In this document: positions 1 to 64,000 of the stretch, in pieces
How the letters are laid out: each line of letters opens with the position of its first letter
Numbering within the stretch: position 1 is the first letter of the stretch
IMG/VR virus record: IMGVR_UViG_3300024331_000007
Span: 1-64,000 of that record
Reading direction: 5' to 3' (one strand)
DNA length: 64,000 nt
Source: a virus
Taxonomy: Duplodnaviria; Caudoviricetes
The notes under the pieces: model-generated
What the model was told of the DNA's origin: nothing
Databases searched by the model: none
What the model saw: the letters and a program-made list of their open reading frames with translations, nothing else
Position numbers and translations under genes: made by a program

Positions 1-134
1 TTCCGTTAGCAGCTATCTGAAAATGTTGGCGACGAAGAAGGTTGCACACATGAATGGAAGAAGGGCGAAAAAACTGCTAACGGAACACATTACAAGTGTG
101 CCTGTGGTGCCACAAAGACTGAAAAAGGAAAATA

Positions 135-503
135 ATGTCGGACTTCCGCAAATGGATCACTTTATGCGAGACGGTTTCTACCCCGTCTCGCATTGACTTG
201 ACGGAGCTAAAAAGTTTCGATGAGTTGTTTGGACCAAATGCTGTTGACATAGATCAGGAAGAAGACGATCTACTTACATCTGAAAAAGTTTTAAATGCTC
301 GTGGATGGCGAAAGGTAGATTGGAAACACCCTCTGGGAATTTTTGAATGGGCTTTTACTAATCCGAATTTCAGAAAATATCGAGTATTTTTGATGGATAT
401 GAAGAGATGGGAAGTTGAAGGACCATCAGATGTAATCGGATATGGACACGGTTCACACGAGTTAGCAGAATTTCTCGACGAAATATTTGAGCAAAATGGA
501 TAA
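135..503 (+). CDS. hypothetical protein with head-internal-protein-like N-terminus (MSDFRKWITLCE)
   Basis: ORF track; N-terminal motif shared with other late ORFs. Confidence 0.6.
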   Translation: MSDFRKWITLCETVSTPSRIDLTELKSFDELFGPNAVDIDQEEDDLLTSEKVLNARGWRKVDWKHPLGIFEWAFTNPNFRKYRVFLMDMKRWEVEGPSDVIGYGHGSHELAEFLDEIFEQNG

Positions 504-747
504 CCAAGAGATAACCAAACTCAAAGAATACGCCGAAAACATTTTATGGGTTGTTAAACATGAATCGGAGGAGAAAATTTCAAAGTCAATTGTTGCGCAT
601 TTGCTAGAGTCATTGATTGGGCAATTAGACCAAATTTGTGACAAAAAGAAGGTTTAGGGCCGTTAGGAATCGAAAAACATCGAAAAATACGCATTAAAGA
701 AGCAATATTTGTAGAACAATGTAAATATCATTAATAGGAGACACATT

Positions 748-1833
748 ATGTTGGATGCCCTAAAGCCATTGCTGGAAAGTGGAATTGTTAGTGAAGCCAC
801 TCGTGACGCGATCCAAGCCGCGTGGGAAGGCAAAGTCAAGGAGCTTCAGTCCGAGATTCGTACTGAAATCCGTGAAGAATTTGCTGGCCGTTACGAGCAC
901 GATAAAGAAGTCATGGTTAAGACCCTTGACAAGATGGTTTCTGAGACACTTACTGGTGAAGTCGAAAAGATTAAGGCAGAGCGCAATGAAGTGGCAAAGT
1001 TGAAGATCGCTGCCGTTCAGGAAATGCGTCAGGCCGCAAAGAAATTTAATGCATTTGCAACACGCGCTTTGGCAGAAGAACTAGCAGAATTTGCACAAGA
1101 GCGTAACAAGAGCAAGGCACATCAGGATAAGCTAGAGCGTTTCGTTATGAGCGCATTGGCGGAGGAAATCAACGAGTTTGCAGAGGATAAGACAGCCCTT
1201 CGCGAAACTCGTGTTAGCCTCATCGCAGAAGCAAAGAATCAGTTGGACGCTCTAAAGAAGAAGTTCGTGGAACGTGCCAGCGTAGCAGTAAGTGAAATTA
1301 CTTCAAAGACATTGAATCACGAAATCACACAGCTTCATGAAGACATCAAGGTTGCTCGTCAGAATAACTTTGGTCGCAAGATTTATGAAGCATTTGCAAC
1401 CGAATTTGCTGGAACTTACCTCAACGAAAATGTTGAAGTCAAGCAGATCAAGGCAGACAAGGAAGTAGCAGAACAGAAACTTGCAGAATCCAAAGCTGAG
1501 ATTGCAGCCGCCAAGAAGTTGGTTGAATCAAAGGACAAGGAACTGAAGAATCTTGAGAACCGCGCAACAAGACAGAATGTGTTGTCAGAATTGCTAAGTC
1601 CTCTTGATAAGAACAAGCGTGAAGTAATGAATCAACTCTTGGAAGGTGTGCAAACGGGAAGTCTCCGTTCCGCATATGACAAGTATCTACCAGCAGTTCT
1701 AAACAGCCGTCAACAGCCAGTAGTTAGGGGCCGTGAGACACTCAAGGAAGCAACTGGCGATAAGAACGTAAAAGTAGTTCCAATCGACGAAACCGACCTA
1801 AGCGAAATCAAGCGTTTGGCAGGGCTACAGTAA
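748..1833 (+). CDS. prohead core scaffold protein (T4 gp22-like)
   Basis: 361 aa E/K/A-rich coiled coil directly upstream of the MCP; TAAATA late motif and GGAG RBS upstream. Confidence 0.85.
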   Translation: MLDALKPLLESGIVSEATRDAIQAAWEGKVKELQSEIRTEIREEFAGRYEHDKEVMVKTLDKMVSETLTGEVEKIKAERNEVAKLKIAAVQEMRQAAKKFNAFATRALAEELAEFAQERNKSKAHQDKLERFVMSALAEEINEFAEDKTALRETRVSLIAEAKNQLDALKKKFVERASVAVSEITSKTLNHEITQLHEDIKVARQNNFGRKIYEAFATEFAGTYLNENVEVKQIKADKEVAEQKLAESKAEIAAAKKLVESKDKELKNLENRATRQNVLSELLSPLDKNKREVMNQLLEGVQTGSLRSAYDKYLPAVLNSRQQPVVRGRETLKEATGDKNVKVVPIDETDLSEIKRLAGLQ

Positions 1834-1850
1834 CTTAAAGGAGAAGGAAA

Positions 1851-3035
1851 ATGTCAACACCATTATTGGAAAATCGTTGGGCTGATACAAAGAATGCCCT
1901 GCTCGAAGGACTAACAGGAAATCGCAAAACGGTTATGAGTGTAGTCCTAGAGAACACCCGCAAGCAATTGCGTGAAGCTGCTACCGCAGGTTCCACATCT
2001 GCTGGTAACATTGCTACACTTAACCGCGTCATTCTTCCCGTTATTCGACGTGTTATGCCAACCGTTATCGCTAACGAATTGGTCGGCGTACAGCCAATGA
2101 CAGGTCCAGTCGGTCAGATTCAGACTCTCCGTGTTCGTTACGGACAGACTGATAATGTCACTGCTCCTTATCCTTGGAACACAAGCGTAACAGCGGGTGA
2201 TGAAGCCCTATCCCCATTCAAGATTGCAACAGCCTACTCTGGTAGCTCCACAACAGGACAGGCAGATTGGACAGCAAACTTGGAAGGTCAGGCAGGTAAC
2301 AAGATCAATGTTCAGATTCTACGTCAGACAGTAGAAGCTAAGAGCCGTAAGCTCTCCGCTCGCTGGACGTTTGAAGCTGCTCAGGATGCTCAGGCAATGC
2401 ACGGCATCGACATTGAAGCAGAAATCATGGCTGCTCTTGCACAGGAAATTACAGCAGAAATCGATCAGGAAATTCTTGGTTCGCTCTATGCACTTTCTGG
2501 AACAGATCAGACATTCGACCAGTCTTTGGTCAGTGGTACAGCAACATATGTTGGTGACGAGCATGCTGCCTTGGCAATCATGATCAACCGCGCCAGCAAC
2601 TTGATTGCACAGCGTACCCGTCGTGGTGCAGGTAACTGGGCCGTTGTTAGCCCAATTGCATTGACTGTTCTTCAGTCAGCAACCACATCAGCTTTTGCAC
2701 GTACCACAGAAGGTACATTCGAAGCTCCAACAAACACCAAGTTTGTCGGAACATTGAACGGTTCTTTGAAGGTTTACGTCAACGGCTACGCCAATGACTC
2801 CGTGCCAGTTCTAGTCGGCTACAAGGGTTCTTCGGAATCTGACGCAGCAGCCTTCTACTGTCCATACATTCCTTTGATGAGTTCTGGTGTCGTTCTTGAT
2901 CCAGTGACCTTCGAACCTGTTACTAGCTTCTTGACCCGTTATGGATACATCGAGCTAACAAACAGCGCAAGTTCTTTGGGAAATGCTGGCGATTACCTTT
3001 CAAGTATTGCCGTCGCAAATCTTTCTTTCAGTTAA
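1851..3035 (+). CDS. major capsid protein (T4 gp23-like)
   Basis: Motifs VIRRVMPTVIANELVGVQPMTGPVGQI, VEAKSRKLSARWTFEAAQD, AEIMAALAQEITAEIDQEI, FYCPYIPL, TRYG. Confidence 0.97.
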   Translation: MSTPLLENRWADTKNALLEGLTGNRKTVMSVVLENTRKQLREAATAGSTSAGNIATLNRVILPVIRRVMPTVIANELVGVQPMTGPVGQIQTLRVRYGQTDNVTAPYPWNTSVTAGDEALSPFKIATAYSGSSTTGQADWTANLEGQAGNKINVQILRQTVEAKSRKLSARWTFEAAQDAQAMHGIDIEAEIMAALAQEITAEIDQEILGSLYALSGTDQTFDQSLVSGTATYVGDEHAALAIMINRASNLIAQRTRRGAGNWAVVSPIALTVLQSATTSAFARTTEGTFEAPTNTKFVGTLNGSLKVYVNGYANDSVPVLVGYKGSSESDAAAFYCPYIPLMSSGVVLDPVTFEPVTSFLTRYGYIELTNSASSLGNAGDYLSSIAVANLSFS

Positions 3036-3062
3036 TAGAAAAGAAAGAAGTTATAACCAATC

Positions 3063-3091
3063 AGCCCTCGATGAAAATCGAGGGCTTTTTT
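3063..3091 (+). terminator. intrinsic terminator after MCP
   Basis: AGCCCTCGAT-gaaa-ATCGAGGGCT followed by T tract. Confidence 0.9.
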
Positions 3092-3132
3092 GTTGTTCTA
3101 TCTATCCTAGATAAAATTATTATCCTCGATCT

Positions 3133-3140
3133 TATAAATA
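3133..3140 (+). promoter_or_regulatory. T4-type late promoter TATAAATA
   Basis: Exact T4 late consensus upstream of 3184 ORF; (A/C)TAAATA recurs before many late ORFs. Confidence 0.7.
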
Positions 3141-3183
3141 GTATTTCTTGACTTCTGCATAAATAGATGTTAGGATAACTATT

Positions 3184-4482
3184 ATGATAAATGAAATCAA
3201 TAAACTAATTGAACAATATGGCCCCAAAAGTTTTGGCAGACTTGCATCTTGTAGACCAAATTTGAAATTATTCCTCCAACACTGGAATGAAACCCGAAAT
3301 TGTCCAACGATAGGAGAACAATTTTTCTGCATCCACTATAATATAGAACCACCAAATTGTTTTTGTGGCAATAAATTGCTGTTCAAAACCTATGTAAAGG
3401 GATATTGGCCCACCTGTGGTACGAAGGAATGCAAGGCGAAAAGTCAGGCGAAGAAACTATCTCAATTCTGGAAAAACAATCCAGAAGTAAAGAAAACAAT
3501 GAGTGCGAATCAACGAAATACTTGCTTGGAGCGATATGGCGTTGAAAACATAATGCAGAATACTGAAAAGCTAAACGAGATTCGTAGTAAACTACAAGAA
3601 AAAACCGGTTATGCGTCGCCATTGGAGAATCCATTAATACAAGAGAAATGTAAGAAGACTACTAAAGAAAAATATGGTGTCGAACGACCATTTCAATCAA
3701 AGAAAATTCGCAACAAGGCAGTCGAATCATATATAAGAACTCACGGATATGCACCTAATATGCAAGAAGCACGAATCGCAGCAGAGAAAAATAGAAAATT
3801 TAGACGAGAAGAATATGAAACAGAAGTTATTACCAATAGAATACAAACAAGACGACAATTAAGTTCAAGCTACCAACGATTAGTCAATGAAGTTAGGCCA
3901 TATACCTATTTGATAAGATTCAAACCAACTGGGCAAGTTTATTATGGGGTTCGTGCGGGAAATGTGTCTCTGGGTTTAACGCCGATGCAAGATTTTATGA
4001 TTCACTATCAAACAAGTTCAGATCAAATTTTATCTAGGTTAGAAGATCACGGATTAGAATTGTTTGAATATGAAATACGGAGAACTTTTGACACCGAAGA
4101 ACAAGCATATTATTGGGAACAGACAGTTCTTAGACGATGTAAAGTAGTTGGAGATAATAGATGGTTCAATCAAAATGCCTGTGGGTATATTATTCCTACA
4201 GCAGAGGGTCGTAAGAAAATTAGTGAGTTTCATAAAGGAAAACCTAAATCAGAGTCGCAACGGAAAAAGATGAGTAAATCTCATCAAGGAAAAATTAGAA
4301 CCGCAGAACATTGCACAAATCTTAGCAAATCGCAAAAAGGCAGAACATATCCAGATCGCCAAGGAGAAAAAAGCCATAATTTCGGAAAGATTTGGATTTC
4401 CAAGAAAGGAAAATCGGCCCAGATTCATAAGGAAAATTTAGAAGAATATTTGCAACAGGGGTGGAAGAAAGGTAGAAAGTAA
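3184..4482 (+). CDS. putative homing endonuclease (Seg-like GIY-YIG core + NUMOD3 repeats, N-terminal YGVE-repeat domain)
   Basis: PYTYLIR...YYGVR variant GIY-YIG; HKGKPKSESQRKKMSKSHQGK NUMOD3; ERYGVEN/EKYGVERP repeats. Confidence 0.75.
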   Translation: MINEINKLIEQYGPKSFGRLASCRPNLKLFLQHWNETRNCPTIGEQFFCIHYNIEPPNCFCGNKLLFKTYVKGYWPTCGTKECKAKSQAKKLSQFWKNNPEVKKTMSANQRNTCLERYGVENIMQNTEKLNEIRSKLQEKTGYASPLENPLIQEKCKKTTKEKYGVERPFQSKKIRNKAVESYIRTHGYAPNMQEARIAAEKNRKFRREEYETEVITNRIQTRRQLSSSYQRLVNEVRPYTYLIRFKPTGQVYYGVRAGNVSLGLTPMQDFMIHYQTSSDQILSRLEDHGLELFEYEIRRTFDTEEQAYYWEQTVLRRCKVVGDNRWFNQNACGYIIPTAEGRKKISEFHKGKPKSESQRKKMSKSHQGKIRTAEHCTNLSKSQKGRTYPDRQGEKSHNFGKIWISKKGKSAQIHKENLEEYLQQGWKKGRK

Positions 4483-4770
4483 ATTAGGTATGAAGTATTT
4501 CAGGTTTGGTCGCAATCTTGATTGGATCAACTGGTTCCCAACCATTCGAGATGACGCCGTTGCTCTGGCTGGCTTTTCTTCCCATTCTTCTTGACACATA
4601 ATAGTAAAATCAATGGGTGATTCATTTGAGCATTTCAGGTACCAATGTTGGATATATTTCAGAGCAATTGGACTATCAACAATATAGAACCATCGACCTA
4701 TCTGGGCACCATACAATACAACTGGGCTTTGCAATCTCGCAAGGACCTCGTAGTGTTCTACCTTTTCCAT
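4438..4770 (-). CDS. hypothetical protein (paralog of 5216-5464)
   Basis: Shared YE.LARL.SPV.LY motif. Confidence 0.55.
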   Translation of the reverse strand: MEKVEHYEVLARLQSPVVLYGAQIGRWFYIVDSPIALKYIQHWYLKCSNESPIDFTIMCQEEWEEKPARATASSRMVGNQLIQSRLRPNLKYFIPNLLSTFLPPLLQIFF

Positions 4771-5249
4771 TATGAAATCTTTTTAAAATCTCCCATTGGA
4801 ATCTCGTAAACCAAATCTGCTAATTCATCACGGTCCCTGCGTTGCTGCATTTTTGTTGGGTACATTGTTCCTCTTTCAACAGATTCGGGAATATCCAGAC
4901 CTCGTATATCTCCTTGCCATGACACAATCAAATATGCATATAGACTATCTCGTTTTGCAATTGCGGCAAGATCATCAATCTTTTTAGCATCAATTGTGTA
5001 GGTTGGATGAATTGTAGCTGGAATGTTTCGAAATTTTATCTCGATGATTCCCGCTGGATGACCATTGTAAAACATCATTGCATCATAGGTCGAGCCAGTG
5101 CTTGTCATTTCAAAGGTTATTCCTTCACCAAGAGCCGCAGACATGGTATCGAGGACTTCCTGCTGTCTAGTACGATCCAAGGAAGTTTCGTGAGTTTTAT
5201 GTTGGTCTGGGTATTTCATTTGTTTAGATGATTGCATAACTTCTTCCAT
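4770..5249 (-). CDS. putative PD-(D/E)XK nuclease-fold protein
   Basis: YDAMM...IIEIKFR motif spacing. Confidence 0.5.
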   Translation of the reverse strand: MEEVMQSSKQMKYPDQHKTHETSLDRTRQQEVLDTMSAALGEGITFEMTSTGSTYDAMMFYNGHPAGIIEIKFRNIPATIHPTYTIDAKKIDDLAAIAKRDSLYAYLIVSWQGDIRGLDIPESVERGTMYPTKMQQRRDRDELADLVYEIPMGDFKKIS

Positions 5250-5432
5250 GCTCCTCTTACGGTGTTGGCGGTCACGATATTGTACTTACCTTCCAGAGTT
5301 TTGATGTCGGTATTCCGATGCCATAATTTCATAAAGTTCTGCAAATCCTTGTTGTCTGTAACGAATACGCGATCCCGCCATCTAAATTCGTAGAGAGGAA
5401 CAGGGCTGAGAAGTCTCGCCAAAAACTCATAC

Positions 5433-6110
5433 TCAACTGTCTTGATTTTTTGCATATGGTTCACAAAGAATACATTGAGTTGCCTGTGCTGGATTGGAAA
5501 TGAAATGTTCAGTTACCTTGAACCATTGATCGACGTAGGCTCGAAACTCAATAAAACTCCATTCCCTAATATGAGTTGAGTTTTGAGGAGGGCCATTAAA
5601 TGTTCCGACCCTGAGAAGATTTCTGTCTGGTGTTGATATTACAATCTGCTTTGGATTTAGATTTCTAATGTTTGTCATGAAATAATTTGGCTCGACCACA
5701 TGTTCAATCACATCTGCGAGGATAACCAAATCTGTTTGCTCTGCGTATCCAGAAGCCCCGTCAATCCAGCGCCTTTCTGGATATGTTTTCTGCAAATACA
5801 GAAGTGTTTTTGTGACATCAATTCCAACAGTTTGCACGTCTGAAAAGTATTTCATCAGTTTGAATGCAGACCCGCAACCTATATCGACAACAGACTTGAG
5901 TCCATCTCGATTAAGAATTTCTCTGGCAAATTGATAAACTTCAGTTTGCCAATCATCTTCAAACACAGTGCCGTCAAAATAAGAAGGTAATTCACGAATT
6001 TGGTATCCCTCGTGAATATAATGGTTGGCTTTTGGTCCTACTTTATAATAGGCATTCAGCGGAGCAAATGACCCCAGAATAGTATCGGAATGTTTTATAG
6101 ATGGCTTCAT
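5433..6110 (-). CDS. class I SAM-dependent methyltransferase
   Basis: VVDIGCGSA motif I; DVIEHV; ISTP. Confidence 0.85.
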   Translation of the reverse strand: MKPSIKHSDTILGSFAPLNAYYKVGPKANHYIHEGYQIRELPSYFDGTVFEDDWQTEVYQFAREILNRDGLKSVVDIGCGSAFKLMKYFSDVQTVGIDVTKTLLYLQKTYPERRWIDGASGYAEQTDLVILADVIEHVVEPNYFMTNIRNLNPKQIVISTPDRNLLRVGTFNGPPQNSTHIREWSFIEFRAYVDQWFKVTEHFISNPAQATQCILCEPYAKNQDS

Positions 6111-6183
6111 ATGAGTCTATCCGTCATAGCAAAACCATCAATAGAGTGCTTATTCCCGCATCCACAGGCCGGTATGTAGCGTC

Positions 6184-6636
6184 CTATAAACATTTTTGAC
6201 CCTCCCATAGCTTAACAGAACCATCAGGGTAAATTATAATAACAAATTTGGTTTTTCTTCCATATCTGATTGTGGCCCAAGTTCCAGAACGGCGCTGTTC
6301 TTCTACTTGACCGGGCGTACCAATTAAAATCTCAGAAGCGTCTACAATATCATGATCACGAATTAAAAATGGCTTTTCGGGCAGAATTTCATCGTTCTGG
6401 TCAAATGTTCCGCGAGAACCTCGCCACGCTGGATTCTTTTCGTAATAGCCGGGATGGGCAATAACGTGATATCCGAGGTCGTGAGCTAATGCGGCGGCTT
6501 CGCAATCGCATCCGATACACTGTCCATGCCTAAAGATTGATGGCTTCTCAGATAGAAATTTGGTTAGGATTGTTGTCAGAGTTTCAAATTGAGCCTCAGA
6601 CATTCCTTTTCGAGTTCCTGTAAATCCTATTCGCAT
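6184..6636 (-). CDS. SLOG/DprA-like Rossmann-fold protein
   Basis: MRIGFTGTR...HG.C.GCD..A...RDHDIVDASEILI...SGTWATIRY. Confidence 0.65.
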   Translation of the reverse strand: MRIGFTGTRKGMSEAQFETLTTILTKFLSEKPSIFRHGQCIGCDCEAAALAHDLGYHVIAHPGYYEKNPAWRGSRGTFDQNDEILPEKPFLIRDHDIVDASEILIGTPGQVEEQRRSGTWATIRYGRKTKFVIIIYPDGSVKLWEGQKCL

Positions 6637-6893
6637 AATTTATTTAGAAAAGCCTGATTGTACCGTTCTGATTTTTGAAAGGTGAACAAGATTTTTCCTT
6701 CTTTCCAATGTGCTATATATGTTTCAATATATCTTTCAAGCCAAATTGTTTCGCCAATAATATCTGGTCGTTTCTCAAATGATACATTATCAAATCCTTG
6801 AACTTCGCACAATTGAATTGGTTTGAATGCAAATTTAGTGACCATTTTCCGATCACCGGGTTTATATATAGGTGGTGCTTTTCGAAGAATCAT
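6627..6893 (-). CDS. hypothetical protein, WLE[K/R]Y family copy 1
   Basis: Three tandem paralogs sharing FA..P...IWLE.Y. Confidence 0.6.
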   Translation of the reverse strand: MILRKAPPIYKPGDRKMVTKFAFKPIQLCEVQGFDNVSFEKRPDIIGETIWLERYIETYIAHWKEGKILFTFQKSERYNQAFLNKLCE

Positions 6894-6895
6894 AG

Positions 6896-7150
6896 TTACT
6901 CTGCAAACTTGTCCAAAACAATTTGTGAGACTCTTTCTGTTTTTCTTAGGACCCACGCTTTTCGTATAGATGAATATCGATAGGTGTCAACGTACTTCTC
7001 CAGCCAAATCAACTCGCTGCATTCCATGTCTGGGTGTGCTGAATCGTCTATTGCTCGTTTGACAAAAACTGGAAAATAAGCGAAGCACGTTTCTTTTTTA
7101 GTGCAGTTATCTTGTGGTCGAGTTTTCAGTTTCCTACTCCAGAGAATCAT
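6896..7150 (-). CDS. hypothetical protein, WLE[K/R]Y family copy 2
   Basis: Tandem paralog. Confidence 0.6.
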   Translation of the reverse strand: MILWSRKLKTRPQDNCTKKETCFAYFPVFVKRAIDDSAHPDMECSELIWLEKYVDTYRYSSIRKAWVLRKTERVSQIVLDKFAE

Positions 7151-7407
7151 TAGTTGGCATCCTCAAATTGAGCAAGAACGGATTTGGTTAATCTTTCCGA
7201 GTGAGAAAATTCCCATTCCCATTCGTCATGTGGCCCTGACTTAAGTATACGCTTAGCCACAAACGATTCAACATATTTTTCCAGCCAGATAACTGCTCCA
7301 GCCTTATCACTGGTGTTTCTTTTTAGTTGAGTGGGAAACCAAGCAAACTGGATAACGTCCATCCTCGCGCCGTGTTCAGCTATTTTCTGTTCTTGTTTCA
7401 GAATCAT
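7150..7407 (-). CDS. hypothetical protein, WLE[K/R]Y family copy 3
   Basis: Tandem paralog. Confidence 0.6.
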   Translation of the reverse strand: MILKQEQKIAEHGARMDVIQFAWFPTQLKRNTSDKAGAVIWLEKYVESFVAKRILKSGPHDEWEWEFSHSERLTKSVLAQFEDAN

Positions 7408-7732
7408 TCTGGCTCTCCTAGAATGTCTTCAAGAGTATAGAAAGGCCAATTGCCACATCGTTTACACTGGCCATCAATTCGTTTGCTGTTTGGGATTTCT
7501 TGTCCGTTGATCATGCAGGAGCAATGAATAGGACATAGGGAGATTTTTGAAGAGAAGGGAGGTTCACATTTACAATCAGCGGGACGATCTTCCCACTTGT
7601 CGAACATACTAATTTTGGTTCCTTTCGTTAATCTCCGCACGGACGGTTGTGCGCAGTGGCCGTCAAGCTAAGGTAATTGCGAGGTAATCCTTTCGCGTGT
7701 GATAATCTCGTATCATATCGTGCGGAGAAAAT

Positions 7733-7808
7733 TGGTGCCAGTGGTTGAACTCGAATCAACTACGACAGCTTTATGAGGGCTGCGACTATCCACTTCGTCC
7801 TCACTGGC
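7733..7808 (-). tRNA. tRNA-Met/Ile2 (CAT)
   Basis: Cloverleaf GCCAGTG/CACTGGC, loop CT-CAT-AA, encoded CCA. Confidence 0.85.
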
Positions 7809-7992
7809 AAAATCTATTCTGGTGTTCGGTGGCTCCGATTCGTGTTCGCGAGACGAGCCTTACGGACTGCCCCCACCTTATTTTAACTTGTCACCCAACT
7901 AGCATATATTCTTTGATAATTCGCCGCTGGACTTCGCTGTCGCAACGACGAATCATTGCCGCTATTGTAACACTACACCAGAATAAGTTGTG

Positions 7993-8193
7993 TTATTCGT
8001 GTACTTGGCAAGGAACAGATACCCAAACAAATGTTGGGATAACGCCGCCTGCCATATAAAATGTCCAATAACCACAATCCGCACCGGGAGGAATAACTGG
8101 ATTTACTACAATAGGTGTGGCTTCGATCTTTGCGGAAGCCGCTACTGCGATTGCAAGTACAGCCAAAATTGCTAGATTTTTGATTTTCTTCAT
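7993..8193 (-). CDS. small secreted two-Cys peptide (paralog A)
   Basis: Signal peptide MKKIKNLAILAVLAIAVAASA; CGYW..YM...WVSVPC. Confidence 0.7.
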   Translation of the reverse strand: MKKIKNLAILAVLAIAVAASAKIEATPIVVNPVIPPGADCGYWTFYMAGGVIPTFVWVSVPCQVHE

Positions 8194-8213
8194 AGTATTC
8201 TCCTAGAATAAAT

Positions 8214-8289
8214 TGGTTGCGGGGAGAGGATTTGCACCTCTGTCTCTGAGGTTATGAGCCTAGTGTATGACCTACGCTACCACCCCGCT
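8214..8289 (-). tRNA. initiator-like tRNA-Met (CAT)
   Basis: AGCGGGG.../CCCCGCA with 1:72 mismatch, CT-CAT-AA, CCA. Confidence 0.8.
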
Positions 8290-8295
8290 ATAAAT

Positions 8296-8481
8296 TTACT
8301 GCTGAACTGGACAAGTTGTTGATACCCAACGAATATGAGGAGTGAACAGTTCCATATAGATTTCGAAATAACCACATACACCGGGTCCATATATTGGAAC
8401 AGGTAATGCTTCGCTCTTGGTTGGAAATGAAACACCCAATGCAAGAACAGACAGAATTACAAATACCTTAATCTTATTCAT
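8296..8481 (-). CDS. small secreted two-Cys peptide (paralog B)
   Basis: Signal peptide MNKIKVFVILSVLALGV; CGYF..YM...WVSTTC. Confidence 0.7.
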   Translation of the reverse strand: MNKIKVFVILSVLALGVSFPTKSEALPVPIYGPGVCGYFEIYMELFTPHIRWVSTTCPVQQ

Positions 8482-8528
8482 ATGTATCTCCTGTGGACCA
8501 GCCACATGTGACGTGTGTCACATAGTAT

Positions 8529-9254
8529 TTAGGGTACAAACAGGAGTTCCGATGATTTTAATGTGTCAATATCGTGAATATTGTCTGAACAGTTGTCACT
8601 CACAAAACTGTATAACGTGCTAATCTTTTTGATCGTTTCCCATGTATCTTGAGACTTCCACCAAAACGGATGAACGCTCAGATACAGTGTGGGCCTCAAG
8701 TCTTCGAACAGTTCAAAATCTTTGAGTACATCTTCTTCGCCGCCCTCAATATCCATCTTGATAAAGAGTGGTGTTTCAATTCCATGCATTGCAATAAAAT
8801 CAATCAGAGTATGACATTGCACCGAAAATGTTTGGTTCCAGTCTGGTTGTCTTCCACCGCCAGTTGGATTCGCTCTGGTTGTTGATGATCCAAGAGAACC
8901 AGAACCCAATGTGATAGTACCATTATACCCTGTAATAGCTTCGTTGTGCAACTCCACAACCAAATTATTTGCTTCAATGTGTTGTCGCAGCACAGGAAAC
9001 GCTATAGGGTCAGGTTCAACTGCGATTGTCCTTTTAGCCACCGATGCCGCGTACATCACAGTCGGGCCGATCCACGCGCCCAAATCTAAATATGTCATTT
9101 CTGGTTTCAGGAATTTGTCAAATACATTGTATGTCTGGGGTTCCCAAATACCGTCTCGAACTTGTGTCCAAAATGGAGGATTCCACGCTTGTTCAGGCGT
9201 ATCGTACACAGTCCATGTACGATTACGAAACGTGATATTAGATGGACGCCCCAT
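8529..9254 (-). CDS. FkbM family methyltransferase
   Basis: YLDLGAWIG, AVEPDP, FIKMDIEGGE. Confidence 0.9.
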   Translation of the reverse strand: MGRPSNITFRNRTWTVYDTPEQAWNPPFWTQVRDGIWEPQTYNVFDKFLKPEMTYLDLGAWIGPTVMYAASVAKRTIAVEPDPIAFPVLRQHIEANNLVVELHNEAITGYNGTITLGSGSLGSSTTRANPTGGGRQPDWNQTFSVQCHTLIDFIAMHGIETPLFIKMDIEGGEEDVLKDFELFEDLRPTLYLSVHPFWWKSQDTWETIKKISTLYSFVSDNCSDNIHDIDTLKSSELLFVP

Positions 9255-9271
9255 CGCGTGAAACCCTCTGC

Positions 9272-9658
9272 TTATGATTCAAAGATGTCCAATAAAGCCT
9301 CACCTTTGGTTTTATAGTAGTATGTGAATGATGGATAGTAAGAATCGCCATATTCAGTACCAAATGTCAGCCAAACATGACCATCAACCACATCTACTAG
9401 TTTGTATCCCTCGAACGGTTCATCGGGTTGCTGAAAACTATACCTCAAATAATCACTTGCATCTTCGACTCTTACTCTTGCGAGTGGAGTACGAAAGAAA
9501 ATCAAACCCTCTACATCGTCCTTCATTCTAATATCGCTTAACATCGAACGATACCCATCGCTGTTATCTTCAACTGCTTCAAATACACAGTTATCCAACT
9601 TGAACGAGTTGCAATCGACACCGTAAAAATCAGCTTCCAGACCTAATTCGAACGTCAA
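9272..9658 (-). CDS. hypothetical protein
   Basis: ORF track. Confidence 0.6.
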   Translation of the reverse strand: MTFELGLEADFYGVDCNSFKLDNCVFEAVEDNSDGYRSMLSDIRMKDDVEGLIFFRTPLARVRVEDASDYLRYSFQQPDEPFEGYKLVDVVDGHVWLTFGTEYGDSYYPSFTYYYKTKGEALLDIFES

Positions 9659-10214
9659 AATTTTTCTTTCTCGCTTTTGATATTTTTCTTCTTGTACTTT
9701 CTATTACTACGTGGCCTAATAGAGATTTGGAAATTTTTTCTTTTGATTCGTTTGATACCGTTTTTCCTTTGTTGCCAGCACCTATTTTTCTCTTGTGATC
9801 TTCTGATAAAGGATTTGTGTTTTTGCCTTTCATACTTTTAGAAATATTTTTTCTATGAGTTTCCGATAGCAGTTTGCCTTGCAAAGATTTCGAAATTTTA
9901 TTTTTTGTTCCCTCAGTATGAATTAATCCCTTTTGTCCGTCACCACCATCTGTTTTGTTAAGTAAACATCCCGTTCCTAAGTCAACTCGTCCATACCAAT
10001 CAATAAGAAAAATTTCATCTCTAAATGCATCTTCTTCAGTAAGTCCTACTGAATGAAATTTAATAAAATTTTTGTTTTTAGGAACTGAAATTCCTTTTTG
10101 GTGTTTCTTGAAGCATCTATTACCAAAACCCTTTCCTATGTAGTATGGAGTTCCCTTTAGTCCGTGTTTAGAATTTTTGTTCCTTAAGTACAGGTATACA
10201 TAAAAGTTGTTCAT
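9630..10214 (-). CDS. GIY-YIG homing endonuclease with NUMOD3 repeats
   Basis: FYVYLY...PYYIGKG, LLNKTDGGDG, HTEGTKNKISKS repeats; late motif upstream. Confidence 0.9.
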   Translation of the reverse strand: MNNFYVYLYLRNKNSKHGLKGTPYYIGKGFGNRCFKKHQKGISVPKNKNFIKFHSVGLTEEDAFRDEIFLIDWYGRVDLGTGCLLNKTDGGDGQKGLIHTEGTKNKISKSLQGKLLSETHRKNISKSMKGKNTNPLSEDHKRKIGAGNKGKTVSNESKEKISKSLLGHVVIESTRRKISKARKKNFDVRIRSGS

Positions 10215-10269
10215 AATTCAGTTCACATTTTAATTATACCGTATCGAAACTTATTTAGCAAGGCTAATC

Positions 10270-10518
10270 CTACGAATTTTCAAACATCCAAAGTGTCACT
10301 TCCTCTTTGGACGCTCGTGTTATCTCGTTGCTGTACAATTCCCACGTCTTTTGTTTTTCAGACAACTGGCGAACACTGATATATCCGCCGTTGATACGAA
10401 TGATTTTGCCTAAAACTATGTGTTTGAAATTTCCGGGTTTGTACAGATCAAAGAAAACGTAGTCGCCTTTATTTGTTGGTGTTCCGTTTTGGTCCAGCGT
10501 ATCTGCTAGTTTTTTCAT
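10270..10518 (-). CDS. hypothetical protein (D.NG..L..GD family)
   Basis: Start moved downstream of tRNA-Ser; shared N-terminal motif. Confidence 0.55.
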   Translation of the reverse strand: MKKLADTLDQNGTPTNKGDYVFFDLYKPGNFKHIVLGKIIRINGGYISVRQLSEKQKTWELYSNEITRASKEEVTLWMFENS

Positions 10519-10521
10519 AAA

Positions 10522-10612
10522 TGGCGGAAGGCTGAGGTGTCGATCCCCATGCTGTTTTGCAAGCACCACTAGTTTTCAAGACTAGGTTTAAGGCCGCTTA
10601 AATTAACCTTCC
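10522..10612 (-). tRNA. tRNA-Ser (TGA)
   Basis: Long variable arm, CT-TGA-AA, G73, CCA. Confidence 0.9.
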
Positions 10613-10690
10613 ATAAAGAGACTCACTTCCCTGAAGAAGTGAGGGCATCGGGATAAACTTGCTCTGATGGTTGTCCCGATGGGATGAATT

Positions 10691-10779
10691 TGGCGGATAG
10701 CTGAGATGTCGATTCCCATGCCGTTCAAGGCACCATCTGTTTTCGAAACAGAGTCAACAGCCGTGTTGATTAACTATCC
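10691..10779 (-). tRNA. tRNA-Ser (CGA)
   Basis: TT-CGA-AA, variable arm, GCCA. Confidence 0.9.
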
Positions 10780-10783
10780 AATC

Positions 10784-11089
10784 TTAAACGGAGAATGAAG
10801 AACCACATCCACAACTTTTAACAACATGTGGGTTGACAATATTGAAACCTTGTCGCATCAGTGTTTCTTCATAATCCAAAGTCACATCTTTCAAATATAC
10901 ATCTGATTTCGGGTCTACATAGACCTTAATTCCATTTGACTCTAACACGAGGTCTTTTTCTCTCTCAGTGTCAAGTTGAAATACATATGACAAACCTGAA
11001 CAGCCACCGCCTCTTACTCCAATCCGCAATGCTTTACCTTCTGGTACGATGCGAGAAATGTGTTTCCATGCTGCGTCTGTTATATTCAT
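10784..11089 (-). CDS. iscA: A-type iron-sulfur carrier (HesB/IscA/ErpA family)
   Basis: GGGCSGLSY and SCGCGSSF signature motifs. Confidence 0.95.
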   Translation of the reverse strand: MNITDAAWKHISRIVPEGKALRIGVRGGGCSGLSYVFQLDTEREKDLVLESNGIKVYVDPKSDVYLKDVTLDYEETLMRQGFNIVNPHVVKSCGCGSSFSV

Positions 11090-11095
11090 AATTTT

Positions 11096-11191
11096 TGGCG
11101 GTGAGTGTGAGATTCGAACTCACGAACCCTGTTTTTAGCAGGGTTACTACTTTTCCAGAGTAGCCGCATCATCCATCTCGCGCAACTCACC
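11096..11191 (-). tRNA. tRNA-Ser (GGA)
   Basis: CT-GGA-AA, variable arm, GCCA. Confidence 0.9.
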
Positions 11192-11199
11192 AAAACTTT

Positions 11200-11222
11200 T
11201 GGCGGAAAATAAATGAGTCGAA
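11200..11222 (-). pseudogene. tRNA 3' remnant (T-loop to CCA)
   Basis: Minus strand TTCGACT-CATTT-ATTTTCC-G-CCA with no 5' part. Confidence 0.6.
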
Positions 11223-11248
11223 ATTGAAGTTTCCGACTAAATACCTTC

Positions 11249-11878
11249 ATGCCGAATTTTACTACTCAACGATGCGCAGTATGCTTTTGCGAATTTAAAA
11301 GAACTACAAAAGATTCCGCATCTGCGCGTCTAAAAAATTGTGGGGAATCATATTGTTCCCGAAAATGTTTTGGTCTATCAATTCAAACCAAAGTTACTAT
11401 TTCTTGTACTAATTGCCAAAAACAAATTTACAAGATTGAGTCCCAACTGCGAAAAAGTGGCAACAATTTTTGTTCTCGCTCATGCGCCGCCACATACAAT
11501 AATACTCACAAAACTTACGGAACACGTCGATCAAAACTTGAAGTCTTTCTGGAATCTCAAATTCGAGAAGCCTATCCAAACTTGAAACTTCTGTGTAACG
11601 ACAAAACCGCTATTAATTCAGAACTCGATTTCTACTTTCCAGATTTGAATCTTGCTATCGAGTTAAATGGAATCCTTCATTTCGAACCCATCTACGGCCA
11701 TAACAAGTTGGATCAAATTCAATCAAATGACAACAAAAAAGCGTTTCTGTGCAACCAGAATCAAATAAATCTTGCAGTTCTTGATACATCTATGCATAAA
11801 AATTGTAGTCAGGCCGTTAGAACTAAGTTTTGGTCTATTGTTCGTTCTTTGCTTGACTCAAATATGGCGGAAGGCTGA
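11249..11878 (+). CDS. Cys-rich Vsr/DUF559-like PD-(D/E)XK endonuclease, copy 1
   Basis: CxxC/FCSRSC repeats, then SELDFYFP..LAIELNGILHF; stop lies inside tRNA-Ser(GCT). Confidence 0.75.
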   Translation: MPNFTTQRCAVCFCEFKRTTKDSASARLKNCGESYCSRKCFGLSIQTKVTISCTNCQKQIYKIESQLRKSGNNFCSRSCAATYNNTHKTYGTRRSKLEVFLESQIREAYPNLKLLCNDKTAINSELDFYFPDLNLAIELNGILHFEPIYGHNKLDQIQSNDNKKAFLCNQNQINLAVLDTSMHKNCSQAVRTKFWSIVRSLLDSNMAEG

Positions 11879-11956
11879 GAGCACGATTCCCAATGCCGCT
11901 AAGCGGCATCAATCTGTTTAGCAAACAGTTCCAGACACCCTTCTGGTTAACCTTCC
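11865..11956 (-). tRNA. tRNA-Ser (GCT)
   Basis: TT-GCT-AA, variable arm, GCCA. Confidence 0.9.
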
Positions 11957-12059
11957 ATATATCTATTTAGCAACTCGCCACAGTGTCGGGAATATTACCG
12001 ATCATTGCAACTTTAAACAGGGCCGACTTCTCTCGCTTGTCCTGTAAGTTAGCTAAAAT

Positions 12060-12137
12060 TGGTGCGTGGAGTGGGCCTCGAACCCACAAACCGTTAGCTC
12101 TCGACCAACGAGGTATGCCAATTCCCATCACCCACGC
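12060..12137 (-). tRNA. tRNA-Leu (GAG), atypical short variable loop
   Basis: GTTGG-TC GAG AG-CTAAC; A73; CCA. Confidence 0.7.
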
Positions 12138-12147
12138 AAAACTTTTC

Positions 12148-12269
12148 GGAACATACCGCGACGGGAATCGCACCCGCATTTGTTACGCAACTACTGTGCA
12201 TCACTTTGTTATTTCTTGCCCCGGTTTTTTAGACCAGCGCCTCTACTTTTCGGCTACACAGTACGTTCC
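12148..12269 (-). ncRNA. tRNA-like RNA, AAA anticodon, 13-bp acceptor helix, long variable insert, no CCA
   Basis: GGAACGTACTGTG/CGCGGTATGTTCC; D, anticodon and T arms recognisable. Confidence 0.65.
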
Positions 12270-12598
12270 AAACTAAACTTTCTACTGGCAGAATTGCAAT
12301 AAAACTGGTCAGTAGTAGAGCGACGATTTATATTAGCATTGCCGACTACTCAGTACATCATTGGGCTTTTCAGTCGCTCTCGTTCCTACTCAGTTGTTCC
12401 CAATTTCTCTTTTTCATACAGCAAAGCGGTGGAAGTCGTCAGGCTATTTTTCTCCCAATATCATTGATGTACGGTGGATCAAGCAACACAGCATATTCAA
12501 CATATATACTCTTGAGTCGCAGGTTATACAACCGTATTGTGTTGCCCATTTGATTATTCGTTCAAGGTTTATTAGTTCCTTGATTGTACATCAAACTT

Positions 12599-12674
12599 TG
12601 GAGGCGCAAGGGGGAATCGAACCCATCGATGGACAATTTTGCAGACTGCCGCCTTACCACTTGGCTATTGCGCC
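12599..12674 (-). tRNA. tRNA-Cys (GCA)
   Basis: CT-GCA-AA, U73, CCA. Confidence 0.9.
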
Positions 12675-12684
12675 TTGTTAAAAT

Positions 12685-12759
12685 TGGAGGTCGGGGTGAG
12701 AATCGAACTCACGAATAAAGGCTTTGCAGGCCCTTGCATTACCACTTTGCTACCCAACC
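12685..12759 (-). tRNA. tRNA-Cys (GCA)
   Basis: CT-GCA-AA, U73, CCA. Confidence 0.9.
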
Positions 12760-12765
12760 AAAAAC

Positions 12766-13020
12766 TTAATTGCCGCTGATTGTGCTTATGATAAATCCTG
12801 CAACAGACACACTCAGCATCAAAACGATAAGTACAATTTCTATTCCACCGATCAATGCAATCGCAAAATAAACTGCAACTGCGAGAAGCGCATGCCATTC
12901 ACCAGCAGGAATCAGGGATGCGACATAAGGTGCTAACTTGAAAAACAAAAGGTGAATCGTGTACCACACAGGAACAACTGCAATACCAATCGCCAGAAAC
13001 AGCTTCAATAGACTTTTCAT
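12766..13020 (-). CDS. small membrane protein
   Basis: Three hydrophobic segments. Confidence 0.6.
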   Translation of the reverse strand: MKSLLKLFLAIGIAVVPVWYTIHLLFFKLAPYVASLIPAGEWHALLAVAVYFAIALIGGIEIVLIVLMLSVSVAGFIISTISGN

Positions 13021-13036
13021 AATCATCCTTTCAAGA

Positions 13037-13110
13037 TGGAGCGGAATACGAGGCTCGAACTCGTGACTACAGACTGGCAATCTATCATGTTACCACTACA
13101 CTAATTCCGC
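13037..13110 (-). tRNA. tRNA-Gly (GCC)
   Basis: GCGGAAT/ATTCCGC, TT-GCC-AG, U73. Confidence 0.9.
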
Positions 13111-13119
13111 GTTAAGTCT

Positions 13120-13148
13120 ATTATACTACTTTCGGTTCCTCTTTGCAA
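13120..13148 (-). promoter_or_regulatory. sigma70-type promoter
   Basis: TTGCAA-17 nt-TATAAT just upstream of tRNA-Gly. Confidence 0.75.
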
Positions 13149-13271
13149 TCAAATTCTTTGCCAATTTTCGGGCTTCTGGACCTAATCTTTTGGTCAACAT
13201 ACGACGAATAGACTCTTTTGGTTGCTTTGACAGATGAGCCAAAATTGCTGCTTCTAGAATTGTGATTGTTG

Positions 13272-13622
13272 TCATTTTATACCTTTTTCAAGCAAATCAT
13301 ACAACAATAAAAACTCTTCATCTTTGGTCGAACACTGAGGACAATATGAATGATCGAATGTATCACAATCATATGGACTCATACCGTGTGACATTACCAC
13401 AATTTCGTGTGTTCCACATCTTTGACAATCTCCGCGAAGATTATACCAAAGTTTTCTGAGCCACTTTTTCATAGTGCCTTTCAATTGGGGTGACCGACGG
13501 GAGTTGAACCCGCAAGAACATGTTTCACAGACATGCCTAACATCCCCATAGTTAGCACGGCCACACTTGTTAGCAGGTAGATTCACTGCTGATTCTAAAC
13601 TTTTGGTAAGGCGCGATCCCAA
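13272..13622 (-). CDS. hypothetical Cys-containing protein (real start probably MKKWLRK)
   Basis: ORF track; upstream part overlaps tRNA-His. Confidence 0.45.
   Translation of the reverse strand: MGSRLTKSLESAVNLPANKCGRANYGDVRHVCETCSCGFNSRRSPQLKGTMKKWLRKLWYNLRGDCQRCGTHEIVVMSHGMSPYDCDTFDHSYCPQCSTKDEEFLLLYDLLEKGIK
13486..13564 (-). tRNA. tRNA-His (GTG)
   Basis: G-1:C73, CT-GTG-AA. Confidence 0.9.
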
Positions 13623-14170
13623 CCGATGTGCCTTACGTAACCCATTGACGTAATCGCCGCGTGATAACCCAGACTTGCATAATGCCTTGACAGCGTGTGC
13701 TCAGAAATGTTTGATGTTCCTCTGAACTCAGTGTATGGTTTACCCAGCAATTGATAATCACTTAATCTTCGTAGACCCGGATTCCAACTAAATCCGCCCC
13801 AATTCCAATTCGCATCTAGTGTGTCAACATCAAACTGTGGCAATCGAACAATTGGATGACCGTTTGTGTCGTTATGTTCTCTCAACCAGACTTGTAAAAT
13901 GTTTGGATACTTTTCAAGTATCTCCAAACTCTTTTCGATAAAACCCGGCTGATAAAATTCCCAATCGTCCTCGCAATGAAAGATGTATGGTGTCTTCACT
14001 CTCGCATACGCCTTATCAATACCTTGAACCTGCCCTTCCTTGTTCCAATCTTCCACAATGAAAACTTCCTTCATTGAATATGAATTGAAACTGTAGAAAC
14101 TCTGCAAGGTTCGTGCAAGCAAATCATTTCTGCCACATGATGTTACTACAAGTGTAATATCTGCGCTCAA
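13595..14170 (-). CDS. GT-A fold glycosyltransferase (family 2-like)
   Basis: LVVTSCGR..LL..TL.SF; FHCEDDWEF; TTG start after GAGGA. Confidence 0.75.
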   Translation of the reverse strand: MSADITLVVTSCGRNDLLARTLQSFYSFNSYSMKEVFIVEDWNKEGQVQGIDKAYARVKTPYIFHCEDDWEFYQPGFIEKSLEILEKYPNILQVWLREHNDTNGHPIVRLPQFDVDTLDANWNWGGFSWNPGLRRLSDYQLLGKPYTEFRGTSNISEHTLSRHYASLGYHAAITSMGYVRHIGWDRALPKV

Positions 14171-14184
14171 GCATTCCTCAAACT

Positions 14185-14262
14185 TGGTCGAAACGGCAGG
14201 AATCGAACCTACTTTTTCCAGCCCTCGTGTTGGCTGGTGCCACGCCATTCGGCCACGTAACG
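14185..14262 (-). tRNA. atypical/pseudo tRNA (Pro-like acceptor, 8-nt anticodon loop)
   Basis: C1:G72, A73, CCA; CCAGCC-AACACGAG-GGCTGG. Confidence 0.55.
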
Positions 14263-14479
14263 ACATTCAAAATTTTGTTTCTATTCTAAACCTAAATGCT
14301 TACGAATAGCATTAACTTTGGCGTGCTCTATTTCTTCGTCAGATGCATCTTCGTTAACTTTAATTTGTTGTCCTTTTTCTAAAGATTCCGCCTTTTCATT
14401 AAGCGTGTTTAGAAATTCTTCAACATCGGATGTGTCAACATCAATGCTAAATCCGTCCATAAATACCTCTTTAAAATTT

Positions 14480-14554
14480 TGGTCGGGGAGGGGAATGTCG
14501 AAATCCCGGCCCTTCCGCCCCAAACGGAATGCTCTGCCTCTGAGCTACTCCCCG
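14480..14554 (-). tRNA. tRNA-Pro (TGG)
   Basis: CGGGGAG/CTCCCCG, TT-TGG-GG. Confidence 0.9.
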
Positions 14555-15147
14555 TTATTCATTTGTTTTTGAATCACCGAGTTGACTATTGACCAATATT
14601 TATTTTTTGCAGATTGGTTCAAATATTTACAAGTCGATGAATCAATTATAGCAAGATTTATTTGTTTTTGACAGCAAAGAAAATATTTTTTACTATCGTT
14701 GCTTTGAATCTGTTCTAGTTTTTTGGTTCCGTATATTGGTTCAAAATGCAAAATGCCATTTAGCTCGATTGCTAATTTTAGCTCTGGAAAATAGAAATCA
14801 AGCTCTGAATTTATCGTTTCCTTGTCATTACACAGAAGTCGTAAATTTGGATAATGACTTCGAACTTCTCCCTCAAGAAAGATTTCAAGTTTTGAACGTC
14901 TTGATCCATGTTTCTTGCTTCTATTGTTATATGTTGCCGCGCACGAAGACGAACAAAATTTATATGTTCGTTTGTAAAAATTTAGAGCTTCTGAACATTG
15001 ACTACACTTTTTTGGTGATAATGCATACGTTTCGCGTATTTTCTTGGCATTTTTAGCAGATACTTTGCTACCTATTTTTCCAGCATTACAAATACTTATT
15101 TGCTGTCTGCCACTCTTGTAATATTCTGTTTCCTTCATGTTGATCAT
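14545..15147 (-). CDS. Cys-rich Vsr/DUF559-like endonuclease, copy 2
   Basis: Same SELDFYFPELKLAIELNGILHF core; stop inside tRNA-Pro 5' end. Confidence 0.75.
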   Translation of the reverse strand: MINMKETEYYKSGRQQISICNAGKIGSKVSAKNAKKIRETYALSPKKCSQCSEALNFYKRTYKFCSSSCAATYNNRSKKHGSRRSKLEIFLEGEVRSHYPNLRLLCNDKETINSELDFYFPELKLAIELNGILHFEPIYGTKKLEQIQSNDSKKYFLCCQKQINLAIIDSSTCKYLNQSAKNKYWSIVNSVIQKQMNNGE

Positions 15148-15199
15148 GTTACTATTTATGATCAGCGTAAAGAAACTCGAATTTATGATTTCAAATCTT

Positions 15200-15276
15200 T
15201 GGTCTCCGAATTCGGATTTGAACCGAAATTTCTACGCCCCGAACGTAGAGTAATAGCCAAGTTATACCATTCAGAG
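15200..15276 (-). tRNA. tRNA-Pro (CGG)
   Basis: TT-CGG-GG, CCA. Confidence 0.85.
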
Positions 15277-15286
15277 ATTAAACTTT

Positions 15287-15362
15287 TGGTGGCTCCCCTC
15301 GGTGTCGCACCGAGCTATCGTGTTCTTCAGACACGCGCTTTCTCTGGATTAGCTTGAGAGCC
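15287..15362 (-). tRNA. tRNA-Phe (GAA)
   Basis: CT-GAA-GA, CCA. Confidence 0.9.
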
Positions 15363-15372
15363 ATTTCTAAAT

Positions 15373-15446
15373 TGGTCAGGGAGGGGAATTACGATATCCC
15401 GACACGAGTTTCCAGAACTCGGATGTTGCCTCTACACTACCCCCTG
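15373..15446 (-). tRNA. tRNA-Pro-like (TGG, C33)
   Basis: CAGGGGG acceptor, CGAGT-TCTGGAA-ACTCG. Confidence 0.65.
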
Positions 15447-15674
15447 ATAAATCAATGTCTGGGAAACTTCAAGGGTTTCACACCCTTTCGGTTTGCAGGA
15501 CACCTACCCTGCAAGTAGGCTTTCCCAAAGCTTAAAATCAGCCGCACTTAGCGGAACAACGGTCTTACTCAGATTCCCAACAATCTTATATGTTGCTGTA
15601 CACACAACATATTTAATGGAACGGAATCACTGCCTTTGCCAAGAGATTTACATGCCTGACTCTTGCCTCAATCT

Positions 15675-15758
15675 TGGTGCCCGAAGAGGGACTTGAACCC
15701 CCACGCCTTGCGGCACTGGCTTCTAAGACCAGCGTGTCTGCCATTTCACCATTCGGGC
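15675..15758 (-). tRNA. tRNA-Leu (TAG)
   Basis: CT-TAG-AA, variable arm with GCAA loop. Confidence 0.92.
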
Positions 15759-15847
15759 ATAAACAATCTTGAAACTGTACAACTAATAGTTATGCGGTCA
15801 AACTCCAATGTAAGCCGCGTGTTGTTTCAACAACTGTTTGAATCTTT

Positions 15848-15922
15848 TGGTGGACGCGGAGAGAATCGAACTCTCAATTTCTGGATGCAAACCAAATGTG
15901 TTCCCATTAGCACTACGCGCCC
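15848..15922 (-). tRNA. tRNA-Ala (TGC)
   Basis: G3:U70, TT-TGC-AT. Confidence 0.9.
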
Positions 15923-16018
15923 ATACATCTAAACTTTGACTTATCGCTCTCTGCGACTGAATGAAGCCTATCATTCAGGAAAGGATTTACACACGGTATG
16001 ACCTTTCCAAGTCCAATC

Positions 16019-16093
16019 TGGTGTTCGTGGGCAGACTTGAACTGCCATCTTAACCTTCGCAGGGTTGCGATCTATCCATTGATCTACACGAAC
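16019..16093 (-). tRNA. tRNA-Arg (GCG)
   Basis: CT-GCG-AA, CCA. Confidence 0.85.
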
Positions 16094-16245
16094 ATAATCT
16101 TTGTCCGATGGTCTACCGTCAACTGCCCGGTTCCTGCGGCGTCGGACACGCCATATTACAAACTTTTTGAAAGTCTCAAGTTTTAACTTTCATTGCTGAT
16201 AATTTCTAGTGTCAGAGCCTTCGCTCTTTTCTATATCAGTCAAAT

Positions 16246-16320
16246 TGGTGGATACGGGGAGACTCGAACTCCATCTTGTTCTTTGCGAAAGAACTGCTCG
16301 CCCAATTGAGCTACCGACCC
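16246..16320 (-). tRNA. tRNA-Ala (CGC)
   Basis: G3:U70, TT-CGC-AA; two acceptor mismatches. Confidence 0.8.
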
Positions 16321-16561
16321 ATGAAATTTACGCGCTGTAGGGTACGTTGACAATCCACATTCAGCGACTACTGTCAGAGTATGCATCCCAAACCTTAGAA
16401 AGTTTCGTACTCAGTTTGGACTCTCACAATCAAACTTGTATATGTCGTGCCAGTAGGCGAAGCTGGATTTCTGAGCGTTTATGATTTAGTGCTCAGTGTA
16501 TTCGAAGGTTCAAGGCTTACGAACCATTCAGCGCCTTATACGACTACGACATTCTAAAACT

Positions 16562-16648
16562 TGGTGCATGGTGAAGGACTCGAACCTCCGTATCCCCGAA
16601 GGGAAGATGCTCTACAGGCACCCGCAATTGCCGCTCTGCCAACCATGC
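16562..16648 (-). tRNA. tRNA-Tyr (GTA)
   Basis: CT-GTA-GA, UUCG variable arm. Confidence 0.9.
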
Positions 16649-16728
16649 ATACTACAAAATGATGCTGCCAACCCCACAATCCTTCGTCCGACAGCGTAAT
16701 GTTACACTTTCCGTAACATCCCCTAATT

Positions 16729-16808
16729 TGGTGGATCGTGTGGGAATTGAACCCACCTGAATATCTTTCATGCCATGAAAGCGATCACCCCAAGTAATCC
16801 TACGACCC
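16729..16808 (-). tRNA. tRNA-Ala (GGC)
   Basis: G3:U70, AT-GGC-AT. Confidence 0.8.
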
Positions 16809-16826
16809 AAAATCCTTCCTAAAACT

Positions 16827-16856
16827 CAAAAGCCCCTAACCTTTCGGCTAGAGGCT
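16827..16856 (-). terminator. intrinsic terminator / attenuator hairpin ahead of tRNA operon
   Basis: AGCCTCTAGCC-GAAA-GGTTAGGGGCT-TTT. Confidence 0.75.
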
Positions 16857-16877
16857 GGATAGAAAAATCCAATGACC

Positions 16878-16967
16878 TTAGCCGTTGATACCTGCTGGCG
16901 CAAAAAGACGGGCACATGCTGGATAGCTTGCGGGTTCGAGATGCGAGTTTGAGCTAAGTAGAGACAT
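16878..16967 (-). CDS. putative leader peptide MSLLSSNSHLEPASYPACARLFAPAGING
   Basis: 29 codons, 22 nt after TATAAATA, ends 22 nt before terminator. Confidence 0.6.
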   Translation of the reverse strand: MSLLSSNSHLEPASYPACARLFAPAGING

Positions 16968-16989
16968 TGTTTTCTTTTCCAACCTTCTG

Positions 16990-16997
16990 TATTTATA
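16990..16997 (-). promoter_or_regulatory. late promoter TATAAATA
   Basis: Exact T4 late consensus. Confidence 0.7.
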
Positions 16998-17012
16998 CTA
17001 CACGGTTATTTA

Positions 17013-26669: not shown

Positions 26670-27104
26670 TTATCTTCCGCGCAATACAGAAGGATCAAAC
26701 TTTTTCATTGCCGCAGCATATTTACGATCAATCCACGTTCCATCCGGTCTTTTAGCGTGAATCGGTATGATTACCTCAGCCTCAAATACTTGAGAGTTTT
26801 TGGCTATTACTTTCCCATCTCGTGTAGCTGGATTTTGACAATAGTGTGGAGCAAACCAAACATGACCTCCGCTCCAACCACAATTTTTACAAACCAATAA
26901 TCCATTACAAGAACTTGGATCAGTTCTAATTTCTTCGCGAACAAACATTATCTTGTCTTCGTGAACCTCGTGTTCACTTCCATCTTCGTCAATCTTTACA
27001 AGGCATGAATCGGTGTTAATTATGGCAAGCACGGTTCCAAGATCATCGTGGCTTTTGTATGGACTTGTAATTGCAAGAACTCTATCGCCTTTTTGAAAAA
27101 TCAT
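26670..27104 (-). CDS. hypothetical protein (SH3/KOW-like N-terminus)
   Basis: FQKGDRV...GTVLA. Confidence 0.5.
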   Translation of the reverse strand: MIFQKGDRVLAITSPYKSHDDLGTVLAIINTDSCLVKIDEDGSEHEVHEDKIMFVREEIRTDPSSCNGLLVCKNCGWSGGHVWFAPHYCQNPATRDGKVIAKNSQVFEAEVIIPIHAKRPDGTWIDRKYAAAMKKFDPSVLRGR

Positions 27105-27949
27105 GTGTTCCTTTCTTAACCAACACGAACCACAGCATTGCGATTTATATTTGGACCCCATTCAGGTGTGTAGTAACCATCAAAATGCTTTTTCGTGATT
27201 TTTGTTACGTGTGATACGGCCTCTGGATAATCAGTTCCTCCAGTAATCACAGTCGCATCCTGCGGCATCTTTTGCAATTCCAAAATCAATTCGCCAACTG
27301 TCATATTTCACCGCTTTCACTTTCCAAAATGTTCAGAACTTTTTCTTCGACGGCAAGGATTGGACACCATTTCGGAATGGGATTGATTTCACTGTCCCAT
27401 TCAACGTAACCAGAAGTTCCACGGAAGCCGTGTTCCGCTTTTTTGTCAGGTTTCAGTTTACAAAAATAGTCTGTAGCATATCCAGAACCCGGCGTGTGTG
27501 CTGAACCAGCGTAAGGACAGCAAATATTGTCATCTCCGTTGTTAACGCATCGATCAATGTTTATAACAATTTTTGCCACAGTAAGCCTTTCAAGATTCTA
27601 ATTTTTTCAGAAGCTTTTCTTGAATATCCAACCAAGCATATTTCCATGATTCTTCAATTGATACTGTCGATGATCCCAATAAGGTTCTCGGTCTACCAAA
27701 CCAATTTGTTTTCGGAGTTTCGGTGTGGATTTCCCACTGAATGCCAAATATATCTGGGCGACATTTGGCATCAGGATAGATCATCTTGACATTTTCTTCA
27801 TCTGTCATAATTGATTATATCACACAAAACACCAAAGGCCAGCTAAATTTTAGCTGACCAGCATGGAACAGTTTCGAACCAATTACAGTGTAAACATCAA
27901 TAAAGTTTGTATTTAATACACTGAGATTACATGTATTATATTGACACCC

Positions 27950-28856
27950 GATGGATTATGCCGTCTCTTGCGAAGACCGTCCGTGAGGACTTCGGTTTCC
28001 CATCACATCCACTAAGCCCTTTATTCAAGGTATCCTAGTCTGTCAACATCGTCGCCTTTTTTGAAGTCAGGCAGTGGACTTGTCTGATAAGGTTATTCTA
28101 CGCTCTCCATCCCGTCTGTTTTGCGAACAGTTCGAAGCCGCTAAGCCCCTACGAAATTTCCTGCACAAACTATCGCAACCTTGCGAGTCTTGATAGACTT
28201 GATTCTCTTGCGAGTCAAGCATTAGACGATTTTCGCCTTATCACGGAGCAGACTTTGCTTTTTGTAAGAAACAGTCAGAATCGAACTGACTACCCTCTGT
28301 TTAATAGACAGATGCTCTACCAATTGAGCTTTGTTTGCAACCCACATCATGTGCTGCTCCAGTTGCCAAGCCAGATTTTGTCCAGCCTGATACAACACAT
28401 GACATACCTTTCTTCTGCGGAATACTCAGTGGTACTTCACGAAAAATGTGCTTGCGCCCATTCTCCGTTCATACTGCATTTCAGCCCTAGCTTGCGAAGG
28501 CTCAGACCAAAACACTACCCTTTCCATTACGGAATAACAAGTTGATACGATAGGAAGACAGCATCACCTGTTTCTTTTCAATTGCCAAAGTTCCCTATCC
28601 CGAAGGCGTCGGCTTATAAACAATTGTTCTTTCCCTATCACTTGCGTCCTCTTTACAACCACCGCTTTTTTCAGTGATCGCCGTCTCGCGACGGATGGGA
28701 GGCTTGCATAGACGGACTAATTGCTTAGCGCAAGTGCGTAGGCTTCCTTGCTTTGGGCACCTCACGGTGCTTATCCTAATGGGGCTATGCCCCCAATCTT
28801 GTTTTCAAACATCTTTGCGAATCACCATATGATTCGGTTGCGTCAACTCAGCAACA
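27950..28856 (-). ncRNA. large structured RNA, GOLLD-like, with embedded tRNA-like domain
   Basis: ~900 nt with no credible ORF, many GCAA/GAAA/GTGA/GCGA-capped hairpins, own promoter, tRNA-cluster context. Confidence 0.65.
28266..28338 (-). tRNA. tRNA-Asn-like (ATT) inside the large RNA, no CCA
   Basis: AGCTCAATTGGTAGAGC D arm, TCTGT-CT ATT AA-ACAGA, GTTCGATTC. Confidence 0.65.
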
Positions 28857-28861
28857 TTTCA

Positions 28862-28890
28862 ATTCTACACATATTACATTTGTTTTTCAA
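28862..28890 (-). promoter_or_regulatory. sigma70-type promoter for the large RNA
   Basis: TTGAAA-17 nt-TAGAAT with extended TG. Confidence 0.7.
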
Positions 28891-29772
28891 GCAAATTATG
28901 TAGAAATTTGGACCCGTCCGACCATCCAATCATTTTCTGGATTGAAACAGTATTTCTTTTATCTTACATCTTGTTCAGTAGTTTGTCAACTACTATTTTA
29001 CTTTTTTCTTCCGACTGTTTTTGACCAGTGCGCAAAACGACTATATGCACGATCAACGGCACCTTCGTACCTTTCCATCAGAAAGATAACCAATAATACA
29101 AATAGCGAAACACCTACCAATACAGTAGCAATCATAAATGCTAAGCCTAGTGGCATGTATGTTTCCTTTCCAACTTTCTTAGAATATCGTAGTTTGATTC
29201 GTTTGTCAACTACTTTCTGAAAATTATTTTTCGATCTGCTGTAAATTCCAATTCACCGTCTGCAATCATTCGTGACAATGAGCTTCTCACATCATTATCA
29301 TAATACGGAGGGACGTGATCGCCTAACATATCCAGCAATTCTGTTGGATGCAATGGATTTTCTTTATGCATAAGGACAATCTGCAAAATACGTGTTTCAA
29401 CTGGAACAGGGTCGCCTTCTAAAACCCATTTCATTATTGGTTTTTGAACGAATTGTCCCATCACTTGTGTTTACTCTTTCGATTGTTTTCGGCCCACTTC
29501 CTAATATCACGAGCCGCTTTCCTGTATTCTGCGGGAGAGTGCGCCCGTACAAATTTTGTATCAATGTCAGCAATCATCAGTCCGATTGCCTGATATTCTT
29601 CTCTCATGTCGGAAATCAATTGAAGTTTTCGCAATGTCGGTAACTTTGTATATTGTGCCAAACTTGACGTAATGCTTGCTTCCTGTGAATCCATGCGAAT
29701 ATCTATACGTTTCATGGACCGATCCTTATTCCGTCTCGGTCCAGAATAAACTGGACCGATTCGAGGTTGTGC

Positions 29773-30033
29773 TTACTTCTTTACTGCATGTTTGATTTGC
29801 GAAGCCGCGTGGGAAACTCCCTTTACCGCACCAACTACAAGATACTTACCTGTGCCATAAACATCTTCAACAACTGTCTTTGTCACCTTGAATGTATCCA
29901 CCGAAACATGCTCAACGATCTTGCCTGTCTCCTTGACAACTGCCTTTCCGCCGCTATAAACATCGTCGGAAGCGAATGCAGGGGTTCCGCTCATCAGAAT
30001 TGCAAATGTTGCAAAAACAAAAATCTTCTTCAT
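29773..30033 (-). CDS. secreted protein with 11-aa quasi-repeats
   Basis: Signal peptide MKKIFVFATFAILMSGTPAFA; G..VV repeats. Confidence 0.6.
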   Translation of the reverse strand: MKKIFVFATFAILMSGTPAFASDDVYSGGKAVVKETGKIVEHVSVDTFKVTKTVVEDVYGTGKYLVVGAVKGVSHAASQIKHAVKK

Positions 30034-30046
30034 TATTTTTTCCTCT

Positions 30047-30769
30047 TTAGAAAATTGGCTTGCACGATCCTAAAACTTGATTGTACTCAGCCGTCATTTG
30101 TTCAGGTGTCCATTGGTAATGAAACGCCCACCTGTTTTGTTTGTTAAAGTTGCTCAATCTCGTTCCTAGCAACGTATGTCTGCTTATGTAATAAGGCAGA
30201 TTCAGCTTCTTGAAGTGCATCAAGTATAGCGAATCATTTGATTCTACCATACCAGAGGGGGTATTTGTCAAACTATGGCATCCCGCTGCATAACGAATAT
30301 CCAAATTTGGGTTGAAAATCATTCTCTTATCGAAACTGACCGCTCTTGCACCGTTTTGATACACAAATGGAAGATTCTCGTCTGGTTTCAATTCACAGTT
30401 TGGTACAATCTCATAGCCTGTGACCTTTGGAAGCGTTACACCAGTATTTTTGTAAAACTCTAATCTTTCTGAGAGTTGGGGGTGAAATAAAAACTCATCC
30501 ACATCACATACAAGAACCCAATCGGCCTCGCCGCGTGATTCTTTATAGCAACTCTGCTTTATCTCCACATAACGATGCTCGTTTATTTCGTTGTTGCTAC
30601 TCCATGAACGAATTTCAGCTTTCGGACATGCGCGAACAATTTCAGGAGTTCGATCAGTTGATTCGTTATCGTAAATGACTATCTTATCGCAAAATTCTGA
30701 ATAGTAACGAAGAAAATAAGGCATAATGACTTCTTCGTTCCATGCAATGGCGTAGACATGTATTTTCAT
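30047..30769 (-). CDS. glycosyltransferase family 2-like
   Basis: AWNEEVIMPYFLRYY...DNESTDRT...WVLVCDVDEF. Confidence 0.8.
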   Translation of the reverse strand: MKIHVYAIAWNEEVIMPYFLRYYSEFCDKIVIYDNESTDRTPEIVRACPKAEIRSWSSNNEINEHRYVEIKQSCYKESRGEADWVLVCDVDEFLFHPQLSERLEFYKNTGVTLPKVTGYEIVPNCELKPDENLPFVYQNGARAVSFDKRMIFNPNLDIRYAAGCHSLTNTPSGMVESNDSLYLMHFKKLNLPYYISRHTLLGTRLSNFNKQNRWAFHYQWTPEQMTAEYNQVLGSCKPIF

Positions 30770-30776
30770 AGGAGTT

Positions 30777-30857
30777 TGGTAGCCGGGGTAGGATTCGAAC
30801 CTACGATCATATCTTTCTTGTAAGGAAAGCGGTTTGGGCCACTCACACCACCCGGCC
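30777..30857 (-). tRNA. tRNA-Val (TAC)
   Basis: CT-TAC-AA, A73, CCA. Confidence 0.85.
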
Positions 30858-30860
30858 ATG

Positions 30861-31367
30861 TTAACTAATCAATTGTACTTCCACAACTTCGGCTCCAGTG
30901 AATCCACCGAAATAATCATCGCTGACATATTCTTCGTATGGCTTACCAGCATCATTCCAAATCGTAACCATCTTGTGACTGCCGCTCTTGTACTTGTTCA
31001 GAGCGGCACAAGACTTGTCTGCCAACTTTTCGTCACGATACAACTCTACAAATTCAATCCTGCCAGTATCGGAACCAAAACTATCGCCCGTGTCGTGCAA
31101 ATAGTATAACAGGTAATACGTCTTGTTCGGTTCTATTTCAAACATGCAATCAATATCGCCATATGAAGGATGAACCCTGATTCCGCGAATGTGATGCGAC
31201 GTGTGGGTAGAATCCCTGCCCCACGAATCTTCGGGATCAGCATACGATGTTACGTCTGTGTACGAATCATCTTCAACAGAAACGTGTGTGATCTTTGGCA
31301 GAATCTCGTTAATCTTCTTTGCTGCCTTCTTCTGCTGCGTGATCTTTGACATTTGAAACCCTTTCAA
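30861..31367 (-). CDS. hypothetical protein
   Basis: ORF track. Confidence 0.6.
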   Translation of the reverse strand: MKGFQMSKITQQKKAAKKINEILPKITHVSVEDDSYTDVTSYADPEDSWGRDSTHTSHHIRGIRVHPSYGDIDCMFEIEPNKTYYLLYYLHDTGDSFGSDTGRIEFVELYRDEKLADKSCAALNKYKSGSHKMVTIWNDAGKPYEEYVSDDYFGGFTGAEVVEVQLIS

Positions 31368-31487
31368 ATCCTGTGTTTGACATCAAAAACTTTGTCCCAT
31401 CTGGACAGACAATGTATATCTCCGAAACTTTTGCCAGCTTTCGAATAATATCTTGATTCTCAAATAGAAGTTTCAAGTCTTTCATAT

Positions 31488-31562
31488 TGGAGTTCTCGGC
31501 GGGGATCGAACCCGCATTATCAATTTAGGAAATTGAAGTCCTATCCGTTGAACGACAAGAAC
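31488..31562 (-). tRNA. tRNA-Arg (CCT)
   Basis: TT-CCT-AA, CCA. Confidence 0.85.
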
Positions 31563-31567
31563 AAAAT

Positions 31568-31651
31568 TGGTAGGGGAGGAGGGACTCGAACCCCCAAGGC
31601 TCTTTCATTTTGAGTGAAAACTGTCTGCCGTTCCAGCTTAACCACTCCCCC
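31568..31651 (-). tRNA. tRNA-Leu (CAA), short variable region
   Basis: CT-CAA-AA, A73. Confidence 0.8.
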
Positions 31652-32391
31652 ATAAACTTTCGGTTGTTTGCTACTAATAGGTATTGTTTTCTCTCTGCCC
31701 TCTTGTCACTATTCCGACATTCGGTACTTCTTTGCTACCAATTGACGTTCATCATTACATCAGTATTTATACGAACTTCGCCAAGTAATTGAATAACCAC
31801 TGGTCGAAACTTCCGCATTCGTCAGTATAGCCTACAGTATAGCATGCGGAGACGAGTTTGTGTGCATCTTTTAATTGACTCATTGAGTCTGAAAATTGTT
31901 TACCAAAATCTTTAGTTTTTTCAAGCCATTCGAAAAATGAATCGTCCAAATCAGCATCCTCGTCTTCAGGTGCTGGATCAACTTCAGGTTTCATGGAGAA
32001 AATGAAACTCGGATCGTTACAAATAACTAACCCGTAATCTCCAGTTTTCATTGCATTTCCATCTTGAGTTGCTAGCACTAAAAAGAAATCAGGCAACACT
32101 TCTTTGCCATCATTCATAAGAATTGCTTTTGCGCTGCATTGCTCACACATGTTAGGACTCGTTTATACCTTTCATATACCATTCAATAAAATCCATGACG
32201 AGTGAACCAATTCCACTGAATATTAGTGCAATCGAAGATACTAGCGTTGCCAATATCCACCAATACGGAACATGATGGCTGATTGGAATCTCCGCTTTTA
32301 TCAATAGACAACACGCAACGCCGTAAAGTAAAAGTATAATCAATCCGCCCAAAGCGAATAAAAATCCGTTCTCAAACAACTTTCTCATACT

Positions 32392-32781
32392 TCACTTCCA
32401 AAGACTTCGAATTGCAAAAACCATTTTCCAAAACTTTAATTGAATCTCGTCAATGAATGCGCCTTTGACTTTCGCATCGAAGTTTACGGCGCTTGGTACT
32501 CTGCCGATTCCCGGCAATTGATCGAAACCCTTTTGTCCATCTTCGCGCTGTAGTAGACGCCATGCGCCATCTTTGATTCTAATAACTTGGCCCGTAAAAA
32601 CTCCCTGAGTTGGATTCGTACTTTTCTTCCAACCATCACAAGTGCATTTGTATGGCGATACGCGACCATTACAAGGTTCGATACATCCACCAAACCACAC
32701 AGAGCCTTGTTTGACTAATCGATTTGCTTCTGCACCTGATCGCGCCATCTTGAGCAATACTAATGCTTTTACAAGTCTCAT
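32392..32781 (-). CDS. S4-like RNA-binding domain protein with Cys insert
   Basis: LVKALVLLKMARSGAEANRLVKQGSV resembles TyrRS C-terminal S4 domain. Confidence 0.6.
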   Translation of the reverse strand: MRLVKALVLLKMARSGAEANRLVKQGSVWFGGCIEPCNGRVSPYKCTCDGWKKSTNPTQGVFTGQVIRIKDGAWRLLQREDGQKGFDQLPGIGRVPSAVNFDAKVKGAFIDEIQLKFWKMVFAIRSLWK

Positions 32782-32790
32782 GATTTTCTT

Positions 32791-33216
32791 TCAATTAGCA
32801 AGATAGTGAAGCGTGACAAAGTTTGGATCGGCATATGCTACTTGCTTGCTTGTTTTATAAACCAATTGAGCATTGAACTTTTTATCTTCAACTGTTTTGC
32901 CTTCCGTGTAGGCATTTGTTCCGCGAACTCGTTGAAGAACAACATAATAATTGTCTTCAAAACGGGTTAATACAATTCCTTTATCTTTTGCGTTCGGTCC
33001 AATCTTTTTGGCTGATTCGTCGGACAATTGGCTGTAATCCATAAAATATTCAATTTTATGTTTTTCAAAGCCGACTATCTTAAAGAGAGTCAATTCTCCA
33101 TTCCCGAAAACAGCAGTTACAAAATCATTCTTTTGAAGTTCGCGATTTACGGCATCGGGCAATGAGGTTAGCTCAGTTTTTGTCGTTGTGTTAAAGTATA
33201 ACGATTTCTTAGCCAT
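32791..33216 (-). CDS. hypothetical early protein
   Basis: ORF behind sigma70 promoter. Confidence 0.6.
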   Translation of the reverse strand: MAKKSLYFNTTTKTELTSLPDAVNRELQKNDFVTAVFGNGELTLFKIVGFEKHKIEYFMDYSQLSDESAKKIGPNAKDKGIVLTRFEDNYYVVLQRVRGTNAYTEGKTVEDKKFNAQLVYKTSKQVAYADPNFVTLHYLAN

Positions 33217-33222
33217 ACATCC

Positions 33223-33251
33223 ATTATACCAAAAATCACAGCAGGAGTCAA
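33223..33251 (-). promoter_or_regulatory. sigma70-type promoter
   Basis: TTGACT-17 nt-TATAAT. Confidence 0.85.
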
Positions 33252-33277
33252 TTAAAAATAAGTCCTTTGTTTTGAGT

Positions 33278-33352
33278 TGGTTGGCCCTGACTGAATCGAA
33301 CAGTCATCTCACAGTAATCGGCTGTGGGTATTTTCCATTATACGAAGGGCCA
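33278..33352 (-). tRNA. tRNA-Ile (GAT)
   Basis: CACAG-CC GAT TA-CTGTG. Confidence 0.75.
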
Positions 33353-33924
33353 ATAATCAATAGTGCAACATTCTCAAAAACTCTTTCATTACAAAGTTGT
33401 ATGCGTCAATCCATGCTTTGTTTTTGTTCGGGCTGCTCTCTTTATTTGTTTCCAGCCATAATCCATTTGTTTTGCCGTTTGACGGAACTAAAATTGAGAA
33501 CCGAGTGCCGATTGTCTCGCACCCGTACGTGTGTAAAATGGCATGGGGATACATTTCCAATACCTTTTTACGTGCATCAATCGCTTTTCTGCTCAGTTTC
33601 ATGGCTTATCTCTCGATAGAATTTCAGCAATCGTTGTAGTCTATTGCTGTCTGATTCTCTGTTGTAAGCATGCCTACAGCTATCAGAACAGAAGCCCCAA
33701 TGATCGGCAAGTTTCCGATTTCTAAAAAATCGTTTAAAACAATACAGGCATCGGTATTTGTACATACTACTATTTACAGTGGATGTTGTATTTCCAATGG
33801 TATAAATCTTGACAGTTCCTACAACAAAAACATAACCGAAAAGGAGAATTGATTTTATTCAATTCACTTTTAGGGCCGAGTTTTGTGTAACAGTACAGAC
33901 AACGATATATAGCCATAATGTTTT

Positions 33925-34004
33925 TGGTAGGCGCGGTTGGATTCGAACCAACGACCTGTTTCTTATCAGGAAACTGCTCTGAAACCGGGCTGAGCTACGC
34001 GCCT
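33925..34004 (-). tRNA. tRNA-Ile (GAT)
   Basis: CT-GAT-AA, CCA. Confidence 0.9.
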
Positions 34005-34010
34005 ATAAAT

Positions 34011-34085
34011 TGGCTGGGGGTGAAGGATTCGAACCCTCATAGACTGATTCAAAGTCAGTCGTCCTAGCCATTGAACGAACCCCCA
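34011..34085 (-). tRNA. tRNA-Gln (TTG)
   Basis: U1:A72, G73, CT-TTG-AA. Confidence 0.9.
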
Positions 34086-34092
34086 TTAAATT

Positions 34093-34179
34093 TGGTGGAC
34101 AGTAGAGGATTTGAACCTCTAGTTTTGTTATTTACTACCCTTCAGAGGTAGTGCGTCTGCTCTATTCCGCCAACCGCCC
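34093..34179 (-). tRNA. atypical tRNA: Leu-type body, G3:U70, loop TC-TGA-AG
   Basis: GGGCGGT/ACTGTCC; CTACC/GGTAG stem. Confidence 0.55.
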
Positions 34180-34193
34180 ATATGTTTCTAAAA

Positions 34194-34281
34194 TGGTACA
34201 CAGGGTAGGAGTTGAACCTACAGGATTTTGGTGTTTGCATCTTCTAAAAATGCTGCGTCTACCGACTTCCGCCACCTGTGT
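34194..34281 (-). tRNA. tRNA-Leu (TAG)
   Basis: TT-TAG-AA, Leu-type D loop. Confidence 0.85.
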
Positions 34282-34569
34282 ATAACCTTTCATTTTCAGA
34301 CTGTAGTACCAATTGTCAGCGCATAAAGATTCAAAGTCTTCTGCTTAATTGCCTGAACAACGAAATAAAAACTTTTTGAAGAAGCCAAACCCTCGAACCT
34401 TCTTCGTGCTGGATTCACCTTATACTACCTTCGCACTTTTGTTGTTTCAAGCGAAGCACCGCCATTCTCCAGTTTCCCTTAATATTTTGTCGATCCTGCT
34501 TTCTGATTTACATCAATGCCTATCTTTTTCAAGTGCCGCTGGTGTGCAGAGGAAACCTCGACAAAATTT

Positions 34570-34644
34570 TGGTAGCGCGTAAGGGAGTCGAACCCTTCTT
34601 CGCAGATTGAAAGTCTACTGTCCTAACCGATAGACGAACACGCC
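34570..34644 (-). tRNA. tRNA-Glu (TTC)
   Basis: CT-TTC-AA, CCA. Confidence 0.9.
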
Positions 34645-34653
34645 ATATAAACT

Positions 34654-34737
34654 TGGTAACGTAGAAGGGGATCGAACCCTCTTGTCCGAAGACGCCAGAT
34701 TGAAAGTCTGGTGACCTGCCAATTAGTCATCTACGTC
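34654..34737 (-). tRNA. tRNA-Glu (TTC) with long variable arm
   Basis: Extra arm GTC-TTCG-GAC. Confidence 0.85.
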
Positions 34738-34746
34738 ACATAATCT

Positions 34747-34822
34747 TGGTAGTCCCAACGGGATTCGAACCCGTATTTCTTGTCTGAGAAACAAGCTGCC
34801 TAAACCATTAGCTGATAGGACC
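34747..34822 (-). tRNA. tRNA-Glu (CTC)
   Basis: TT-CTC-AG, CCA. Confidence 0.85.
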
Positions 34823-34840
34823 ATATTGCTCAATATTTAT

Positions 34841-34942
34841 CGGCCCGTAGAAGGTATTGCACCTCCATCCTTCAAGTGGTCCGTAAAAACCAGTATGAAG
34901 GACAATCGCTCCGCAGTTTACGCTACGTTCAATATACGGGAC
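34841..34942 (-). ncRNA. tRNA-like RNA with elongated anticodon-position arm
   Basis: CCCGTA/TACGGG acceptor, GGAGG-TGCAATA-CCTTC T arm, TCCTTCA/TGAAGGA stem. Confidence 0.5.
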
Positions 34943-35217
34943 ATCTTGTTACTAAAGGCCGAGGGCTTGGGATTTCACAAGGTTCCGCGTGGGTCATGAC
35001 TCCCACAGTCGTCTATCCTTCCCTCTTGGCAATAATTCGGTAACGGCTGGACTCGAACCATGCGCTGCCCCCTTTAGCGGGGAGTGCTCAACCTGCTACA
35101 CCACAATTACTTACTTTATCGCCTCAACTTTCAAAACTAAACTTTGCTGGATGGTTTGTTCCATCTGTTAGTTGGATGGAGTCCTGACACTGGTTCCAGC
35201 GACCAGTTCAAATATGT

Positions 35218-35302
35218 TGGCAGGGGTGACAGGGATCGAACCTGCTATGAGTTTCCTCGCCAGTTTTGGAGACTGGTGTCGTACCATTACGACTACACCC
35301 CT
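35218..35302 (-). tRNA. tRNA-Trp (CCA) with long variable arm
   Basis: CT-CCA-AA, G73; extra arm GAG-GAAA-CTC. Confidence 0.85.
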
Positions 35303-35312
35303 ATAAAATCTA

Positions 35313-35402
35313 TGGCGGGAGATGAAGGACTTGAACCTTCGGTGTGAGATTTATCTCATTCGGGTTTGGAGTCCGATGCTGTCGCCGCTGAGCCAATCTC
35401 CC
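35313..35402 (-). tRNA. tRNA-Trp (CCA) with long variable arm, Tyr-like body
   Basis: CT-CCA-AA; TGAGAT-AA-ATCTCA arm. Confidence 0.8.
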
Positions 35403-35863
35403 GTATTAACCTTCAAACTTTTCCAGAATTTCCTCACCCATTCCAACTTTGATAAGTTCTTCTGCTCTTGCAATTCCTTTGACTTTTGCCTCTTCCTTGG
35501 TTACGTAACCTTCGGAAAGTATCGTCATTTGAAACCATGCTTTCGGTTTGGCTGTTTTGTAATGACCTCTCAATGCCCATCCCTTTTTGGTATCTGGCGC
35601 ATCGAATGTATAGATCAGGTTAGACCAAAACTCGTCAAACGATTCCATGTGTTTCCTTTCTACTTGGTAAGATTATCAAAGAATATCTTCATTTTCTCAA
35701 AATGTTCTTTGCAAAGATTAAATCCTTGCAATTTGTGGTCGCCTGTCTTATTGCATTCTGGTAAATCACAAATCGCGTTCTTCTTTGACATAATACCTCT
35801 AAACTTATGGGATAAGGACAATGCGAGTGTCGTTATCCCTGCATCTGTTGAATCATCGCATAA

Positions 35864-35934
35864 CAGGTAAGCAGGAATTGAACCTACTTTTCTGGCTCCA
35901 ATCGCCAGTGTCCTAGCCGATAGACGATTACCCT
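35864..35934 (-). pseudogene. degenerate tRNA-Gln-like (TTG), no CCA
   Basis: CTGGC-GA TTG GA-GCCAG; A33. Confidence 0.5.
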
Positions 35935-35956
35935 AATTCAACAAACCTAAAACTTT

Positions 35957-35975
35957 TGGCGGTCCCGACGAGATT
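35957..35975 (-). pseudogene. tRNA 3' remnant (from T-loop to CCA), Asp-like
   Basis: AAT-CTCGT-CGGGACC-G-CCA. Confidence 0.65.
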
Positions 35976-36001
35976 TATTTGGTATTTTGATAAATATTGA
36001 T

Positions 36002-36646
36002 ATGCCCAATACCGCCAATCTCGTTTGTGATTATTGCAATTCAACTTTTGTTAGAACATCTAAAGATATCGCATCATCCCGAATCGCTAATTCTAAATCA
36101 AAATTCTGTTCTCGAACATGTATGGGATTATCCAATATAACAACGAAAACGGTTACGTGTTTACAATGTAACAAACTCTTTCAAAAACAAGCACATCGAA
36201 TTAAAAAATCACCTAATCATTTTTGTGATCGTTCATGCTCAGCCAAATATCACAATGTTCATAAAACTATTGGAACTCGGCGTTCAAAACTTGAAATTTT
36301 TCTGGAATCTAAACTTCGTAAGTCATATCCAGAATTGAAACTCCTGTGCAATGATAAATCTGCCATTAATTCAGAACTCGATTTCTACTTCCCAGAGTTA
36401 CAACTTGCAATAGAATTAAACGGAATACTCCATTTTGAACCCATTTATGGTAATAGCAAACTGACTCAAATTCAATCGAATGATACTAAGAAATCCTTTT
36501 TATGTCATCAGCAGCATATCAATCTTGCTGTTATCGACTGCTCTACATATTCTCATCTAACTGAAAAAGTTAAAAACAAATATTGGAACATTGTTAATAA
36601 CCTTTTAGCAAATATGGCGGGGAATATGGGTAACGATCCCACCTGA
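36002..36646 (+). CDS. Cys-rich Vsr/DUF559-like endonuclease, copy 3
   Basis: Same core as 11249 and 14545 ORFs; C-terminus overlaps tRNA-Asp 3' end antisense. Confidence 0.75.
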   Translation: MPNTANLVCDYCNSTFVRTSKDIASSRIANSKSKFCSRTCMGLSNITTKTVTCLQCNKLFQKQAHRIKKSPNHFCDRSCSAKYHNVHKTIGTRRSKLEIFLESKLRKSYPELKLLCNDKSAINSELDFYFPELQLAIELNGILHFEPIYGNSKLTQIQSNDTKKSFLCHQQHINLAVIDCSTYSHLTEKVKNKYWNIVNNLLANMAGNMGNDPT

Positions 36647-36694
36647 TATTCCTGATCGACAGTCAGGCAACCACTCCATGCAGTTCCATTCCCC
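36615..36694 (-). tRNA. tRNA-Asp (GTC), divergent
   Basis: CT-GTC-GA, G73, ATCGTTA T-loop. Confidence 0.8.
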
Positions 36695-36708
36695 GTAATT
36701 CTAAAATT

Positions 36709-36783
36709 TGGCTCACCCCCTCAGAGTCGAACTGAGAACCAATGCCTTAACAGGGCACCGCTCTGCCATTGAGCTAGAGGTGA
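36709..36783 (-). tRNA. tRNA-Asn (GTT)
   Basis: CT-GTT-AA, G73. Confidence 0.9.
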
Positions 36784-37099
36784 ACATTTAAACCGTATTA
36801 CTAATCTCTATCATACTTTGTTTTCTTGTTGAATACAAAACCTTCTTTTGAAACATGCTCGTATTTACCATCAACTATCTTATACGATGCATCACTTTGA
36901 TCTTCATTCCAGTGTCTATTGCAAACTGGGCAATCAAACTCTATCCAATACGAATCGTCGTTGCGATCCCAATTTCCGCTATTGCCTTTGTACTCTCCAA
37001 CTAAACCTTCGTGTGGACAGTTGTCTTGGATGTGCGCTTCTAATTTTCTAAGTTCGGTAATACTCCATCTCAACTTTTGTAGTTCTTGTATTGTCATAT

Positions 37100-37519
37100 T
37101 TAATCTTTACAAGTAAATTCTAAGTAATCCTTTGCCCAACGAATATGCTTTTGTTGCTTACTTTTTGGTGCAATTAATCTTAATCGAGTTTCATATGTTG
37201 TTGCCTCGTTGACATCAACAAAATAAACTTGATTCAACTCTCTACAGTATACAGCAAATAATTCAATCTGTCCACGATAGTTTTGTTTTTTACCATTTGC
37301 TCTATGAACTGTTGAACTGCACGAATCAAAGCTAACAAATGATTGATCTTTTCCTAATCTACCCGTCTTACACTGAATACGAACAAATACACCATTATTG
37401 TCAACTACTAAATCATACCGGTTTTTATCTCCAAATGGAGTTAATACGGTTTTGCCTAGTTTTAGCAATTCAGCAACTACAACTGCTTGAGTTATATCGC
37501 CTATTTCCTTAGTATTCAT
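37100..37519 (-). CDS. PD-(D/E)XK homing endonuclease (I-Ssp6803I-like)
   Basis: GDITQAVV...PFGDKNRYDLVVD...RIQCKTGR...YRGQIELFAVYC. Confidence 0.8.
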   Translation of the reverse strand: MNTKEIGDITQAVVVAELLKLGKTVLTPFGDKNRYDLVVDNNGVFVRIQCKTGRLGKDQSFVSFDSCSSTVHRANGKKQNYRGQIELFAVYCRELNQVYFVDVNEATTYETRLRLIAPKSKQQKHIRWAKDYLEFTCKD

Positions 37520-37534
37520 TTCTTCCTTTAAAAT

Positions 37535-37609
37535 TGGCTGAACAGGTGGGAGTCGAACCCACATCGTCTTGATTAACAGTCAAGCGTAATGCCGTTATAC
37601 TACCGTTCA
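37535..37609 (-). tRNA. tRNA-Asn (GTT)
   Basis: CT-GTT-AA, G73. Confidence 0.9.
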
Positions 37610-37622
37610 ATAAAACTAAACT

Positions 37623-37698
37623 TGGTGGGCAGCATGGGATTCGAACCCACGTCGATTTGCTTAAGAGGCAAACATAATAGCCGCTATACGAACTGCCC
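37623..37698 (-). tRNA. tRNA-Lys (CTT)
   Basis: CT-CTT-AA. Confidence 0.9.
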
Positions 37699-37713
37699 AT
37701 TTGAAACTAAACT

Positions 37714-37789
37714 TGGTGCATTCGGAGGGATTTGAACCCCCATCAATTCGATTAAAAGTCGAGTATAATGTCCGTTATACGACGAATGC
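37714..37789 (-). tRNA. tRNA-Lys (TTT)
   Basis: CT-TTT-AA. Confidence 0.9.
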
Positions 37790-38185
37790 ATTTTTTAAAT
37801 ACTTACTTGCCGCAACAAATAGTTTAGGATCATCATTAAATAATCCAAGAACTCTATTACAGGTATTACAGATTGCTCCTCTAAACTTTAATGTTTTGTG
37901 GTCGTGATCTAAAACCAATTTCTTTACTTTTCGATTACAAATCTTACAGACGCCATTGGCATCCTTTTTAATCTTTTCTATCGTTTCGTTTTTTGTACCT
38001 AATTTCTCTCGCCAACGATAGATTTCACGTTTTTCCTTTGTGCCGCTATAAAAACTTTGGGAAACTCGACAACACCAAACTTTCTTGTTCGATTTTAGAA
38101 CAATTGGTATGTATCCACAATGTTCGCATATCGCCATTTTATTTTGAACATCGATGTTTGTTAGTTTATGTACCCGTTTACCCAT
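37775..38185 (-). CDS. endonuclease VII-type HNH homing endonuclease
   Basis: CKIC...LVLDHDHKT...RGAICNTCNRVLG; stop inside tRNA-Lys 5' end. Confidence 0.85.
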   Translation of the reverse strand: MGKRVHKLTNIDVQNKMAICEHCGYIPIVLKSNKKVWCCRVSQSFYSGTKEKREIYRWREKLGTKNETIEKIKKDANGVCKICNRKVKKLVLDHDHKTLKFRGAICNTCNRVLGLFNDDPKLFVAASKYLKNAFVV

Positions 38186-38509
38186 TTTCTTCCTAAAATG
38201 TAAAATCCTCGCCGTAGCGAGGATTTGGAAAATACACAAATCCTCGCTTACAGCTTATCTTCCTGATTATTCCACACGGATGCGGAATCAATCTTGTTGA
38301 TCTGTTGTTTATTAATCGAGATGTTGCTAATGTTCTTCATGACTGTATTTATCTTCTCACAATGCTTTCTTTTTGTCAAGCACAAAATTTATTTAATTTT
38401 TGCTGGACTGAACGCTGTCTGCATGATTATTTATACAGCTAAGCAGTCTCTTTGTCAAGCGTAAATGTATTTATCCTTGAAAAAAGTTTTTGGATCAGTT
38501 TTGGCAAAA

Positions 38510-39007
38510 TTATTTTTGGTCCTGTGCCGCCCTCTGATACGCCTTGTCAGCGATTCTCTGGAACAATGCCTTTGTTTTCTCGAAGATAGACTCAAATGCC
38601 CAACGAATTGGATCGTTCAGTAATGTCCATGCCGCATTCCACGGCCAAAAAACCATCCACCCAATGATTCGATCTGAATGTTCGTCAACCATTACGGTAG
38701 ACGGCTTCTTCGAGTATGCAAAATCTTTCTTTGCCTTTTTCTTGATAAAGACGGACCACTTGCCGATTGAATATACTACGCCAGCCAACAGATATAAAAA
38801 TAGAGAGAAAATAAATTCTTTGGGATTGTGGCGAAGCCATGTGAAGATCGGAACGTTTCCGAAAAATTGAAGAATCAATGCGGTTGCAATTGCCACTCCT
38901 GTTGCCCAACCGGGCGATGCTTCTTCAGAGAGGCAAACAAGTATGGTGAATGAAACGACTATCAACGCCCAAAACCAAAACGTACCTACGATGAATAATT
39001 CGAACAT
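38510..39007 (-). CDS. membrane protein
   Basis: Several TM segments; WMVFWPW motif. Confidence 0.65.
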   Translation of the reverse strand: MFELFIVGTFWFWALIVVSFTILVCLSEEASPGWATGVAIATALILQFFGNVPIFTWLRHNPKEFIFSLFLYLLAGVVYSIGKWSVFIKKKAKKDFAYSKKPSTVMVDEHSDRIIGWMVFWPWNAAWTLLNDPIRWAFESIFEKTKALFQRIADKAYQRAAQDQK

Positions 39008-39032
39008 GTCTTTTCCTTTTCTGTGTTATTTT

Positions 39033-39129
39033 TGTTTTCGATTACTTCCACTAGTTTCTTTGTGTTTTCGATTACTTCCACTAGTTTCTTTGTGTTTTCG
39101 ATTACTTCCACTAGTTTCTTTGTGTTTTC
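39033..39129. repeat. 30-nt tandem repeat x3 (encodes ENTKKLVEVI)
   Basis: TGTTTTCGATTACTTCCACTAGTTTCTTTG repeated exactly within ORF 38986-39267. Confidence 0.95.
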
Positions 39130-39179
39130 ATCGAGACGCCAACCGATGATAATTGCAGCGATAATTATTGAAACTGGTA

Positions 39180-39596
39180 TCATAACCACCCCAACTTTCT
39201 GAATTTTTCGATACACGGCTTCCATATTTTTGGCTGTAAATTCTTCAATTCTGAAATTGGATACCACTTCCAGTTTCCAATTTTGTGCGGTTCATTTTCT
39301 TTTGGTTCGCCGCTGACATATTGCCCCACATAATAGACAGTGAGATAATGCTTGTCTTCGTCTGGGTGCAAATCTTCTGTGAATCCAATCAACTCAACTT
39401 TGCCAACTTTTAAGCCGCACTCTTCCAACGCCTCTCTACGTGCGCATTCTTCGGTGGTTTCGTACAGTTCAAGTTTTCCACCGGGTAAACTTAATTTGCC
39501 ATTCCCAAAATCTGATTCGCGGATTCCAAGCAAAATGGAATCATCTTTCTGAATGATCAATCCTACTCCGATTTGTGGTCGTTTGATTTTTGACAT
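39180..39596 (-). CDS. Nudix hydrolase
   Basis: GGKLELYETTEECARREALEECG Nudix box. Confidence 0.92.
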   Translation of the reverse strand: MSKIKRPQIGVGLIIQKDDSILLGIRESDFGNGKLSLPGGKLELYETTEECARREALEECGLKVGKVELIGFTEDLHPDEDKHYLTVYYVGQYVSGEPKENEPHKIGNWKWYPISELKNLQPKIWKPCIEKFRKLGWL

Positions 39597-39611
39597 GATT
39601 GACTTTGTTTT

Positions 39612-39699
39612 GGGATAATCTGGAGAGGGACTCGAACCCTATGATTATTTGGGTAGTTAAAAGCTACCTTGGCTCCCCGCCAGCGCAACAGATTATCCC
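39612..39699 (-). ncRNA. tRNA-like RNA, TTT anticodon, 11-bp acceptor helix, no CCA
   Basis: GGGATAATCTG/CAGATTATCCC; GGTAG-CT TTT AA-CTACC; TTCGAGT. Confidence 0.65.
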
Positions 39700-41204
39700 A
39701 AACTTGTTAAATTTACTTTGATAACTTACCTATGATTCTATCAGCAATAATAACAATTACCAATCCGAAAAGAGCCGTCGCGCCAAAAAGATTTGGACTA
39801 TGAGATGCCACGCCTACGGCAATCGCCGTTAGGAACATACAAAATAGGCACAATAAAAAATCTCGAATGTCCATGTTAGTATCCGCTTGGAATTGTGATT
39901 GGAAGGCCGAGGGTACGAATAACCTTTGCCATTCCACGAGCGCGTTCTCGGGCCATGTTAGCTCCGCTGGAATTGCCATCGAAAGAATTTTTGACAGTAT
40001 CGACCAAACGAGAGAACTCGGCTTGAACTTCAGTCACGGATTCAAGAGTTACTTTGACTGGCTGTGTTGCAATTGGATTTTTAGGCATGATTTCCCTTTC
40101 TGTTATACGTCAAGTTTTTGGGTATGCTTGTGTACAAACTCAAAATTACAGACTGTGCAGCGACCCTTGTAAAAACTGTAATATTCGCCGTTCTCAACGC
40201 CTTGACTGTAATCTTCGCGGAATGTTTGTGGTTCAGATTCGTCTACTTTTTTCGCCTCTGCAAGTTTTTCGATAAGAACATTGTATGCCTTAATCGAAAC
40301 TTTTCCATAGGCTTCATTTAACGCCGTTCTCGCGGCCTCGACTTTGTTTGTGTATGTCTGAGTACATTTTGGGCAAACTGTCCAATTATCGGCCCTCATC
40401 GATTCCCTTTCTGATTATTTCGGCGGATAAATGTGAGGATGTTTCAGGATCGATTCAGCAGCATGAATCCATGCGGCTTCTGGTGTTTTGTCAGGCCATG
40501 CAAACCGAAGTCCTTTGGCCGCAAAAATTTCGTAGTTAAAAATACGAACAGGAACAGGACTCGGCGTTGAATACTCATCAAAAAATTGCTTCACAACTTT
40601 TGCTTTTGGAAAATGATTGCGAACAATTTTGATTGCTTCAATCTTTGTCATCGATTCCCTTTCAAAGTTTCAGCAATGAGTTGGATTGATTACCAACTTG
40701 ACTTGTACTGCAACGAATCCCGATAGCATAGCCCCTGATTGTTAGGGAAAATTTTTTAGGACCTTTTCGAACGATCCTACTATGTATCTAACCAGCCCAT
40801 CGTTGCCCCATAGATTGTATGCAAGCGGTATATATGCCAGCTTTGTTGGCTCCGCTGATATTTGCTAGATGCCCATTGTCGCCAATGGCAATATCAATAC
40901 AATTTCAGTCGTCCTATGAAACGGCAGTCCAACACTGCCAGTCATTGCGATACAAACCAAGTATACTAAATATCCACTCGGATGTCAAATAAATACGGAC
41001 AATTTAGTAAAGGCTTTAGAATCACTGTCATATGGACACTTTGAATCCCATTTTCATTTATCTGAATGTAGTCCACCGTCTCAGGATCGATATTTGATTG
41101 CTTGAGATAATCTGTTACGGCTTTCGCCATCTCCTGCTCATTACGCATGTTCATTGGCGAATGATAGCAACTTTCGCTGGAAAAGTCAATTGTCATAAAT
41201 ATCA

Positions 41205-41888
41205 GTGAGGATTGCTATGCTTCTACACGAAATCGAAACAATCGACTTCATTTCAAAATCCAACCAAACCTTCAATACCCTCAAAAAAGATTGGGCGGAA
41301 TTGATAAAGAAGTTTCGTCCCTACCTTCTTGGTACTATTAGTGGAAAGTTTAGAATAGGTGCGGTGGATGGGTCATTGAAGGGGACCTCCTCGAATAAAC
41401 TTGTTGCTGTTTATGATCGACAGGCCAATAAATATGCAGCTTTTTTGCAGCTTGAGAAGTTTTCAGCCAGTGCATATGCTGAATCAGTTGTAGCAGCCGA
41501 CCCTGCCTATCGCGGAATCAATCTTCCTGTACAGTTGTATACATTTCTTGTTCAAGAAGAGGGAATGATTATCGTATCCGATGAAGTACAGACGTTGGGT
41601 GCTCGTTCGATATGGGAAAAGTTGGCCAAGACACCCGGTATTGGCGTGTACGGATATAATGACAAAACTGGAAAAGTTTTCCAAGTAGACATGGACGATC
41701 TATTCAATGAAGATGTGTATGACGAGGGTTTGAATCAGGAAATCGAACATCTTGAGAATGAAGAATACGAATTGCAAGACACAAGAGACGAACGATATTT
41801 TCAGATAAAGAAAGAACTTGAAAAGTTATACGATGCTCGTACCGAAACCAATCATCATATTCGCCTGTTCGCCGCGAGGGCAAAGTAA
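41205..41888 (+). CDS. late GNAT-fold-like protein A
   Basis: AADPAYRGINL..QLY...SDEVQTLGARSIWEKL; CATAAATA upstream. Confidence 0.55.
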   Translation: MRIAMLLHEIETIDFISKSNQTFNTLKKDWAELIKKFRPYLLGTISGKFRIGAVDGSLKGTSSNKLVAVYDRQANKYAAFLQLEKFSASAYAESVVAADPAYRGINLPVQLYTFLVQEEGMIIVSDEVQTLGARSIWEKLAKTPGIGVYGYNDKTGKVFQVDMDDLFNEDVYDEGLNQEIEHLENEEYELQDTRDERYFQIKKELEKLYDARTETNHHIRLFAARAK

Positions 41889-42613
41889 TGTTGCTTACTG
41901 AGATTGGTCATGCGGGTCATGTAAGAAAAAACGGCGGAATGTTTGCCGAAATTATGCATGATTACATCTCTTTTAGCAACCGCCACAATAAAAAATATAA
42001 TGTGGAAGGAAAAATCGGTCGATTTGAAATTCGTAGCCTGCGAGTGAAACCATTTTCTTCTACTTATCTTTACTATACCTTATTTGACACTAAAAGAAAT
42101 TGTTATGCCGCCGCCGTTACACTGGATCAATTTGGTAGAAATGCTCGAAGTTGGCAGGTTGCTTCGTTGGGTGTCGAGACTGAATATCAGGGGATGAATT
42201 TATCAGTTATGATGTATTCGTGGATGATAACGAAAAATAATTTAATTTTAATAACTGGCATGGAACAATCTGCTGGAGGTAAATTGGTTTGGGAGAGGCT
42301 TGCACAAGTACCCGGAATTTTTATATTTGGTTACGATGTGGAGGATAAAAAGTCATTTCAAGTTGACCAAAATGATTTATTTAATGAAGATGTGTATGCT
42401 GACGAACTAATTAATGAAAGAGATTATTTAGAAAAAGAGTATAACCGAATAGAAAATCAGTTGGATAATTTAGACCCTGATGTTGTTCCAGAATCTAAAA
42501 TAAAAGCTCTGGAAAAAACAATGAACGATTTGTCCGCGCAGATAAACTCACTGGATACTGATATCACAAAAGTAGAAGATTATATTCGTCTTGTCGCAAT
42601 AAAAAAGCATTGA
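41888..42613 (+). CDS. late GNAT-fold-like protein B (paralog)
   Basis: GVETEYQGMNL..MMY...QSAGGKLVWERL; shared FQVD.DLFNEDVY. Confidence 0.55.
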   Translation: MLLTEIGHAGHVRKNGGMFAEIMHDYISFSNRHNKKYNVEGKIGRFEIRSLRVKPFSSTYLYYTLFDTKRNCYAAAVTLDQFGRNARSWQVASLGVETEYQGMNLSVMMYSWMITKNNLILITGMEQSAGGKLVWERLAQVPGIFIFGYDVEDKKSFQVDQNDLFNEDVYADELINERDYLEKEYNRIENQLDNLDPDVVPESKIKALEKTMNDLSAQINSLDTDITKVEDYIRLVAIKKH

Positions 42614-42877
42614 CATCCTTTGTTTTCACTGCTATACTTGGCTCACATATCAAATTTGGGCGTGTTTTATGCTGCTTACGCAAGGTCGCTGGTCACAAAT
42701 TCTCAGTCTGGAGCCAATTGGCTTCCGCAAAGTAAAGTTTGGGTGGTACAGCGTGGCGTTAAAAGACGACCTTGCAATTTACACACTCATTTCACCAAAA
42801 TTTGAAACCAAATGGGACGCAAGACGTTGGTTCAAAGAAAACCGAAAAATTCAAACTAAATAACAATACAGATTTAT

Positions 42878-42953
42878 GGCGGATATAGTTCAATGGCAGA
42901 ACGCTTGCCTGTGGCGCAAGTTGTTGAGGGTTCGAGTCCCTCTATCCGCCCCA
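42878..42953 (+). tRNA. tRNA-His (GTG)
   Basis: G-1:C73, CT-GTG-GC. Confidence 0.9.
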
Positions 42954-43618
42954 ATTCAGGAGACACAATGGGAATTAAGCAATACCGAATTACATCGCAA
43001 TGTATGGACGTTCTCCCACAAGAGAACGATTGCGTATTGCCTGACGACGATCCCATTCACGAAATTCGTGCCGCTCAATTCATGGGCGGAATCGGTAGTG
43101 GACAGAACGAAGATAGAGGTTTTATCAGAAAAATGTTCACAATCGGTGACGAAGAACAGGAGAGACATGGCAATGCTTAGCGTCAATTAACACGCCGCAT
43201 AGAGAGGGCGGCAATGCCATGTCTCATCCAAAAAACCGTGCCGAAAGAAGGAATCAACGCGAACGAGTCATCGCGGCTCGTCGCTTCGTGTATCTTCATA
43301 TCTGGTATCAGTGGCAAGATAAATACCAGTTCATGCGAGAAGTCTCTAATCCACTTATAAACATTGAGTATGTGTACGAAAAGTACAGGCTGACAAAAAT
43401 TCCGTTCAGTGGCGTTCAGGAATACCCAGATTGGGGGAAGTACGCTAAATGGAATCTTGCATGTACCTGTCGTCATTGTCGTAGGCAAAAGAAGTGGAGT
43501 AGACAGACAGCTAAAAATAGACACAAACTTAAAACTACCGATGCCGATTGGGAATTGCAATACTCAGATGATTAAATGTTGTGTTTCTCTGGAACCGTAG
43601 AAATAAAAACCAAAGCAA

Positions 43619-43735
43619 CTGCCGTAACGGTTCTCACGTTGATGAACAACTCCTGTGGAGACTACTTAAATGCGAGTTTGAAACAGGAGAATTGGATCAA
43701 CTAGTTAGGTATTGATTAAGACAATATCGGCGGCA
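43619..43735 (+). ncRNA. putative rod-shaped sRNA with central bubble
   Basis: CTGCCG/CGGCGG, GTTGAT/ATCAAC, CTCCTGT/ACAGGAG; terminator follows. Confidence 0.45.
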
Positions 43736-43746
43736 AACAATAATAG

Positions 43747-43776
43747 AAGGCTCAGCGTTCGCGCTGAGTCTTTTTT
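43747..43776 (+). terminator. intrinsic terminator
   Basis: GGCTCAGCG-TTCG-CGCTGAGTC + T tract. Confidence 0.85.
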
Positions 43777-43819
43777 ATTGCTCTTTGGTCAGAACACACC
43801 GAAAAACCTAAATACAGGC

Positions 43820-44509
43820 ATGAAAGACCTTCGTCTGTACCATAAAACCCTCATCGCACAGCATATAACGATCATTGCAGCTGTTATTTTCTTCTGTGTT
43901 GGTGCGTTTTTCGTAGGGAAGCAGCTTATTGCAACCCTTCAAACAGTTAATACCGCTGGAAATGATGTGCATGAGACATTCACGCTTGTAAACAGACCTC
44001 GAACAGGAACTCTTGCGGGGATCAACGAAGCGATTTTTGGTGCCAGTGCCTTAATGAAACACTCCAATGGCATTTTGGATCACGAAGAGAAGCAATTAAG
44101 CACTCTGGATAAGCAGGAAGCAGTTCTTTTTGAAGATTTACACAAGATTGCTGTTAACGCGAACGGAGGAATAACCAACCTCAATACAGCAACCACAACA
44201 TTGAACACGCTTTTGGGAAATATTAATAAAGCAGCACTGGAAGCTCCTCAACTTGTCGATAATATTTCAGAGTTGGCAGATAATCTATCCAAAACAACCG
44301 TGGATGCTGATAATACCCTGAATAGCAAAGACGTGAAAACGTTATTGGGATCGTTGGCTGGAACTTCAGTACAGGTTGAAGTAATTACCTCGAACGCGGC
44401 AAAAGTCACTACGCATCTTGAAAAAACGATAGATGCGCCACCAAGTATAAAGCAAAAGATCGAAGGAGCATTTGATCTACTTTGGAAGATTGGAATGTTA
44501 GTTCGTTGA
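43820..44509 (+). CDS. membrane-anchored coiled-coil protein (lysis-cassette context)
   Basis: Single N-terminal TM then heptads. Confidence 0.5.
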   Translation: MKDLRLYHKTLIAQHITIIAAVIFFCVGAFFVGKQLIATLQTVNTAGNDVHETFTLVNRPRTGTLAGINEAIFGASALMKHSNGILDHEEKQLSTLDKQEAVLFEDLHKIAVNANGGITNLNTATTTLNTLLGNINKAALEAPQLVDNISELADNLSKTTVDADNTLNSKDVKTLLGSLAGTSVQVEVITSNAAKVTTHLEKTIDAPPSIKQKIEGAFDLLWKIGMLVR

Positions 44510-44534
44510 AATTTTGTATAAACACGGAGAAAAT

Positions 44535-45299
44535 ATGAGCACACCAGCAGCAACAATTCAGCCAGTATGTTTAGGACGAAAAGCAGTTATAACCGACTCT
44601 CGAACTCTCAAAATGGGAGCTTATATTGGCCCTGATCTACCTCCACCTCCTGCATCTGTAGATTGGTCAAATGGTCAATCTTCTGGCTGGGGGATGATGC
44701 TAAACAATAAGTTGGGATGCTGTACTATATGCGGTTGTGCTCATGCCATTCAACTTTGGAGTAAAAGTTTGGGAACAGAAATTACAGTTCCAGATAGCTC
44801 AGTGTTAGCAATGTATGAACTGTGGGATGGATACAATCCTTCCGATCCAAACACTGATCAAGGCGGAATTGAACTTAATGTACTCAATCAGTGGAAAAAA
44901 TCTGGCTTTGCTGGACATAATTTGTTAGCATTCGGTACTGTAAATTATCACAATGTACTTCAGGTGCAGCAATGTATTAATTTATTTGGCGGTTTGTACA
45001 TTGGGCTGGGATTGCCTATCTCGGCTCAACGACAGGATGTGTGGGATGTTGTTTCTGATCCTGTTTCGTCTGAACCTAATAGTTGGGGCGGTCATTGTGT
45101 TTATGTATGTGGCTACGATAAGTATGGAATCAGTTGCATTACGTGGGGTGCTGTTAAAAAGATGTCAGTTGCATTCTTTCTGAAGTATTGTGATGAAGCC
45201 TACGCCCTTATTGGTCAGGATTTCTTCAATGCTCAGGGGAAAAATGTTGCGGGTTTTGATTCTGCGTTACTTTTGGACGATCTATCGCAGATTCGTTAA
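44535..45299 (+). CDS. papain-like cysteine peptidase
   Basis: LGCCTICGCAH, GGHCVYVCGYD, ITWG. Confidence 0.7.
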   Translation: MSTPAATIQPVCLGRKAVITDSRTLKMGAYIGPDLPPPPASVDWSNGQSSGWGMMLNNKLGCCTICGCAHAIQLWSKSLGTEITVPDSSVLAMYELWDGYNPSDPNTDQGGIELNVLNQWKKSGFAGHNLLAFGTVNYHNVLQVQQCINLFGGLYIGLGLPISAQRQDVWDVVSDPVSSEPNSWGGHCVYVCGYDKYGISCITWGAVKKMSVAFFLKYCDEAYALIGQDFFNAQGKNVAGFDSALLLDDLSQIR

Positions 45300-45313
45300 G
45301 GAGTTTGGTAAAT

Positions 45314-45373
45314 GGGCGCGTCGTCTAATGGATAAGGCACTCCTCTTCCGAAGGAGTAGATAGCAGTTCGACT
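45314..45373 (+). pseudogene. tRNA 5' fragment (TCC anticodon) truncated at T-loop
   Basis: GGGCGCG...CTCCT-CT TCC GA-AGGAG...AGCAG-TTCGACT, then unrelated sequence. Confidence 0.75.
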
Positions 45374-45424
45374 TTATAGGTCAAACAACAGCTATTTTTC
45401 GCTAAATATAGGCAGAAAGGATAC

Positions 45425-45865
45425 ATGAACATGACCAGAAAAGAATATCTGCGTCAATACAGAGAAGATAACCAAAAACGTATTTCTAAACAGAACAAGA
45501 AATACTATCAAGACAACAAGAAACGTATTGATGCTCGTATCAAACTATACGAACAGAATAATAAAGAACAAAAAATTTTGCGCAGAGCTAAAAAACGAGC
45601 AATCGCTGATAACATTCCATTTGATATTGACGTTACGGATATTGTGATACCATCGCATTGTCCTATCCTTCAAATACCTCTTGTAAAAAGTAGTAAACAT
45701 GCTTCTGATAATTCTCCTTCGTTGGACAAAATTATTCCTTCATTTGGATATGTAAAGGGCAATGTACAAATAATTTCTAACAAGGCAAACAGGTTAAAGA
45801 GTAACGCATCATTAGAAGATTTGGTTCAGTTAGGAAATTGGGCCAAACGGCATTTAGAGGTATGA
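45425..45865 (+). CDS. HNH-type homing endonuclease
   Basis: AKKRA...CPIL...SPSLDKI...GYVKGNVQIISNKANRLK. Confidence 0.85.
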   Translation: MNMTRKEYLRQYREDNQKRISKQNKKYYQDNKKRIDARIKLYEQNNKEQKILRRAKKRAIADNIPFDIDVTDIVIPSHCPILQIPLVKSSKHASDNSPSLDKIIPSFGYVKGNVQIISNKANRLKSNASLEDLVQLGNWAKRHLEV

Positions 45866-45866
45866 T

Positions 45867-46388
45867 ATGGCTTTTGAAGACGCATTTGAATTTATGATGG
45901 ACAATGAGGATTACCCTCGTCAATATAAAACCGTGCCCGACTCTCCACCGGGAGCCTTTGCAATCAGTGGGATCAACAGCGCATCGTATCCGACACAGTT
46001 CAATACGATTAATGCTATTCCGCAAGCACAAAGAGGGCCAGCAATCGAATCATTCTATCAGACAACATTCTGGAATCATTGGCTTGACCAGTTAACATCA
46101 GTAGAATTGGCAAAGAGGGTATTTGACAGTGCGGTAAATATGGGTCCTCATATGGCTGTTCGGTTATTACAGACCGCAATCAATTCTATTGTTCCATCTG
46201 CTGTTATTGTTGACGGAACATGGGGTCCAAACACTGTAATACATGCAAATGCTATTCCAGCACAAGGACCGATTAATATTGTTGACGCTTTTCGGGAAGT
46301 TAGGGAACAACATTACAAGGATATTGTTGCTAATAATCCAGATGATCAAAAATATTTGAAAGGATGGCTTGCCAGAGCAGGAAAATAA
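45867..46388 (+). CDS. GH108-like lysozyme / endolysin with PG-binding domain
   Basis: FAISGI, VFDSAVNMGP..A.RLLQ, VDG.WGP.T, YLKGWLARA. Confidence 0.75.
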   Translation: MAFEDAFEFMMDNEDYPRQYKTVPDSPPGAFAISGINSASYPTQFNTINAIPQAQRGPAIESFYQTTFWNHWLDQLTSVELAKRVFDSAVNMGPHMAVRLLQTAINSIVPSAVIVDGTWGPNTVIHANAIPAQGPINIVDAFREVREQHYKDIVANNPDDQKYLKGWLARAGK

Positions 46389-46415
46389 AGAAGGCCGCTT
46401 AGCGGCCTTTCTTTT
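46387..46415. terminator. bidirectional terminator
   Basis: AAAGAAGGCCGC-TTA-GCGGCCTTTCTTTT between convergent genes. Confidence 0.85.
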
Positions 46416-47673
46416 GCTTTGTAATTTCTGCTTTCTCAGGTAGGAAGACTTCCAGATGATCTGATGAGTATGTTGGGAATCCTTGTTCTGCTGGATTCGC
46501 TTTTACACCAAAGGCTTTATAAGAATCAAATGCTACCATGCTTTTATTCGCTGCTTTGGCCCACGCTTTCAAGTCCGTCCATAGATACCAACCGCTACCA
46601 AGATCATTTTCACCTTCATGTGGAGAAATGTGGCTGTAGATCGGCCCGTCCCACCAAAATGTTTTTGGTCGCATCTTGTCCTTCAATTTTTCCGATGCTT
46701 TTTCACGCAAATCCCAAAGATGTTGATATGCTTCTCTGAAATCTTCGTCTTTGTCTCTGCCTTCTGCTTGTGCTTTATCATATGTGGCTCGTATTGCATC
46801 ACTTCTTAAGTCAGCAGGTAGCAATGGTTCAATCTTATGATGCGCAAAGAACATATCGAACGCTGGATATGGAAATGCCCACATGCCGCGATTTACAGGA
46901 GGCTTTCGAATGATTATGTTTTGCTTTTGAGCATTAATAGGGCCGATGCGCTGCATAAGTAATGCCCCTTTCTTGAATCGGAAGTCTGTTTTCTTTGTGA
47001 ACTTGTTAGTTGATTCCTTCATATTATTTTTTGGTCTTAAATCTAACCAATATTGACCACCTCTATATTTGACTGGGTATCTCTGGCTTAATCTATCCCA
47101 CGCTTTTTCAGCATCAGGCGATACTCTGTGCCTAAAATCAGATGTTAAATATTTTCGGTTTCGTTTACGGGCCTCGGTAATTGCCCTCTCATATAGTAAT
47201 TGTCCAAGTCCAGTTCCTCGCCACGCATCATCAATATGAATACGTCGGATTTGTAAACTGTCCCATTTATCAACGTTATCAGGGTTTGTATCTCCAGTAG
47301 ATGAAAAGGTAGAGGCGTCTAACCAACCGGGTGATTTATTTGGATCAAATCTGTCCGTCTGATCGAAGTAGGTCATTATTTCTAAGCTAAAGTCTCCGCT
47401 TCTGACCTTCCAACTGAGTTTGGAAAGTTCCTCTTCGCGATTATTGTATCTTGAGTAATTAAAATCTGGAGATTCAGTTATCTTTCCATTTGAACGCAGA
47501 AAAGGCGGGCGTCCACCCTTGCCAAGTTTGAAGTTGAATTTTGCAGCGTGTTTTACGTCTTCACCGGGATGTATATCACAGGTAATAGCCATCATGAAGC
47601 GAGGATCGTGTGCCTCTTCTTCCGTTTGGGGGATGTAACCTCCCCCTTCCGTAATAAATTCAGATGCTCTCAT
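46399..47673 (-). CDS. multidomain late protein with GNAT acetyltransferase domain
   Basis: IHIDDAWRGTGLGQLLY acetyl-CoA motif; MRASEFITE start. Confidence 0.65.
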   Translation of the reverse strand: MRASEFITEGGGYIPQTEEEAHDPRFMMAITCDIHPGEDVKHAAKFNFKLGKGGRPPFLRSNGKITESPDFNYSRYNNREEELSKLSWKVRSGDFSLEIMTYFDQTDRFDPNKSPGWLDASTFSSTGDTNPDNVDKWDSLQIRRIHIDDAWRGTGLGQLLYERAITEARKRNRKYLTSDFRHRVSPDAEKAWDRLSQRYPVKYRGGQYWLDLRPKNNMKESTNKFTKKTDFRFKKGALLMQRIGPINAQKQNIIIRKPPVNRGMWAFPYPAFDMFFAHHKIEPLLPADLRSDAIRATYDKAQAEGRDKDEDFREAYQHLWDLREKASEKLKDKMRPKTFWWDGPIYSHISPHEGENDLGSGWYLWTDLKAWAKAANKSMVAFDSYKAFGVKANPAEQGFPTYSSDHLEVFLPEKAEITKQKKGR

Positions 47674-47949
47674 TAGAATGGCATATCTTCGTTGTCGGGA
47701 ATTTTGTTTGGCTCAGGTTTGTGAAGCCAGTAATCACGCACGAGGGTATTGAACTCAGCAAACGACATGTTGCCAGAATGTATCCAGCCCCAAATAAGTT
47801 TCATGGCTTCAGTGTTGCCCATGCCCTTGATTTTATTGAAGCGGCGTTCATAGTCTGGATCGCCAACAAACGGTCTTGCCTTATCAACACCATATGCTTC
47901 GTTGATACCGCTCAGTTTCTTTAATTCATCTAGGTTCATAGTAAATTCC

Positions 47950-48744
47950 TTATGCGCGATGGAAATCTTTTTTGGCGGCAACGTCATCAATTTGTCCATT
48001 TAGTTTGAAATTGATGTAGCTGTCTGTTATGAAATGATCAACAGCGGCCTTAATCTGTTGTTGATCGAATTGAGGTACGATTCTATCCTTATAGATGCCC
48101 ATTGCAATGACATCGCGCAAAGCATTGCCAATTCGGTTGTCAAATTCAACCACACCATGCTGTTTGCCATATTTCTTTGCATATCTGTCCAGAACGGCAT
48201 CAGTGTAGCTGGTGAGAGTTTGCTTTGGGGTTTCCTCTTGCTTCTTTGAAAACCACGCTTCGTTTATTGTCACTTCATTAATCTTCATAAGTTCTTGAAC
48301 CTCATTCTCATTTAGTCGTCTAGTTAGGCTTCTTGCTATTTCCGAAGTAAACGGATACGTCTTGATAATTTGTGCTGGCGAAACAGGCTGATCCATCTTT
48401 AACCACATACCCTTTCTACCAAACTGAGTAAGTGGATCGTTGTTGTCCTGTTCCCATTTCTGATTACTTCTAAAAAATTCAACTACGGATATTTTACCGC
48501 TTCCCATCTCACTATTGAAGCCCCAGTCCATTCTTGCCGCGCCACGTAAGGCATCTAATTCATGATCGTAACAATAAATTTCACCAGAACCATACCGTTT
48601 CTTGCTTCCCGATTGAACCCAATTCGTTGTATTCATCAATGTGATTCCCTTCTTTTTAATTGAAGGAATCTTTGATGTATGGGTTACGTGATACAGAACA
48701 TCAGTTGGTTTTGCATCCTCACAAATAATCTCGCGTAGTCTCAT
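47950..48744 (-). CDS. ADP-ribosyltransferase-fold (Tpt1/ART-like) late protein
   Basis: LYHVT...IPSIKKKGI...IYCY; MRLREIICE start. Confidence 0.5.
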   Translation of the reverse strand: MRLREIICEDAKPTDVLYHVTHTSKIPSIKKKGITLMNTTNWVQSGSKKRYGSGEIYCYDHELDALRGAARMDWGFNSEMGSGKISVVEFFRSNQKWEQDNNDPLTQFGRKGMWLKMDQPVSPAQIIKTYPFTSEIARSLTRRLNENEVQELMKINEVTINEAWFSKKQEETPKQTLTSYTDAVLDRYAKKYGKQHGVVEFDNRIGNALRDVIAMGIYKDRIVPQFDQQQIKAAVDHFITDSYINFKLNGQIDDVAAKKDFHRA

Positions 48745-48820
48745 GCCAGCTTCCTTAACCAATGAATGCACTGTTTCAGAAAAACCATAGCTAAAAGTAA
48801 TAGCTTTGTCATATTAAGCC

Positions 48821-50077
48821 TTAGTGGAACATCAAATACGTTCCGATAACGGATGGGTCTGTCGCACTGATATCGCCTTCACCGGGGAATACTGTTACAT
48901 TCCAACGTGGTTTGTCGCCTAGTGTCTTTGCCATCTTTTTCTGCATAAATTCATCGTATGAAATGATAGAATCCATTGGAATTGCAAAATGCTTCGCAAG
49001 ACGCTCCTTCAAAATGTCAAAGGAATGTGCATCTTTAACTTGTGTAGCTCCCGAAGGACTCTTAACTAGCTTTCCGCCCTGCTTAAGAACCAAATCATCA
49101 AACATGGACTTTGGAACAACTTGGATGTGCTTACGGGCTTCTGGTCCCTTAATATTAACCAGCCTGCTCTGTGTTGACAATGCGCCAGCACTGAAGTTAA
49201 GAATGAAGTTTTCTGGCTTGTTTGGATCGTTGGCTACGCTGGCAACCTTTGTATAAGCGTAGAACAGATTGTCTGGAAATTCTCTTGCAACTGCCCATGC
49301 CATGTTCATATATTCAGGACTGAAAAAGTCTCCTGAATCGTGGAAACGAATGGCAACCTTGACATCGATTGGACCTTCTTCAGTCTTACCTGTCTTGCTT
49401 TTTGCTGAGAACTTATCCCAATATGCAATGGCCTTCGAAATTTCGTTGGATAATTCAGCCGCAAAACCCTGTGGATCGTTCAATAGATAATTCAAAGTTT
49501 GGGTCTGCTTCATGAAAACGTCTGGATATTGAATGTAACTGCCCTTCATAGCGTAACAGAATGTTTTGCAAGCGCCAGCACCGGGACAAGTATCAACAAT
49601 TACAAACTCGCCAGTTTGCTCATTCACAGCCAAACCTTTCAAAGCAGGTAGACCAACGTTGTAATATTGATCAGCGGTTCCGTTGCTGTGCTTCATTTTC
49701 TCGTTCTTCTTCAACAAGCTGCTTGGGCGCTTCATGATTTCTTTCTTGAGAGCTTCCAAGTCATAATCCTGACCATTTTGATTCTTAATCTTGATCTTCT
49801 TGTCATGGATGTATGGCATTGTATATGGATCAAGTTTGGTTTTGTTCTTGGTTCGAATGCGATTGAGATAATCCTGCATTTCTGGATCACTGGCAACTCT
49901 CGTTCTTGCACCAGAGGCAAAATCAGCTTCGTCGAGGATGCTTTCGTCCAGACCTTCGTCGCTAATTTCATCGGCTTCTTTGTTATCTTTTGGATAGCCT
50001 TTTTCGACAAAACGGTCAATATCAATAATAGTGAGGCCGTTCAGCTTGTTTTCAACGATAAACTCTTCAAAACGCAT
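48821..50077 (-). CDS. GP88-like protein (Cys triad, Fe-S/radical-SAM-like)
   Basis: TCPGAGACKTFCYA, IRFHDSGDF, FYAYTK. Confidence 0.7.
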   Translation of the reverse strand: MRFEEFIVENKLNGLTIIDIDRFVEKGYPKDNKEADEISDEGLDESILDEADFASGARTRVASDPEMQDYLNRIRTKNKTKLDPYTMPYIHDKKIKIKNQNGQDYDLEALKKEIMKRPSSLLKKNEKMKHSNGTADQYYNVGLPALKGLAVNEQTGEFVIVDTCPGAGACKTFCYAMKGSYIQYPDVFMKQTQTLNYLLNDPQGFAAELSNEISKAIAYWDKFSAKSKTGKTEEGPIDVKVAIRFHDSGDFFSPEYMNMAWAVAREFPDNLFYAYTKVASVANDPNKPENFILNFSAGALSTQSRLVNIKGPEARKHIQVVPKSMFDDLVLKQGGKLVKSPSGATQVKDAHSFDILKERLAKHFAIPMDSIISYDEFMQKKMAKTLGDKPRWNVTVFPGEGDISATDPSVIGTYLMFH

Positions 50078-50139
50078 GGTTGTATCCTTAGTTTGAACTG
50101 TGCCAGTATTTATGCAGTTACATAAAAGTAAGGCATTGT

Positions 50140-50147
50140 TATAAATA
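50140..50147 (+). promoter_or_regulatory. late promoter TATAAATA
   Basis: Exact consensus upstream of 50166 ORF. Confidence 0.7.
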
Positions 50148-50165
50148 CGGTATCGAGGAAATCAT

Positions 50166-50564
50166 ATGTATGCAATCTATCAACAAATTATACTAGCAAT
50201 TCTGGCACATTTGCAGGCAATTTGGGTTGCCACGAGTTTGTTTATATATGTTGCAGCCGCTAACATGCCAAAACCGGGTGTAAAATGGGACAAGTCGGCT
50301 ATGTATTCGTGGTTTTACGATACAATCCAGACCGTGCTTCCAATGAATCGAGGAAGTCACCAATTGATTCAAACACCTCAGTTGCTCGTTTCTTCCCAAT
50401 CGGATGGAGAGCAACCAAAAGCAGGAACGCCAAAGCAAATTATTAAAACGCCACAGATGACGGTTTCGTTGGAGGCAAATTCATCGGAGCCAGAAACATC
50501 TAAAAAAGAAGGATCGCCAACACAGGCCGATATTCCAATGCCACCTCGTTATGGGGTAAAATAA
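50166..50564 (+). CDS. small membrane protein (holin-like candidate)
   Basis: N-terminal hydrophobic helix, disordered tail. Confidence 0.45.
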   Translation: MYAIYQQIILAILAHLQAIWVATSLFIYVAAANMPKPGVKWDKSAMYSWFYDTIQTVLPMNRGSHQLIQTPQLLVSSQSDGEQPKAGTPKQIIKTPQMTVSLEANSSEPETSKKEGSPTQADIPMPPRYGVK

Positions 50565-50590
50565 AGGCAAATATTCCATAAATACAGAGT

Positions 50591-50646
50591 GCGATTCGCG
50601 GTGCTACAACACCCAATCGCCCTAACACTGATGTGGAGTGTCAGCT
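50591..50646 (+). promoter_or_regulatory. structured 5' leader with RBS-sequestering hairpin
   Basis: GCGATT..GGTG-ctacaa-CACC..AATCGC then CTAACACT-gatgtgg-AGTGTCAG before ATG. Confidence 0.6.
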
Positions 50647-51294
50647 ATGTCTATTTACATATCTAAGTTTTCTCACGACAAGAAGTTCTATGTCTATGAA
50701 TATCTGCGTCTTAATAAATCAATGCATGGTAATGTCGGAACTCCATACTATGTCGGAAAGGGCACAAGAAAGCGACTTTACGAAAAACACCAAAAAGGAA
50801 TTTCAGTTCCAAACGAAACCGAAAGAATACTAATCGTGGCAAATAATATGAATGAGGCAGATGCATTTCAACTTGAAATGTTGTTAATTTATTTGTATGG
50901 GAGAATTGATCTCGGAACTGGGTGTTTACGAAATAAAACTTTTGGTGGTGATGGCACTTTTGGTTTACTTGTAACACAAGAAGCAAAAAGAAAACAATCA
51001 TTAGCTAAATTGGGAACTAAACATTCCGAAGCAACTAAAAAGAAGATGGCAGATACGCGGAAAGGAGAAAAGAACACCTTTTTCGGTAAATCACATTCAG
51101 ATCAAAGTAAAAAGATGATTTCCAAAAATAATGGAAAAGGTCAAGCAAAAGTAACTCCAGATCAAGTAAGGGAAATACGTCGATTATATGCTGAAACAGA
51201 TATGACACAACGCCAAATCGGACAAATTTTTCACATTGCAGAATCAACCACCAATCAAATAATCGTCAAAAGATGGTGGAAAGACATAGATTAA
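50647..51294 (+). CDS. GIY-YIG homing endonuclease with NUMOD3/HTH
   Basis: FYVYEY...PYYVGKG, LRNKTFGGDG, HSEATKKKMA. Confidence 0.9.
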   Translation: MSIYISKFSHDKKFYVYEYLRLNKSMHGNVGTPYYVGKGTRKRLYEKHQKGISVPNETERILIVANNMNEADAFQLEMLLIYLYGRIDLGTGCLRNKTFGGDGTFGLLVTQEAKRKQSLAKLGTKHSEATKKKMADTRKGEKNTFFGKSHSDQSKKMISKNNGKGQAKVTPDQVREIRRLYAETDMTQRQIGQIFHIAESTTNQIIVKRWWKDID

Positions 51295-51383
51295 GCGTTG
51301 CTTGCTAAATAATATTGTCCGTCAGACAGATGGATTTATGAATTTAGATTCGTAGTCGGTTAGAACCGACAGAGGTGATTATT

Positions 51384-52259
51384 TTGGGTAGACCGATAAA
51401 TGCACAAAGATTTCTTGGAGCAACTGCTCCTCATCAAATTCAGGCAACTGTTTGGGGTACTGCCGATTCTGGCTCAACGGCTGGTTATCTAGCACAACAA
51501 AATAGCCCTCGCCGTTTCCGCACAACCACAATCAATGGATCAAGCATTACAACTTTTGTTAACGGTCCCGGTAATCTTGTCGCTGGAACATCGTTTGTTA
51601 AGGTATTTCCACTTAGCGGTTCTGCTCCTACTGTCGATGCAACAGGTTCAGCAAAGCTAAAGGCTGTCAGTTTGGCAGTTGCTAATGGCGGTGCGAACTA
51701 TCAGGTTGGTGACACAGTTACCCTAGTCGGCGGAGCATTTACAGCAGCCGCTCACACAACAGTTGCAACTCTTGGCTCTGGTAACTCCATCGCGACCCTG
51801 AACGCAATTGCTGGTGGTACAGAAGGTTATACTGCGCTTCCAGCTAATGTTTTGGCAATCGCAACAAGCACAAACAGTGCAAATGGACACGGTGCAATTC
51901 TCAGCGCAAACTTCGGTGTTGAATCCGCATCAGTTCTAACAGGTGGTGCTGGTTATACAACTGCTCAGTTCCTTGTTAACGGTGCAACAACTGCTCCAAC
52001 ATTTACTCAGCCAACAGTTACAAACGGTGTTGTTGCCACAGGCGCAGTTACCGTTCTAACTCCGGGTGTTGTAAACGTCAATCCAACTGTTACAATCGAA
52101 GAAGCGACAGGTGCAACAGAATACGTTAGCACTCTTACATCCATGAATTATCTGAACACCTTCCAAGGTAATCAGTATCGTTGGTTGTACAGAGGTCAGG
52201 CCGTTCCTTCTGATTACGCTGCTCTTGGTGTTAAGTTGGCTTACCTAGATACATTGTAA
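51384..52259 (+). CDS. probable virion structural protein (GRP-start family, T/G/A-rich beta)
   Basis: TTG start MGRPIN; late motif; terminator after. Confidence 0.6.
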   Translation: MGRPINAQRFLGATAPHQIQATVWGTADSGSTAGYLAQQNSPRRFRTTTINGSSITTFVNGPGNLVAGTSFVKVFPLSGSAPTVDATGSAKLKAVSLAVANGGANYQVGDTVTLVGGAFTAAAHTTVATLGSGNSIATLNAIAGGTEGYTALPANVLAIATSTNSANGHGAILSANFGVESASVLTGGAGYTTAQFLVNGATTAPTFTQPTVTNGVVATGAVTVLTPGVVNVNPTVTIEEATGATEYVSTLTSMNYLNTFQGNQYRWLYRGQAVPSDYAALGVKLAYLDTL

Positions 52260-52272
52260 TTTTGTCCTAAAC

Positions 52273-52306
52273 AAAAAGAGAGGCGAGATGATCGCCTCTC
52301 TTTTTT
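52273..52306 (+). terminator. intrinsic terminator
   Basis: AAGAGAGGCGA-gatga-TCGCCTCTCTT + T tract. Confidence 0.85.
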
Positions 52307-52344
52307 GTGACCAAATTTAATAAATAACTATGTGAGGTCACACC

Positions 52345-52674
52345 ATGCCATTGAAGACCAAAGATTTAACAGTTATCGATAAAAATAAAGTTGTGGAGCT
52401 AGAAACCACATCGAACACAGAACCCCAACATTGGAATAAACCTTTTTGGCGTGGAGTGGCATCTTCTGAATTTGGTGTCGGCAGTACATCCAGAATATCT
52501 ACATTGGCTATTATTGCAACTACCTTAGGGACCTTGATTTACCTAGTGTCAAAGAATGATAGAATACCAGATAATTTAATCCAATTGGGGTGGTTTTCAT
52601 CATTGCTAATTACTGCTGTGTATTCTCCAGCTAAACTTGCAGGGATATTCAAATCGTTTGCGTCTAGGAAATAA
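52345..52674 (+). CDS. holin-like two-TM protein
   Basis: SSEFGVGSTSRI, two TM helices, basic C-terminus. Confidence 0.5.
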   Translation: MPLKTKDLTVIDKNKVVELETTSNTEPQHWNKPFWRGVASSEFGVGSTSRISTLAIIATTLGTLIYLVSKNDRIPDNLIQLGWFSSLLITAVYSPAKLAGIFKSFASRK

Positions 52675-53113
52675 TCTCGCCAACAAGTTTGATCTTGTCC
52701 AGAATCACATCAATATTGATTGTGTTCCAAACACCGGGATGCAACGGTTTTGGATATTTGTCTAACTCTGCCCAAGCATATCCGCTATGTTCTGAGTTTA
52801 AGATAGGTATGAACTCATTTCGAATCACGAAAATGAAAGAATGGTATGTGAACTCTTCATCCATGCTGGTAAAGGTTTCCAGAGGAATATGTTTCAGGAT
52901 AGTCGGATATGATCCTAATTCTTCAGACAATTCTCTGTGAAGCCCAGTCATAGTGTTCTCGTCTGAATGCAGTTTTCCACCGGGCATCCCCCATGTTTCT
53001 TTTGTGCGTGTGTTATTACGCAATAGAAATAGGAATCGTCTGGTGGTTAAACTGTAGAATAGAACACCCGCTGCAATCATTAGTATGCAATCTTCTTTTG
53101 CGATTTTGACCAT
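52664..53113 (-). CDS. Nudix hydrolase
   Basis: PGGKLHSDENTMTGLHRELSEELG. Confidence 0.88.
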   Translation of the reverse strand: MVKIAKEDCILMIAAGVLFYSLTTRRFLFLLRNNTRTKETWGMPGGKLHSDENTMTGLHRELSEELGSYPTILKHIPLETFTSMDEEFTYHSFIFVIRNEFIPILNSEHSGYAWAELDKYPKPLHPGVWNTINIDVILDKIKLVGEIIS

Positions 53114-53553
53114 TCCTGAAAACTGGCTCTCGCTTCTCGTCCAAGCAACTTAACAGTTGGTAACGTTCTTGCTTCTGGCTTCTTTCTGAACTCTTTGTAG
53201 ATGAACTCATCATCAAAACCAATTAACGCTGCTTCTGCCGCGCTACATCCATAGTAAATCTTATCCAATCTAGCCCAATAACAAGCAGCCAAACACATCG
53301 GGCACGGTTCACAGCTTGTATAAATCTCACAACCCTTCAGAGAAAAGTCACCAAGAATCTGGCAGGCCATACGGATAGCTACAATTTCTGCATGGGCAGT
53401 TGGATCAAATCTTGATGTGACTGAGTTTGATCCATAGGCAATGATTTCGCCGTCCTTCACAATAACTGCTCCGAAAGGACCACCTTGATTTGAAAGTACA
53501 TTGCGAGTAGCCAGAGCAATTGCTTTACGCATGTAGTCTGATTTGTTCTGCAT
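53080..53553 (-). CDS. nucleoside/guanine deaminase (CDA fold)
   Basis: GGPFGAVIV, HAEIVAIR, CEPCPMC. Confidence 0.92.
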   Translation of the reverse strand: MQNKSDYMRKAIALATRNVLSNQGGPFGAVIVKDGEIIAYGSNSVTSRFDPTAHAEIVAIRMACQILGDFSLKGCEIYTSCEPCPMCLAACYWARLDKIYYGCSAAEAALIGFDDEFIYKEFRKKPEARTLPTVKLLGREARASFQEWSKSQKKIAY

Positions 53554-53554
53554 A

Positions 53555-54469
53555 TTACACCTCTGAGGTTATAAGATCAGGATGGTTTGGTTGAAAGTTT
53601 GTGACGTATTCTCCGTCAAGCATGTGACGATACGCCTTCCATCCAGTATACTTTCCATATCTCACGTTGTCACCTGTTGCCTGACATACATGCTCAAATG
53701 GTGAAGCATGTAGTGGAGTGTGATAACGAAGTCTATCATGTAACTTGATATCTTCACCAAAATCTCTGGTTCCTTCCTGCGTTAGATAGGAAGTTCTGGC
53801 ACAGCGACCAGTTGAAATTTGCACCATCGTATTATATAACAATGTTGGTGATGGTGCCCATCCATCTGCTTGTTCGCCCAGCCATCGTCCAATATCACCA
53901 AATTCCTCTTCGCGAATGTATGGAGTATGCCATTCTCCAATCTTGAGAGTTTTAGGTGTTGATGTGAAATATTCCTTCTGCGCCATGTATGCTTGCTTCT
54001 GAATATCTGGCTGTGCATCTGGATGGCAGCGCAGCGCAAAGTAGTTTGACCATGCGGCAGCATCGCCAGTTACACAAACAGTAATCCAAGACCAAGGCTC
54101 AATCAATCGGTTCACAATCTGCTTGTGAACGTTTAGATCGTCGGACGCTGCCATTTCAGAGGCAATACGAACGGCTTCGTCTCTGGCTTCCAACCACTTT
54201 GCAATGGCGTGTTCGCGCTTTTCACCTGTAAGTTCTTCGGCGGCTTGCATACCGGACTGATTAATACCCCAATGTTCAGGAATGAATGGGTCTTCCATTA
54301 CCTTCTGAACAGTTTTTTTGAATGGGATAGCGCGACTGCTGGATGCGTTACGAGCGAAAGCACAATGAGTCATCATCTCCGCATGGATGATACGCGGGTG
54401 GGTTACTTGAATAGTAGTTAACCGCTGCTCATTACAAATAGAATCAAGAATCATTTTTGCTTCATACAT
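53555..54469 (-). CDS. thyX: FAD-dependent thymidylate synthase-like
   Basis: HAEMMTHCAFARNASSSRAIP, HASPFEH. Confidence 0.8.
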   Translation of the reverse strand: MYEAKMILDSICNEQRLTTIQVTHPRIIHAEMMTHCAFARNASSSRAIPFKKTVQKVMEDPFIPEHWGINQSGMQAAEELTGEKREHAIAKWLEARDEAVRIASEMAASDDLNVHKQIVNRLIEPWSWITVCVTGDAAAWSNYFALRCHPDAQPDIQKQAYMAQKEYFTSTPKTLKIGEWHTPYIREEEFGDIGRWLGEQADGWAPSPTLLYNTMVQISTGRCARTSYLTQEGTRDFGEDIKLHDRLRYHTPLHASPFEHVCQATGDNVRYGKYTGWKAYRHMLDGEYVTNFQPNHPDLITSEV

Positions 54470-54665
54470 AGTTATACCTTCTAATTCTTTATTTGTATCT
54501 CTAATTGTTTGGATGGGTCTAATTTATAGAATCCAGTTTTGGAGAAGTTTTCAATATCGGTAAATGTCTCATTACAACATTCACAGACCCATTTTCCAGT
54601 GTTAGTTTGGGAGAATAATAATTTGATGTATCTCCCTCGTTCTAAAGGAATGACCAAATATTTTT

Positions 54666-55136
54666 TCATTGTTCGTTCAAACCTCTCCATGTAACGCCAG
54701 CTTCAGTCAGCATCATTCGAGAAATCAAAATAGACTCTTCCCAACGTTTAACTCTCGGATCGTTTGGATCAGCTAGGTAACCAACGACTTCCTTGACTCC
54801 TCGATTAATTGCAAACTTGGCACACTCATTACAAATCGGCGGCAAAGAGAAGCTTGGATATACATAAAGAGTTGACCCTATAGAATAATCGCCTGCTTTA
54901 CTGATGGCGTTTACTTCGGCATGTGCAACTAGTTTATACTTCAACTCTCTATCGTTGTATCGTTCGGGATCATCGTCAACACCTTCTGGAAAACCGTTAT
55001 ATCCGATGAACTCCTTCTTAAAATCATAATTGACAAGAATTGCTCCAACCTGAGTGCTCGGGTCTTTGCTCCAACTTGTTGCTACATACTTTGCCAATTC
55101 TAGGTATCTTCGATCCCATCTTTCGTTACATTTCAT
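54666..55136 (-). CDS. dCMP deaminase
   Basis: WSKDPSTQVGA, GYNGFP, HAEVNAI, PICNEC. Confidence 0.92.
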   Translation of the reverse strand: MKCNERWDRRYLELAKYVATSWSKDPSTQVGAILVNYDFKKEFIGYNGFPEGVDDDPERYNDRELKYKLVAHAEVNAISKAGDYSIGSTLYVYPSFSLPPICNECAKFAINRGVKEVVGYLADPNDPRVKRWEESILISRMMLTEAGVTWRGLNEQ

Positions 55137-55362
55137 TTAATTATTCCTTTAGGCGTCAGTGCCATCAACCCACCAACAAGCACCACAACTCATACATGTA
55201 TATTTGTAATCTGTGTATGCTCCGTCTGATGAATCCCATTCTTGATATTTGACTTGATCGCTTCCGCAAGAACGGCAGGGGTTTTCACTCATTCCGCTTG
55301 TTTCGAATGTGCCATCAACATCATGATACTGTTTGTTGGTTGTCATAATATAATTGTTACCT

Positions 55363-64000: not shown

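What the first reader, a model, noticed from the sequence alone, without database searches (positions are those of the whole stretch)
11096..11956. Endonuclease cassette at tRNA-Ser: orphan 3' tRNA remnant broken at the T-loop plus an intact tRNA overlapping the ORF end
Seen (minus-strand order): intact tRNA-Ser(GCT), whose 3' end is also the antisense C-terminus of the endonuclease (NMAEG*); then the ORF with its own TAAATA late motif; then a lone TTCGACT-CATTT-ATTTTCC-GCCA remnant (11200-11222). The remnant acceptor strand can still pair with the intact tRNA 5' strand GGAAGGT. Inference: insertion into a tRNA T-loop with the element supplying a new 3' end, integrase-style but with no integrase nearby. 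Related to T4 SegB homing in a tRNA region, but the tRNA-repairing architecture looks distinct.
Basis: partly seen in the sequence, partly recalled or inferred. Interest (0 to 1): 0.78.

Follow-up and report, generated by a model that had tools for sequence, protein, structure and literature searches.

The report
tRNA-gene-targeting homing endonuclease cassette
A selfish nuclease gene sits right after a phage tRNA gene; its relatives insert into tRNA genes while copying the tRNA's last 20 bases, so the tRNA stays whole and a short leftover piece marks the insertion.

Summary
The ORF (11249-11878, +) is a free-standing homing endonuclease with two FCS-type zinc fingers and a Vsr/I-Bth0305I-like nuclease domain. 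It has two paralogs in the window.

The tRNA-Ser(GCU) is real but non-canonical (8/4 type). ARAGORN and the Rfam tRNA model both miss it.

I sampled 141 distinct homologs. Of the 135 with enough flank, 79 end within -38 to +84 nt of the 3' end of a convergent tRNA gene. Nine carry an exact 20-nt repeat of that tRNA's T54-N73 beyond the ORF's promoter.

One empty/filled pair (L180/L118) shows a 742-nt cassette plus exactly this 20-bp duplication.

It does not hold for this copy:
- The resident tRNA is not a chimera.
- The remnant's T-stem cannot pair with the resident tRNA.
- The remnant's first 13 nt are cassette sequence, shared with copies at tRNA-Asn sites, and include one arm of a covarying hairpin.
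- Only the last 8 nt repeat the resident tRNA's end.

Paralog P2 keeps 17 nt identical to a canonical phage tRNA-Asp 3' end beside a different 8/4 tRNA-Asp. The scan had already noted P2 (e1-5402020).

Cleavage specificity is inferred, not shown.

The parts
11249..11878 (+). Free-standing homing endonuclease gene P1 (209 aa): two FCS/MYM-like zinc fingers plus a C-terminal Vsr-like nuclease domain
   Evidence: ORF. PHROG homing/HNH endonuclease families at 1.6e-11 and 2.5e-9. At least 1435 homologs. AlphaFold2 pLDDT 82. Foldseek matches to Vsr 1cw0 (prob 0.99) and I-Bth0305I 3r3p (prob 0.96-0.98). Profile against 3r3p E 0.21 over the whole domain.
11865..11956 (-). Intact non-canonical (8/4) tRNA-Ser(GCU): 8-bp acceptor, long D-stem, long variable arm, 4-bp T-stem, T-loop AUCGUGC, G73, encoded CCA. 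The only Ser-AGY tRNA found in the genome
   Evidence: Missed by ARAGORN and the Rfam tRNA model.
11865..11878 (.). 14-nt overlap: the last codons and stop of P1 are antisense to the tRNA's 3' end
   Evidence: P2 does the same, and about 59% of sampled homologs abut a convergent tRNA.
11238..11243 (+). TAAATA box exactly 5 nt before the ATG (T4-late-promoter-like; function inferred)
   Evidence: The TAAATA-N5-ATG spacing is kept in 19 of the scanned copies.
11216..11238 (.). Conserved hairpin of the cassette (AGTCGGAA / loop / TTTCGACT).
   Evidence: Fold z = -4.0. Homologous hairpins covary, e.g. GTAGAAAT/ATTTCTAC in L017.
11200..11222 (-). The 23-nt remnant, in register with a tRNA 3' end (7+5+7+1+CCA). 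The first 13 nt are cassette-borne; the last 8 nt (11200-11207) repeat the resident tRNA's end
   Evidence: Best library match 18/23 against 17/23 for unrelated tRNAs.
11865..11872 (-). TTCCGCCA, left copy of the 8-nt direct repeat that flanks the cassette
   Evidence: Read directly.
11192..11199 (-). AAAGTTTT trailer typical of tRNA 3' flanks in this array. CCGCCAAAAGTTTT occurs only twice in the 360-kb genome, at the P1 and P2 stubs
11096..11191 (-). Canonical tRNA-Ser(GGA), the next gene of the array
36002..36646 (+). Paralog P2 (60% identical). Its end is antisense to the 8/4 tRNA-Asp(GUC) at 36615-36694 (-)
35957..35973 (-). P2 stub: 17 nt identical to the 3' end of a canonical phage tRNA-Asp, followed by AAAGTTTT and tRNA-Gln
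   Evidence: The only exact IMG/VR hit of the extended pattern is a tRNA-Asp(GTC), itself followed by tRNA-Gln.
14545..15147 (-). Paralog P3 (64% identical over residues 67-208), in sense orientation. Its stop lies inside the 5' end of tRNA-Pro(UGG). Orthologous copy in L005
10523..10779 (-). Two sister 8/4 tRNAs, Ser(CGA) 10691-10779 and Ser(UGA) 10523-10612, separated by a roughly 78-nt double hairpin. Relatives L011 and L012 carry a family HEG at this place

Best explanation
P1 is a free-standing homing endonuclease cassette of a large family that specialises on tRNA genes in phage tRNA arrays. The family has FCS zinc fingers and a Vsr/EDxHD-like nuclease.

Shown:
- Family members sit antisense to the array, ending at or inside the 3' end of a tRNA gene.
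- In the regular subfamily the insertion carries an exact duplication of tRNA positions 54-73. The tRNA stays complete on one side, and a 20-nt 3' stub followed by the native trailer lies beyond the ORF's promoter on the other side.

Inferred:
- The enzyme cuts the uninterrupted tRNA gene at the edges of that segment, that is, at the start of the T-loop and at the 3' end.
- The break is repaired from a cassette-bearing genome.
- After insertion neither copy holds the whole target, so the resident tRNA is immune.

The window's copy belongs to a derived subfamily:
- The ORF runs into the tRNA end.
- A TAAATA box 5 nt before the ATG and a covarying hairpin control expression (inferred).
- The old stub has been remodelled. 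Its T-loop and T-stem part is now cassette sequence, including the hairpin arm, and travels with the cassette. Only the last 8 nt repeat the resident tRNA's end.
- The resident 8/4 tRNA-Ser(GCU) is a whole, self-consistent gene, not a repaired chimera.
For: - Nuclease identity.
- Paralogs at tRNA borders in the window.
- Family habit: 52 of 80 metagenome copies and 27 of 55 IMG/VR copies have a convergent tRNA 3' end within -38 to +84 nt of the stop.
- Exact T54-N73 repeats in 9 loci covering six tRNA specificities, and near-exact repeats in at least 7 more. The highest control score was 14.5.
- Empty/filled pair L180/L118: one copy of the 20-mer against two copies 762 nt apart; tRNA 5' part 50/52 identical; downstream flank 100/120 identical; no HEG homolog in L180.
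- Presence/absence at the window's own array: L012 carries a cassette where the window has 1 nt. L009 and L012 have small ORFs where the window has P1.
- Cassette-borne start of the remnant.
- Hairpin covariation and fixed TAAATA-N5-ATG spacing.
- Resident tRNA intact, and a member of a covarying 8/4 class.
- It is the sole Ser-AGY tRNA in the genome.
Against: - No cleavage data exist. The cut sites are inferred only from the repeat boundaries.
- In P1 the repeat is only 8 nt, which could be microhomology or chance tRNA-end similarity.
- The 14-mer CCGCCAAAAGTTTT shared by the P1 and P2 flanks may instead be kept because it pairs with the start-codon region.
- The remnant's acceptor part is 10/11 identical to the canonical tRNA-Ser(GCU) of relative L012. 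A local origin by allele replacement is therefore not excluded.
- Only one empty/filled pair was found. Two other searches for empty alleles found none.
- The sequence link to I-Bth0305I is weak (E 0.21).
Confidence: 0.6

Rival explanations
1. Allele replacement at this very site, as in P2. A genome carrying a canonical tRNA-Ser(GCU) was cut in the T-loop. It was repaired from a donor carrying the 8/4 tRNA-Ser(GCU) plus the endonuclease gene. The whole 23-mer is the recipient's own leftover 3' end.
For: - The P2 stub is 17/17 identical to a canonical tRNA-Asp 3' end, while the resident tRNA-Asp is a different 8/4 gene.
- Relatives L009 and L012 have canonical tRNA-Ser(GCU) at the orthologous position.
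- The remnant's ATTTTCCGCCA matches L012's ATCTTCCGCCA at 10 of 11 positions.
- The remnant is in exact tRNA register and is followed by the array's usual trailer.
Against: - The first 13 nt are shared with cassettes at tRNA-Asn sites.
- Over all 23 nt the L012 match is 18/23, against 17/23 for unrelated tRNAs.
- No exact hit in IMG/VR.
- In relatives a small ORF lies between tRNA-Ser(GCU) and tRNA-Ser(GGA). It is absent here, so the stub is not simply in place.
Confidence: 0.22
2. The cassette entered the T-loop of this tRNA-Ser gene and supplied only a new T-loop, T-stem and acceptor 3' strand. The resident tRNA would then be old 5' part plus new 3' part.
For: - The family-wide T54-N73 duplication.
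- The remnant's acceptor strand can pair with GGAAGGT using two G-U pairs.
Against: - The remnant's T-stem CATTT cannot pair with the resident TGGGA.
- The resident's 5' and 3' halves occur together in the ORF-less sister tRNA at 10523-10612.
- Resident 3' part and remnant share only 12 of 23 positions.
Confidence: 0.06
3. The remnant is not tRNA-derived. It is the upstream arm of a two-tier regulatory hairpin that hides the endonuclease start codon in read-through transcripts, as known for several T4 genes (from memory). Its tRNA-like look would be chance.
For: - Strong folds on both strands.
- The inner hairpin covaries across copies.
- In L011 and L012 the segment after the hairpin is complementary to the start-codon region.
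- The 14-mer is conserved between P1 and P2 although the proteins are only 60% identical.
Against: - The exact 7+5+7+1+CCA register.
- The usual tRNA trailer follows.
- The P2 stub is identical to a real tRNA-Asp end.
- The family-wide stubs.
- The two roles do not exclude each other.
Confidence: 0.1
4. The cassette is moved by a separate integrase or transposase acting on tRNA genes, and the nuclease is a passenger.
For: Direct repeats of a tRNA 3' end flanking an insert are the hallmark of integrase-mediated integration (from memory).
Against: - No integrase, recombinase or transposase domain in ORFs of 110 aa or more between 4 and 20 kb.
- Cassettes are 720-797 nt with a single ORF.
- The repeat is specific to each tRNA type. 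An attP-based mechanism would need a matching attP for every tRNA.
Confidence: 0.02

Closest known systems
I-Bth0305I and the EDxHD (Vsr-like) homing endonucleases (PMC3239194; PMC2677866)
   Same: - Vsr-like nuclease fold: Foldseek prob 0.96-0.98, target-normalised TM 0.60-0.70.
- Shared core motifs LAIE(V/L)NG and DKRK in the profile alignment.
- Occur in phages, as mobile and also free-standing genes.
   Different: - Sequence link is weak (E 0.21).
- The N-terminal part here is one or two FCS/MYM-type zinc fingers.
- The target is tRNA genes, not recA or nrdA-type protein genes.
- No intron or split intein. Function of the target gene is kept by duplicating its 3' end.
- I-Bth0305I makes 2-nt 5' overhangs; the 20-bp duplication here suggests a different cut geometry (inferred).
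SegB of phages T4/T6 (GIY-YIG) in the tRNA gene cluster (PMC2330249 as cited in PMC8421152; PMC13096335)
   Same: - Free-standing homing endonuclease inside a phage tRNA array.
- Cuts within tRNA genes. Its motif RAWTSGAAC is the reverse complement of the T-loop consensus GTTCSAWTY (my reading of PMC13096335).
- Drives inheritance and amplification of neighbouring tRNA genes.
   Different: - Different nuclease fold: no GIY-YIG domain here.
- SegB is not reported to sit against a tRNA 3' end with a T54-N73 duplication.
Tyrosine-integrase elements that integrate into tRNA genes (from memory: crossover in the T-loop, anticodon loop or 3' end, element restores the tRNA 3' part)
   Same: - The insert is flanked by direct repeats of the tRNA 3' part.
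- The tRNA gene remains intact.
- The breakpoint lies at the T-loop.
   Different: - No integrase.
- The element is about 750 bp with a single nuclease gene.
- The repeat is exactly 20 bp and specific to each of at least six tRNA specificities.
- The host is a lytic-type jumbo phage array, not a bacterial chromosome.
Mitochondrial free-standing endonuclease genes that bring a replacement 3' end of the invaded gene and leave the old end downstream (from memory, e.g. Allomyces atp6)
   Same: The same logic: the invaded gene stays functional because its 3' end is duplicated or replaced, and a displaced remnant follows the endonuclease gene.
   Different: Those targets are protein genes with in-frame fusion and LAGLIDADG or GIY-YIG enzymes. 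Here the target is a tRNA gene and the enzyme is a Vsr-like nuclease.
(8/4) tRNA-Ser / allo-tRNA class (PMC5389517)
   Same: - The resident tRNA has an 8-bp acceptor, 4-bp T-stem, long D-stem, long variable arm and G73.
- The paper reports 8/4 tRNA-Ser in phage tRNA clusters.
   Different: A link between 8/4 tRNAs and endonuclease cassettes did not turn up in my term searches of that paper. An 8/4-type tRNA-Asp without a long variable arm (36615-36694) is not among the classes those passages describe.

Membership tests
Free-standing homing endonuclease gene | Encodes a nuclease domain of a family known to include homing endonucleases | tested here: met
   Vsr/I-Bth0305I-like fold; PHROG homing-endonuclease families.
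Free-standing homing endonuclease gene | Presence/absence polymorphism at the same site in otherwise collinear relatives | tested here: met
   L118 against L180. L012 against the window. P1 absent from L009 and L012.
Free-standing homing endonuclease gene | Site-specific cleavage of the gene-less allele and biased inheritance | not testable with these tools
   Needs enzyme assays and mixed infections.
EDxHD family (I-Bth0305I type) | Vsr-like catalytic fold | tested here: met
   1cw0_A prob 0.99; 3r3p prob 0.96-0.98, TM 0.60-0.70 normalised by target. E-values are only 0.0035-0.11.
EDxHD family (I-Bth0305I type) | Composite catalytic motif E-D-x-H-D | tested here: inconclusive
   Invariant residues E125, D127, E138, N140, H144 and D161. 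The profile aligns with 3r3p over the whole domain at E 0.21. A residue-by-residue match of the motif was not established.
EDxHD family (I-Bth0305I type) | Homodimer on a pseudopalindromic target | not tested
   No complex was predicted. The T-arm is a natural 5+7+5 pseudopalindrome, which is a lead only.
SegB-like GIY-YIG endonuclease | GIY-YIG catalytic domain | tested here: not met
   No GIY-YIG hit for P1. The neighbouring ORF 9630-10214 does have NUMOD3 repeats and a GIY-YIG-like N-terminal sequence by eye.
Integrase-mediated tRNA-gene integration | Integrase or recombinase gene in or next to the element | tested here: not met
   No such Pfam domain in ORFs of 110 aa or more between 4 and 20 kb. 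Cassettes have a single ORF.
Integrase-mediated tRNA-gene integration | Direct repeats of the tRNA 3' part at both ends | tested here: met
   Exact 20 nt in 9 family loci. Only 8 nt at P1 and 6 nt at P2 with respect to the resident tRNA.
DNA transposon | Target-site duplication of fixed length | tested here: met
   20 bp (T54-N73) in the regular subfamily, confirmed by the empty/filled pair.
DNA transposon | Transposase and terminal inverted repeats | tested here: not met
   No transposase domain. The cassette ends shown are not inverted repeats of each other.
Group I intron in a tRNA gene | Intron ribozyme interrupting the tRNA | tested here: not met
   No intron family in Rfam at E up to 10. 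The tRNA is continuous.
(8/4) tRNA-Ser | 8-bp acceptor plus 4-bp T-stem, long variable arm, G73 | tested here: met
   Consensus fold with 17 of 30 pairs compensatory. Independent model hit at 52.9 bits.
(8/4) tRNA-Ser | Expression and serylation | not testable with these tools
   Needs tRNA sequencing and charging assays.

The most novel reading that the evidence does not exclude
The family is a nuclease-only mobile element that recognises the near-universal T-arm of tRNA genes. It would make two nicks 20 bp apart, at 53/54 and 73/74, so both ends of the break keep T54-N73. It could thereby insert into any tRNA gene with a fixed 20-bp duplication that preserves the tRNA and splits its own target. 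It would be a major driver of allele swapping, duplication and growth of jumbo-phage tRNA arrays. Variant tRNAs (8/4 type, A54 T-loops) would be escape alleles.
Probability: 0.35. Interest if true: 0.85.

Novelty: new variant of a known kind. Interest (0 to 1): 0.72.

Why it matters
Homing endonucleases usually invade essential genes by hiding in introns or inteins. Here a large family, with at least 1435 homologs, appears to use a different solution for tRNA genes. It duplicates the last 20 nt, so the gene stays whole and the target is split.

If confirmed, this has four consequences:
- It explains why phage tRNA arrays are littered with endonuclease genes, orphan tRNA ends and divergent same-anticodon tRNA pairs.
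- It gives a testable mechanism for tRNA allele replacement between co-infecting phages.
- It offers a natural nuclease scaffold aimed at a sequence shared by nearly all tRNA genes.
- It links non-canonical 8/4 tRNAs to selfish-element pressure.

Tried and rejected
- Exact-match IMG/VR scan for the P1 remnant with a T-loop prefix: no hit.
- Two searches for the empty allele of the L066 tRNA-Met: no hit. The third search, for L118, succeeded.
- blastn of the region against GenBank phages gave only a 104-nt tRNA-like match, so no annotated close relative was available.
- Pfam gives no significant domain for P1. phmmer against PDB found only zinc-finger noise.
- Identifying the remnant's parent tRNA by similarity failed: 18/23 for the syntenic tRNA-Ser(GCU) against 17/23 for unrelated tRNAs.
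- Split or permuted tRNA reading (remnant pairs with the resident 5' strand): rejected because the T-stem cannot pair.
- Group I intron: no Rfam hit.
- The idea that a variant T-loop is required next to the endonuclease: weakened. Close homologs (L017-L020) and all regular-subfamily copies abut tRNAs with canonical TTCRA T-loops. The C-terminal extension of P0001 back-translates to a canonical T-arm (inference).
- DNA for the two closest homologs (P0001, P0002) could not be fetched.

Full report
**Setting.** The window is the first 64 kb of a 359,890-bp IMG/VR virus record. ARAGORN finds 44 tRNA genes in the window and 52 in the genome. No annotated close relative exists among GenBank phages.

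**Observation.**
- The ORF at 11249-11878 (+) ends NMAEG*. Its last 14 nt are antisense to the 3' end of a 92-nt tRNA-like gene (11865-11956, minus strand, anticodon GCT).
- TAAATA lies 5 nt before the ATG.
- The 23-mer at 11200-11222 reads as T-loop, T-stem strand, acceptor strand, G and CCA. It is unique in the window. AAAGTTTT and tRNA-Ser(GGA) follow it.

**The tRNA.** ARAGORN and the Rfam tRNA model both miss it.
- It shares its acceptor stem with a second odd tRNA at 10523-10612, which Rfam scores as tRNA-Sec-like.
- A third lies at 10691-10779. Relatives L009, L011 and L012 carry further members.
- Seven such sequences give a consensus with an 8-bp acceptor, 6-bp D-stem, long variable arm and 4-bp T-stem. 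Seventeen of 30 pairs show compensatory changes.
- A covariance model built without the GCU copy finds it full length at 52.9 bits, E 1.7e-11.
- This is the (8/4) tRNA-Ser class already described in phage clusters (PMC5389517).
- It is the only Ser-AGY tRNA found in the genome, so it is presumably the working gene.

**The protein.** Pfam gives nothing significant. PHROGs places it with homing endonucleases.
- At least 1435 homologs exist, and JGI names some of them very-short-patch-repair endonuclease.
- The alignment shows one or two Cys4 FCS/MYM-like fingers. The invariant core contains ELDFYFP and IELNG..H..EP.
- The AlphaFold2 model has pLDDT 82.
- It matches Vsr (prob 0.99), PvuRts1I and the I-Bth0305I catalytic domain (prob 0.96-0.98, target-normalised TM 0.60-0.70). 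E-values are weak.
- A family profile aligns with I-Bth0305I over the whole domain at E 0.21.
- I read it as a Vsr-like, probably EDxHD-related, homing endonuclease.

**Paralogs.** The genome holds two more full copies, both at tRNA borders.
- P2 (36002-36646, +) ends antisense in tRNA-Asp.
- P3 (14545-15147, -) ends inside the 5' end of tRNA-Pro.

**Family survey.** I sampled 86 distinct copies from metagenome contigs and earlier loci, and 55 more from IMG/VR.
- 52 of 80 and 27 of 55 with enough flank have a convergent tRNA whose 3' end lies -38 to +84 nt from the stop.
- I compared each such tRNA's last 30 nt with the 200 nt beyond the ORF's start. Nine loci carry a perfect 20-nt copy: L026 Pro; L039 Phe; L066, L148 and L118 Met; L071 Asn; L132 Ile(tat); L140 and L149 CTA-suppressor.
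- At least seven more carry near-perfect copies. The highest control score, from comparisons with other loci, was 14.5.
- In every perfect case the repeat runs exactly from T54 to N73.
- The resident copy is followed by a purine and a covarying hairpin with a conserved loop.
- The stub is followed by C and a sequence unrelated to the cassette, read as the native trailer.
- The cassette measures 720-797 nt.

**Empty against filled.** A pattern specific for an uninterrupted allele (5' T-stem, 20-mer, C) found L180.
- L180 has one copy of the 20-mer. L118 has two copies, 762 nt apart.
- The tRNA 5' part is 50/52 identical and the downstream flank 100/120 identical.
- L180 has no endonuclease homolog.
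- The insertion therefore equals the cassette plus an exact 20-bp duplication of the tRNA's 3' end.

**This copy differs.**
- Cassettes of the P1 subfamily share TAAATA-N5-ATG (19 copies) and a hairpin just upstream that covaries.
- The remnant's TTCGACT is the 3' arm of that hairpin.
- TTCGACTCATTTA recurs in L019, with few changes in L013 and L017. All three are at tRNA-Asn sites.
- In L012 a cassette carrying such an end is inserted 1 nt before tRNA-Ser(UGA), where the window has no insert. That part therefore travels with the cassette.
- Only TTCCGCCA repeats the resident tRNA's end (11865-11872 and 11200-11207).
- The remnant's T-stem strand cannot pair with the resident T-stem.
- The resident's two halves occur together in the ORF-less sister tRNA.
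- The remnant's parent cannot be named by similarity.
- Syntenic relatives L009 and L012 have a canonical tRNA-Ser(GCU), small ORFs and no remnant at this place.

**P2 as a cleaner case.** Its stub's 17 nt are identical to the 3' end of a canonical phage tRNA-Asp. That tRNA is the only exact IMG/VR hit and is also followed by tRNA-Gln. The resident tRNA-Asp is a different 8/4-type gene (and direct reading). This fits whole-tRNA replacement on the stop side of the cassette, with the recipient's 3' end kept from the T-loop onward.

**Mechanism.**
- Shown: the placement, the repeat boundaries and the presence/absence polymorphism.
- Inferred: cuts at the edges of T54-N73, repair from a cassette-bearing genome, and immunity because neither copy keeps the whole target.
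- A staggered cut with both ends retaining the 20 nt would explain exact, tRNA-specific repeats at many tRNA types.
- An alternative is two tandem tRNA copies with the second truncated at the cut site. The following observations would fit it:
  - Same-anticodon tRNAs lie on both sides in L017, L062, L081 and L086.
  - A second tRNA-Asn copy in L018 scores only at the Rfam threshold.
  - L016 has a 5' half tRNA.
- SegB of T6 offers a precedent for T-loop targeting. Its cleavage motif is the reverse complement of the T-loop consensus (PMC13096335).
- I-Bth0305I is a homodimer on a pseudopalindrome (PMC3239194).

**Literature.** Searches for this architecture found nothing. The library is incomplete, so prior description cannot be excluded.

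Noticed in passing
window 10523-10612, 10691-10779, 11865-11956, 36615-36694 (all minus strand): Four tRNAs with 8-bp acceptor, long D-stem, 4-bp T-stem and an A54 T-loop (AUCG...): three Ser and one Asp. Two abut endonuclease genes. The other two lie where relatives L011 and L012 carry one. They may be escape alleles.
   Followed up: partly
window 10613-10690 (minus strand); L011 and L012 next to the endonuclease stop: A conserved double-hairpin element of roughly 78 nt, ending in a terminator-like stem and T-run. In the window it lies between two 8/4 tRNAs. In L011 and L012 it lies immediately beyond the endonuclease stop.
   Followed up: partly
L026, L039, L066, L071, L081, L118, L132, L140, L148, L149: first ~40 nt after the resident tRNA: The left end of the regular cassettes is a hairpin whose stem covaries. 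Its loop keeps AAGTTAATCCACYTGCACGTRGTG. It could be a tRNA 3'-processing or terminator signal, or a protein-binding site.
   Followed up: no
window 11238-11251, 35991-36004, 15145-15158; 19 copies in all: TAAATA is always exactly 5 nt from the ATG. If it is a T4-type late promoter, transcripts would start at or next to the A of the ATG (leaderless).
   Followed up: partly
L016:917-975 and 149-241: A 5' half of tRNA-Ser(GGA), broken in the anticodon loop, abuts the endonuclease stop. A different, intact tRNA-Ser(GGA) lies on the promoter side. This is a mirror image of the stub arrangement.
   Followed up: no
L017, L062, L081, L086; window pairs at 12599-12759, 24130-24296, 34570-34737, 35218-35402: Same-anticodon tRNAs flank the endonuclease gene in four loci. 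The window has several adjacent, divergent same-anticodon pairs with no endonuclease between them. These may be scars of earlier cassette events.
   Followed up: no
window 9630-10214 (minus strand); L009:4452-5153: Another free-standing endonuclease with NUMOD3 repeats and a GIY-YIG-like N-terminal sequence (by eye) lies near the 8/4 tRNAs. L009 has a GIY-YIG-like ORF whose end overlaps the 5' end of tRNA-Ser(UGA).
   Followed up: partly
window 24352-24428, 24878-24953, 25202-25279: ARAGORN calls two CTA-anticodon tRNAs and one TTA-anticodon tRNA (amber and ochre suppressor types). Two regular cassettes elsewhere (L140, L149) sit at CTA-suppressor tRNAs.
   Followed up: no
window 12153-12263 (minus strand): A 111-nt match to the Rfam tRNA model (37.6 bits) that ARAGORN does not call. 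Its 3' end lacks CCA and is followed by AAAGTTTT.
   Followed up: no
L013:2378-2450, L017:708-782 and 1813-1888: Otherwise canonical 7/5 tRNAs (Asn, Lys) with A54 T-arms (GGGGGATCGTAGCCC, or GGGGGATCATAGCCC in the L017 tRNA-Lys). The two tRNA-Asn genes lie on the promoter side of endonuclease cassettes; the tRNA-Lys lies beyond the stop.
   Followed up: no

What the first reader, a model, noticed from the sequence alone, without database searches (positions are those of the whole stretch)
12148..12269. tRNA-like RNA with AAA anticodon and 13-bp acceptor helix
Seen: recognisable D arm (GCC-GAAAAGTAGA-GGC), CTGGT-CT AAA AA-ACCGG and T arm (GCGGG-TGCGATT-CCCGT), with a ~43-nt variable insert. The acceptor is extended to GGAACGTACTGTG/CGCGGTATGTTCC and lacks CCA. 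A34 anticodons other than Arg(ACG) are rare in bacteria. Inference: a mimic or an unusual precursor needing trimming on both strands.
Basis: partly seen in the sequence, partly recalled or inferred. Interest (0 to 1): 0.65.

Follow-up and report, generated by a model that had tools for sequence, protein, structure and literature searches.

The report
Clamped, oversized tRNA-like gene in phage
A giant soil phage's block of tRNA genes holds a real but very irregular tRNA-shaped gene (AAA anticodon, 43 extra bases, ends zipped into a 16-pair helix, no CCA tail). It is probably not an ordinary working tRNA, and its job is unproven.

Summary
On the minus strand at 12148-12269 there is a full cloverleaf that Rfam's tRNA model scores at 37.6 bits (cut-off 29). 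It lies in register inside a block of about 45 tRNA genes of a 360-kb uncultured soil phage.

The closing helix is longer than reported: 16 pairs (12145-12272), against at most 2 extra pairs in the phage's 52 other tRNAs. The element departs from its neighbours on four counts: no encoded CCA, no GG in the D loop, G at T-loop position 55, and a 43-nt A-rich variable region where the next longest is 22 nt.

Four relatives with readable arrays lack it, and each has a normal tRNA-Phe(GAA) that this phage lacks. One 151-nt metagenome contig holds a copy about 88% identical. That copy keeps the interior stems and the insert length, but its anticodon is AAG. It also rules out the alternative intron reading.

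No RNA data exist. My best reading (0.38) is a maintained tRNA-derived RNA that does not decode normally. Rivals are a decaying pseudogene (0.30) and a true UUU-reading tRNA (0.25). I class it as a new variant of a known kind. The same scan has already reported other irregular phage tRNA-like genes, including two in this array.

The parts
12145..12272 (-). Whole element including the 16-bp closing (leader-trailer plus acceptor) helix
   Evidence: MFE fold with flanks pairs UUUGGAACGUACUGUG with CGCGGUAUGUUCCGAA. The extension beyond the acceptor is 9 bp, against at most 2 bp in 52 other tRNAs. Homology in the X3 contig stops at 12272, the base of the helix.
12153..12263 (-). tRNA-model match: 7-bp acceptor (12257-12263 with 12154-12160) and discriminator U (12153)
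   Evidence: RF00005 at 37.6 bits, model positions 1-71.
12239..12254 (-). D arm: 3-bp stem GCC/GGC and a 10-nt loop without GG
   Evidence: Sequence and Rfam alignment. 48 of 52 other tRNAs have GG in the D loop.
12221..12237 (-). Anticodon arm: 5-bp stem and loop CUAAAAA (U33, anticodon AAA at 12228-12230, A37, A38)
   Evidence: The X3 homolog has 12228 T>C on the plus strand, which is A36>G and gives anticodon AAG.
12178..12220 (-). 43-nt A-rich insert in the variable-region position
   Evidence: Rfam alignment places it between model positions 44 and 45. It contains 19 A out of 43 and is not repeated elsewhere in the genome or in fetched loci. The longest variable region in other tRNAs here is 22 nt. 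In X3 the length is kept, but 6 substitutions break the only predicted internal hairpin.
12161..12177 (-). T arm: GCGGG/CCCGU stem and loop UGCGAUU (G at position 55)
   Evidence: 49 of 52 other tRNAs start the T loop with UUC.
12272..12331 (-). Conserved 60-nt element directly 5' of the gene, with a hairpin at 12282-12315 (loop UUUUAUUGCAAUU); possibly a promoter or 5' leader module
   Evidence: Identical in contigs of three other runs (X2, X4, X5), while the next 125 nt carry 12 differences. A homologous stretch with a covarying stem and the same loop lies in relative G038 (L086 4501-4619). There a protein ORF follows instead.
12060..12137 (-). Next gene, 10 nt downstream: irregular tRNA-Leu(GAG) with CCA; likely the same transcript
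   Evidence: Called by ARAGORN. It is not reported by RF00005 at E<=1 and gives only a sub-threshold tRNA-Sec match.

Best explanation
This is a genuine tRNA-derived gene on the minus strand. It was probably born from a long-variable-arm (class II, Leu-like) phage tRNA, and it is co-transcribed with the surrounding tRNA block.

The transcript folds into a cloverleaf whose ends are clamped by a 16-bp leader-trailer helix. Four things make it most likely that it is NOT matured into a standard aminoacyl-tRNA: the clamp, the missing CCA, the loss of the D-loop/T-loop elbow contacts (U19, G55), and a floppy 43-nt A-rich linker.

I think it is kept as a tRNA-shaped structural RNA. Possible roles are a processing or punctuation module for RNase P-type enzymes, or a decoy for tRNA-binding or tRNA-cutting proteins. 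In this it resembles the other non-decoding tRNA look-alikes in the same array.

Shown: tRNA-family membership, the anatomy, its outlier status within the genome, and a partial homolog with a different anticodon. Inferred: co-transcription, lack of aminoacylation, and the structural role.
For: 1. It belongs to the tRNA family and sits in register in the array: RF00005 37.6 bits, same strand, 10 nt from the next tRNA. ARAGORN calls it a tRNA once the insert is shortened.
2. The closing helix is 16 bp, 9 bp beyond the acceptor, against at most 2 bp in 52 other tRNAs.
3. It fails four near-universal features of this phage's own tRNAs: CCA is encoded in 48 of 52, the T loop starts UUC in 49 of 52, GG is in the D loop in 48 of 52, and the longest other variable region is 22 nt. 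G18-Psi55 and G19-C56 are the elbow contacts of the L-shape (PMC7609411).
4. All 20 canonical stem pairs are intact (17 Watson-Crick, 3 G-U) while invariant loop bases are lost. This is the pattern expected if the fold is selected but tRNA function is not.
5. The X3 contig is about 88% identical. It has no listed change in the D or anticodon stems and no indel in the 43-nt insert, but it changes anticodon base 36 (AAA to AAG).
6. The X4 fragment carries 4 substitutions in 5' stem strands. All are transitions that still pair with the partner seen in this phage.
7. The same array holds other tRNA-shaped non-decoders: two with sealed anticodon arms (24431-24524 and 25113-25198), a tRNA-like with a degenerate anticodon arm (21611-21688), and a CCA-less tRNA inside GOLLD.
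8. The phage carries its own RNase P RNA.
Against: - There is no expression or end-mapping data.
- It is absent from the arrays of four relatives (G001, G002, G038, G039), so it is not a conserved core function.
- The anticodon loop keeps a perfect 7-nt tRNA format (U33, A37) in both copies, which a pure structural mimic would not need.
- The stem-conservation statistics are weak. Seven interior changes avoiding 16 stem positions has p of about 0.18 by my estimate, and the 3' strand of the helix is unseen in both homologs.
- No partner protein or specific role is identified.
Confidence: 0.38

Rival explanations
1. It is a decaying pseudogene. A phage tRNA (Leu-AAG-like) took a 43-nt insertion in its variable region and lost function. 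It is now drifting in an array that homing endonucleases keep reshuffling.
For: - It is absent from four relatives' arrays, and the syntenic slot in G038 holds a protein ORF plus tRNA-Gly instead.
- Invariant tRNA bases are lost (U19, G55), there is no CCA, and the discriminator is U.
- The anticodon differs between the two known copies.
- The insert is A-rich, its only predicted hairpin is not conserved, and the upstream region has no stable fold.
- HNH and homing endonuclease genes lie throughout the array.
- In another X3 contig, the Leu(GAG) and Cys homologs are joined by 347 unrelated letters.
Against: - All 20 stem pairs are intact, and 9 further leader-trailer pairs are unique among 53 tRNA-type genes.
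- The insert length is unchanged at about 12% divergence, and the stem substitutions seen in X4 all preserve pairing.
- Other aberrant tRNAs of this array are kept unchanged in G038, for example Ala-CGC with the same mispaired acceptor. Oddity here therefore does not equal decay.
Confidence: 0.3
2. It is a working tRNA with anticodon AAA, or IAA after deamination. It would be cut out of the clamp by RNase P and a 3' nuclease, receive CCA from the host enzyme, and read UUU. It would replace the tRNA-Phe(GAA) that this phage lacks.
For: - ARAGORN finds no tRNA-Phe in the 360-kb record, while G001, G002, G038 and G039 each have tRNA-Phe(GAA).
- UUU makes up 61% of Phe codons in 282 long ORFs.
- The loop CUAAAAA is one base away from the Phe loop CUGAAAA and has U33, A37 and A38.
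- A34 tRNAs recur in this phage group: Leu-AAG with CCA in G038 and Ala-AGC in G001.
- The phage encodes a TadA-like deaminase at 53080-53553 and its own RNase P RNA.
- Four other tRNA-type genes here also lack CCA.
Against: - The homolog has AAG, so codon identity is not conserved. With a Leu-type body, AAA would misread Phe codons, and IAA would also read UUA (Leu).
- The discriminator is U73, not the A73 of bacterial Phe and Leu tRNAs (textbook knowledge).
- The elbow contacts are lost.
- The 43-nt variable region is about twice the length of any tRNA in this genome.
- The 16-bp clamp buries both processing sites.
- No CCA-adding enzyme is encoded in the phage record.
Confidence: 0.25
3. 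It is an intron-bearing tRNA. ARAGORN's relaxed reading is tRNA-Ile(GAU) with a 29-nt intron at position 32/33 and a 15-nt variable arm.
For: ARAGORN with introns allowed and a lowered threshold gives this fold. Relatives carry tRNAs with inserts of about 32-38 nt at other sites: G002 has one of 116 nt and G039 one of 112 nt.
Against: - It needs a G.A mismatch in the anticodon stem, G37 after a U36, and a non-canonical intron site.
- In the X3 homolog the would-be loop loses U33 and the anticodon becomes GCU, whereas the AAA/AAG hairpin stays perfect.
- The Rfam alignment prefers the AAA hairpin.
- No RtcB ligase is found in the phage.
Confidence: 0.03
4. It is a mobile tRNA-like cassette bounded by 16-bp imperfect inverted repeats, and the 'clamp' helix is simply its terminal repeats.
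For: - Homology in X3 ends exactly at the outer base of the helix (12272), and that contig's 37 further bases do not match the spacer that X2, X4 and X5 share.
- Its presence or absence among relatives is patchy.
Against: - There is only one copy in the genome, and no similar repeats elsewhere.
- No transposase or target duplication was seen.
- X2, X4 and X5 keep GGAAC contiguous with the upstream spacer.
Confidence: 0.04

Closest known systems
Class II (long-variable-arm) phage or bacterial tRNA-Leu, such as tRNA-Leu(AAG) of relative G038 (L086 3597-3682) and tRNA-Leu(UAG) of this phage (15675-15758)
   Same: - It has a 3-bp D stem with a loop of about 10 nt, and extra sequence at the variable-arm position.
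- The anticodon arm GCUGGU-CUAAAAA-ACCGGG closely resembles Leu(UAG) GCUGGU-CUUAGAA-GCCAGU and G038's Leu(AAG) arm.
- The X3 homolog has the Leu anticodon AAG.
- The best hits of a model built from the element are mostly class II Leu tRNAs.
   Different: - The variable region is 43 nt with no conserved stem, against 12-22 nt.
- The discriminator is U73 instead of A73, there is no CCA, and the elbow bases are U19 and G55.
- It has a 16-bp closing helix.
- The model scores against real Leu tRNAs are only 19-27 bits, so no parent gene can be named.
Irregular tRNAs and allo-tRNAs from soil metagenomes and phages (Mukai et al. 2017, PMC5389517), and the sealed-anticodon tRNA mimics of this same array (24431-24524 and 25113-25198)
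   Same: These are tRNA-shaped genes inside tRNA polycistrons of soil origin, with non-standard arms and unpredictable anticodons. For them, non-translational roles are considered.
   Different: - Allo-tRNAs are defined by 8/4 or 9/3 acceptor/T geometry, whereas this element has a 5-bp T stem.
- The sealed mimics keep CCA, GG and UUC and have no anticodon loop. This element keeps the loop and loses the other three.
CCA-less phage tRNA precursors (the T4 Pro-Ser type, which need a 3' nuclease and CCA addition before RNase P acts); recalled from the literature, not re-read here
   Same: The tRNA gene lacks CCA, sits in a phage cluster directly upstream of another tRNA, and would depend on host 3' trimming and CCA addition.
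   Different: T4 precursors have canonical elbows and variable loops, and no long leader-trailer helix.
tRNA-like processing modules (mascRNA at the MALAT1 3' end, plant mitochondrial t-elements) and the tRNA embedded in GOLLD RNA (this window, 28266-28338)
   Same: These are tRNA-shaped folds without an encoded CCA, embedded in longer transcripts. They are used, or thought to be used, as RNase P/Z recognition signals and not as decoders. The GOLLD example lies 16 kb away in the same array.
   Different: No processing data exist here. Those modules usually have a degenerate anticodon arm, while here the anticodon arm is the best-preserved part.

Membership tests
tRNA (Rfam RF00005) | Covariance-model score at or above the curated gathering score | tested here: met
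   37.6 bits against 29; full model 1-71 aligned.
tRNA (Rfam RF00005) | Four-arm cloverleaf with a 7-nt anticodon loop, U33 and a purine at 37 | tested here: met
   Acceptor 7 bp, D stem 3 bp, anticodon stem 5 bp, T stem 5 bp; loop CUAAAAA.
tRNA (functional decoder) | Elbow nucleotides G18 G19 and U54 U55 C56 | tested here: not met
   The D loop AAAAGUAG has no GG, and the T loop is UGCGAUU (G55). 48 of 52 and 49 of 52 genomic tRNAs keep these features.
tRNA (functional decoder) | Variable region of 4-5 nt (class I) or a structured arm of 10 nt or more (class II); the longest of this phage's own tRNAs is 22 nt | tested here: not met
   The region is 43 nt. Only a weak hairpin is predicted, and it is broken in the X3 homolog. 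Class definitions are from PMC7609411.
tRNA (functional decoder) | Mature 3' CCA, 5' end made by RNase P, aminoacylation | not testable with these tools
   CCA is not encoded. No CCA-adding enzyme is in the phage record. No RNA run is listed.
tRNA-Phe | Anticodon GAA and discriminator A73 (bacterial PheRS identity set; textbook knowledge) | tested here: not met
   The anticodon is AAA and the discriminator is U. The homolog has AAG.
Class II tRNA-Leu | Long variable arm, 3-bp D stem, A73 | tested here: inconclusive
   The D arm and the anticodon arm are Leu-like, and the homolog's anticodon is AAG. However, the discriminator is U73, the insert is unstructured, and the model scores are only 19-27 bits.
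Allo-tRNA / tRNA-Sec type (8/4, 9/3, 8/5) | Acceptor stem plus T stem of 12-13 bp, with a lengthened acceptor and (in allo-tRNAs) a shortened T stem | tested here: inconclusive
   The T stem is 5 bp. ARAGORN draws an 8-bp acceptor on insert-trimmed versions. The mature ends are unknown. The overlapping lower-scoring match to another tRNA-clan model was left out in favour of the tRNA hit.
Intron-containing tRNA | Intron in the anticodon loop (canonical 37/38, or a group I intron) leaving a valid anticodon arm | tested here: not met
   Found only at a relaxed threshold, at position 32/33 and with a G.A mismatch. The reading is destroyed in the X3 homolog.
YrlA-type Y RNA (Rfam RF02553) with Ro60 | tRNA-like domain on a long closing stem, next to or together with a Ro60/TROVE gene | tested here: not met
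   No Rfam match other than tRNA at E<=1 to 10. No TROVE domain is found in the genome.

The most novel reading that the evidence does not exclude
The phage has replaced its tRNA-Phe(GAA) with a remodelled, class-II-bodied tRNA carrying anticodon AAA. This tRNA would be released from a 16-bp clamp by the phage's own RNase P and possibly edited by the phage's TadA-like deaminase. It would decode UUU with a 43-nt variable region, the largest in any working tRNA. Its altered elbow and loop might let it escape host tRNA-targeting defences.
Probability: 0.15. Interest if true: 0.75.

Novelty: new variant of a known kind. Interest (0 to 1): 0.42.

Why it matters
Large phages carry many tRNA-shaped genes that standard finders skip. 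It is unknown which of them decode, which are decoys or processing signals, and which are debris.

This element combines a preserved anticodon loop with a destroyed elbow, a very long linker and a long clamp helix. It therefore sits between 'tRNA' and 'mimic'.

If it is charged, it would stretch the known structural limits of tRNA and show that A34 in a two-codon box is used by a virus. If it is not charged, it adds a distinct architecture to the non-decoding tRNA look-alikes of phage tRNA arrays. It would also be a natural test substrate for the phage's own RNase P RNA.

Tried and rejected
- **Exact-pattern scans for homologs.** Three patterns found nothing: anticodon arm plus T arm in IMG/VR, the conserved upstream 22-mer in IMG/VR and in JGI metagenomes, and the anticodon arm with N at base 36 in both collections.
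- **Similarity searches.** BLAST and nhmmer of the element against 80 loci of capsid relatives found nothing. blastn of 11000-13200 against 50,697 phage records hit only tRNA-Gly and tRNA-Cys.
- **Single-sequence covariance model R1.** It gave no match in 37 related records. With filters off it gave only generic tRNA-level hits of at most 26.8 bits in the four arrays. A 16.8-bit hit in G038 (L135 1501-1640) was rejected because it has many non-pairs and no T arm.
- **Hairpin-loop pattern.** The scan gave 45 loci, of which only G038 is related.
- **Sequencing runs.** No RNA holder is listed. Only the probable source run holds the whole stretch.
- **T4-type late promoter.** The TATAAAT upstream of the element is not meaningful, because the motif is under-represented in this genome: 81 occurrences against about 137 expected.
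- **Upstream spacer as a structured RNA or small ORF.** The fold z-score is +0.72 and there is no convincing ORF.
- **Insert as a repeated mini-element.** There is no second copy.
- **Parent tRNA by pairwise alignment.** There is no clear nearest neighbour.
- **Partner genes.** No Ro60, RtcB or CCA-adding enzyme genes were found.
- **Earlier notes of this scan, searched by sequence.** Nothing was found.

Full report
**Setting**

The window is the first 64 kb of a 359,890-bp IMG/VR virus record that is estimated to be about 90% complete. It encodes a phage major head protein (1851-3035), a collagen-like tail fibre and a helicase. On the minus strand between 11096 and 37789 lies a block of about 45 tRNA-type genes. 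HNH and homing endonuclease genes are interspersed in it. The block also contains a GOLLD RNA (27918-28405, 194.5 bits) and a class-A RNase P RNA (19454-20103, 118 bits). The finding lies in this block, between tRNA-Cys (12599-12674) and an irregular tRNA-Leu(GAG) (12060-12137).

**Observation**

- Rfam's tRNA model matches 12153-12263(-) at 37.6 bits (cut-off 29; E = 2.5e-4 for the window). All 71 model positions are aligned, and the extra bases fall in the variable-region position.
- ARAGORN skips the element at default settings. It calls tRNA-Phe(aaa) as soon as the insert is trimmed in silico to 4-20 nt, so the insert's length is the only obstacle.
- The 122-nt RNA folds at -39.2 kcal/mol, z = -2.49.
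- With flanks, the closing helix is 16 bp (12145-12272). That is 9 pairs beyond the 7-bp acceptor. The 52 tRNAs that ARAGORN finds in the genome have 0-2 such pairs.

**How it differs from its neighbours**

Of those 52 tRNAs, 48 encode CCA, 49 start the T loop with UUC, and 48 have GG in the D loop. The longest variable region among them is 22 nt.

The element fails on all four. Its 3' side reads U-GUUCC. Its T loop is UGCGAUU, with G at position 55. Its D loop is AAAAGUAG. Its variable region is 43 nt, of which 19 are A. G18-Psi55 and G19-C56 are the contacts that build the tRNA elbow (PMC7609411).

In contrast, all 20 canonical stem pairs are intact, and the anticodon loop CUAAAAA has U33, A37 and A38.

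**Alternative fold**

With introns allowed and a lowered threshold, ARAGORN offers tRNA-Ile(GAU) with a 29-nt intron at position 32/33. This reading needs a G.A pair and G37. The homolog described below rules it out.

**Relatives**

The head protein has more than 590 relatives in IMG/VR at 74-81% identity. A single-sequence covariance model of the element found nothing in 37 of their records, including two near-complete genomes (G001, 374 kb; G002, 318 kb).

With filters off on the tRNA arrays of G001, G002, G038 and G039, the model gave only generic hits of at most 26.8 bits. The best of these were mostly long-variable-arm Leu tRNAs.

G038 is the closest partial relative (IscA-like neighbour gene 76% identical). 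It keeps the local order Gly(GCC)-Cys-...-Leu-Ser(GGA)-IscA. Where this phage has the element, G038 has a protein ORF plus tRNA-Gly(UCC).

All four relatives carry a canonical tRNA-Phe(GAA). ARAGORN finds none in this phage.

The relatives do hold other oversized tRNAs, with inserts of about 32-38 nt at other positions: a 116-nt gene in G002 and a 112-nt gene in G039. Many class-I tRNAs of this phage have added variable-arm hairpins. Irregular tRNA bodies are therefore a trait of the whole group.

**The only homolog data**

Among public runs, only the probable source soil run holds the whole stretch, and none is listed as RNA. Laying contigs of four other runs gave three results.

1. A 151-nt contig in X3 covers 12160-12272 at about 88% identity.
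   - Its listed differences are six substitutions inside the insert (element positions 61-71), one extra A in the D loop, and 12228 T>C. The last is A36>G on the minus strand, so that copy has anticodon AAG.
   - No change is listed in the D or anticodon stems, and there is no indel in the insert.
   - The six insert changes break the only hairpin predicted there.
   - They also turn the loop of the intron reading from UUGAUGC into UAGCUUC, which loses U33.
   - The match stops at 12272, the outer base of the 16-bp helix.
2. Contigs in X2, X4 and X5 cover 12265-12371/12415/12456 at 92-94% identity, and 12272-12331 is identical in all three. An 18-nt overhang in X4 continues into the element's 5' strand. 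It carries four stem substitutions, all of them transitions that still pair with the partner seen here.
3. Another X3 contig joins the Leu(GAG) and Cys homologs with 347 unrelated letters between them.

The element therefore exists in at least two other samples, but it comes and goes among related phages. The statistics are weak. Seven interior changes missing 16 stem positions has p of about 0.18 by my estimate. The 3' strand of the helix is unseen in both homologs.

**Context that bears on function**

- UUU is 61% of Phe codons in 282 long ORFs.
- The phage encodes a TadA-like deaminase at 53080-53553. Its best NCBIfam match is tRNA adenosine(34) deaminase at 76.7 bits, below the equivalog cut-off.
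- The phage has no CCA-adding enzyme, RtcB or Ro60.
- The same array contains two tRNAs whose anticodon loop is replaced by a GAAA-capped hairpin, a further tRNA-like with a degenerate anticodon arm at 21611-21688, and a CCA-less tRNA inside GOLLD.
- The 60 nt directly 5' of the element form a conserved module. Its hairpin has a stem that covaries with the G038 copy and an identical loop. In G038 this module precedes a protein gene, so it looks like a portable promoter or leader.

**Interpretation**

The element is tRNA-derived and real.

- **Maintained tRNA-shaped RNA that is not an ordinary decoder (0.38).** This is my preferred reading. The stems and a unique clamp are kept, while the elbow, CCA and codon identity are not. 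The array already holds other non-decoders.
- **Decaying pseudogene (0.30).** The patchy distribution, the lost invariant bases and the unstructured insert fit this reading. The perfect stems plus nine extra pairs and the unchanged insert length argue against it.
- **True UUU decoder (0.25).** The missing tRNA-Phe, the codon usage, the near-Phe loop, A34 tRNAs in relatives and the TadA-like gene favour this reading. The AAG homolog, U73, the broken elbow and the buried ends argue against it.
- **Minor rivals.** The intron reading (0.03) and a mobile-cassette reading (0.04) complete the list.

**Novelty**

Irregular tRNAs in soil polycistrons and phages are described (PMC5389517). This scan has already reported sealed-anticodon and extra-arm phage tRNAs, including two in this array. 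This particular combination has no match in Rfam beyond tRNA, and no counterpart came up in the one literature search I ran or in the two papers I searched by keyword. I class it as a new variant of a known kind, of moderate interest. The limits are a single full-length copy and the absence of RNA evidence.

Noticed in passing
window 12272-12331 (hairpin 12282-12315), minus strand; L086 4501-4619: A 60-nt element directly upstream of the finding is identical in contigs of three other metagenome runs. It recurs in relative G038 with a covarying 10-11-bp stem and the same loop UUUUAUUGCAAUU, but there it precedes a protein gene. It may be a portable promoter or leader module.
   Followed up: partly
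window 53080-53553 (-): A phage-encoded TadA-like deaminase (Pfam MafB19-deam 78 bits; best NCBIfam match tRNA adenosine(34) deaminase, 76.7 bits, below cut-off). The phage has several A34 tRNA-type genes (Arg-ACG, Asn-AUU, this AAA element).
   Followed up: partly
window 21611-21688 (-): A further tRNA-like gene (RF00005 39.3 bits) that ARAGORN misses. The acceptor, D and T arms are fine, but the anticodon arm is replaced by an A-rich, poorly paired stretch. The 3' end reads UCCG, not CCA.
   Followed up: partly
window 12060-12137 (-): ARAGORN calls the neighbouring 'tRNA-Leu(GAG)' with CCA. It has only a 5-nt variable loop and a 2-bp D stem. The Rfam tRNA model does not report it at E<=1, and it gives only a sub-threshold tRNA-Sec match.
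   Followed up: no
whole record G000; L082, L083, L086, L087: ARAGORN finds no tRNA-Phe(GAA) and no elongator tRNA-Met in this 360-kb phage. Four relatives each carry tRNA-Phe(GAA), and G001, G002 and G039 also carry tRNA-Met.
   Followed up: partly
window 8221-8286 (-): An initiator-like tRNA(CAU) whose T loop is UGCAAAU. Like the finding, it has G instead of U at position 55.
   Followed up: no
window 24214-24296, 34654-34737, 35218-35302, 35313-35402; genome 174020-174102: Class-I tRNAs (Gly-UCC, Glu-UUC, two Trp, Thr-UGU) carry added variable regions of 12-19 nt, drawn as small hairpins in all but Thr. Relatives show the same for Lys, Cys, Asn, Thr and Ile.
   Followed up: no
L082 10684-10799 (G002) and L087 2713-2824 (G039): Two other oversized tRNAs with CCA are found in relatives. 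One is 116 nt with an insert of about 32 nt inside the anticodon loop plus a long variable arm (possible GAA anticodon). The other is 112 nt with an insert of about 37 nt between the D and anticodon arms. Neither is homologous to the finding.
   Followed up: partly
window 16250-16320 (-) and L086 8139-8209: A CCA-less tRNA-Ala(CGC) with two mispaired acceptor positions is kept with the same defects in relative G038. Aberrant tRNAs in this array can therefore be conserved.
   Followed up: no

What the first reader, a model, noticed from the sequence alone, without database searches (positions are those of the whole stretch)
16810..16997. Leader-peptide attenuator at the head of a tRNA operon
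Seen: TATAAATA late promoter, a 29-codon ORF, then a terminator (AGCCTCTAGCC-GAAA-GGTTAGGGGCT-TTT) just before a run of more than 20 tRNA genes. The stop region CGGCTAAGG is complementary to the terminator 5' arm CCTCTAGCCG, giving an antiterminator. Established: amino-acid operon attenuators work this way. Inference: a ribosome reaching the stop blocks the antiterminator, while stalling upstream (tRNA shortage or cleavage) lets tRNA genes be transcribed, i.e. a general tRNA-depletion sensor.
Basis: partly seen in the sequence, partly recalled or inferred. Interest (0 to 1): 0.75.

Follow-up and report, generated by a model that had tools for sequence, protein, structure and literature searches.

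The report
Codon-matched leader attenuator before phage tRNAs
A tiny translated gene and an RNA stop/go switch sit in front of a giant soil phage's tRNA gene block, and the tiny gene is written in the codons those tRNAs read, so the phage probably makes more of them only when ribosomes run short of them.

Summary
The finding is real and lies on the minus strand. It consists of a sigma-70-type promoter, a 29-codon ORF, a small hairpin, an 11-bp terminator, then tRNA-Ala and 14 more tRNA genes.

- **Conservation:** 11 relatives keep the whole module. The ORF is always open, at 27-39 codons, and always stops at TAAG.
- **Terminator:** it shows compensatory changes.
- **Antiterminator:** the stop-codon region can pair with the terminator's 5' arm in every relative. 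Formal covariation for this helix is weak.
- **Codon match:** 18 of the 28 sense codons after the ATG are read by the tRNAs downstream (p about 0.0005 against the phage's own genes).
- **Second module:** an unrelated module at 38379-38193 has a perfect 10-nt antiterminator/terminator repeat. Its Lys/Asn/Ile/Gln-rich leader matches its own Lys/Asn/Asp/Gln/Trp tRNA array (25 of 29 codons).
- **Genome scan:** a scan of the whole 360-kb genome finds only these two modules.
- **Other phages:** unrelated leaders in other phage contigs also match their own tRNA sets (permutation p = 4/40320).

Best reading: a ribosome-mediated attenuator that senses supply of the tRNAs it controls.

The promoter is not a T4-type late promoter, and the block holds 15-17 tRNAs, not more than 20.

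This scan has noted the same design before on other phage DNA. My literature searches found no published description, and there is no expression evidence.

The parts
16995..17023 (-). Sigma-70-type promoter: TTGACA (17023-17018), 17-nt spacer holding ATGATAAATAA, TAGTAT (17000-16995). The predicted start is near 16988.
   Evidence: One search gives 10 of 12 matches. All relatives keep it, up to 12 of 12 in L010. The class TTGACA-N-ATGATAAATAA-NNN-TGTA has 61 exact hits in public phage and metagenome contigs.
16978..16986 (-). Conserved 5'-UTR motif AAGGTTGGA, complementary to the junction of the small hairpin and the terminator 5' arm (TCCAGCCT). Its role is unknown.
   Evidence: 8 pairs, -12.7 kcal/mol, shuffle p = 0.006 in the window. 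The pairing is kept in 7 of 11 relatives and lost in L006, L010 and L011.
16878..16967 (-). Leader ORF of 29 codons plus TAA (MSLLSSNSHLEPASYPACARLFAPAGING).
   Evidence: It is open in 11 of 11 relatives at 27-39 codons with in-frame indels, always stops at TAAG, and the other frames carry stops. Column entropy by codon position is 0.67/0.73/1.01. A Shine-Dalgarno-like AAGGA or GGAG sits 5-8 nt upstream in the relatives but is weakened in the window.
16876..16884 (-). 5' strand of the antiterminator (CGGC-TAA-GG). It spans the stop codon.
16856..16871 (-). Small hairpin P1 (TGGAT / ATCCA). It abuts the terminator and caps the antiterminator helix.
   Evidence: It is present in every relative with changed sequence, for example TAGGA/TCCTA in L010 and ATTGA/TCAAT in L011.
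16831..16856 (-). Terminator hairpin, 10-11 pairs, GAAA loop.
   Evidence: 96% of cells paired, 4 pairs changed on both sides, and 0 of 500 shuffles reach the covariation score.
16821..16831 (-). T tract TTTTGAGTTTT.
   Evidence: It is conserved in 10 of 11 relatives.
16729..16808 (-). First regulated gene: tRNA-Ala(GGC) with G3:U70, an unusual D arm and an encoded CCA end.
   Evidence: ARAGORN. It is absent from the Rfam tRNA matches at gathering score, and the only family match listed there is a sub-threshold tmRNA hit. A tRNA-Ala follows the terminator within 5-30 nt in 8 of 11 relatives.
11096..16808 (-). tRNA block 1: Ala, Tyr, Ala, Arg, Ala, Leu, Pro, Pro, one unassigned, His, Gly, Cys, Cys, Leu, Ser, with homing-endonuclease-like ORFs in between.
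38351..38379 (-). Second module, promoter: TTGACA, 17 nt, GAAGAT, followed by the same AAATACAG as module 1.
   Evidence: The relative L294 has TTGACA...TAGTAT of the same class.
38248..38340 (-). Second module, leader ORF of 30 codons plus TAA (MKNISNISINKQQINKIDSASVWNNQEDKL). It has no Shine-Dalgarno sequence and is nearly leaderless.
   Evidence: The relative has MKNVNNNSIAKQNINWNKEDIV.
38193..38247 (-). Second module, switch. GCGAGGATTT (38247-38238) directly follows the stop. AAATCCTCGC is at 38226-38217. GCGAGGATTT is repeated at 38212-38203, followed by a T-rich tail.
   Evidence: the free RNA folds as antiterminator (-27.1 kcal/mol), and the terminator (-16.2) forms only when the stop region is masked.
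24130..37789 (-). tRNA arrays behind the second module: Lys, Lys, Asn, Asn, Asp, Gln, Trp, Trp, Glu x3, Leu, Ser, Gln, Ile x2 and more. An endonuclease-like ORF (about 38184-37775) is inserted between the switch and the first tRNA.
   Evidence: In relative L294 the tRNA-Lys genes follow the switch directly.

Best explanation
This is a ribosome-mediated (leader-peptide) transcription attenuator that gates a block of phage tRNA genes.

Proposed steps:
1. Host RNA polymerase starts at a strong sigma-70-type promoter and transcribes a short leader, which a ribosome translates.
2. The nascent RNA first forms an antiterminator. The segment spanning the leader's stop codon pairs with the 5' arm of the terminator, with a small hairpin on top.
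3. If the ribosome runs quickly to the stop codon it covers that segment. The 5' arm is then free to form the terminator, and transcription ends 12 nt before the first tRNA gene.
4. If the ribosome is slow or stalled earlier in the leader, the antiterminator persists and the polymerase reads into the tRNA genes.

The leader is written mostly in codons read by those same tRNAs. The circuit therefore reports whether that set of tRNAs is in short supply and corrects it, as a supply homeostat.

Shown by sequence analysis: the parts, their conservation, the alternative pairing and the codon match.

Inferred: translation of the leader, termination at the hairpin, and the kinetic coupling between them.
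For: 1. All parts are present and in the right order.
2. Eleven relatives, down to 77% identity in a neighbouring protein, keep promoter, ORF, TAAG stop, small hairpin, terminator and T tract.
3. The ORF is kept as an ORF while its sequence drifts. Indels are in frame, the other frames carry stops, and the third codon position is the most variable. The Phe-Ala-Pro triplet is kept in 10 of 11 relatives through synonymous changes.
4. Terminator: 96% of cells paired, four pairs changed on both sides, 0 of 500 shuffles as good.
5. The local fold before the 3' arm exists gives the stop-region:5'-arm helix in 11 of 11 relatives, at -12.5 to -20.9 kcal/mol. It beats shuffles at p = 0.001-0.06 in 9 of 11. 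L052 has a compensatory C:G to U:A change, GGC to GGT with TAGCC to TAACC.
6. No promoter-like site lies between terminator and first tRNA, here or in L008, L010 and L011.
7. Codon match for leader 1: 18 of 28 codons are read by block 1 (p = 0.00045 against in-frame segments of phage genes; p = 0.008 against shuffles). In relatives: L247 22 of 27 and L011 23 of 38, both p < 0.0002.
8. An independent second module in the same genome has a perfect switch, and 25 of 29 leader codons are read by its own array. The reciprocal test gives Fisher p = 0.0003. A relative keeps the same switch with a different Lys/Asn-rich leader directly before three tRNA-Lys genes and a tRNA-Asn.
9. Whole-genome scan: 34 terminator-like hairpins, 10 with a short ORF ending just upstream, and only these two with the antiterminator pairing.
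10. Eight unrelated leader families from different phage contigs match their own tRNA sets better than swapped sets (4 of 40320 permutations).
Against: - There is no expression evidence, so translation, termination and readthrough are all inferred.
- In a fixed register the antiterminator helix has only weak formal covariation. It is 80% paired, 26 of 500 shuffles reach that, and 51 of 500 reach the covariation score. In L011, L247 and L283 the pairing uses a shifted register.
- In leader 1 the terminator (-24.6 kcal/mol) is more stable than the antiterminator (-18.8), so the switch must work kinetically.
- The window's own Shine-Dalgarno sequence is weakened, AAAGAAA against AAGGAAA in the near-identical L256.
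- Leader 2 has no Shine-Dalgarno sequence.
- No conserved anti-antiterminator (1:2) or pause hairpin was found.
- The codon match is absent in L052 (10 of 26, p = 0.49) and weak in L010 (15 of 29, p = 0.09). L010's leader has four Thr codons but its block has no tRNA-Thr.
- The T tract is interrupted (TTTTGAGTTTT).
- The host is unknown, so transcription-translation coupling is unverified.
Confidence: 0.72

Rival explanations
1. This is a stand-alone small gene, coding a micropeptide of about 29 residues or acting as a small RNA, with its own promoter and its own terminator. The tRNAs behind it are made by leak-through or from transcripts started further upstream. The complementarity to the terminator arm has no function.
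For: - Promoter, ORF and terminator form a complete transcription unit of about 160 nt.
- Some residues are conserved, notably Ala-Ser-Tyr, Cys, Arg and Phe-Ala-Pro.
- In L008 the next tRNA lies about 400 nt after the terminator, and in L007, L010 and L011 about 100 nt after it.
- The antiterminator covariation is weak.
Against: - It does not explain why the leader's codons match the downstream tRNAs. It also does not explain why a second, unrelated leader matches a different tRNA set, or why the match holds across eight families.
- The peptide drifts at all codon positions and varies in length from 27 to 39 residues.
- In 8 of 11 relatives the first tRNA starts 5-30 nt after the T tract with no room for a promoter.
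- The alternative pairing is present in 11 of 11 relatives.
Confidence: 0.12
2. This is a nascent-peptide (arrest-peptide) sensor. The conserved core of the leader peptide stalls the ribosome through the exit tunnel in response to some ligand or state, as with TnaC, SecM or ErmCL. The stall, not tRNA supply, sets the terminator/antiterminator choice.
For: The Phe-Ala-Pro triplet and the Ala-Ser-Tyr...Cys-Ala-Arg core are kept through synonymous changes in most relatives. The switch architecture is the same as in the main explanation.
Against: - The conserved residues are exactly those whose tRNAs lie in the block: Ala, Tyr, Cys, Arg, Phe and Pro.
- Leader 2 and the leaders of other phages share no peptide motif, yet each matches its own tRNA set.
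- L011 and L052 have diverged through most of the core.
Confidence: 0.08
3. The two hairpins are processing or stability elements of the tRNA precursor, for example a protective 3' hairpin left after RNase P cuts at the tRNA 5' end, or a nuclease entry site. The ORF is incidental.
For: The hairpins lie directly in the 5' leader of the first tRNA. The phage carries its own RNase P RNA at 19454-20103. The tail TTTTGAGTTTTAGG is more conserved than a T tract needs to be.
Against: - The ORF, its start, its frame and its TAAG stop are kept in 11 of 11 relatives.
- Most relatives have a Shine-Dalgarno-like sequence.
- The codon match is left unexplained.
- The hairpin plus T tract fits an intrinsic terminator.
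Confidence: 0.05

Closest known systems
Leader-peptide transcription attenuators of amino-acid biosynthetic operons (trpL, hisL, leuL, pheL, thrL, ilvL of enterobacteria; textbook knowledge)
   Same: - The layout is promoter, short translated leader enriched in 'regulatory' codons, mutually exclusive antiterminator and intrinsic terminator, then the regulated genes.
- A ribosome at the leader's stop codon covers the antiterminator's 5' strand and favours termination.
- Like ilv and thr, the leader samples several amino acids at once.
   Different: - The regulated genes are tRNA genes, not enzymes. The product that relieves the stall is the tRNA itself, which makes the feedback loop shorter.
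- The element is phage-encoded.
- No conserved 1:2 anti-antiterminator or pause hairpin was found, so an untranslated leader should read through rather than super-attenuate.
- The regulatory codons are spread over the whole leader rather than clustered in a run.
pheST (pheM leader) attenuator of E. coli phenylalanyl-tRNA synthetase (from my own knowledge, not checked here)
   Same: Attenuation by a leader peptide controls a component of the translation apparatus in response to the supply of charged tRNA.
   Different: It controls a synthetase, responds to one amino acid, and belongs to a cellular operon. Here whole multi-specificity tRNA arrays of a virus are controlled.
T-box riboswitches (Rfam RF00230)
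   Same: They sense tRNA status and act through a terminator/antiterminator choice.
   Different: T-boxes bind uncharged tRNA directly through a specifier loop and need no translation. No T-box match was found in the window, and here a conserved ORF is the sensing element.
Codon-matched leader plus terminator modules noted earlier by this scan in other phages (e1-3258323, e1-3450868, e1-4038560, e1-4045671; AI notes, not publications)
   Same: The design is the same: promoter, mini-ORF spelling the downstream tRNA repertoire, terminator/antiterminator, tRNA array.
   Different: The phage lineages and leader sequences differ. This window adds two modules in one soil jumbo phage and a shared promoter class that links many such modules.

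Membership tests
Ribosome-mediated (leader-peptide) transcription attenuator | A promoter followed by a short ORF with a start codon and ribosome-binding site | tested here: met
   The promoter scores 10 of 12 here and up to 12 of 12 in relatives. The ATG ORF of 27-39 codons is present in 11 of 11 relatives, and most have a Shine-Dalgarno-like AAGGA or GGAG 5-8 nt upstream. The window's own Shine-Dalgarno sequence is weak.
Ribosome-mediated (leader-peptide) transcription attenuator | An intrinsic terminator between the leader and the regulated genes | tested here: met
   An 11-pair hairpin plus T tract lies 12 nt before the first tRNA. It shows compensatory changes. Termination itself was not measured.
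Ribosome-mediated (leader-peptide) transcription attenuator | An alternative antiterminator structure that excludes the terminator | tested here: met
   The stop-region:5'-arm helix appears in 11 of 11 relatives by local folding and beats shuffles in 9 of 11. There is one clear compensatory change, but formal covariation is weak. The second module has a perfect 10-nt repeat.
Ribosome-mediated (leader-peptide) transcription attenuator | The ribosome's position on the leader decides which structure forms (the stop codon lies in or next to the antiterminator's 5' strand) | tested here: met
   The geometry fits. The stop codon lies inside CGGC-TAA-GG in module 1 and directly before the repeat in module 2. 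Masking -15 to +12 around the stop switches module 2 from antiterminator to terminator. This is geometry only, not function.
Ribosome-mediated (leader-peptide) transcription attenuator | The leader is enriched in codons that report on the regulated product | tested here: met
   18 of 28 codons match for leader 1 and 25 of 29 for leader 2, each p about 0.001 or better against phage genes. The reciprocal Fisher test gives 0.0003. Across eight families, 4 of 40320 permutations do as well. The match is not met in relative L052.
Ribosome-mediated (leader-peptide) transcription attenuator | An anti-antiterminator (1:2) or pause hairpin that synchronises ribosome and polymerase | tested here: inconclusive
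   Codons 4-5 (CTTAGC) can pair with the stop region in the window, L008 and L009, but not in L007 or L010. This pairing is not conserved.
Ribosome-mediated (leader-peptide) transcription attenuator | Readthrough depends on leader translation and on the supply of charged tRNA | not testable with these tools
   This needs reporter assays, Term-seq or ribosome profiling.
T-box riboswitch | Match to the T-box covariance model (specifier loop and T-box sequence) | tested here: not met
   No match at the gathering threshold in the window. No match at E up to 10 in 16600-17100.
T4-type late promoter (TATAAATA) | The octamer is enriched in the genome, conserved, and stands alone without a -35 element | tested here: not met
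   There are 21 copies on both strands, against about 41 expected from my own base-composition estimate. The octamer is not kept in L009, L010, L011 or L247, whereas TTGACA-17-TAnnnT is.

The most novel reading that the evidence does not exclude
Codon-matched leader-peptide attenuators may be a widespread and so far undescribed way for large phages to control their tRNA arrays. Each array would sit behind a 'test' ORF that samples exactly the codons the array decodes. Phage tRNA output would then be tied to real-time decoding speed, for example when host tRNAs run out after host shut-off or are cut by anticodon-nuclease defences. A shared sigma-70-type promoter class (TTGACA-N-ATGATAAATAA-NNN-TGTA) marks many of these units in uncultured soil and freshwater phages.
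Probability: 0.6. Interest if true: 0.88.

Novelty: new variant of a known kind. Interest (0 to 1): 0.8.

Why it matters
Why phages carry tRNA genes, and how they control them, is still debated. Proposals include codon-usage compensation, replacing degraded host tRNAs, and escape from anticodon nucleases.

A leader whose codons mirror the tRNAs behind a terminator would show that the phage measures decoding speed for those very codons and adjusts tRNA synthesis to match. That would extend classical attenuation from amino-acid and synthetase genes to tRNA genes.

It gives a simple, testable handle (reporter fusions, codon swaps, tRNA depletion) on when phage tRNAs are needed. It also gives a sequence signature for finding the regulatory units of tRNA arrays in uncultured phages, and possibly a compact natural sensor of tRNA supply for synthetic biology.

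Tried and rejected
- **RNA evidence:** no RNA holder was listed for the stretch. The one read-laying run showed DNA contigs only. It did reveal a relative at about 88% identity in run X4, whose homology ends 1 nt upstream of the ATG, but its letters could not be retrieved.
- **GenBank phages:** only a tRNA-Tyr match was found.
- **Neighbouring proteins:** The search for related loci with the 104-aa and 165-aa neighbours found nothing.
- **Distant relatives L002-L004** (55-62% identity) have a different gene order and were not informative.
Only L052 and L119 from these scans carried the module.
- **T4-type late promoter:** rejected.
- **Known RNA family:** rejected. Rfam gives nothing at the gathering threshold and only noise at E up to 10.
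- **Whole-leader structure:** the MFE is not better than shuffles (z = -0.94). RNAalifold on full leaders recovers only the terminator.
- **Conserved 1:2 anti-antiterminator:** not found.
- **Alternative genetic code:** not needed. Under table 11, stop-to-stop frames of 150 codons or more already total about 90,000 codons, roughly 270 kb of the 360 kb.
- **Thr codons tracking a tRNA-Thr in the block:** this holds for the window, L009, L247 and L011 but fails for L010, whose full block has none.
- **More modules of the same kind elsewhere in the genome:** none beyond the two.

Full report
**Context.** The window is the first 64 kb of a 359,890-bp IMG/VR phage record from soil. It uses the standard genetic code. 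It carries 44 tRNA genes by ARAGORN, a GOLLD RNA and an RNase P RNA. Every feature of the finding lies on the minus strand.

**What is there.** Reading the minus strand, the order is:
- the 104-codon ORF listed upstream ends at 17013;
- TTGACA at 17023-17018, a 17-nt spacer, then TAGTAT at 17000-16995;
- a short 5' UTR;
- ATG at 16967 and 29 codons to TAA at 16880-16878;
- a 5-bp hairpin (TGGAT/ATCCA, 16871-16856);
- directly abutting it, an 11-bp hairpin with a GAAA loop (16856-16831) and the tail TTTTGAGTTTT;
- 12 nt later, tRNA-Ala(GGC) with the G3:U70 identity pair (16808-16729);
- fourteen further tRNA genes down to 11096, interspersed with endonuclease-like ORFs.

CGGCTAAGG pairs with CCTCTAGCCG as 6 + 3 pairs around one bulged C. 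The duplex is -10.9 kcal/mol, in the top 1% of random 20-mers of the genome.

**Two details are wrong.**
- TATAAATA is not a promoter signal in this genome. It occurs 21 times on both strands, against about 41 expected from my own base-composition estimate. It is also not conserved in relatives.
- The block holds 15-17 tRNAs, not more than 20.

**How relatives were found.** GenBank phages gave nothing useful. A neighbouring RNA-ligase-like protein (17635-18234) has many metagenomic relatives at 77-90% identity. Their contigs, plus contigs found through the promoter motif, gave eleven copies of the module:
- the window;
- L006, L007, L008, L009, L010 and L011;
- L052, which is identical to L119;
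- L247, L257 and L283;
- a truncated near-identical copy, L256.

**What all relatives keep.**
- The promoter is kept, and is a perfect 12 of 12 consensus in L010.
- The ATG ORF is kept.
- The stop is always TAAG.
- The small hairpin, the terminator and the T tract are kept.

**The ORF behaves like a translated leader rather than a conserved protein.**
- Its length varies from 27 to 39 codons, and in the closer relatives the length differences are in-frame insertions of 3 and 6 nt.
- The other two frames carry stops.
- Most relatives have AAGGA or GGAG 5-8 nt before the ATG.
- Substitutions fall at all three codon positions, with the third the most variable (entropy 0.67/0.73/1.01).
- A few positions are kept through synonymous changes, notably Phe-Ala-Pro.

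**RNA structures.**
- *Terminator.* The helix is 96% paired across ten distinct sequences. Four pairs changed on both sides, and no shuffle out of 500 reached its covariation score.
- *Small hairpin.* It is kept with different sequences: TAGGA/TCCTA in L010 and ATTGA/TCAAT in L011.
- *Antiterminator, folding.* I folded the RNA that exists before the terminator's 3' arm is made. In 11 of 11 relatives the result is one extended hairpin: the stop-codon region pairs with the 5' arm and the small hairpin sits on top. Energies run from -12.5 to -20.9 kcal/mol, against -17 to -29 for the terminator form. This beats shuffles of the stop region at p = 0.001-0.06 in nine of eleven.
- *Antiterminator, variants.* The pairing survives changes. 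Three relatives swapped two adjacent pairs of the terminator, which turned the bulged helix into 7-8 contiguous pairs. L052 changed GGC to GGT together with TAGCC to TAACC. L011, L247 and L283 use shifted registers.
- *Antiterminator, covariation.* In one fixed register the formal support is weak: 80% paired, 26 of 500 shuffles reach that, and 51 of 500 reach the covariation score. I count the antiterminator as conserved, but not as proven by covariation.
- *Promoter position.* No promoter-like site lies between terminator and first tRNA, here or in L008, L010 and L011. In 8 of 11 relatives a tRNA-Ala starts within 5-30 nt of the T tract. Polymerases that start at this promoter must therefore read through the terminator to reach the first tRNAs.

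**Codon match.**
- With standard wobble rules, 18 of the 28 sense codons after the ATG are read by the tRNAs of block 1.
- Those codons make up 30% of codons in the phage's long ORFs. The leader is more extreme than 99.95% of in-frame 29-codon segments, and p = 0.008 against composition-matched shuffles.
- Relatives with known blocks:

| Relative | Leader codons read by own block | Shuffle p |
|---|---|---|
| L247 | 22 of 27 | < 0.0002 |
| L011 | 23 of 38 | < 0.0002 |
| L010 | 15 of 29 | 0.09 |
| L052 | 10 of 26 | not significant |

- L010's result uses its full block.
- The residues kept across relatives (Ala, Tyr, Cys, Arg, Phe, Pro, Gly) are amino acids whose tRNAs lie in the block.

**A second module.**
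- *Layout.* Upstream of the other tRNA array lies a promoter of the same type (38379-38351) and a 30-codon ORF (38340-38248). Directly after the TAA comes GCGAGGATTT, then an 11-nt loop, AAATCCTCGC, TACG, GCGAGGATTT again, and a T-rich tail.
- *Folding.* Free RNA folds as the antiterminator (-27.1 kcal/mol; z = -3.5 against shuffles). The terminator (-16.2) forms only when the nucleotides a ribosome would cover at the stop codon are masked.
- *Leader.* It is rich in Asn, Ile, Lys, Gln, Ser and Asp and includes Trp and Glu. The array behind it starts Lys, Lys, Asn, Asn, Asp, Gln, Trp, Trp, Glu. Of its 29 codons, 25 are read by that array and only 4 by block 1, while leader 1 shows the reverse preference (Fisher p = 0.0003).
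- *Relative.* L294 has the identical switch, a different 22-codon Asn/Lys-rich leader, and three tRNA-Lys genes and a tRNA-Asn directly behind it. The endonuclease-like ORF between switch and tRNAs in the window is therefore an insertion.

**Specificity and generality.**
- I scanned the whole genome, both strands, without using any tRNA information. It holds 34 terminator-like hairpins. Ten have a 12-60-codon ORF ending within 70 nt upstream. Only two also have the stop-region:5'-arm pairing, and these are the two modules.
- The same scan on contigs fetched through the promoter motif found unrelated leaders in front of other tRNA arrays. One example is a 23-codon leader containing Lys-His-Ile-Gln-Gln-Tyr-Cys-Ile-Arg-Trp-Phe, followed by tRNAs for Trp, Ile, Lys, Gln, Cys, Arg, Phe and His.
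- Over eight leader families, pairing each leader with its own tRNA set beats all but 4 of 40,320 permutations at the codon level, and all but 12 at the amino-acid level.

**Interpretation.** The best reading is a ribosome-mediated attenuator whose regulated genes are tRNAs and whose leader samples the codons those tRNAs read. Fast decoding brings the ribosome to the stop codon, removes the antiterminator and terminates transcription. Slow decoding leaves the antiterminator in place, and the tRNA genes are transcribed.

It differs from the trp type in two ways:
- No conserved 1:2 hairpin was found, so an untranslated leader should read through.
- The regulatory codons are spread over the leader.

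In leader 1 the switch must be kinetic, because the terminator is the more stable form.

**Weak points.**
- There is no expression evidence at all.
- The window's own Shine-Dalgarno sequence is weak, and leader 2 is nearly leaderless.
- The host is unknown.

**Comparison with what is known.** Six literature searches found no description of attenuators in front of phage tRNA genes. Earlier agents of this scan have reported the same design on other phage DNA. Those are unchecked AI notes that agree with what I tested here independently. I rate this a new variant of a known kind.

Noticed in passing
window 17023-16995 (-), 26563-26515 (-), 38379-38351 (-); loci L012-L293: The promoter belongs to a sharply conserved class, TTGACA-N-ATGATAAATAA-NNN-TGTAnnAT. 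It has 16 exact hits in IMG/VR and 45 in metagenome contigs for a 21-base pattern. Many of the hits stand in front of short ORF + terminator + tRNA arrays in otherwise unrelated uncultured phages. Why the spacer is conserved is unknown.
   Followed up: partly
window 16986-16978 (-) with 16859-16852 (-): The 5'-UTR motif AAGGTTGGA is complementary to the junction of the small hairpin and the terminator 5' arm. The pairing is 8 pairs at -12.7 kcal/mol, with shuffle p = 0.006, and is kept in 7 of 11 relatives. It could be a second antiterminator or a link to translation initiation. It remains unexplained.
   Followed up: partly
window 16880-16836 (-): Read in the leader's frame past its TAA, the next two stops are TAG codons, one inside each arm of the terminator. 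The phage carries tRNAs with anticodons TTA and CTA (25202-25279, 24878-24953, 24352-24428). By my reading of L006 the in-frame TAGs are not kept there, so this may be chance.
   Followed up: no
window 16729-16808 (-): The first tRNA after the terminator is a tRNA-Ala with G3:U70 and an unusual long D arm. ARAGORN calls it. It is absent from the Rfam tRNA matches at gathering score, and the only family match listed there is a sub-threshold tmRNA hit. The odd form is conserved in L007, L257 and L247, with anticodon GGC or TGC.
   Followed up: partly
window 27918-28405 (-): There is a full-length GOLLD RNA (Rfam RF02032, 194 bits) with a tRNA-Asn(ATT)-like element inside it at 28266-28338. A strong terminator follows at 27859-27837.
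   Followed up: no
window 19454-20103 (-): A bacterial class-A RNase P RNA (118 bits) is stretched to 650 nt by an HNH-endonuclease-like ORF at 19610-20002. Another agent has already followed this up (e1-5401991).
   Followed up: no
window 37775-38184 (-): An endonuclease-VII/HNH-like ORF lies between the second attenuator and its first tRNA-Lys. The relative L294 lacks it. It looks like a homing-endonuclease insertion inside the regulated unit. Similar ORFs interrupt block 1, for example at 14545-15147.
   Followed up: partly
window 38428-38386 (-): A further consensus promoter (TTGACA, 17 nt, TATAAA) with an 11-codon mini-ORF (MQTAFSPAKIK) lies just upstream of the second module's promoter. 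Its role is unknown.
   Followed up: no

Follow-up and report, generated by a model that had tools for sequence, protein, structure and literature searches.

A probable full-length GOLLD RNA with a tRNA-shaped module in its linker from a T4-like soil phage

What GOLLD RNA does has been an open question since 2009. The solved GOLLD cages have yielded only guesses, one of which is that tRNAs in the linker of the RNA are cargo. A tract of phage DNA that combines GOLLD-like features with an internal tRNA raises this question in a concrete form. Is the tract a single GOLLD RNA, and is the tRNA within it a real tRNA to be released or a tRNA-shaped domain of the larger molecule? The tract lies in the window, the whole stretch of 64,000 nucleotides that was analyzed, taken from the start of an IMG/VR virus record of 359,890 bp (IMGVR_UViG_3300024331_000007) that is estimated to be ~90% complete. 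A Gp23-family capsid gene (318 bits) marks the carrier as a T4-like phage. The record holds 52 tRNA genes, 44 of them within the window, and the tract is thus found in the phage setting near tRNA genes that is a feature of the GOLLD family. The preliminary description had noted that GOLLD RNAs lie near tRNA clusters and sometimes contain tRNAs, which agrees with these counts and with the position of the embedded tRNA in the linker, as in published GOLLDs. The bacterial RNase P class A model of Rfam also matches in the window, at 19454-20103 on the minus strand (118.3 bits, cut-off 100); this match spans 650 nt against a model of 367 positions.

The Rfam GOLLD model RF02032 matches the minus strand of the window from 28405 to 27918 with 194.5 bits (E = 2.6e-53). 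The gathering score is 150 bits, and the match covers all 416 model positions (1-416). It is the only RF02032 match in the 359,890-bp record. The preliminary description had called the family from overall pattern and had suggested the Rfam GOLLD and ROOL models as a check. When these models were run, GOLLD matched over its full length and above its cut-off, which shows the family call to be right, and no ROOL match was found in the window, either at the gathering score or at E values up to 1. The fallback of a new large non-coding RNA was dropped because of the full-model match, together with the presence of the tRNA in the linker of the model. As a family call, the assignment is ordinary.

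Other properties of the tract were also described before the family was known. On the RNA strand (minus), the region from ~28855 to 27918 is free of ORFs longer than 58 aa, as had been noted; a 96-aa ORF with a TTG start in the tract is on the opposite strand. The position given earlier is real, but the RNA lies on the minus strand and extends at its 3' end to 27918, beyond the 27950 stated before. GNRA-capped stems are present, but the statement that the tract is full of them was too strong. Six GNRA tetraloops closed by at least three pairs were counted, as opposed to 2.4 expected from dinucleotide shuffles (P = 0.03), and with at least four closing pairs, 37 of 762 same-size windows of the genome reach the count of the tract.

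Upstream of the tract is a sigma-70-type promoter-like site, TTGAAA-17-TAGAAT (28890..28862, minus strand). The sequence is there as the preliminary description had it, it agrees with the sigma-70 consensus at 10 of 12 positions, and its presumed use would set a start at ~28855. The region has 10 promoter-like sites, compared to 4.1 expected. Just upstream on the same strand are two more strong sigma-70-type sites at 28961-28989 and 29181-29209 (TTGACA-17-TAAGAT and TTGACA-17-TATTCT), each ahead of small ORFs. The predicted start is followed by a possible 5' leader (28855..28796), recognized from its fold as two small hairpins and lying outside the RNA contig cover in relatives. The variable GOLLD 5' domain (28795..28406), which is beyond the Rfam model, comes next and is defined by compensatory pairs and RNA contigs. 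The first hairpin of the Rfam model, P14, is 62 nt long (28405..28344). The RF02032 alignment shows that its loop, L14, keeps the A-run as CAAAA at 28380-28376, and the L14 A-run is a conserved contact of the cage, bridge B6 (10.1101/2024.12.08.627333).

In the model, P14 is followed by an unpaired linker and then by a multi-helix core. Here the linker slot, unpaired model positions ~63-135, is occupied by a tRNA-shaped module with a CU-AUU-AA loop (28338..28266), which was detected by ARAGORN and by the Rfam tRNA model. The module begins 5 nt after P14 and ends directly against the motif ACAAAAAGCAAAGUCU, which opens the conserved 3' core (28265..27918, model positions ~136-416). Two core loops hold insertions of 29 nt and 9 nt that form extra hairpins, a difference from other RF02032 GOLLDs. 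Behind the core is an intrinsic-terminator-like hairpin of 10 pairs with a T-rich tail (27859..27827; hairpin and T-run at 27859..27837), 59 nt past the end of the RF02032 match. Transcription would start from the RNA's own sigma-70-type promoter and end at this hairpin. A loop-loop pairing between GCUUAGC of the core and GCUAAGC of the 5' half was also considered and was dropped, because the predicted fold already has the second site within a stem and the numbering of the helices could not be transferred. From this arrangement, the minus strand very probably specifies one non-coding RNA of ~860-940 nt, a full-length GOLLD with a predicted promoter of its own and a terminator behind it, which would form a cage by analogy.

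The part of the RNA that could still speak for a different identity is its 5' half, the ~400-450 nt upstream of the RF02032 match. It has no Rfam model, and its folding energy is undistinguished (z = -1.1). These properties would suit a tract that is not GOLLD at all, namely a new large RNA, a series of small RNA genes that are each independent, or else a coding sequence or a leader. We regard this as highly improbable. The whole-length match exceeds the curated cut-off of Rfam, all ORFs on the RNA strand are at most 58 aa, and the substitutions found in relatives are compensatory in helices rather than codon-like. A joint fold with the 5' halves of three other GOLLDs gave no consensus by which it could be matched to the canonical P1-P13, and only a GCA..GAAAG junction is common to them.

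Covariation, on which the preliminary description had made its reading depend, came out positive. The changes shared by relatives were compared with an MFE fold computed from the present sequence only. Four compensatory pairs are found in the 5' domain (28490/28501, 28560/28569, 28581/28624 and 28584/28621). Among the 26 shared changes in 28401-28625, pairing is retained by 4 double and 11 one-sided changes and lost by 3, and another 4 fall at unpaired positions. At least four compensatory pairs would arise by chance with P ~0.0002 (20,000 permutations). A fifth pair is in P14, where G-C at 28382/28374 is U-A in relatives, and a sixth is in a long-range core helix, where A-U at 28241/28087 is G-C in runs X3 and X8, a pair that was placed by hand on the RF02032 alignment. 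The total against close relatives is therefore 6 (four in the 5' domain, one in P14 and one in the core). The helices of the 3' domain also show several one-sided wobble changes, and its double changes are limited to two because the relatives are close. The structure of the 5' half is under selection. Since compensatory changes occur in the 5' half, P14 and the core, the whole stretch behaves as a single structured RNA that is selected as such.

The same relatives provide the evidence for a transcript, the other point on which the earlier reading hung, and the RNA-library evidence is positive in the form of their contigs. Of the 31-mers of the stretch, 13-20% recur in each of 16 runs of soil, peat and rhizosphere metatranscriptomes. 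The contig comparison covers three RNA runs, one from each of three studies, and one DNA run; a further 13 RNA runs, with 13-18% of the 31-mers of the GOLLD, stand outside the contig evidence. The contigs of relatives are 90-97% identical and cover 27920-28799, and the flanks (27700-27919 and 28800-29000) are bare. Assembly depth is ~10-70 in the soil and peat metatranscriptomes of the three studies. Six long contigs are wholly within the RNA, with their own ends at 27927, 27947 or 27952 on one side and at 28756-28779 on the other. Three contigs (592, 550 and 470 nt) connect the 3' core with the 5' domain by way of the tRNA. This joining of the three parts is a further argument against a string of separate genes or a non-GOLLD RNA.

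Because these contigs belong to relatives, they support presence and continuity, rather than the exact ends, strand or level of the RNA of this phage. A gap of ~75 nt separates their ends from the promoter-based start (28855), and the bare segments 28800-28855 and 27876-27919 are neutral as to the transcript ends of this phage. Within this scope, the GOLLD appears to be made as one long RNA, judging indirectly from the relatives' contigs.

The layout of a tRNA in a GOLLD linker is already published, and what is new here is only the details. The linker faces the interior of the cage, and tRNAs sometimes lie within it (10.1101/2024.12.08.627333). The Mycolicibacterium GOLLD has a tRNA-Phe in J13/15 (PMC12990946), and a mycobacterial GOLLD (M. 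aubagnense) holds a 'pseudo tRNA' gene (PMC6582537). The RNA described here is like both, and like a third GOLLD detailed below (L125), in having the tRNA slot between P14 and the core. Unlike those linker tRNAs, its module combines an AUU anticodon, with A34 in a split codon box, with a glycine-tRNA-like body. It resembles the solved GOLLDs, the env-38 14-mer (PDB 9MEE) and the Streptococcus agalactiae 12-mer (9L0R) (PMC12990946), in its full 3'-domain match, the A-rich L14, the variable but structured 5' half, the linker after P14 and a phage location near tRNA genes. However, its 5' half cannot be aligned with the 5' halves of other GOLLDs, and its carrier, in contrast to those of the solved GOLLDs, is a 360-kb T4-like soil phage with an RNase P RNA match. 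ROOL is comparable in its large size, its location close to tRNAs in phages and its cage, which also has the linker inside, but its fold is unrelated.

The embedded tRNA (28338..28266, minus strand) scores 56.1 bits with the Rfam model (cut-off 29) and is called Asn-ATT by ARAGORN. A central cloverleaf with an ATT anticodon and no CCA had been seen in the preliminary description, and it is located here. The cloverleaf is regular, with a canonical T-loop, GG in the D-loop and an anticodon stem of 5 pairs. The acceptor end is different. CCA is not encoded, as opposed to 40 of the 44 window tRNAs, which encode it. Position 73 is U, and both regular tRNA-Asn(GTT) genes have G. The top of the acceptor stem consists of G1.U72 and a C2xC71 mismatch, whereas the acceptor stems of both tRNA-Asn(GTT) genes have 7 pairs and no mismatch. 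Identity to the other window tRNAs is at most 66%. The closest database match is the tRNA-Gly(TCC) of Erwinia phage Kwan (82% identity), which shares the D-arm, anticodon stem, T-arm and U73 and differs in the anticodon loop and acceptor stem. A blastn search of the GOLLD stretch against GenBank phages matched only in the tRNA, again to Erwinia phage tRNA-Gly.

AsnRS identity involves G73 and a GUU-type anticodon. The embedded tRNA, with U73 and A34, has neither of these Asn identity features. Because its body is tRNA-Gly-like and not tRNA-Asn-like, the known identity set of neither synthetase is present, and by identity rules the tRNA would probably fit neither AsnRS nor GlyRS. A34 anticodons of split codon boxes are nearly absent in nature; over-expression of Asn-tRNA(AUU) slowed the growth of E. 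coli, and engineered A34 tRNAs were matured and translationally active in this bacterium (10.64898/2026.05.15.725136). Among relatives, 28242-28373 has zero shared substitutions, compared to 25 in the adjoining 225 nt of the 5' domain, in a comparison that counts shared differences only and with 7-10% divergence elsewhere in the RNA. The tRNA shape is therefore strongly conserved.

The slot itself is more variable. One relative's RNA contig has 68 other letters in the exact place of 28266-28338, and a second contig reads on beyond 28262 into a T-arm that differs from the one here. A sister GOLLD (L067/L120, record IMGVR_UViG_3300046642_000884; RF02032 135 bits) is the only sequence-level relative in the collections searched; the two RNAs have the GCTTAGCGGC loop block in common, together with the final ~100 nt of the 5' domain. 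Its slot differs from that of the present phage in holding a tRNA that is back-to-front (L120:1840-1990, minus strand, near 57880-58030 of the record), with an ordinary tRNA-Val upstream. The permuted order opens with the T-arm GGGTTCGATTCCC, the 3' strand CGCCCGC, T and CCA; a spacer hairpin of ~50 nt then separates these from the matching 5' strand GCGGGTG, the D-arm and the anticodon arm. When rejoined in silico, the pieces give an ARAGORN tRNA call. L125 and L126 are mainstream viral GOLLDs. The L125 GOLLD (226 bits) has a tRNA-Gln(CTG) at 7252-7324 (minus strand) that stops 4-5 nt ahead of the core motif and, like the tRNA of the present phage, has no CCA, U73 and an open 1:72 position. 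In the L126 GOLLD (180 bits), the slot contains only a T-arm-like hairpin, CCGGTTCGACTCCGG, near 4335-4352 (minus strand), which abuts the core motif. Thus, tRNA-related sequence is present in the linker of all four GOLLDs inspected.

Searches for more members of this subfamily returned little. A loose motif scan of viral contigs produced 118 loci, almost all by chance, and the sister locus L067 was the sole real one (nhmmer and motif screen). A subfamily-specific probe of viral contigs found L067 alone, and its three metagenome matches were rejected as chance, non-GOLLD sequences. Searches with neighboring proteins gave no related loci, a probe made of the anticodon arm and T-loop of the embedded tRNA had no match in viral contigs, and a consensus-core pattern search retrieved two mainstream GOLLDs and nothing else.

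By analogy with env-38 and S. agalactiae, copies of this GOLLD would assemble into a closed RNA cage of 10 to 14 subunits. Linkers face the lumen in the solved cages, so the tRNA modules would be expected to face it as well. What the module does there is less certain. We lean slightly toward a module that stays covalently tethered as a tRNA-shaped domain, which we judge likelier than its release as tRNA-Asn. This preference derives from the missing CCA, U73, the G1.U72 and C2xC71 positions, and the tight fit between P14 and the core motif. A CCA-adding enzyme was looked for in the phage and none was found, the L125 tRNA-Gln(CTG) has the same end features, and the mycobacterial 'pseudo tRNA' gave no separate Northern blot signal (PMC6582537), all of which point in the same direction. 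On the other hand, no part of the RNA varies less among relatives than the tRNA, whose T-loop, D-loop and anticodon arm follow the canonical form. Its codon, AAT, is the commonest in the long ORFs of the phage (38 per 1000). Host enzymes could add CCA, and the phage has its own RNase P RNA.

These counterpoints are the basis for a possible, though doubtful, alternative in which the module is a real tRNA that can be released, and the GOLLD transcript is its precursor or store. In this scheme, RNase P, either that of the host or that of the phage (19454-20103), would cut at G1, a 3' endonuclease would cut after U73, the host would add CCA, and the tRNA would read AAU. The good cloverleaf, the zero shared substitutions in the tRNA, the rank of AAT among phage codons and the RNase P RNA match in the same window are all in keeping with release, as is the ability of engineered A34 tRNAs to mature and translate in E. 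coli. The slot anticodon varies between GOLLDs (AUU, CUG and Phe; PMC12990946), as is expected of real cargo. Against release, nearly all phage tRNAs encode CCA and this one does not, U73 replaces the G73 of both regular Asn tRNAs, position 2:71 is mismatched, and the body is that of a tRNA-Gly rather than a tRNA-Asn. Both tRNA junctions are bridged by RNA contigs, and excision would cut the GOLLD in two. The impaired growth of E. coli with over-expressed Asn-tRNA(AUU) also speaks against a free tRNA of this type.

The combination of a strongly conserved tRNA shape and no features for charging may instead suggest a multicopy bait, displayed on or in the cage. Its target would be a factor that recognizes tRNA, for example an anticodon nuclease of the host, a modification enzyme or the ribosome. 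The solved cages imply multivalent display, and ribosome binding in GOLLD pull-downs has been cited (10.1101/2024.12.08.627333). We consider this role quite unlikely, as the linker in the solved structure points into a closed lumen, where it is less accessible. A broader but unlikely idea is that the linker of GOLLD is a slot with exchangeable contents, namely special tRNAs that the phage has to keep out of circulation, of the A34 Asn type here and back-to-front elsewhere, with 10-14 copies held in the lumen until RNase P or opening of the cage frees or exposes them. If true, GOLLD would act as a vault for tRNAs that are hazardous or serve as decoys, or would dispense them in a timed manner.

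Whether the module is tethered, as we slightly prefer, or released, this locus offers handles for testing the cargo guess. Its slot tRNA is conserved and lacks CCA, a sound acceptor end and a known synthetase identity set. The other and permuted slot tRNAs of relatives and the nearby phage-encoded RNase P RNA are further handles, and so are the relatives in soil and peat RNA libraries, which can be mined for processing ends.

Several features of the surrounding window also concern tRNA. The phage has three A34 tRNAs: Leu-AAG (24431-24524), Arg-ACG (26587-26661) and the GOLLD-embedded AUU. A deaminase-fold ORF of 157 aa (53080-53553, minus strand) adjoins a ThyX-like gene, and its top NCBIfam match is TadA, the tRNA A34 deaminase, at 76.7 bits, which is under the cut-off of 150. 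Four unusual tRNA calls are present on the minus strand (24352-24428, 24878-24953, 25202-25279 and 14185-14262). Two of these have the anticodon CTA and are amber readers, one has a four-base anticodon (cacg), and one has TTA, with an acceptor stem that is unpaired as delimited.

Follow-up and report, generated by a model that had tools for sequence, protein, structure and literature searches.

In the tRNA array of a tailed virus from soil (Caudoviricetes; IMG/VR record IMGVR_UViG_3300024331_000007), an endonuclease gene lies antisense to the tRNA genes, with an unusual tRNA-Asp at its end and an orphan tRNA 3' end ahead of its start codon. The question raised by this locus is whether the enzyme carried the unusual tRNA into the array or was inserted next to a tRNA that was already there. 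The original prediction took the former view: the functional tRNA-Asp was thought to be a divergent replacement made by the cassette. The window analysed here is the stretch of 64,000 nucleotides containing the locus. By tblastn of the window and of the whole 360-kb genome, three endonuclease paralogs in total were found, referred to as W1, W2 and W3, of which W2 is the copy studied here (Table 1).

Table 1. Features of the W2 locus and of its sister copies (positions in the window)
Feature	Position	Strand	Basis or remark
Endonuclease copy W2	36002..36646	+	Intact ORF, 214 aa, antisense to the tRNA array
Putative promoter element TAAATA	35991..35996	+	Starts 11 nt ahead of the W2 ATG; read from sequence
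Resident tRNA-Asp(GUC/GTC)	36615..36694	-	ARAGORN; sole tRNA-Asp of the genome
Orphan tRNA-Asp 3' end	35957..35975	-	19 nt; sequence and match to the L022 tRNA-Asp
tRNA-Asn(GUU)	36709..36783	-	ARAGORN and Rfam (60.7 bits); canonical, upstream neighbour of the resident tRNA-Asp
tRNA-Gln(UUG), CCA not encoded	35863..35934	-	ARAGORN and Rfam (36.6 bits); next gene past the remnant
Endonuclease copy W1	11249..11878	+	tblastn, 59% identity; same geometry as W2
A54-type tRNA-Ser(GCU) abutting W1	11865-11956	-	Sequence
W1 remnant	11200-11222	-	23 nt; begins exactly at the TTCGACT T-loop
Endonuclease copy W3	14545..15147	-	On the tRNA strand, between tRNA-Pro(CGG) and tRNA-Pro(UGG)

The final 32 nt of the W2 ORF (36615-36646) are antisense to the 3' end of the resident tRNA-Asp, so the C-terminus of the protein is indeed written by the tRNA, as had been noted from the sequence. 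The ORF is listed as 35987-36646 (+) with a TTG start; the ATG at 36002, which yields 214 aa, is the likelier start, since the paralog also begins with MPN.... The TAAATA box ahead of it, which begins exactly at -11 in 10 of 75 family loci (W1 and the L001 group among them), is probably W2's own late-type promoter element. Between the resident tRNA-Asp and the remnant, a distance of ~0.7 kb, the only ORF is the nuclease, and no tyrosine or serine recombinase was found there. Tandem isoacceptor pairs are the norm in the array. Other homing-type genes in the window are an HNH ORF within the RNase P RNA gene and an EndoVII-type ORF at 37775-38239. A 100-kb Logan contig that probably stems from the source sample covers the W2 locus without differences. 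In an estuary run a few pieces of 151 nt are present, of which one contig agrees with 35800-35942 except for 2 differences (~98.6%).

Residues ~1-90 of W2 contain two CxxC...CxxxC zinc fingers and residues ~93-207 a nuclease domain of the Vsr/EDxHD type. The N-terminus matched the Pfam family zf-FCS below the cut-off (E = 1e-3), and a W2 profile searched against the PDB matched MYM/FCS fingers (MYM finger 2das, E = 0.01). For the nuclease part nothing was found in Pfam and NCBIfam, nor was there a sequence match in the PDB with profile and single-sequence searches (HMMER) at E <= 1 to 10. In PHROGs, W2 matched 'homing/HNH endonuclease' families (PHROG 559, E = 2e-12; PHROG 9084, E = 2e-8), and neither Pfam nor PHROGs gave a GIY-YIG match. 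When residues 93-207 of the AlphaFold model (pLDDT 79) were compared with known structures by VIA-align, the domain aligned to I-Bth0305I (3r3p_A) with Z = 10.3, an rmsd of 2.8 A and 96 of 97 residues aligned, to Vsr with Z = 10.3 (1cw0_A), to 1vsr with Z = 10.2 and to 3hrl with Z = 10.1; unrelated folds gave Z <= 7. By Foldseek alone the matches were weak (E = 2e-3 to 0.3). As the PDB, Pfam and NCBIfam sequence searches were empty for this domain, W2 is tied to Vsr and I-Bth0305I by fold and motif only. An alignment of nine sequences of relatives has E125, D127, E138, N140, H144 and D161 as invariant residues, and all three genomic copies are intact, each with every one of these. The catalytic residues of I-Bth0305I are D196, N208, H213 and D222 (PMC3239194). 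The pattern E, D, N/H, H, D is alike in the two enzymes, with a D-to-H spacing of 17 in both; counted from D, the N, H and last D stand at +13, +17 and +34 in W2 and at 12, 17 and 26 in I-Bth0305I, in a comparison made at the level of the pattern. On these data W2 is an intact, free-standing gene for a homing endonuclease, whose product combines twin zinc fingers (FCS/TRASH-like) with a nuclease domain of the Vsr/EDxHD type and is predicted to cleave DNA.

The orphan on the minus strand (35975-35957) reads AAT-CTCGT-CGGGACC-G-CCA, that is, T-loop tail, 3' strand of the T-stem, 3' strand of the acceptor, G73 and CCA; a decayed T-loop may reach to 35979. Its acceptor strand cannot pair with GGGGAAT, the 5' strand of the resident tRNA-Asp, as had been noted earlier, and the break lies in the T-loop, as first described. 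That the orphan might be the 3' half of a resident tRNA that is split or trans-spliced was considered as well and rejected, on the grounds of this failure to pair and of the completeness of the resident gene. A search of IMG/VR for the ancestral tRNA with the 16-mer CTCGTCGGGACCGCCA found it as the exact 3' end, CCA included, of a tRNA-Asp(GTC) in contig L022. Together with the same trailer CTCGTCGGGACCGCCA is also present in contig L027, where no tRNA is callable because the match is at the edge of the fetched stretch; the remaining 15 matches were in GC-rich sequence with no tRNA called. A further tRNA-Asp, located beside a related endonuclease (L042), has the same terminal 11 nt as the orphan. 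The resident tRNA-Asp and the orphan have no more than TGGCGG (6 nt) in common and belong to different tRNA-Asp classes, and the position and break point of the orphan fit the rule of the endonuclease family (see below). These comparisons mark the orphan as the tail of a canonical tRNA-Asp now absent from the genome, an origin that had been suspected from the start.

The T-arm of the resident tRNA-Asp is GTGGG-ATCGTTA-CCCAT, with the non-canonical T-loop that was recognized at the outset, and its acceptor is GGGGAAT/ATTCCCC. The gene is invisible to the Rfam tRNA model even at E <= 10. It shares its traits, namely a T-loop AUCGUUA (A54, U58), an 8-nt variable region and the D-region CUGCAUGGAGUGG, with a class of tRNA-Asp found in 14 viral contigs; in 13 of these the stretch that was fetched (1-14 kb, short in some cases) contains no homolog of the endonuclease. 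In an alignment of 11 distinct sequences of the class (the resident and 10 from viral contigs) 231 of 231 cells were paired and 15 of 21 pairs were compensatory, a result reached by none of 500 shuffles, and pairing collapsed in slid controls. The covariation in these 11 sequences shows that the resident tRNA-Asp is neither a pseudogene in decay nor an artefact of its overlap with the ORF. In contigs L001 and L039 the A54 tRNA-Asp is set apart from the endonuclease by one gene and one tRNA, and in L124 and L131, which count as one independent case, tRNA-Asn followed by tRNA-Asp(A54) is present without the endonuclease. Because the class-invariant ATCGTTA differs from the ATCGTGC of W1, the 3' part of the resident tRNA does not derive from a W1-like donor. 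Taken together, these observations indicate that the resident tRNA-Asp is an old, functional and conserved phage class and not a product of the cassette; the proposed divergent replacement is contradicted by the many contigs carrying the class without the endonuclease in the fetched stretch, and the enzyme probably did not bring this tRNA along. As a hypothesis, the divergent resident gene may be effectively immune to an enzyme that reads the canonical one. The A54-type tRNAs here include the sole tRNA-Asp and three tRNA-Ser.

Metagenomic relatives of the endonuclease were confirmed in 227 cases, the six closest IMG/VR relatives all being in tRNA arrays, and cultured phages gave only partial and distant matches (coverage at most 55%, identity 29-45%). 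The family is large, apparently undescribed and at home in tRNA arrays of uncultured large phages, with the stop codon falling at or within the 3' end of a tRNA gene. Of 72 distinct loci, 49 have the 3' end of an antisense tRNA within -45 to +70 nt of the stop codon, where placing the genes at random in these tRNA-dense loci would give 12. In 65 of 69 loci the endonuclease is encoded antisense to the array. Beyond the start codon a direct repeat of tRNA positions 54-73 beats all 200 shuffles in 9 loci and is present in ~14 in all; the repeats are 16-24 nt long, always begin at T54 and end about N73. In the younger insertions this second copy of positions 54-73 is found 15-75 nt past the start codon, and the T-loop of the resident tRNA is canonical and identical to that of the remnant. 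T-loop-like starts (TTCRA) were seen past the start codon at 31 of 69 loci compared with 16 expected from shuffles; as the motif is nearly palindromic, the strand comparison is uninformative and only the excess over shuffles is usable. The homologs are thus clearly enriched next to tRNAs and remnants, the outcome on which the idea of a tRNA-targeting mobile family with one geometry had been staked, and this part of the original prediction is well borne out.

The second part, that the family swaps in resistant tRNAs, found no support as a general rule. Resident tRNAs are mostly canonical and equal to their remnants. Non-canonical T-loops, scored by a motif test, were found in 5 of 51 resident tRNAs and in 32 of 259 other tRNAs of the same loci. 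A54-type T-arms numbered 6 of 118 beside the gene against 17 of 227 (p = 0.5), so A54 T-loops were discarded as a mark of endonuclease-adjacent tRNAs. When tRNA identity was placed on the protein tree, it was seen to switch frequently and yet to be clustered (36 changes, where shuffling gave 47.9 on average and none of 200 shuffles went so low), and the remnants decay like neutral sequence. No endonuclease-free allele was found for the W2 locus or for any relative's locus, the W2 stretch being present only in the probable source-sample run, as contigs, which cannot show rare variants. Relatives of the W2 locus were not found in IMG/VR either with a 22-nt flank pattern or with the neighbouring 80-aa ORF as query. 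Mobility is accordingly a reading of comparative patterns.

The mutual identity of W1, W2 and W3 is 59-60%, and in the tree W1 and W2 are sisters (support 99/93). The two loci have one geometry, as first described, but as sister copies they do not represent independent lineages. In the DNA alignment of W1 and W2 the 12-nt left junction CAAATATGGCGG, which contains CCGCCA, is identical, and so are 14 nt (CCGCCAAAAGTTTT) over the 3' end of the remnant and its trailer. Both of these antisense copies abut A54-type tRNAs, and both of their remnants have a canonical T-loop. A search for the parent of the W1 remnant with its 18-mer gave one IMG/VR match, outside any tRNA; a Ser-type remnant resembling that of W1 was seen in contig L064. 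The stop codon of W3 is within the 5' end of tRNA-Pro(UGG), and its sense arrangement recurs in its clademates L002 and L056. The 9-mer AAAACTTTT, which follows both the W1 and the W2 remnant, has 9 copies in the window compared with 3.5 expected. As 2 of the 9 abut a called tRNA 5' end (11192, 12138), it may be a tRNA leader motif, and no inference on cassette boundaries was drawn from it.

Taking these data into account, we regard it as reasonably probable that the enzyme was copied into a canonical tRNA-Asp beside the pre-existing A54 tRNA-Asp, and that the canonical gene was lost. Much like T4 SegB, the enzyme would recognize the segment from the T-arm to the 3' end of a particular tRNA gene; a break would be made in that segment and the gene copied in by repair, leaving the tRNA gene split between G53 and T54, a functional tRNA flanking the insert at one end and the former tail at the other. 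Since the phage keeps ~50 canonical T-loop tRNA genes uncut, the specificity is assumed to extend beyond the T-loop. W2, sister of the copy at tRNA-Ser, would have entered the canonical tRNA-Asp just downstream of the unusual one. Repair would have made one joint at the CCGCCA end shared with the neighbouring tRNA and the second in the T-loop, with loss of the first 53 nt of the canonical gene, and the phage would have tolerated this loss because it had a second tRNA-Asp, different throughout the presumed recognition segment. The tandem Asp(A54)-Asp(canonical) ancestor was not observed.

Other explanations have to be compared with this one. If the mobile unit consisted of the endonuclease together with a divergent, cleavage-resistant tRNA, homing would replace the canonical tRNA and leave its old 3' end behind. 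Such a unit would fit the A54-type tRNAs (Ser-GCU and Asp) abutting W1 and W2 and the origin of both remnants from tRNAs with canonical T-loops; it would also fit contigs L038 and L111, where the gene is flanked by two tRNAs of the same amino acid specificity, one canonical and one of A54 type, and L079 and L064, where resident and remnant differ in T-stem or acceptor. However, across the family the residents are mostly canonical and identical to their own remnants, and odd T-loops are enriched neither in nor next to them. The A54 tRNA-Asp itself occurs without the endonuclease in the fetched stretch (1-14 kb) in 13 of its 14 contigs, is separated from it by a gene and a tRNA in L001 and L039, and has a 3' part that is native to its own class and not common to W1. 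We consider a travelling tRNA improbable. That tRNA genes are not targeted at all, and that selfish genes merely gather in arrays because insertions are harmless there, the orphan being the decay product of a redundant tRNA, is the least probable explanation. Phage tRNA regions are known to gather several kinds of homing endonuclease, the window has its HNH and EndoVII-type ORFs, and the resident tRNA-Asp and the remnant have only 6 nt in common. However, of the 72 genes, 49 end at an antisense tRNA 3' end where random placement predicts 12, the repeats start exactly at T54 time and again and match the adjoining tRNA, and the orientation is nearly fixed (65 of 69).

An explanation that bears on the persistence of the gene and not on its arrival, and is therefore compatible with insertion beside the A54 tRNA-Asp, is that the gene is kept for breaks driving recombination or segmental amplification of the array, as SegB reportedly does in response to tRNA-cleaving defences. 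SegB amplifies tRNA segments to escape Septu (PMC13096335), the array is full of tandem isoacceptor pairs, and the three genomic copies are intact with every invariant residue present. The neutral-like decay of the remnants speaks against such a role, and the patchy distribution with frequent target switching is in keeping with a selfish element; we think it unlikely. Insertion next to the A54 tRNA-Asp has weak points of its own: simple homing leaves unexplained how a new tRNA-specific duplication of positions 54-73 arises with each change of target, and the presence of A54 tRNAs at both antisense copies, with canonical remnants at both, has to be taken as partly coincidental. Also imaginable, but unlikely in our view, is a joint reading in which a minimal element makes a ~20-nt target duplication (tRNA 54-73) in each new tRNA gene and A54 T-loops are escape alleles. 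The duplication could arise, e.g., via two cuts spaced by about two turns of the helix, one at G53/T54 and one near the 3' end, and the tRNA would stay intact without intron, intein or recombinase. A54 tRNAs (AUCGU..., with the 54-58 pair swapped or changed) would then have been selected by T-arm-reading endonucleases. If this were true, the 'resistant tRNA' idea would hold at the level of an arms race, the tRNA not being cargo.

The closest known analogue of the W2 family is SegB of T4/T6, a free-standing GIY-YIG homing endonuclease of the tRNA cluster. It recognizes a 27-bp site of tRNA genes that includes the T-arm sequence GGTTCRANTCC and cuts near CCA (PMC2330249), and it is widely associated with tRNAs of many isotypes (PMC13096335). 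Like SegB, the W2 family consists of free-standing genes in phage tRNA arrays associated with many isotypes, and the segment of the SegB site, from T-loop to 3' end, is the one duplicated around W2-family genes. Cleavage by the W2 family at the T-arm and 3' end of tRNA genes would be in keeping with its insertion junctions at G53/T54 and N73, an indirect indication. In contrast to SegB, the fold is of the Vsr/EDxHD type and not GIY-YIG and the DNA-binding part is made of zinc fingers, so the likeness would be one of function at most and not of membership. The available parts of the two papers describe no structure for SegB like the fixed antisense position and 54-73 repeat of the W2 family (PMC2330249; PMC13096335). 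In its nuclease fold W2 resembles the EDxHD/Vsr-like endonucleases (I-Bth0305I, PMC3239194; the 'fractured gene' endonucleases, PMC2677866; phage Hef-type enzymes), but it has two N-terminal zinc fingers and no NUMOD/HTH repeats, and it is free-standing in tRNA arrays, outside any group I intron or intein, with an RNA gene as putative target. On account of the zinc fingers and of its free-standing position between tRNA genes, W2 represents a new architecture within this fold family and an atypical member of it. Phages and islands insert into tRNA genes by means of an integrase, the att core running from the T-loop to the 3' end. Mobile ORFs that bring in their own version of the end of the host gene create 'gene hybrids'. 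As in such elements, the insert separates a working gene from the 3' part that was displaced, with a direct repeat from the T-loop at the family level. Unlike them, the W2 insert is ~0.7 kb with one 214-aa nuclease ORF and no recombinase, and the resident and displaced tRNAs are not copies of each other.

The W2 family would thus put a second, unrelated nuclease fold in the niche of SegB, far more numerous in environmental large phages. Recent work showed that SegB remodels tRNA arrays to escape bacterial defences (PMC13096335). The geometry is exact enough to predict from sequence that recognition covers the T-loop to the 3' end and that the break falls at G53/T54, and the family offers natural enzymes for testing, each of them apparently specialized for its own tRNA gene. 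For annotation, phage tRNAs with A54 T-loops are missed or scored as doubtful by standard tools. For the phages themselves, such insertions would help to account for the tRNA arrays of huge phages, with their shuffled order, isoacceptor pairs and tRNA fragments.

The window derives from a 360-kb soil phage genome, and 44 tRNA genes were called in it by ARAGORN, nearly all of them on the minus strand. The endonuclease gene studied here (W2) is read from the opposite strand. The ATG at 36002 is its likelier start, because translation from this codon yields MPN..., as in the paralog at 11249 (W1), and because it is preceded by a TAAATA box starting at -11. The box was found at the same spacing in 10 of 75 relatives of W2. 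From the positions of the W2 stop codon and of the tRNA-Asp gene it follows that over its final 32 nt the ORF reads the tRNA 3' end in reverse complement. It had been predicted that a paralogous endonuclease lies here in antisense orientation with its C-terminus written by the tRNA-Asp 3' end, and the 32-nt overlap bears this out. The overlap is genuine, with the ORF reading through to the first available stop. The overlapped tail follows the last conserved helix. It varies in length and sequence among relatives, and the overlap is not a case of constrained dual coding.

Positions of the features discussed (window coordinates unless a locus, L, is named)
Feature	Location	Strand	Remark
Orphan tRNA end, AAT-CTCGT-CGGGACC-G-CCA	35975-35957	-	26 nt before W2 ATG
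Endonuclease ORF W2	35987-36646	+	antisense to tRNA array
Resident tRNA-Asp(GTC)	36615-36694	-	ARAGORN
Third endonuclease copy	14545-15147	-	
tRNA-Pro(UGG)	14480-14554		
A54 T-loop tRNAs	window 36615-36694; L118-L131; L038 708-782; L005 2616-2704; L006 4622-4695; L072; L101		
tRNA-Ser-like genes (UGA, CGA, GCU)	10522-10612, 10691-10780, 11865-11956	-	
tRNA-Asn, intact	L038 708-782	-	
tRNA-Asn with insert	L001 2844-2965	-	identical sequence in L039
GOLLD RNA	27918-28405	-	
tRNA-Asn(AUU) call	28266-28338		
RNase P RNA	19454-20103	-	
Two amber- and one ochre-reading tRNA	24352-24428, 24878-24953, 25202-25279	-	
tRNA with 4-base anticodon	14185-14262	-	

Residues 1-90 of the W2 protein contain two CxxC...CxxxC fingers; the match to zf-FCS was below the cut-off (E = 1e-3), and the profile matched MYM/FCS fingers in the PDB. 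Residues 93-207 are predicted to adopt a Vsr-type nuclease fold (pLDDT 79). The model of this domain gave Z = 10.3 to the catalytic domain of I-Bth0305I and to Vsr and 10.1 to a DUF559-like protein, as against 7 or less for unrelated folds. E125, D127, N140, H144 and D161 were invariant in the alignment of W2 with its relatives, in agreement with the EDxHD pattern described for I-Bth0305I (PMC3239194). HMMER detected no sequence homology to solved Vsr/EDxHD members and the N-terminal domain is different; the protein was therefore filed as a new architecture of this fold family. It matched PHROGs 9084 and 559 (homing/HNH endonuclease), and among cultured phages only distant, partial matches were found.

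Homologs of the W2 endonuclease were present at 20 loci in IMG/VR. All six near full-length relatives lay within tRNA arrays, and the distant nuclease-only matches lay outside them. In a metagenome scan 227 relatives were confirmed, and sequence was fetched for the best 80; geometry was counted over 72 distinct loci with sufficient downstream sequence. An antisense tRNA 3' end was found between -45 and +70 nt of the endonuclease stop in 49 of the 72, against 12 expected from random placement in the same tRNA-dense loci. The distance was mostly +3 to +20, with overlap in 11 loci, and the endonuclease was antisense to the tRNA array in 65 of 69. When the last 32 nt of the abutting tRNA were aligned with the 130 nt that precede the start codon, nine loci exceeded all 200 shuffles, and about 14 carried a repeat in all. 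Every repeat begins at T54, the first T-loop base (the resident tRNA reading ...GG|TTCGAAT...), and ends at about N73, at a distance of 15-75 nt from the start codon; decay is evident in the older repeats. T-loop-like starts occurred in the pre-start interval of 31 of 69 loci, compared with 16 of 69 in shuffles. W1 fits this geometry exactly, with a 23-nt remnant that starts TTCGACT and lies 26 nt before the ATG.

A further box resembling a T-loop, TTTCGAAAAAT, was seen 15-30 nt before the endonuclease start codon at family loci (e.g. in L114, L100, L080, L049, L004 and L003); the T-loop of the remnant itself is about 14 nt farther from the ATG. The box could mark the end of the cassette, belong to a promoter or supply a microhomology for joining to the cut T-loop.

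The 16-mer CTCGTCGGGACCGCCA from the orphan tRNA end before W2 had 17 exact matches in IMG/VR. In one (L022) the 16-mer forms the exact 3' terminus, with its CCA, of a canonical tRNA-Asp(GTC) belonging to a phage tRNA array. In another (L027) both 16-mer and trailer are the same as at W2, at the extreme edge of the fetched stretch, beyond tRNA calling. The remaining 15 were in GC-rich sequence with no tRNA called, which by a rough estimate is about the chance expectation for a 16-mer in a collection the size of IMG/VR. A tRNA-Asp with the same terminal 11 nt was located in L042, 206 nt beyond the start of a related endonuclease gene. The orphan is a genuine tRNA-Asp end. The original prediction that its acceptor strand could not pair with the resident GGGGAAT proved correct. 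The remnant fits the family rule apart from its first T-loop bases, which have been altered or deleted; alignment with W1 puts a 4-nt gap there.

The resident tRNA-Asp is the sole tRNA-Asp of the 360-kb genome, and the Rfam tRNA model did not detect it even at E <= 10. A search pattern combining its D-region and T-arm retrieved the same kind of gene, with a T-loop starting at A54, from 14 viral contigs. In the alignment of the 11 distinct sequences all 231 stem cells were standard pairs, with compensatory changes in 15 of 21 pairs; none of 500 shuffles equalled this covariation, and slid controls fell to ~40-50% paired. The T-loop AUCGUUA, the D-region CUGCAUGGAGUGG and UCAG in the 8-nt variable region were invariant. 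No endonuclease homolog was found in the 1-14 kb fetched from 13 of the 14 contigs, an absence that is weak in the few short stretches; in the 14th (L001) the tRNA-Asp lies ~420 nt from an endonuclease gene, with another small gene and a tRNA in between. In L124 and L131 tRNA-Asn is directly followed by the A54-type tRNA-Asp, the same order as in the window. In L038, which is closely related to L001, a canonical tRNA-Asp stands at the position of the A54 type in L001 and L039, so exchange of class occurs in such phages without involving the endonuclease position. The resident gene, odd as it is, is genuine, old and independent of the cassette.

Phage tRNAs with an A54 T-loop (GGAUCGUWRCC) recurred for Asp, Asn, Lys, Ile, Ser and others. 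Most have U at position 58, so that the usual T54-A58 pair looks swapped, and they are scored poorly by standard tRNA finders. Published A54 cases are eukaryotic initiator tRNA and a tRNA-Ala with A54/A58, unusual pairs stated to be absent from bacteria and archaea (PMC7566577); a literature search found no further published case. Three type-II tRNA-Ser-like genes were overlooked by both ARAGORN and Rfam. Each ends in G73-CCA and combines a long variable arm with a tRNA-Sec/allo-tRNA-like D-stem of 5-6 bp that carries a 4-nt loop; the T-loops are AUCGACA or AUCGUGC, and comparison of the three genes showed compensatory changes in 13 of 28 predicted pairs. An A54-type tRNA-Asn just past the endonuclease start is intact in L038, and in L001 and L039 it has a 45-nt insert in the anticodon, between CUGU and UAA. 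The insert resembles part of a further tRNA, from the variable region through a canonical T-arm to the acceptor 3' strand; a mini-intron, a recombination scar and another type of 'double 3' end' are possible readings.

These data confirm the arrangement first noted and support in part the original prediction of a tRNA-targeting mobile family that swaps in resistant tRNAs. The mobile family is supported by the 49 loci against 12 and by the T54 repeats, whereas the 'replacement tRNA' is an independent conserved tRNA class and not cargo. As a family rule the swap fails, as residents are mostly canonical and identical to their own remnants. Non-canonical T-loops were found in 5 of 51 resident tRNAs versus 32 of 259 others, and A54-type T-arms in 6 of 118 adjacent versus 17 of 227 distant arms (p = 0.5). 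Moreover, the 3' part of the W2 resident has the invariant loop of its own class and not that of the W1 tRNA-Ser, and was therefore not carried from a W1-like donor. A weaker form of the idea is kept alive by the two antisense copies here, which both abut A54-type tRNAs and both have canonical remnants, by L038 and L111, where the gene has a canonical tRNA on one side and an A54-type tRNA of the same amino-acid specificity on the other, and by L064 and L079, where resident and remnant differ.

On the protein tree the identity of the associated tRNA changes often, yet is clustered (36 changes versus a shuffled mean of 47.9, with 0 of 200 shuffles as low), with Asn, Pro and Leu clades. W1 and W2 are sisters (support 99/93). 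The third copy clusters with L002, in a clade whose genes run in sense orientation with a tRNA-Pro gene on either side; in this copy, L002 and L056 these are tRNA-Pro(CGG) and tRNA-Pro(UGG), and the stop lies inside the 5' end of the downstream tRNA. By manual parse, the T-loop of the tRNA-Pro(UGG) in the window is unusual, with 6 nt. The left junctions of W1 and W2 are identical over 12 nt, CAAATATGGCGG, a stretch that includes the tRNA end CCGCCA, and the two copies have 14 nt, CCGCCAAAAGTTTT, in common across the remnant 3' end and trailer. A 9-mer within CCGCCAAAAGTTTT occurs more often than expected in the window, and of its nine copies two abut a called tRNA 5' end; since it may be a leader motif, the 9-mer was not used as evidence.

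Tandem isoacceptors are the norm in the array (Trp-Trp, Glu-Glu-Glu, Gly-Gly, Cys-Cys). Probably the canonical member of a tandem Asp pair was hit and repaired from a W1-like copy. One join would have been made at CCGCCA, where the neighbouring A54-type gene ends, and the other within the target T-loop, at the cost of the first 53 nt of the target. Throughout the presumed recognition segment the tRNA-Asp that survives is different, and it is therefore probably not a substrate. Every change of tRNA target was accompanied by a new repeat matching the new tRNA. Plain homing would merely reproduce what is already in place, and if a donor at another tRNA served for microhomology-primed repair, the product would be a hybrid tRNA. 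Either a target duplication of positions 54-73 is produced by the element itself, or hybrid tRNAs arise and are then corrected or disappear. The genome also tolerates about 50 canonical tRNA genes beside the endonuclease, a puzzle noted for SegB of T4 as well (PMC2330249).

Other RNA features of the window were a GOLLD RNA (Rfam, 194.5 bits) enclosing a tRNA-Asn(AUU) call, a class-A RNase P RNA (Rfam, 118 bits) extended to 650 nt, two tRNAs that read amber (CUA) and one that reads ochre (UUA), and a tRNA to which a 4-base anticodon (CACG) was assigned. Many tRNAs for Trp, Glu, Gly and Ile are paired, one of normal length with one of 80-90 nt carrying an extra variable arm. A 151-nt contig from a 2025 estuary metagenome run was ~98.6% identical to window 35800-35942 (tRNA-Gln and small-ORF region), so a close relative of the soil phage exists in a different habitat; coverage of that run was too thin to show its version of the cassette.

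The closest working analogue is SegB, a free-standing gene in a tRNA cluster, with a 27-bp site that includes a T-arm box, a cut near CCA and a wide association with tRNAs (PMC2330249; PMC13096335). SegB is a GIY-YIG enzyme, unlike the Vsr-type W2 family; the portions consulted of the two papers describe no fixed antisense position or 54-73 repeat, and 'duplicat' is absent from the main text of PMC2330249. The closest structural relative is the EDxHD family, whose members are intron- or intein-borne with NUMOD domains (PMC3239194; PMC2677866). Full-text literature searches for such an endonuclease family in tRNA arrays returned nothing closer. The W2 family is a tRNA-gene-associated homing endonuclease, a known kind, here with a Vsr fold and documented family-wide, and its geometry is unusually exact and widespread.

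What the first reader, a model, noticed from the sequence alone, without database searches (positions are those of the whole stretch)
39612..39699. Second long-acceptor tRNA-like RNA (TTT loop, 11-bp perfect acceptor, no CCA)
Seen: GGGATAATCTG/CAGATTATCCC closes a cloverleaf with GGTAG-CT TTT AA-CTACC and TAGGG-TTCGAGT-CCCT. It is isolated from other tRNAs and lies just upstream of a Nudix gene. With 12148-12269 it suggests a class of non-chargeable tRNA mimics, such as decoys for Lys-specific anticodon nucleases (PrrC targets tRNA-Lys(UUU)).
Basis: partly seen in the sequence, partly recalled or inferred. Interest (0 to 1): 0.62.

Follow-up and report, generated by a model that had tools for sequence, protein, structure and literature searches.

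The report
Clamped, tail-less tRNA-Lys look-alike RNA
A 360-kb soil phage carries a 94-base gene for a tRNA-shaped RNA with a lysine-type (UUU) loop whose two ends are zipped into a long helix where a working tRNA has its free CCA tail, so it is almost certainly not a working tRNA; similar clamped, tail-less tRNA look-alikes turn up in related giant phages, and their job is unknown.

Summary
On the minus strand, 39609-39702 folds into a cloverleaf. The D hairpin is odd, the variable loop is 11 nt, and there are three non-Watson-Crick layers at the acceptor/T junction. ARAGORN and the Rfam tRNA model both miss it.

Read in the tRNA frame, it is a 12-layer acceptor/T stack plus exactly 6 extra base pairs and 3 weak flank pairs. 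The NCCA tail is replaced by helix. The sibling at 12148-12269 (anticodon AAA) has the same +6/+3 design, the same leader and the same GG...CC ends.

I found no sequence homologue in any collection searched. The architecture does recur in relatives: an uncultured 239-kb phage, Sinorhizobium phage Phosso and Agrobacterium phage Atu_ph07. There, as here, nearly all normal tRNAs encode CCA and show no such extension.

Best reading (about 0.4): a non-chargeable, non-decoding tRNA mimic made from the operon transcript. The anticodon-nuclease decoy idea is untested, and the loop lacks the motif that PARIS AriB needs. Rivals are a processing or stability module, a young relic, or a clamped precursor.

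Earlier notes of this scan describe clamped tRNA-like RNAs in other phage genomes.

The parts
39609..39702 (-). Whole clamped tRNA-shaped element (94 nt): UUUGGGAUAAUCUG-UU-G-CGC-[D hairpin]-A-[anticodon-type arm]-11 nt-[T arm]-C-UC-CAGAUUAUCCCAAA
   Evidence: Sequence. Inverted-repeat scan. Fold energies. Self-hit of model R1 at 123 bits, the only hit in the genome.
39689..39702 (-). 5' strand of the 14-bp perfect clamp (UUU + GGGAUAAUCUG). G at 39699 follows the phage's usual tRNA leader AAGTTT.
39609..39622 (-). 3' strand of the clamp (CAGAUUAUCCC + AAA). It contains a paired C-CCA string at 39614-39611.
39670..39682 (-). D-like hairpin UGGC-GGGGA-GCCA (4 bp, 5-nt G-rich loop). It is preceded by a 3-nt connector instead of the usual 2.
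   Evidence: pair probability 0.84-0.92.
39652..39668 (-). Anticodon-type arm GGUAG-CUUUUAA-CUACC. UUU lies at 39661-39659.
   Evidence: The 17-mer occurs in no tRNA gene of 185,579 species genomes.
39641..39651 (-). Unpaired A/U-rich 11-nt variable region (CAAAUAAUCAU). It repeats the hexamer AUAAUC of the clamp's 5' strand.
   Evidence: direct reading.
39626..39640 (-). T arm AGGG-UUCGAGU-CCCU with a consensus T loop. A 17-nt stretch is identical to the T arm of tRNA-His at 42879-42953.
39623..39625 (-). CUC between the T stem and the perfect helix. With UUG at 39686-39688 it makes three layers (U.C, U.U, then G-C), so the acceptor/T stack runs to 18 layers from G39699.
   Evidence: Direct reading.
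39180..39596 (-). Downstream gene for a Nudix hydrolase of the MutT/NUDT1/NUDT15 type. Its start is 12 nt after the clamp, with a weak AAAG ribosome-binding site.
39713..39979 (-). Upstream small membrane-protein ORF with no known relatives. Its stop codon lies 10 nt before the clamp.
12145..12272 (-). Sibling element: a class II-like tRNA body with anticodon AAA, a 13-bp acceptor (7 + 6) plus 3 flank pairs, and no CCA.
39590..39619 (+). Antisense sigma-70-like promoter match TTGACA-18-GATAAT with TG. Its -10 hexamer lies in the clamp. Status unknown.
   Evidence: 26 such matches genome-wide against about 11.5 in shuffles.

Best explanation
The element is a gene for a small, structured, non-decoding RNA: a tRNA-shaped molecule with its acceptor end clamped shut.

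Shown:
- It keeps the two tRNA modules that other molecules read. These are the elbow (a consensus T loop plus a G-rich D loop) and a 5-bp/7-nt anticodon-type arm showing UUU.
- Its acceptor/T stack is 18 layers long instead of 12.
- The single-stranded NCCA tail is replaced by 6 further base pairs plus 3 weak A-U pairs.

Inferred from established tRNA biology:
- CCA-adding enzyme, aminoacyl-tRNA synthetases, EF-Tu and the ribosome all depend on a free 3' end and a 12-13-bp acceptor/T arm. This RNA therefore cannot be charged or used in decoding.

Inferred from context:
- It is transcribed with the small ORFs upstream and the Nudix gene downstream, as part of the minus-strand unit that runs into the tRNA array.
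- It probably begins at G39699, behind the same AAGTTT leader as the real tRNAs.

It belongs, by architecture and not by sequence, to a recurrent set of acceptor-extended, CCA-less tRNA look-alikes in the tRNA regions of T4-related jumbo phages.

Most likely mode of action (a guess, not shown): it works in trans by being bound in place of a real tRNA. It would occupy a factor that reads the tRNA elbow and/or a U-rich anticodon loop, such as a host tRNA-directed nuclease, without being consumed in translation.
For: Structure and significance.

Not a canonical tRNA.

Normal tRNAs of the phage:
- About 49 of 52 carry N73-CCA followed by A.
- All have at most 2 bp of leader/trailer pairing.
- The phage has no CCA-adding enzyme gene.

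The sibling at 12148-12269 has the same +6 bp/+3 bp extension, the same leader, GG...CC ends and a complementary anticodon.

The same architecture in relatives:
- G004 82508-82608: a canonical tRNA-Asn(GUU) body (60.6 bits), acceptor extended by 14 bp, G73-CAA instead of CCA.
- Phosso 421192-421274: tRNA-Asn(GUU), +5 bp, no CCA. The phage has two further Asn(GUU) genes, which my CCA/extension filter did not flag.
- Atu_ph07 323899-324030: +7 bp, 5'-GGAUUGU...GCAAUCC-3', no CCA, a 53-nt insert in the anticodon loop, unannotated, between small same-strand ORFs and beside normal CCA-bearing tRNAs.
- Two clamped paralogues in G004 differ by 4 fully compensatory and 2 wobble changes in the clamp, so such clamps are kept at the RNA level.

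Chance alone does not explain the clamp. Extending a 7-bp acceptor by 7 perfect pairs has a probability of about 6e-5.
Against: - No sequence homologue of this element was found anywhere, so there is no covariation or conservation for it.
- There are no expression data.
- A clamp with 14 perfect Watson-Crick pairs and no G.U could be a young DNA-level palindrome and not a selected RNA helix.
- The junction is sloppy: three non-Watson-Crick layers, a 3-nt connector and an 11-nt loose variable loop. That would also suit a decaying gene.
- The class is defined by architecture only. Its members have different bodies and extension lengths (5, 6, 6, 7 and 14 bp) and may not share a function.
- The anticodon stem-loop copies no known bacterial tRNA-Lys.
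- It lacks the UAAU motif needed by AriB.
- No partner protein was identified. There is no Ro60/TROVE gene.
Confidence: 0.4

Rival explanations
1. It is a cis-acting processing or stability module of the operon mRNA. The tRNA-like fold and its clamp would be cut by host RNase P, RNase E or RNase III, or would simply sit as a stable 5' structure. Either way it sets or protects the 5' end of the Nudix message, as tRNAs punctuate transcripts elsewhere.
For: - The element fills the 116-nt gap between two same-strand genes and ends 12 nt before the Nudix start.
- At least 11 real tRNAs of this phage are followed within 25 nt by a ribosome-binding site and a start codon, so 'tRNA then ORF' is a house style.
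- The Atu_ph07 look-alike also lies between small same-strand ORFs.
- RNase III takes part in maturing phage T4 tRNAs (PMC4810235).
Against: - A plain hairpin would do for stability, so this does not explain the kept T loop, D loop and anticodon-type loop.
- The sibling at 12148-12269 is followed by another tRNA, not an ORF.
- A 14-bp helix is short for RNase III.
- The phage has no RNase III of its own.
- An unbroken extension without a bulge at -1 hampers RNase P.
- Nudix homologues elsewhere lack the element.
Confidence: 0.2
2. It is a non-functional by-product: a former tRNA gene of the fast-turning tRNA array, or a recombination or template-switch product that made a palindrome around tRNA pieces. 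On this view it is young enough to look tidy.
For: - It is a singleton with no homologue.
- It lies in a hyperplastic region without synteny to relatives.
- That region is full of homing endonucleases and tRNA remnants (and earlier notes).
- The junction and D region are degenerate.
- The clamp is all Watson-Crick, as a fresh DNA palindrome would be.
Against: - All four helices are free of mismatches, whereas decay should hit stems and loops alike.
- The sibling has the same +6/+3 design, with three G.U pairs in its 13-bp clamp helix and a fourth in the flank. That is a signature of pairing kept at the RNA level.
- The architecture recurs in three other phages, each time together with loss of CCA.
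Confidence: 0.25
3. It is a clamped precursor of a working tRNA-Lys. The leader/trailer helix would be a processing stem, as in rRNA operons. After cleavage and trimming the host would add CCA and the RNA would decode AAA/AAG.
For: - The clamped tRNA-Asn genes of G004 and Phosso have fully canonical bodies and could mature this way.
- The leader motif is shared with real tRNAs.
Against: - In any 7/5, 8/4 or 9/4 frame the acceptor stem of this element has two adjacent mismatches next to a mismatched T-stem pair.
- The T stem has 4 bp, position 8 is not U, the D arm is shifted and the variable loop is 11 nt unpaired.
- The tRNA model gives no score at all.
- The phage already has a canonical Lys(UUU) gene and a Lys(CUU) gene with CCA in this window, plus an irregular Lys(UUU) call and another Lys(CUU) gene elsewhere in the genome.
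Confidence: 0.05
4. It is a DNA-level element. The 14-bp inverted repeat would be a protein-binding or cruciform site, or part of an antisense promoter (TTGACA-18-GATAAT with TG on the plus strand), and the tRNA likeness would be incidental.
For: An 11-of-12 sigma-70 match with an extended -10 overlaps the clamp and the Nudix start. About 0.002 such matches are expected in so small a target by chance.
Against: - About half of such matches genome-wide are expected by chance (26 found against 11.5 in shuffles).
- There is no plus-strand gene for 1.5 kb downstream.
- This does not explain the consensus T arm and anticodon-type arm between the repeats.
- The sibling's clamp contains G.U pairs, which have no meaning in DNA.
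Confidence: 0.05

Closest known systems
Canonical bacterial and phage tRNA-Lys(UUU) (Rfam RF00005), including the phage's own gene at 37714-37789
   Same: - Cloverleaf order of arms.
- Consensus T loop with G53-C61.
- 5-bp anticodon stem with loop C-U-UUU-A-A.
- G-rich D loop.
- Same leader motif and strand as the phage's tRNA array.
   Different: - 18-layer acceptor/T stack instead of 12.
- No single-stranded NCCA.
- 4-bp T stem, three mismatched layers at the junction, an 11-nt variable loop and a 5-nt D loop.
- No score with the tRNA model.
- No sequence similarity beyond the T arm.
allo-tRNAs, tRNA-Sec and the 'irregular tRNAs' of soil metatranscriptome polycistrons (Mukai et al. 2016, PMC5389517)
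   Same: - Longer acceptor stem with a 4-bp T stem.
- Found in soil and in phages.
- Some are charged but not used in translation, or are inactive, and are discussed as regulatory RNAs.
   Different: - Those keep a 12-13-bp acceptor branch (8/4, 9/3, 9/4) and a free CCA end.
- This one has 18 layers and a buried end.
- It has no long variable arm.
mascRNA/MALAT1 tRNA-like element, with an acceptor stem extended by leader-trailer pairing (PMC8457004)
   Same: - A tRNA-like fold embedded in a longer transcript.
- The acceptor stem continues into a leader/trailer helix.
- Its function is RNA processing, not decoding.
   Different: - It is eukaryotic.
- The extension carries a bulged A at -1 that RNase P needs, whereas here the extension is unbroken.
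- mascRNA gets CCA added after release.
YrlA-type Y RNAs of bacteria and phages
   Same: A small phage or bacterial RNA with a long closing helix and a tRNA-like elbow, which acts by being bound.
   Different: - YrlA is permuted: the closing helix takes the place of the anticodon stem.
- It has a Ro60-binding helix and travels with a Ro60/TROVE gene.
- Here the arm order is that of a normal tRNA, Rfam gives no hit and the phage has no TROVE gene.
Nuclease-resistant phage tRNAs, such as T5 tRNA-Lys(UUU) against PARIS (PMC11464382, PMC12409363; PMC10264068)
   Same: A phage-encoded RNA with a Lys(UUU) loop whose stem-loop differs from host tRNA-Lys at position 39.
   Different: - Those are working, chargeable tRNAs that replace the cut host tRNA.
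- This RNA cannot be charged, so it could act only as a decoy, for which no precedent was found.
Leader-trailer processing stems of rRNA operons, and RNase III-dependent maturation of phage T4 tRNAs (PMC4810235)
   Same: A helix formed by sequences flanking a stable RNA inside a polycistronic transcript.
   Different: Those stems are usually about 20 bp or longer and are removed to free a functional RNA. Here the stem is 14 bp and the body inside is not a usable tRNA.

Membership tests
Canonical tRNA (Rfam RF00005) | Scores at or above the family gathering score (29 bits) with the covariance model, or is called by ARAGORN | tested here: not met
   There is no ARAGORN call. There is no RF00005 match at gathering score, nor at E<=10 in a 401-nt search.
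Canonical tRNA (Rfam RF00005) | 7-bp acceptor stacked on a 5-bp T stem (12 bp), with a single-stranded N73-CCA end, encoded or added | tested here: not met
   There are 18 layers from G39699 to the T loop (21 with the flanks), three of them non-Watson-Crick. Positions 73-78 are paired.
Canonical tRNA (Rfam RF00005) | Consensus T loop (U54 U55 C56 R57 A58, G53-C61) and a 7-nt anticodon loop Y32-U33-NNN-R37 | tested here: met
   The T loop is UUCGAGU closed by G-C. The anticodon-type loop is CUUUUAA.
allo-tRNA / tRNA-Sec-type (8/4, 9/3, 9/4) | Acceptor branch of 12-13 bp in all, with a free CCA end and a long variable arm | tested here: not met
   The T stem has 4 bp, but the branch has 18 layers. 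The variable region is 11 nt and unpaired. Definition taken from PMC5389517.
YrlA / Y RNA | Match to the Rfam model, a permuted tRNA-like domain, and a Ro60 (TROVE) gene in the genome | tested here: not met
   There is no Rfam match at E<=10. The arm order is D, anticodon, T, as in tRNA. PF05731 is absent from the 90%-complete genome. A host Ro60 cannot be excluded.
Acceptor-extended, CCA-less tRNA look-alikes of jumbo phages (working class defined here) | A tRNA-type T arm and elbow; an acceptor helix continued by at least 5 bp of leader/trailer pairing; no CCA at 74-76; located in a phage whose normal tRNAs nearly all encode CCA and lack such pairing | tested here: met
   This element and its sibling. 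G004. Phosso and Atu_ph07.
Acceptor-extended, CCA-less tRNA look-alikes of jumbo phages (working class defined here) | Common descent or a common function of the members | tested here: inconclusive
   Members share no sequence similarity (model R1 finds none). Only the terminal GGA...UCC motif is shared by three of them.
   The 17-nt stem-loop occurs in no tRNA gene of 185,579 species genomes. It reads UAAC where AriB needs UAAU. The determinants of PrrC and RloC could not be tested.
   This needs a biochemical assay.

The most novel reading that the evidence does not exclude
The UUU element and its AAA sibling are a designed pair within an undescribed class of phage RNAs. The class would be tRNA bodies made unchargeable by a measured extension of the acceptor helix (+6 bp here). 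They would act as look-alikes that soak up host factors aimed at tRNAs with U/A-rich anticodon loops (anticodon nucleases or similar), or that pair with each other or with host tRNA anticodons through their complementary loops. Clamped versions of tRNA-Asn(GUU) in two relatives would belong to the same counter-defence theme, since Lys(UUU) and Asn(GUU) are both PARIS targets.
Probability: 0.15. Interest if true: 0.8.

Novelty: new variant of a known kind. Interest (0 to 1): 0.5.

Why it matters
Phage tRNA genes are now seen as weapons against host tRNA-cutting defences. All known cases are working tRNAs that replace the damaged ones.

A recurrent set of phage RNAs that keep the tRNA shape but are built so that they cannot be charged would point to a second use of that shape: as decoy, competitor or processing signal. 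Standard tRNA finders and genome annotation miss such genes or mislabel them. The Atu_ph07 copy is unannotated.

Two members lie in cultured phages with tractable hosts (Agrobacterium phage Atu_ph07 and Sinorhizobium phage Phosso), so the question can be tested at the bench.

For this element alone the case is weaker. It is a singleton without conservation, so its value lies mainly in the shared design with its sibling and with the look-alikes in relatives.

Tried and rejected
Searches for homologues, all negative:
1. Nucleotide search of cultured phages: no match.
2. Three pattern scans of 2.9 million IMG/VR contigs, for the T arm plus 3' strand, for the stem-loop plus T arm, and for a degenerate loop-spacing pattern: 0 hits each.
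3. A single-sequence covariance model (R1) run against the phage's own genome, 52 IMG/VR records including all terminase relatives, and PA5oct, Phosso and Atu_ph07: only itself. The weak hits were ordinary tRNAs.

Synteny route:
- The one metagenome scan returned only relatives of at most 45% identity, without the element.
- Neighbouring ORFs have no relatives.
- G001 to G004 show no synteny for 11-50 kb of the window.

Ideas tested and rejected:
- Y RNA: rejected on arm order, no Rfam hit and no TROVE gene.
- Descent from tRNA-His: considered because of a 17-nt identity and a possible G-1:C73-CCA reading. Rejected because the similarity is confined to a T arm common to many of the phage's tRNAs, and because the sibling has no CCA string at all.
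- Copy of a host tRNA-Lys stem-loop: rejected.
- Phage-encoded RNase III or CCA-adding enzyme as partners: neither gene is present.
- A last pattern scan for orthologues of the clamped tRNA-Asn of G004 found only G004 itself.

Full report
**Setting.** The window is the first 64 kb of a 359,890-bp IMG/VR virus record, about 90% complete. It is a T4-related jumbo phage. Its large terminase is 79% identical to that of an uncultured fragment. It is 52% identical to the Pseudomonas phage PA5oct group and 48-49% identical to Sinorhizobium phage Phosso and Agrobacterium phage Atu_ph07. The window holds 44 ARAGORN tRNA genes, a GOLLD RNA and an RNase P RNA. The whole genome has 52 ARAGORN tRNAs.

**The observation.** On the minus strand, 39702 to 39609 reads UUUGGGAUAAUCUG-UU-G-CGC-[UGGC-GGGGA-GCCA]-A-[GGUAG-CUUUUAA-CUACC]-CAAAUAAUCAU-[AGGG-UUCGAGU-CCCU]-C-UC-CAGAUUAUCCCAAA.
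- The closing inverted repeat is perfect over 14 bp, not 11. It is the longest repeat with a 40-130-nt loop in the genome; the other 44 are 10-12 bp. I estimate 0.12 such 14-mers by chance.
- The T loop is textbook, and the anticodon-type loop follows Y-U-NNN-R-N.
- All 27 pairs in the four helices are Watson-Crick.
- The cloverleaf is iso-energetic with the minimum-free-energy fold: -33.9 against -34.1 kcal/mol.
- The element is real and not a chance hairpin.

**Why it is not a tRNA.** ARAGORN does not call it. The Rfam tRNA model gives no match even at E<=10 when only 401 nt are searched; only the bare T arm matches unrelated models. The reasons are visible in the sequence:
- Counting back from the T loop in the tRNA frame, pair 49:65 is U.C.
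- Pairs 7:66 and 6:67 are U.U and U.C.
- The T stem has 4 real pairs.
- The connector to the D hairpin has 3 nt.
- The D loop has 5 nt.
- The variable loop has 11 unpaired nt.

Beyond tRNA position 1:72 the helix simply goes on for 6 perfect pairs (GGGAUA/UAUCCC) and then 3 A-U pairs. Positions 73-78, where a tRNA has its free NCCA, are therefore double-stranded. The letters C-CCA do occur at 39614-39611 but are paired with the leader UGGG. I considered a His-like reading (G-1:C73-CCA) and dropped it. The 17-nt identity with tRNA-His is confined to a T arm shared by many of the phage's tRNAs, and the sibling has no such string.

**How the phage's real tRNAs look.**
- About 49 of the 52 encode N73-CCA, usually followed by A.
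- All have 0-2 bp of leader/trailer pairing.
- Most are preceded by an A/T-rich leader that often reads AAGTTT, with T at -1 in 39 of 52.
- The phage has no CCA-adding enzyme.
- The element has the leader (ACAAGTTT|GGG) but not the tail.

It is thus laid out like a gene of the array but built so that its end is closed.

**The sibling.** 12148-12269 scores 37.6 bits as a tRNA with a 43-nt variable region and anticodon AAA. Its canonical 7-bp acceptor is likewise continued by exactly 6 pairs (GGAACG/UGUUCC) and 3 weak flank pairs. It has the leader AAGTTTAGTTT|GG and no CCA. Both RNAs therefore have 18 layers from the 5' G to the T loop, or 21 with the flanks. Both have 5'-GG...CC-3' ends, and their anticodons are complementary. 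With two cases this is suggestive, not proof. The clamp of the sibling holds three G.U pairs in its 13 bp and a fourth in the flank, which points to pairing at the RNA level.

**Search for homologues.** None was found.
- Nucleotide search of cultured phages.
- Pattern scans of IMG/VR.
- A covariance model built from the element (R1) finds only itself in the genome. It finds nothing but ordinary tRNAs in 52 IMG/VR records and three cultured relatives.
- The neighbours are ORFans.
- The 11-50-kb part of the window has no synteny with four large relatives.
- Nudix homologues elsewhere have no such RNA upstream.

**Recurrence of the architecture.** I scanned relatives for a T-arm motif closed by a helix of at least 10 pairs.
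- G004 (239 kb, terminase 55% identical) gave three cases in its tRNA array.
  - One is a fully canonical tRNA-Asn(GUU) (60.6 bits). Its leader and trailer extend the acceptor by 14 bp, and it has G73-CAA instead of CCA.
  - The other two are paralogous 100-nt RNAs with 21-22-bp clamps that differ by 4 fully compensatory and 2 wobble changes.
- Phosso has a tRNA-Asn(GUU) with a 5-bp extension and no CCA. It also has two further Asn(GUU) genes that my CCA/extension filter did not flag, and a 124-nt clamped cloverleaf-like RNA that Rfam does not recognise.
- Atu_ph07 has an unannotated 132-nt element between small same-strand ORFs. It has a canonical acceptor, D arm and T arm, a 53-nt insert in the anticodon loop, a 7-bp extension with ends GGAUUGU/GCAAUCC and no CCA. 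It lies right beside two normal CCA-bearing tRNAs.

In every one of these phages nearly all the normal tRNAs carry CCA and none shows such an extension. Extension and loss of CCA go together in all five cloverleaf cases. This is my own result. Earlier notes of this scan report similar clamped tRNA-like RNAs in other phage genomes; I used those only as leads.

**What it most likely does.** Established tRNA biology says that a buried 3' end and an acceptor/T arm six pairs too long exclude CCA addition, charging, EF-Tu binding and decoding. An unbroken coaxial extension also hampers RNase P at the tRNA +1 site (PMC8457004). What remains exposed is the elbow and the UUU loop. I therefore read the element as a non-chargeable tRNA look-alike that acts by being bound, at a confidence of about 0.4.

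- Against it: the stem-loop copies no tRNA gene in 185,579 species genomes. It reads UAAC where PARIS AriB needs UAAU. The AAA sibling does not fit.
- Mildly for it: Lys(UUU) and Asn(GUU), the anticodons of three of the five clamped cloverleaves, are among the three AriB targets. This is a post hoc observation.

**Rivals.**
- A cis processing or stability module for the Nudix message (0.2). At least 11 real tRNAs of this phage are followed within 25 nt by an ORF start.
- A young non-functional by-product of the hyperplastic array (0.25).
- A clamped precursor of a working tRNA (0.05).
- A DNA-level element (0.05). An 11-of-12 sigma-70 match with TG lies on the opposite strand with its -10 in the clamp; I cannot explain it.

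Y RNA is rejected: the arm order is not permuted, there is no Rfam hit and there is no TROVE gene. The Nudix gene is of the MutT/NUDT1/NUDT15 type, with no evident link to tRNA.

**Verdict.** The 'non-chargeable tRNA mimic' reading is supported by structure, by the sibling and by look-alikes in relatives. The decoy mechanism is untested. I did not find the architecture described in the papers searched. For this particular element there is no conservation or expression evidence, so I rate it of moderate interest.

Noticed in passing
window 39590-39619 (+): A near-consensus sigma-70 promoter match (TTGACA-18-GATAAT with TG) points antisense through the element. Its -35 overlaps the Nudix start codon and its -10 lies in the clamp. 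Genome-wide there are 26 matches of this quality against about 11.5 in shuffles.
   Followed up: partly
L198 (G004 80001-100000): G004 81434-81533 and 83559-83660, minus strand: Two paralogous RNAs of about 100 nt have 21-22-bp clamps around a shared core (a hairpin plus the T arm GGGG-UUCAAGU-CCCC). The clamps differ by 4 fully compensatory and 2 wobble changes. Neither gave a match at Rfam gathering score.
   Followed up: partly
L198 2180-2414 (-) = G004 82180-82414: A group I intron match (56 bits) lies about 100 nt downstream of the clamped, CCA-less tRNA-Asn(GUU) of G004, not inside any tRNA call.
   Followed up: no
L324 1400-1531 (-) = Atu_ph07 NC_042013.1 323899-324030: An unannotated 132-nt clamped tRNA-like gene sits in a cultured phage. 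Rfam scores it 57 bits as tRNA. It has a 53-nt insert with a second T-arm-like hairpin in the anticodon loop, a 7-bp acceptor extension and no CCA. The table fetched for this stretch lists no tRNA feature for it or for the two normal tRNAs next to it.
   Followed up: partly
L284 about 1866-1989 (+) = Phosso PV764938.1 401866-401989: A 124-nt cloverleaf-like RNA with a 13-pair clamp and a T-arm-like hairpin. Rfam does not recognise it at gathering score.
   Followed up: no
window 24801-24876 (-): The gene ARAGORN calls tRNA-Lys(ttt) has an odd anticodon loop: either CAUUUAC with A at position 33, or a 6-bp stem with a 6-nt loop. It is probably not an ordinary Lys tRNA.
   Followed up: no
window 8221-8286 (-) and 21560-21700 (-): Two further tRNA-like genes are missed by ARAGORN. 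One has a CAU loop and ACCA (Rfam 29.7 bits). The other has a good acceptor and T arm but ends UCCG instead of NCCA.
   Followed up: no
window 39641-39651 and 39689-39699 (-): The loose variable loop repeats the hexamer AUAAUC of the clamp's 5' strand. It could pair with the clamp's 3' strand (6 bp) as an alternative fold. This may be chance.
   Followed up: no
window 24352-24428, 24878-24953, 25202-25279 (-): The phage encodes two CUA (amber) and one UUA (ochre) suppressor-type tRNAs, which suggests stop-codon read-through or recoding.
   Followed up: no
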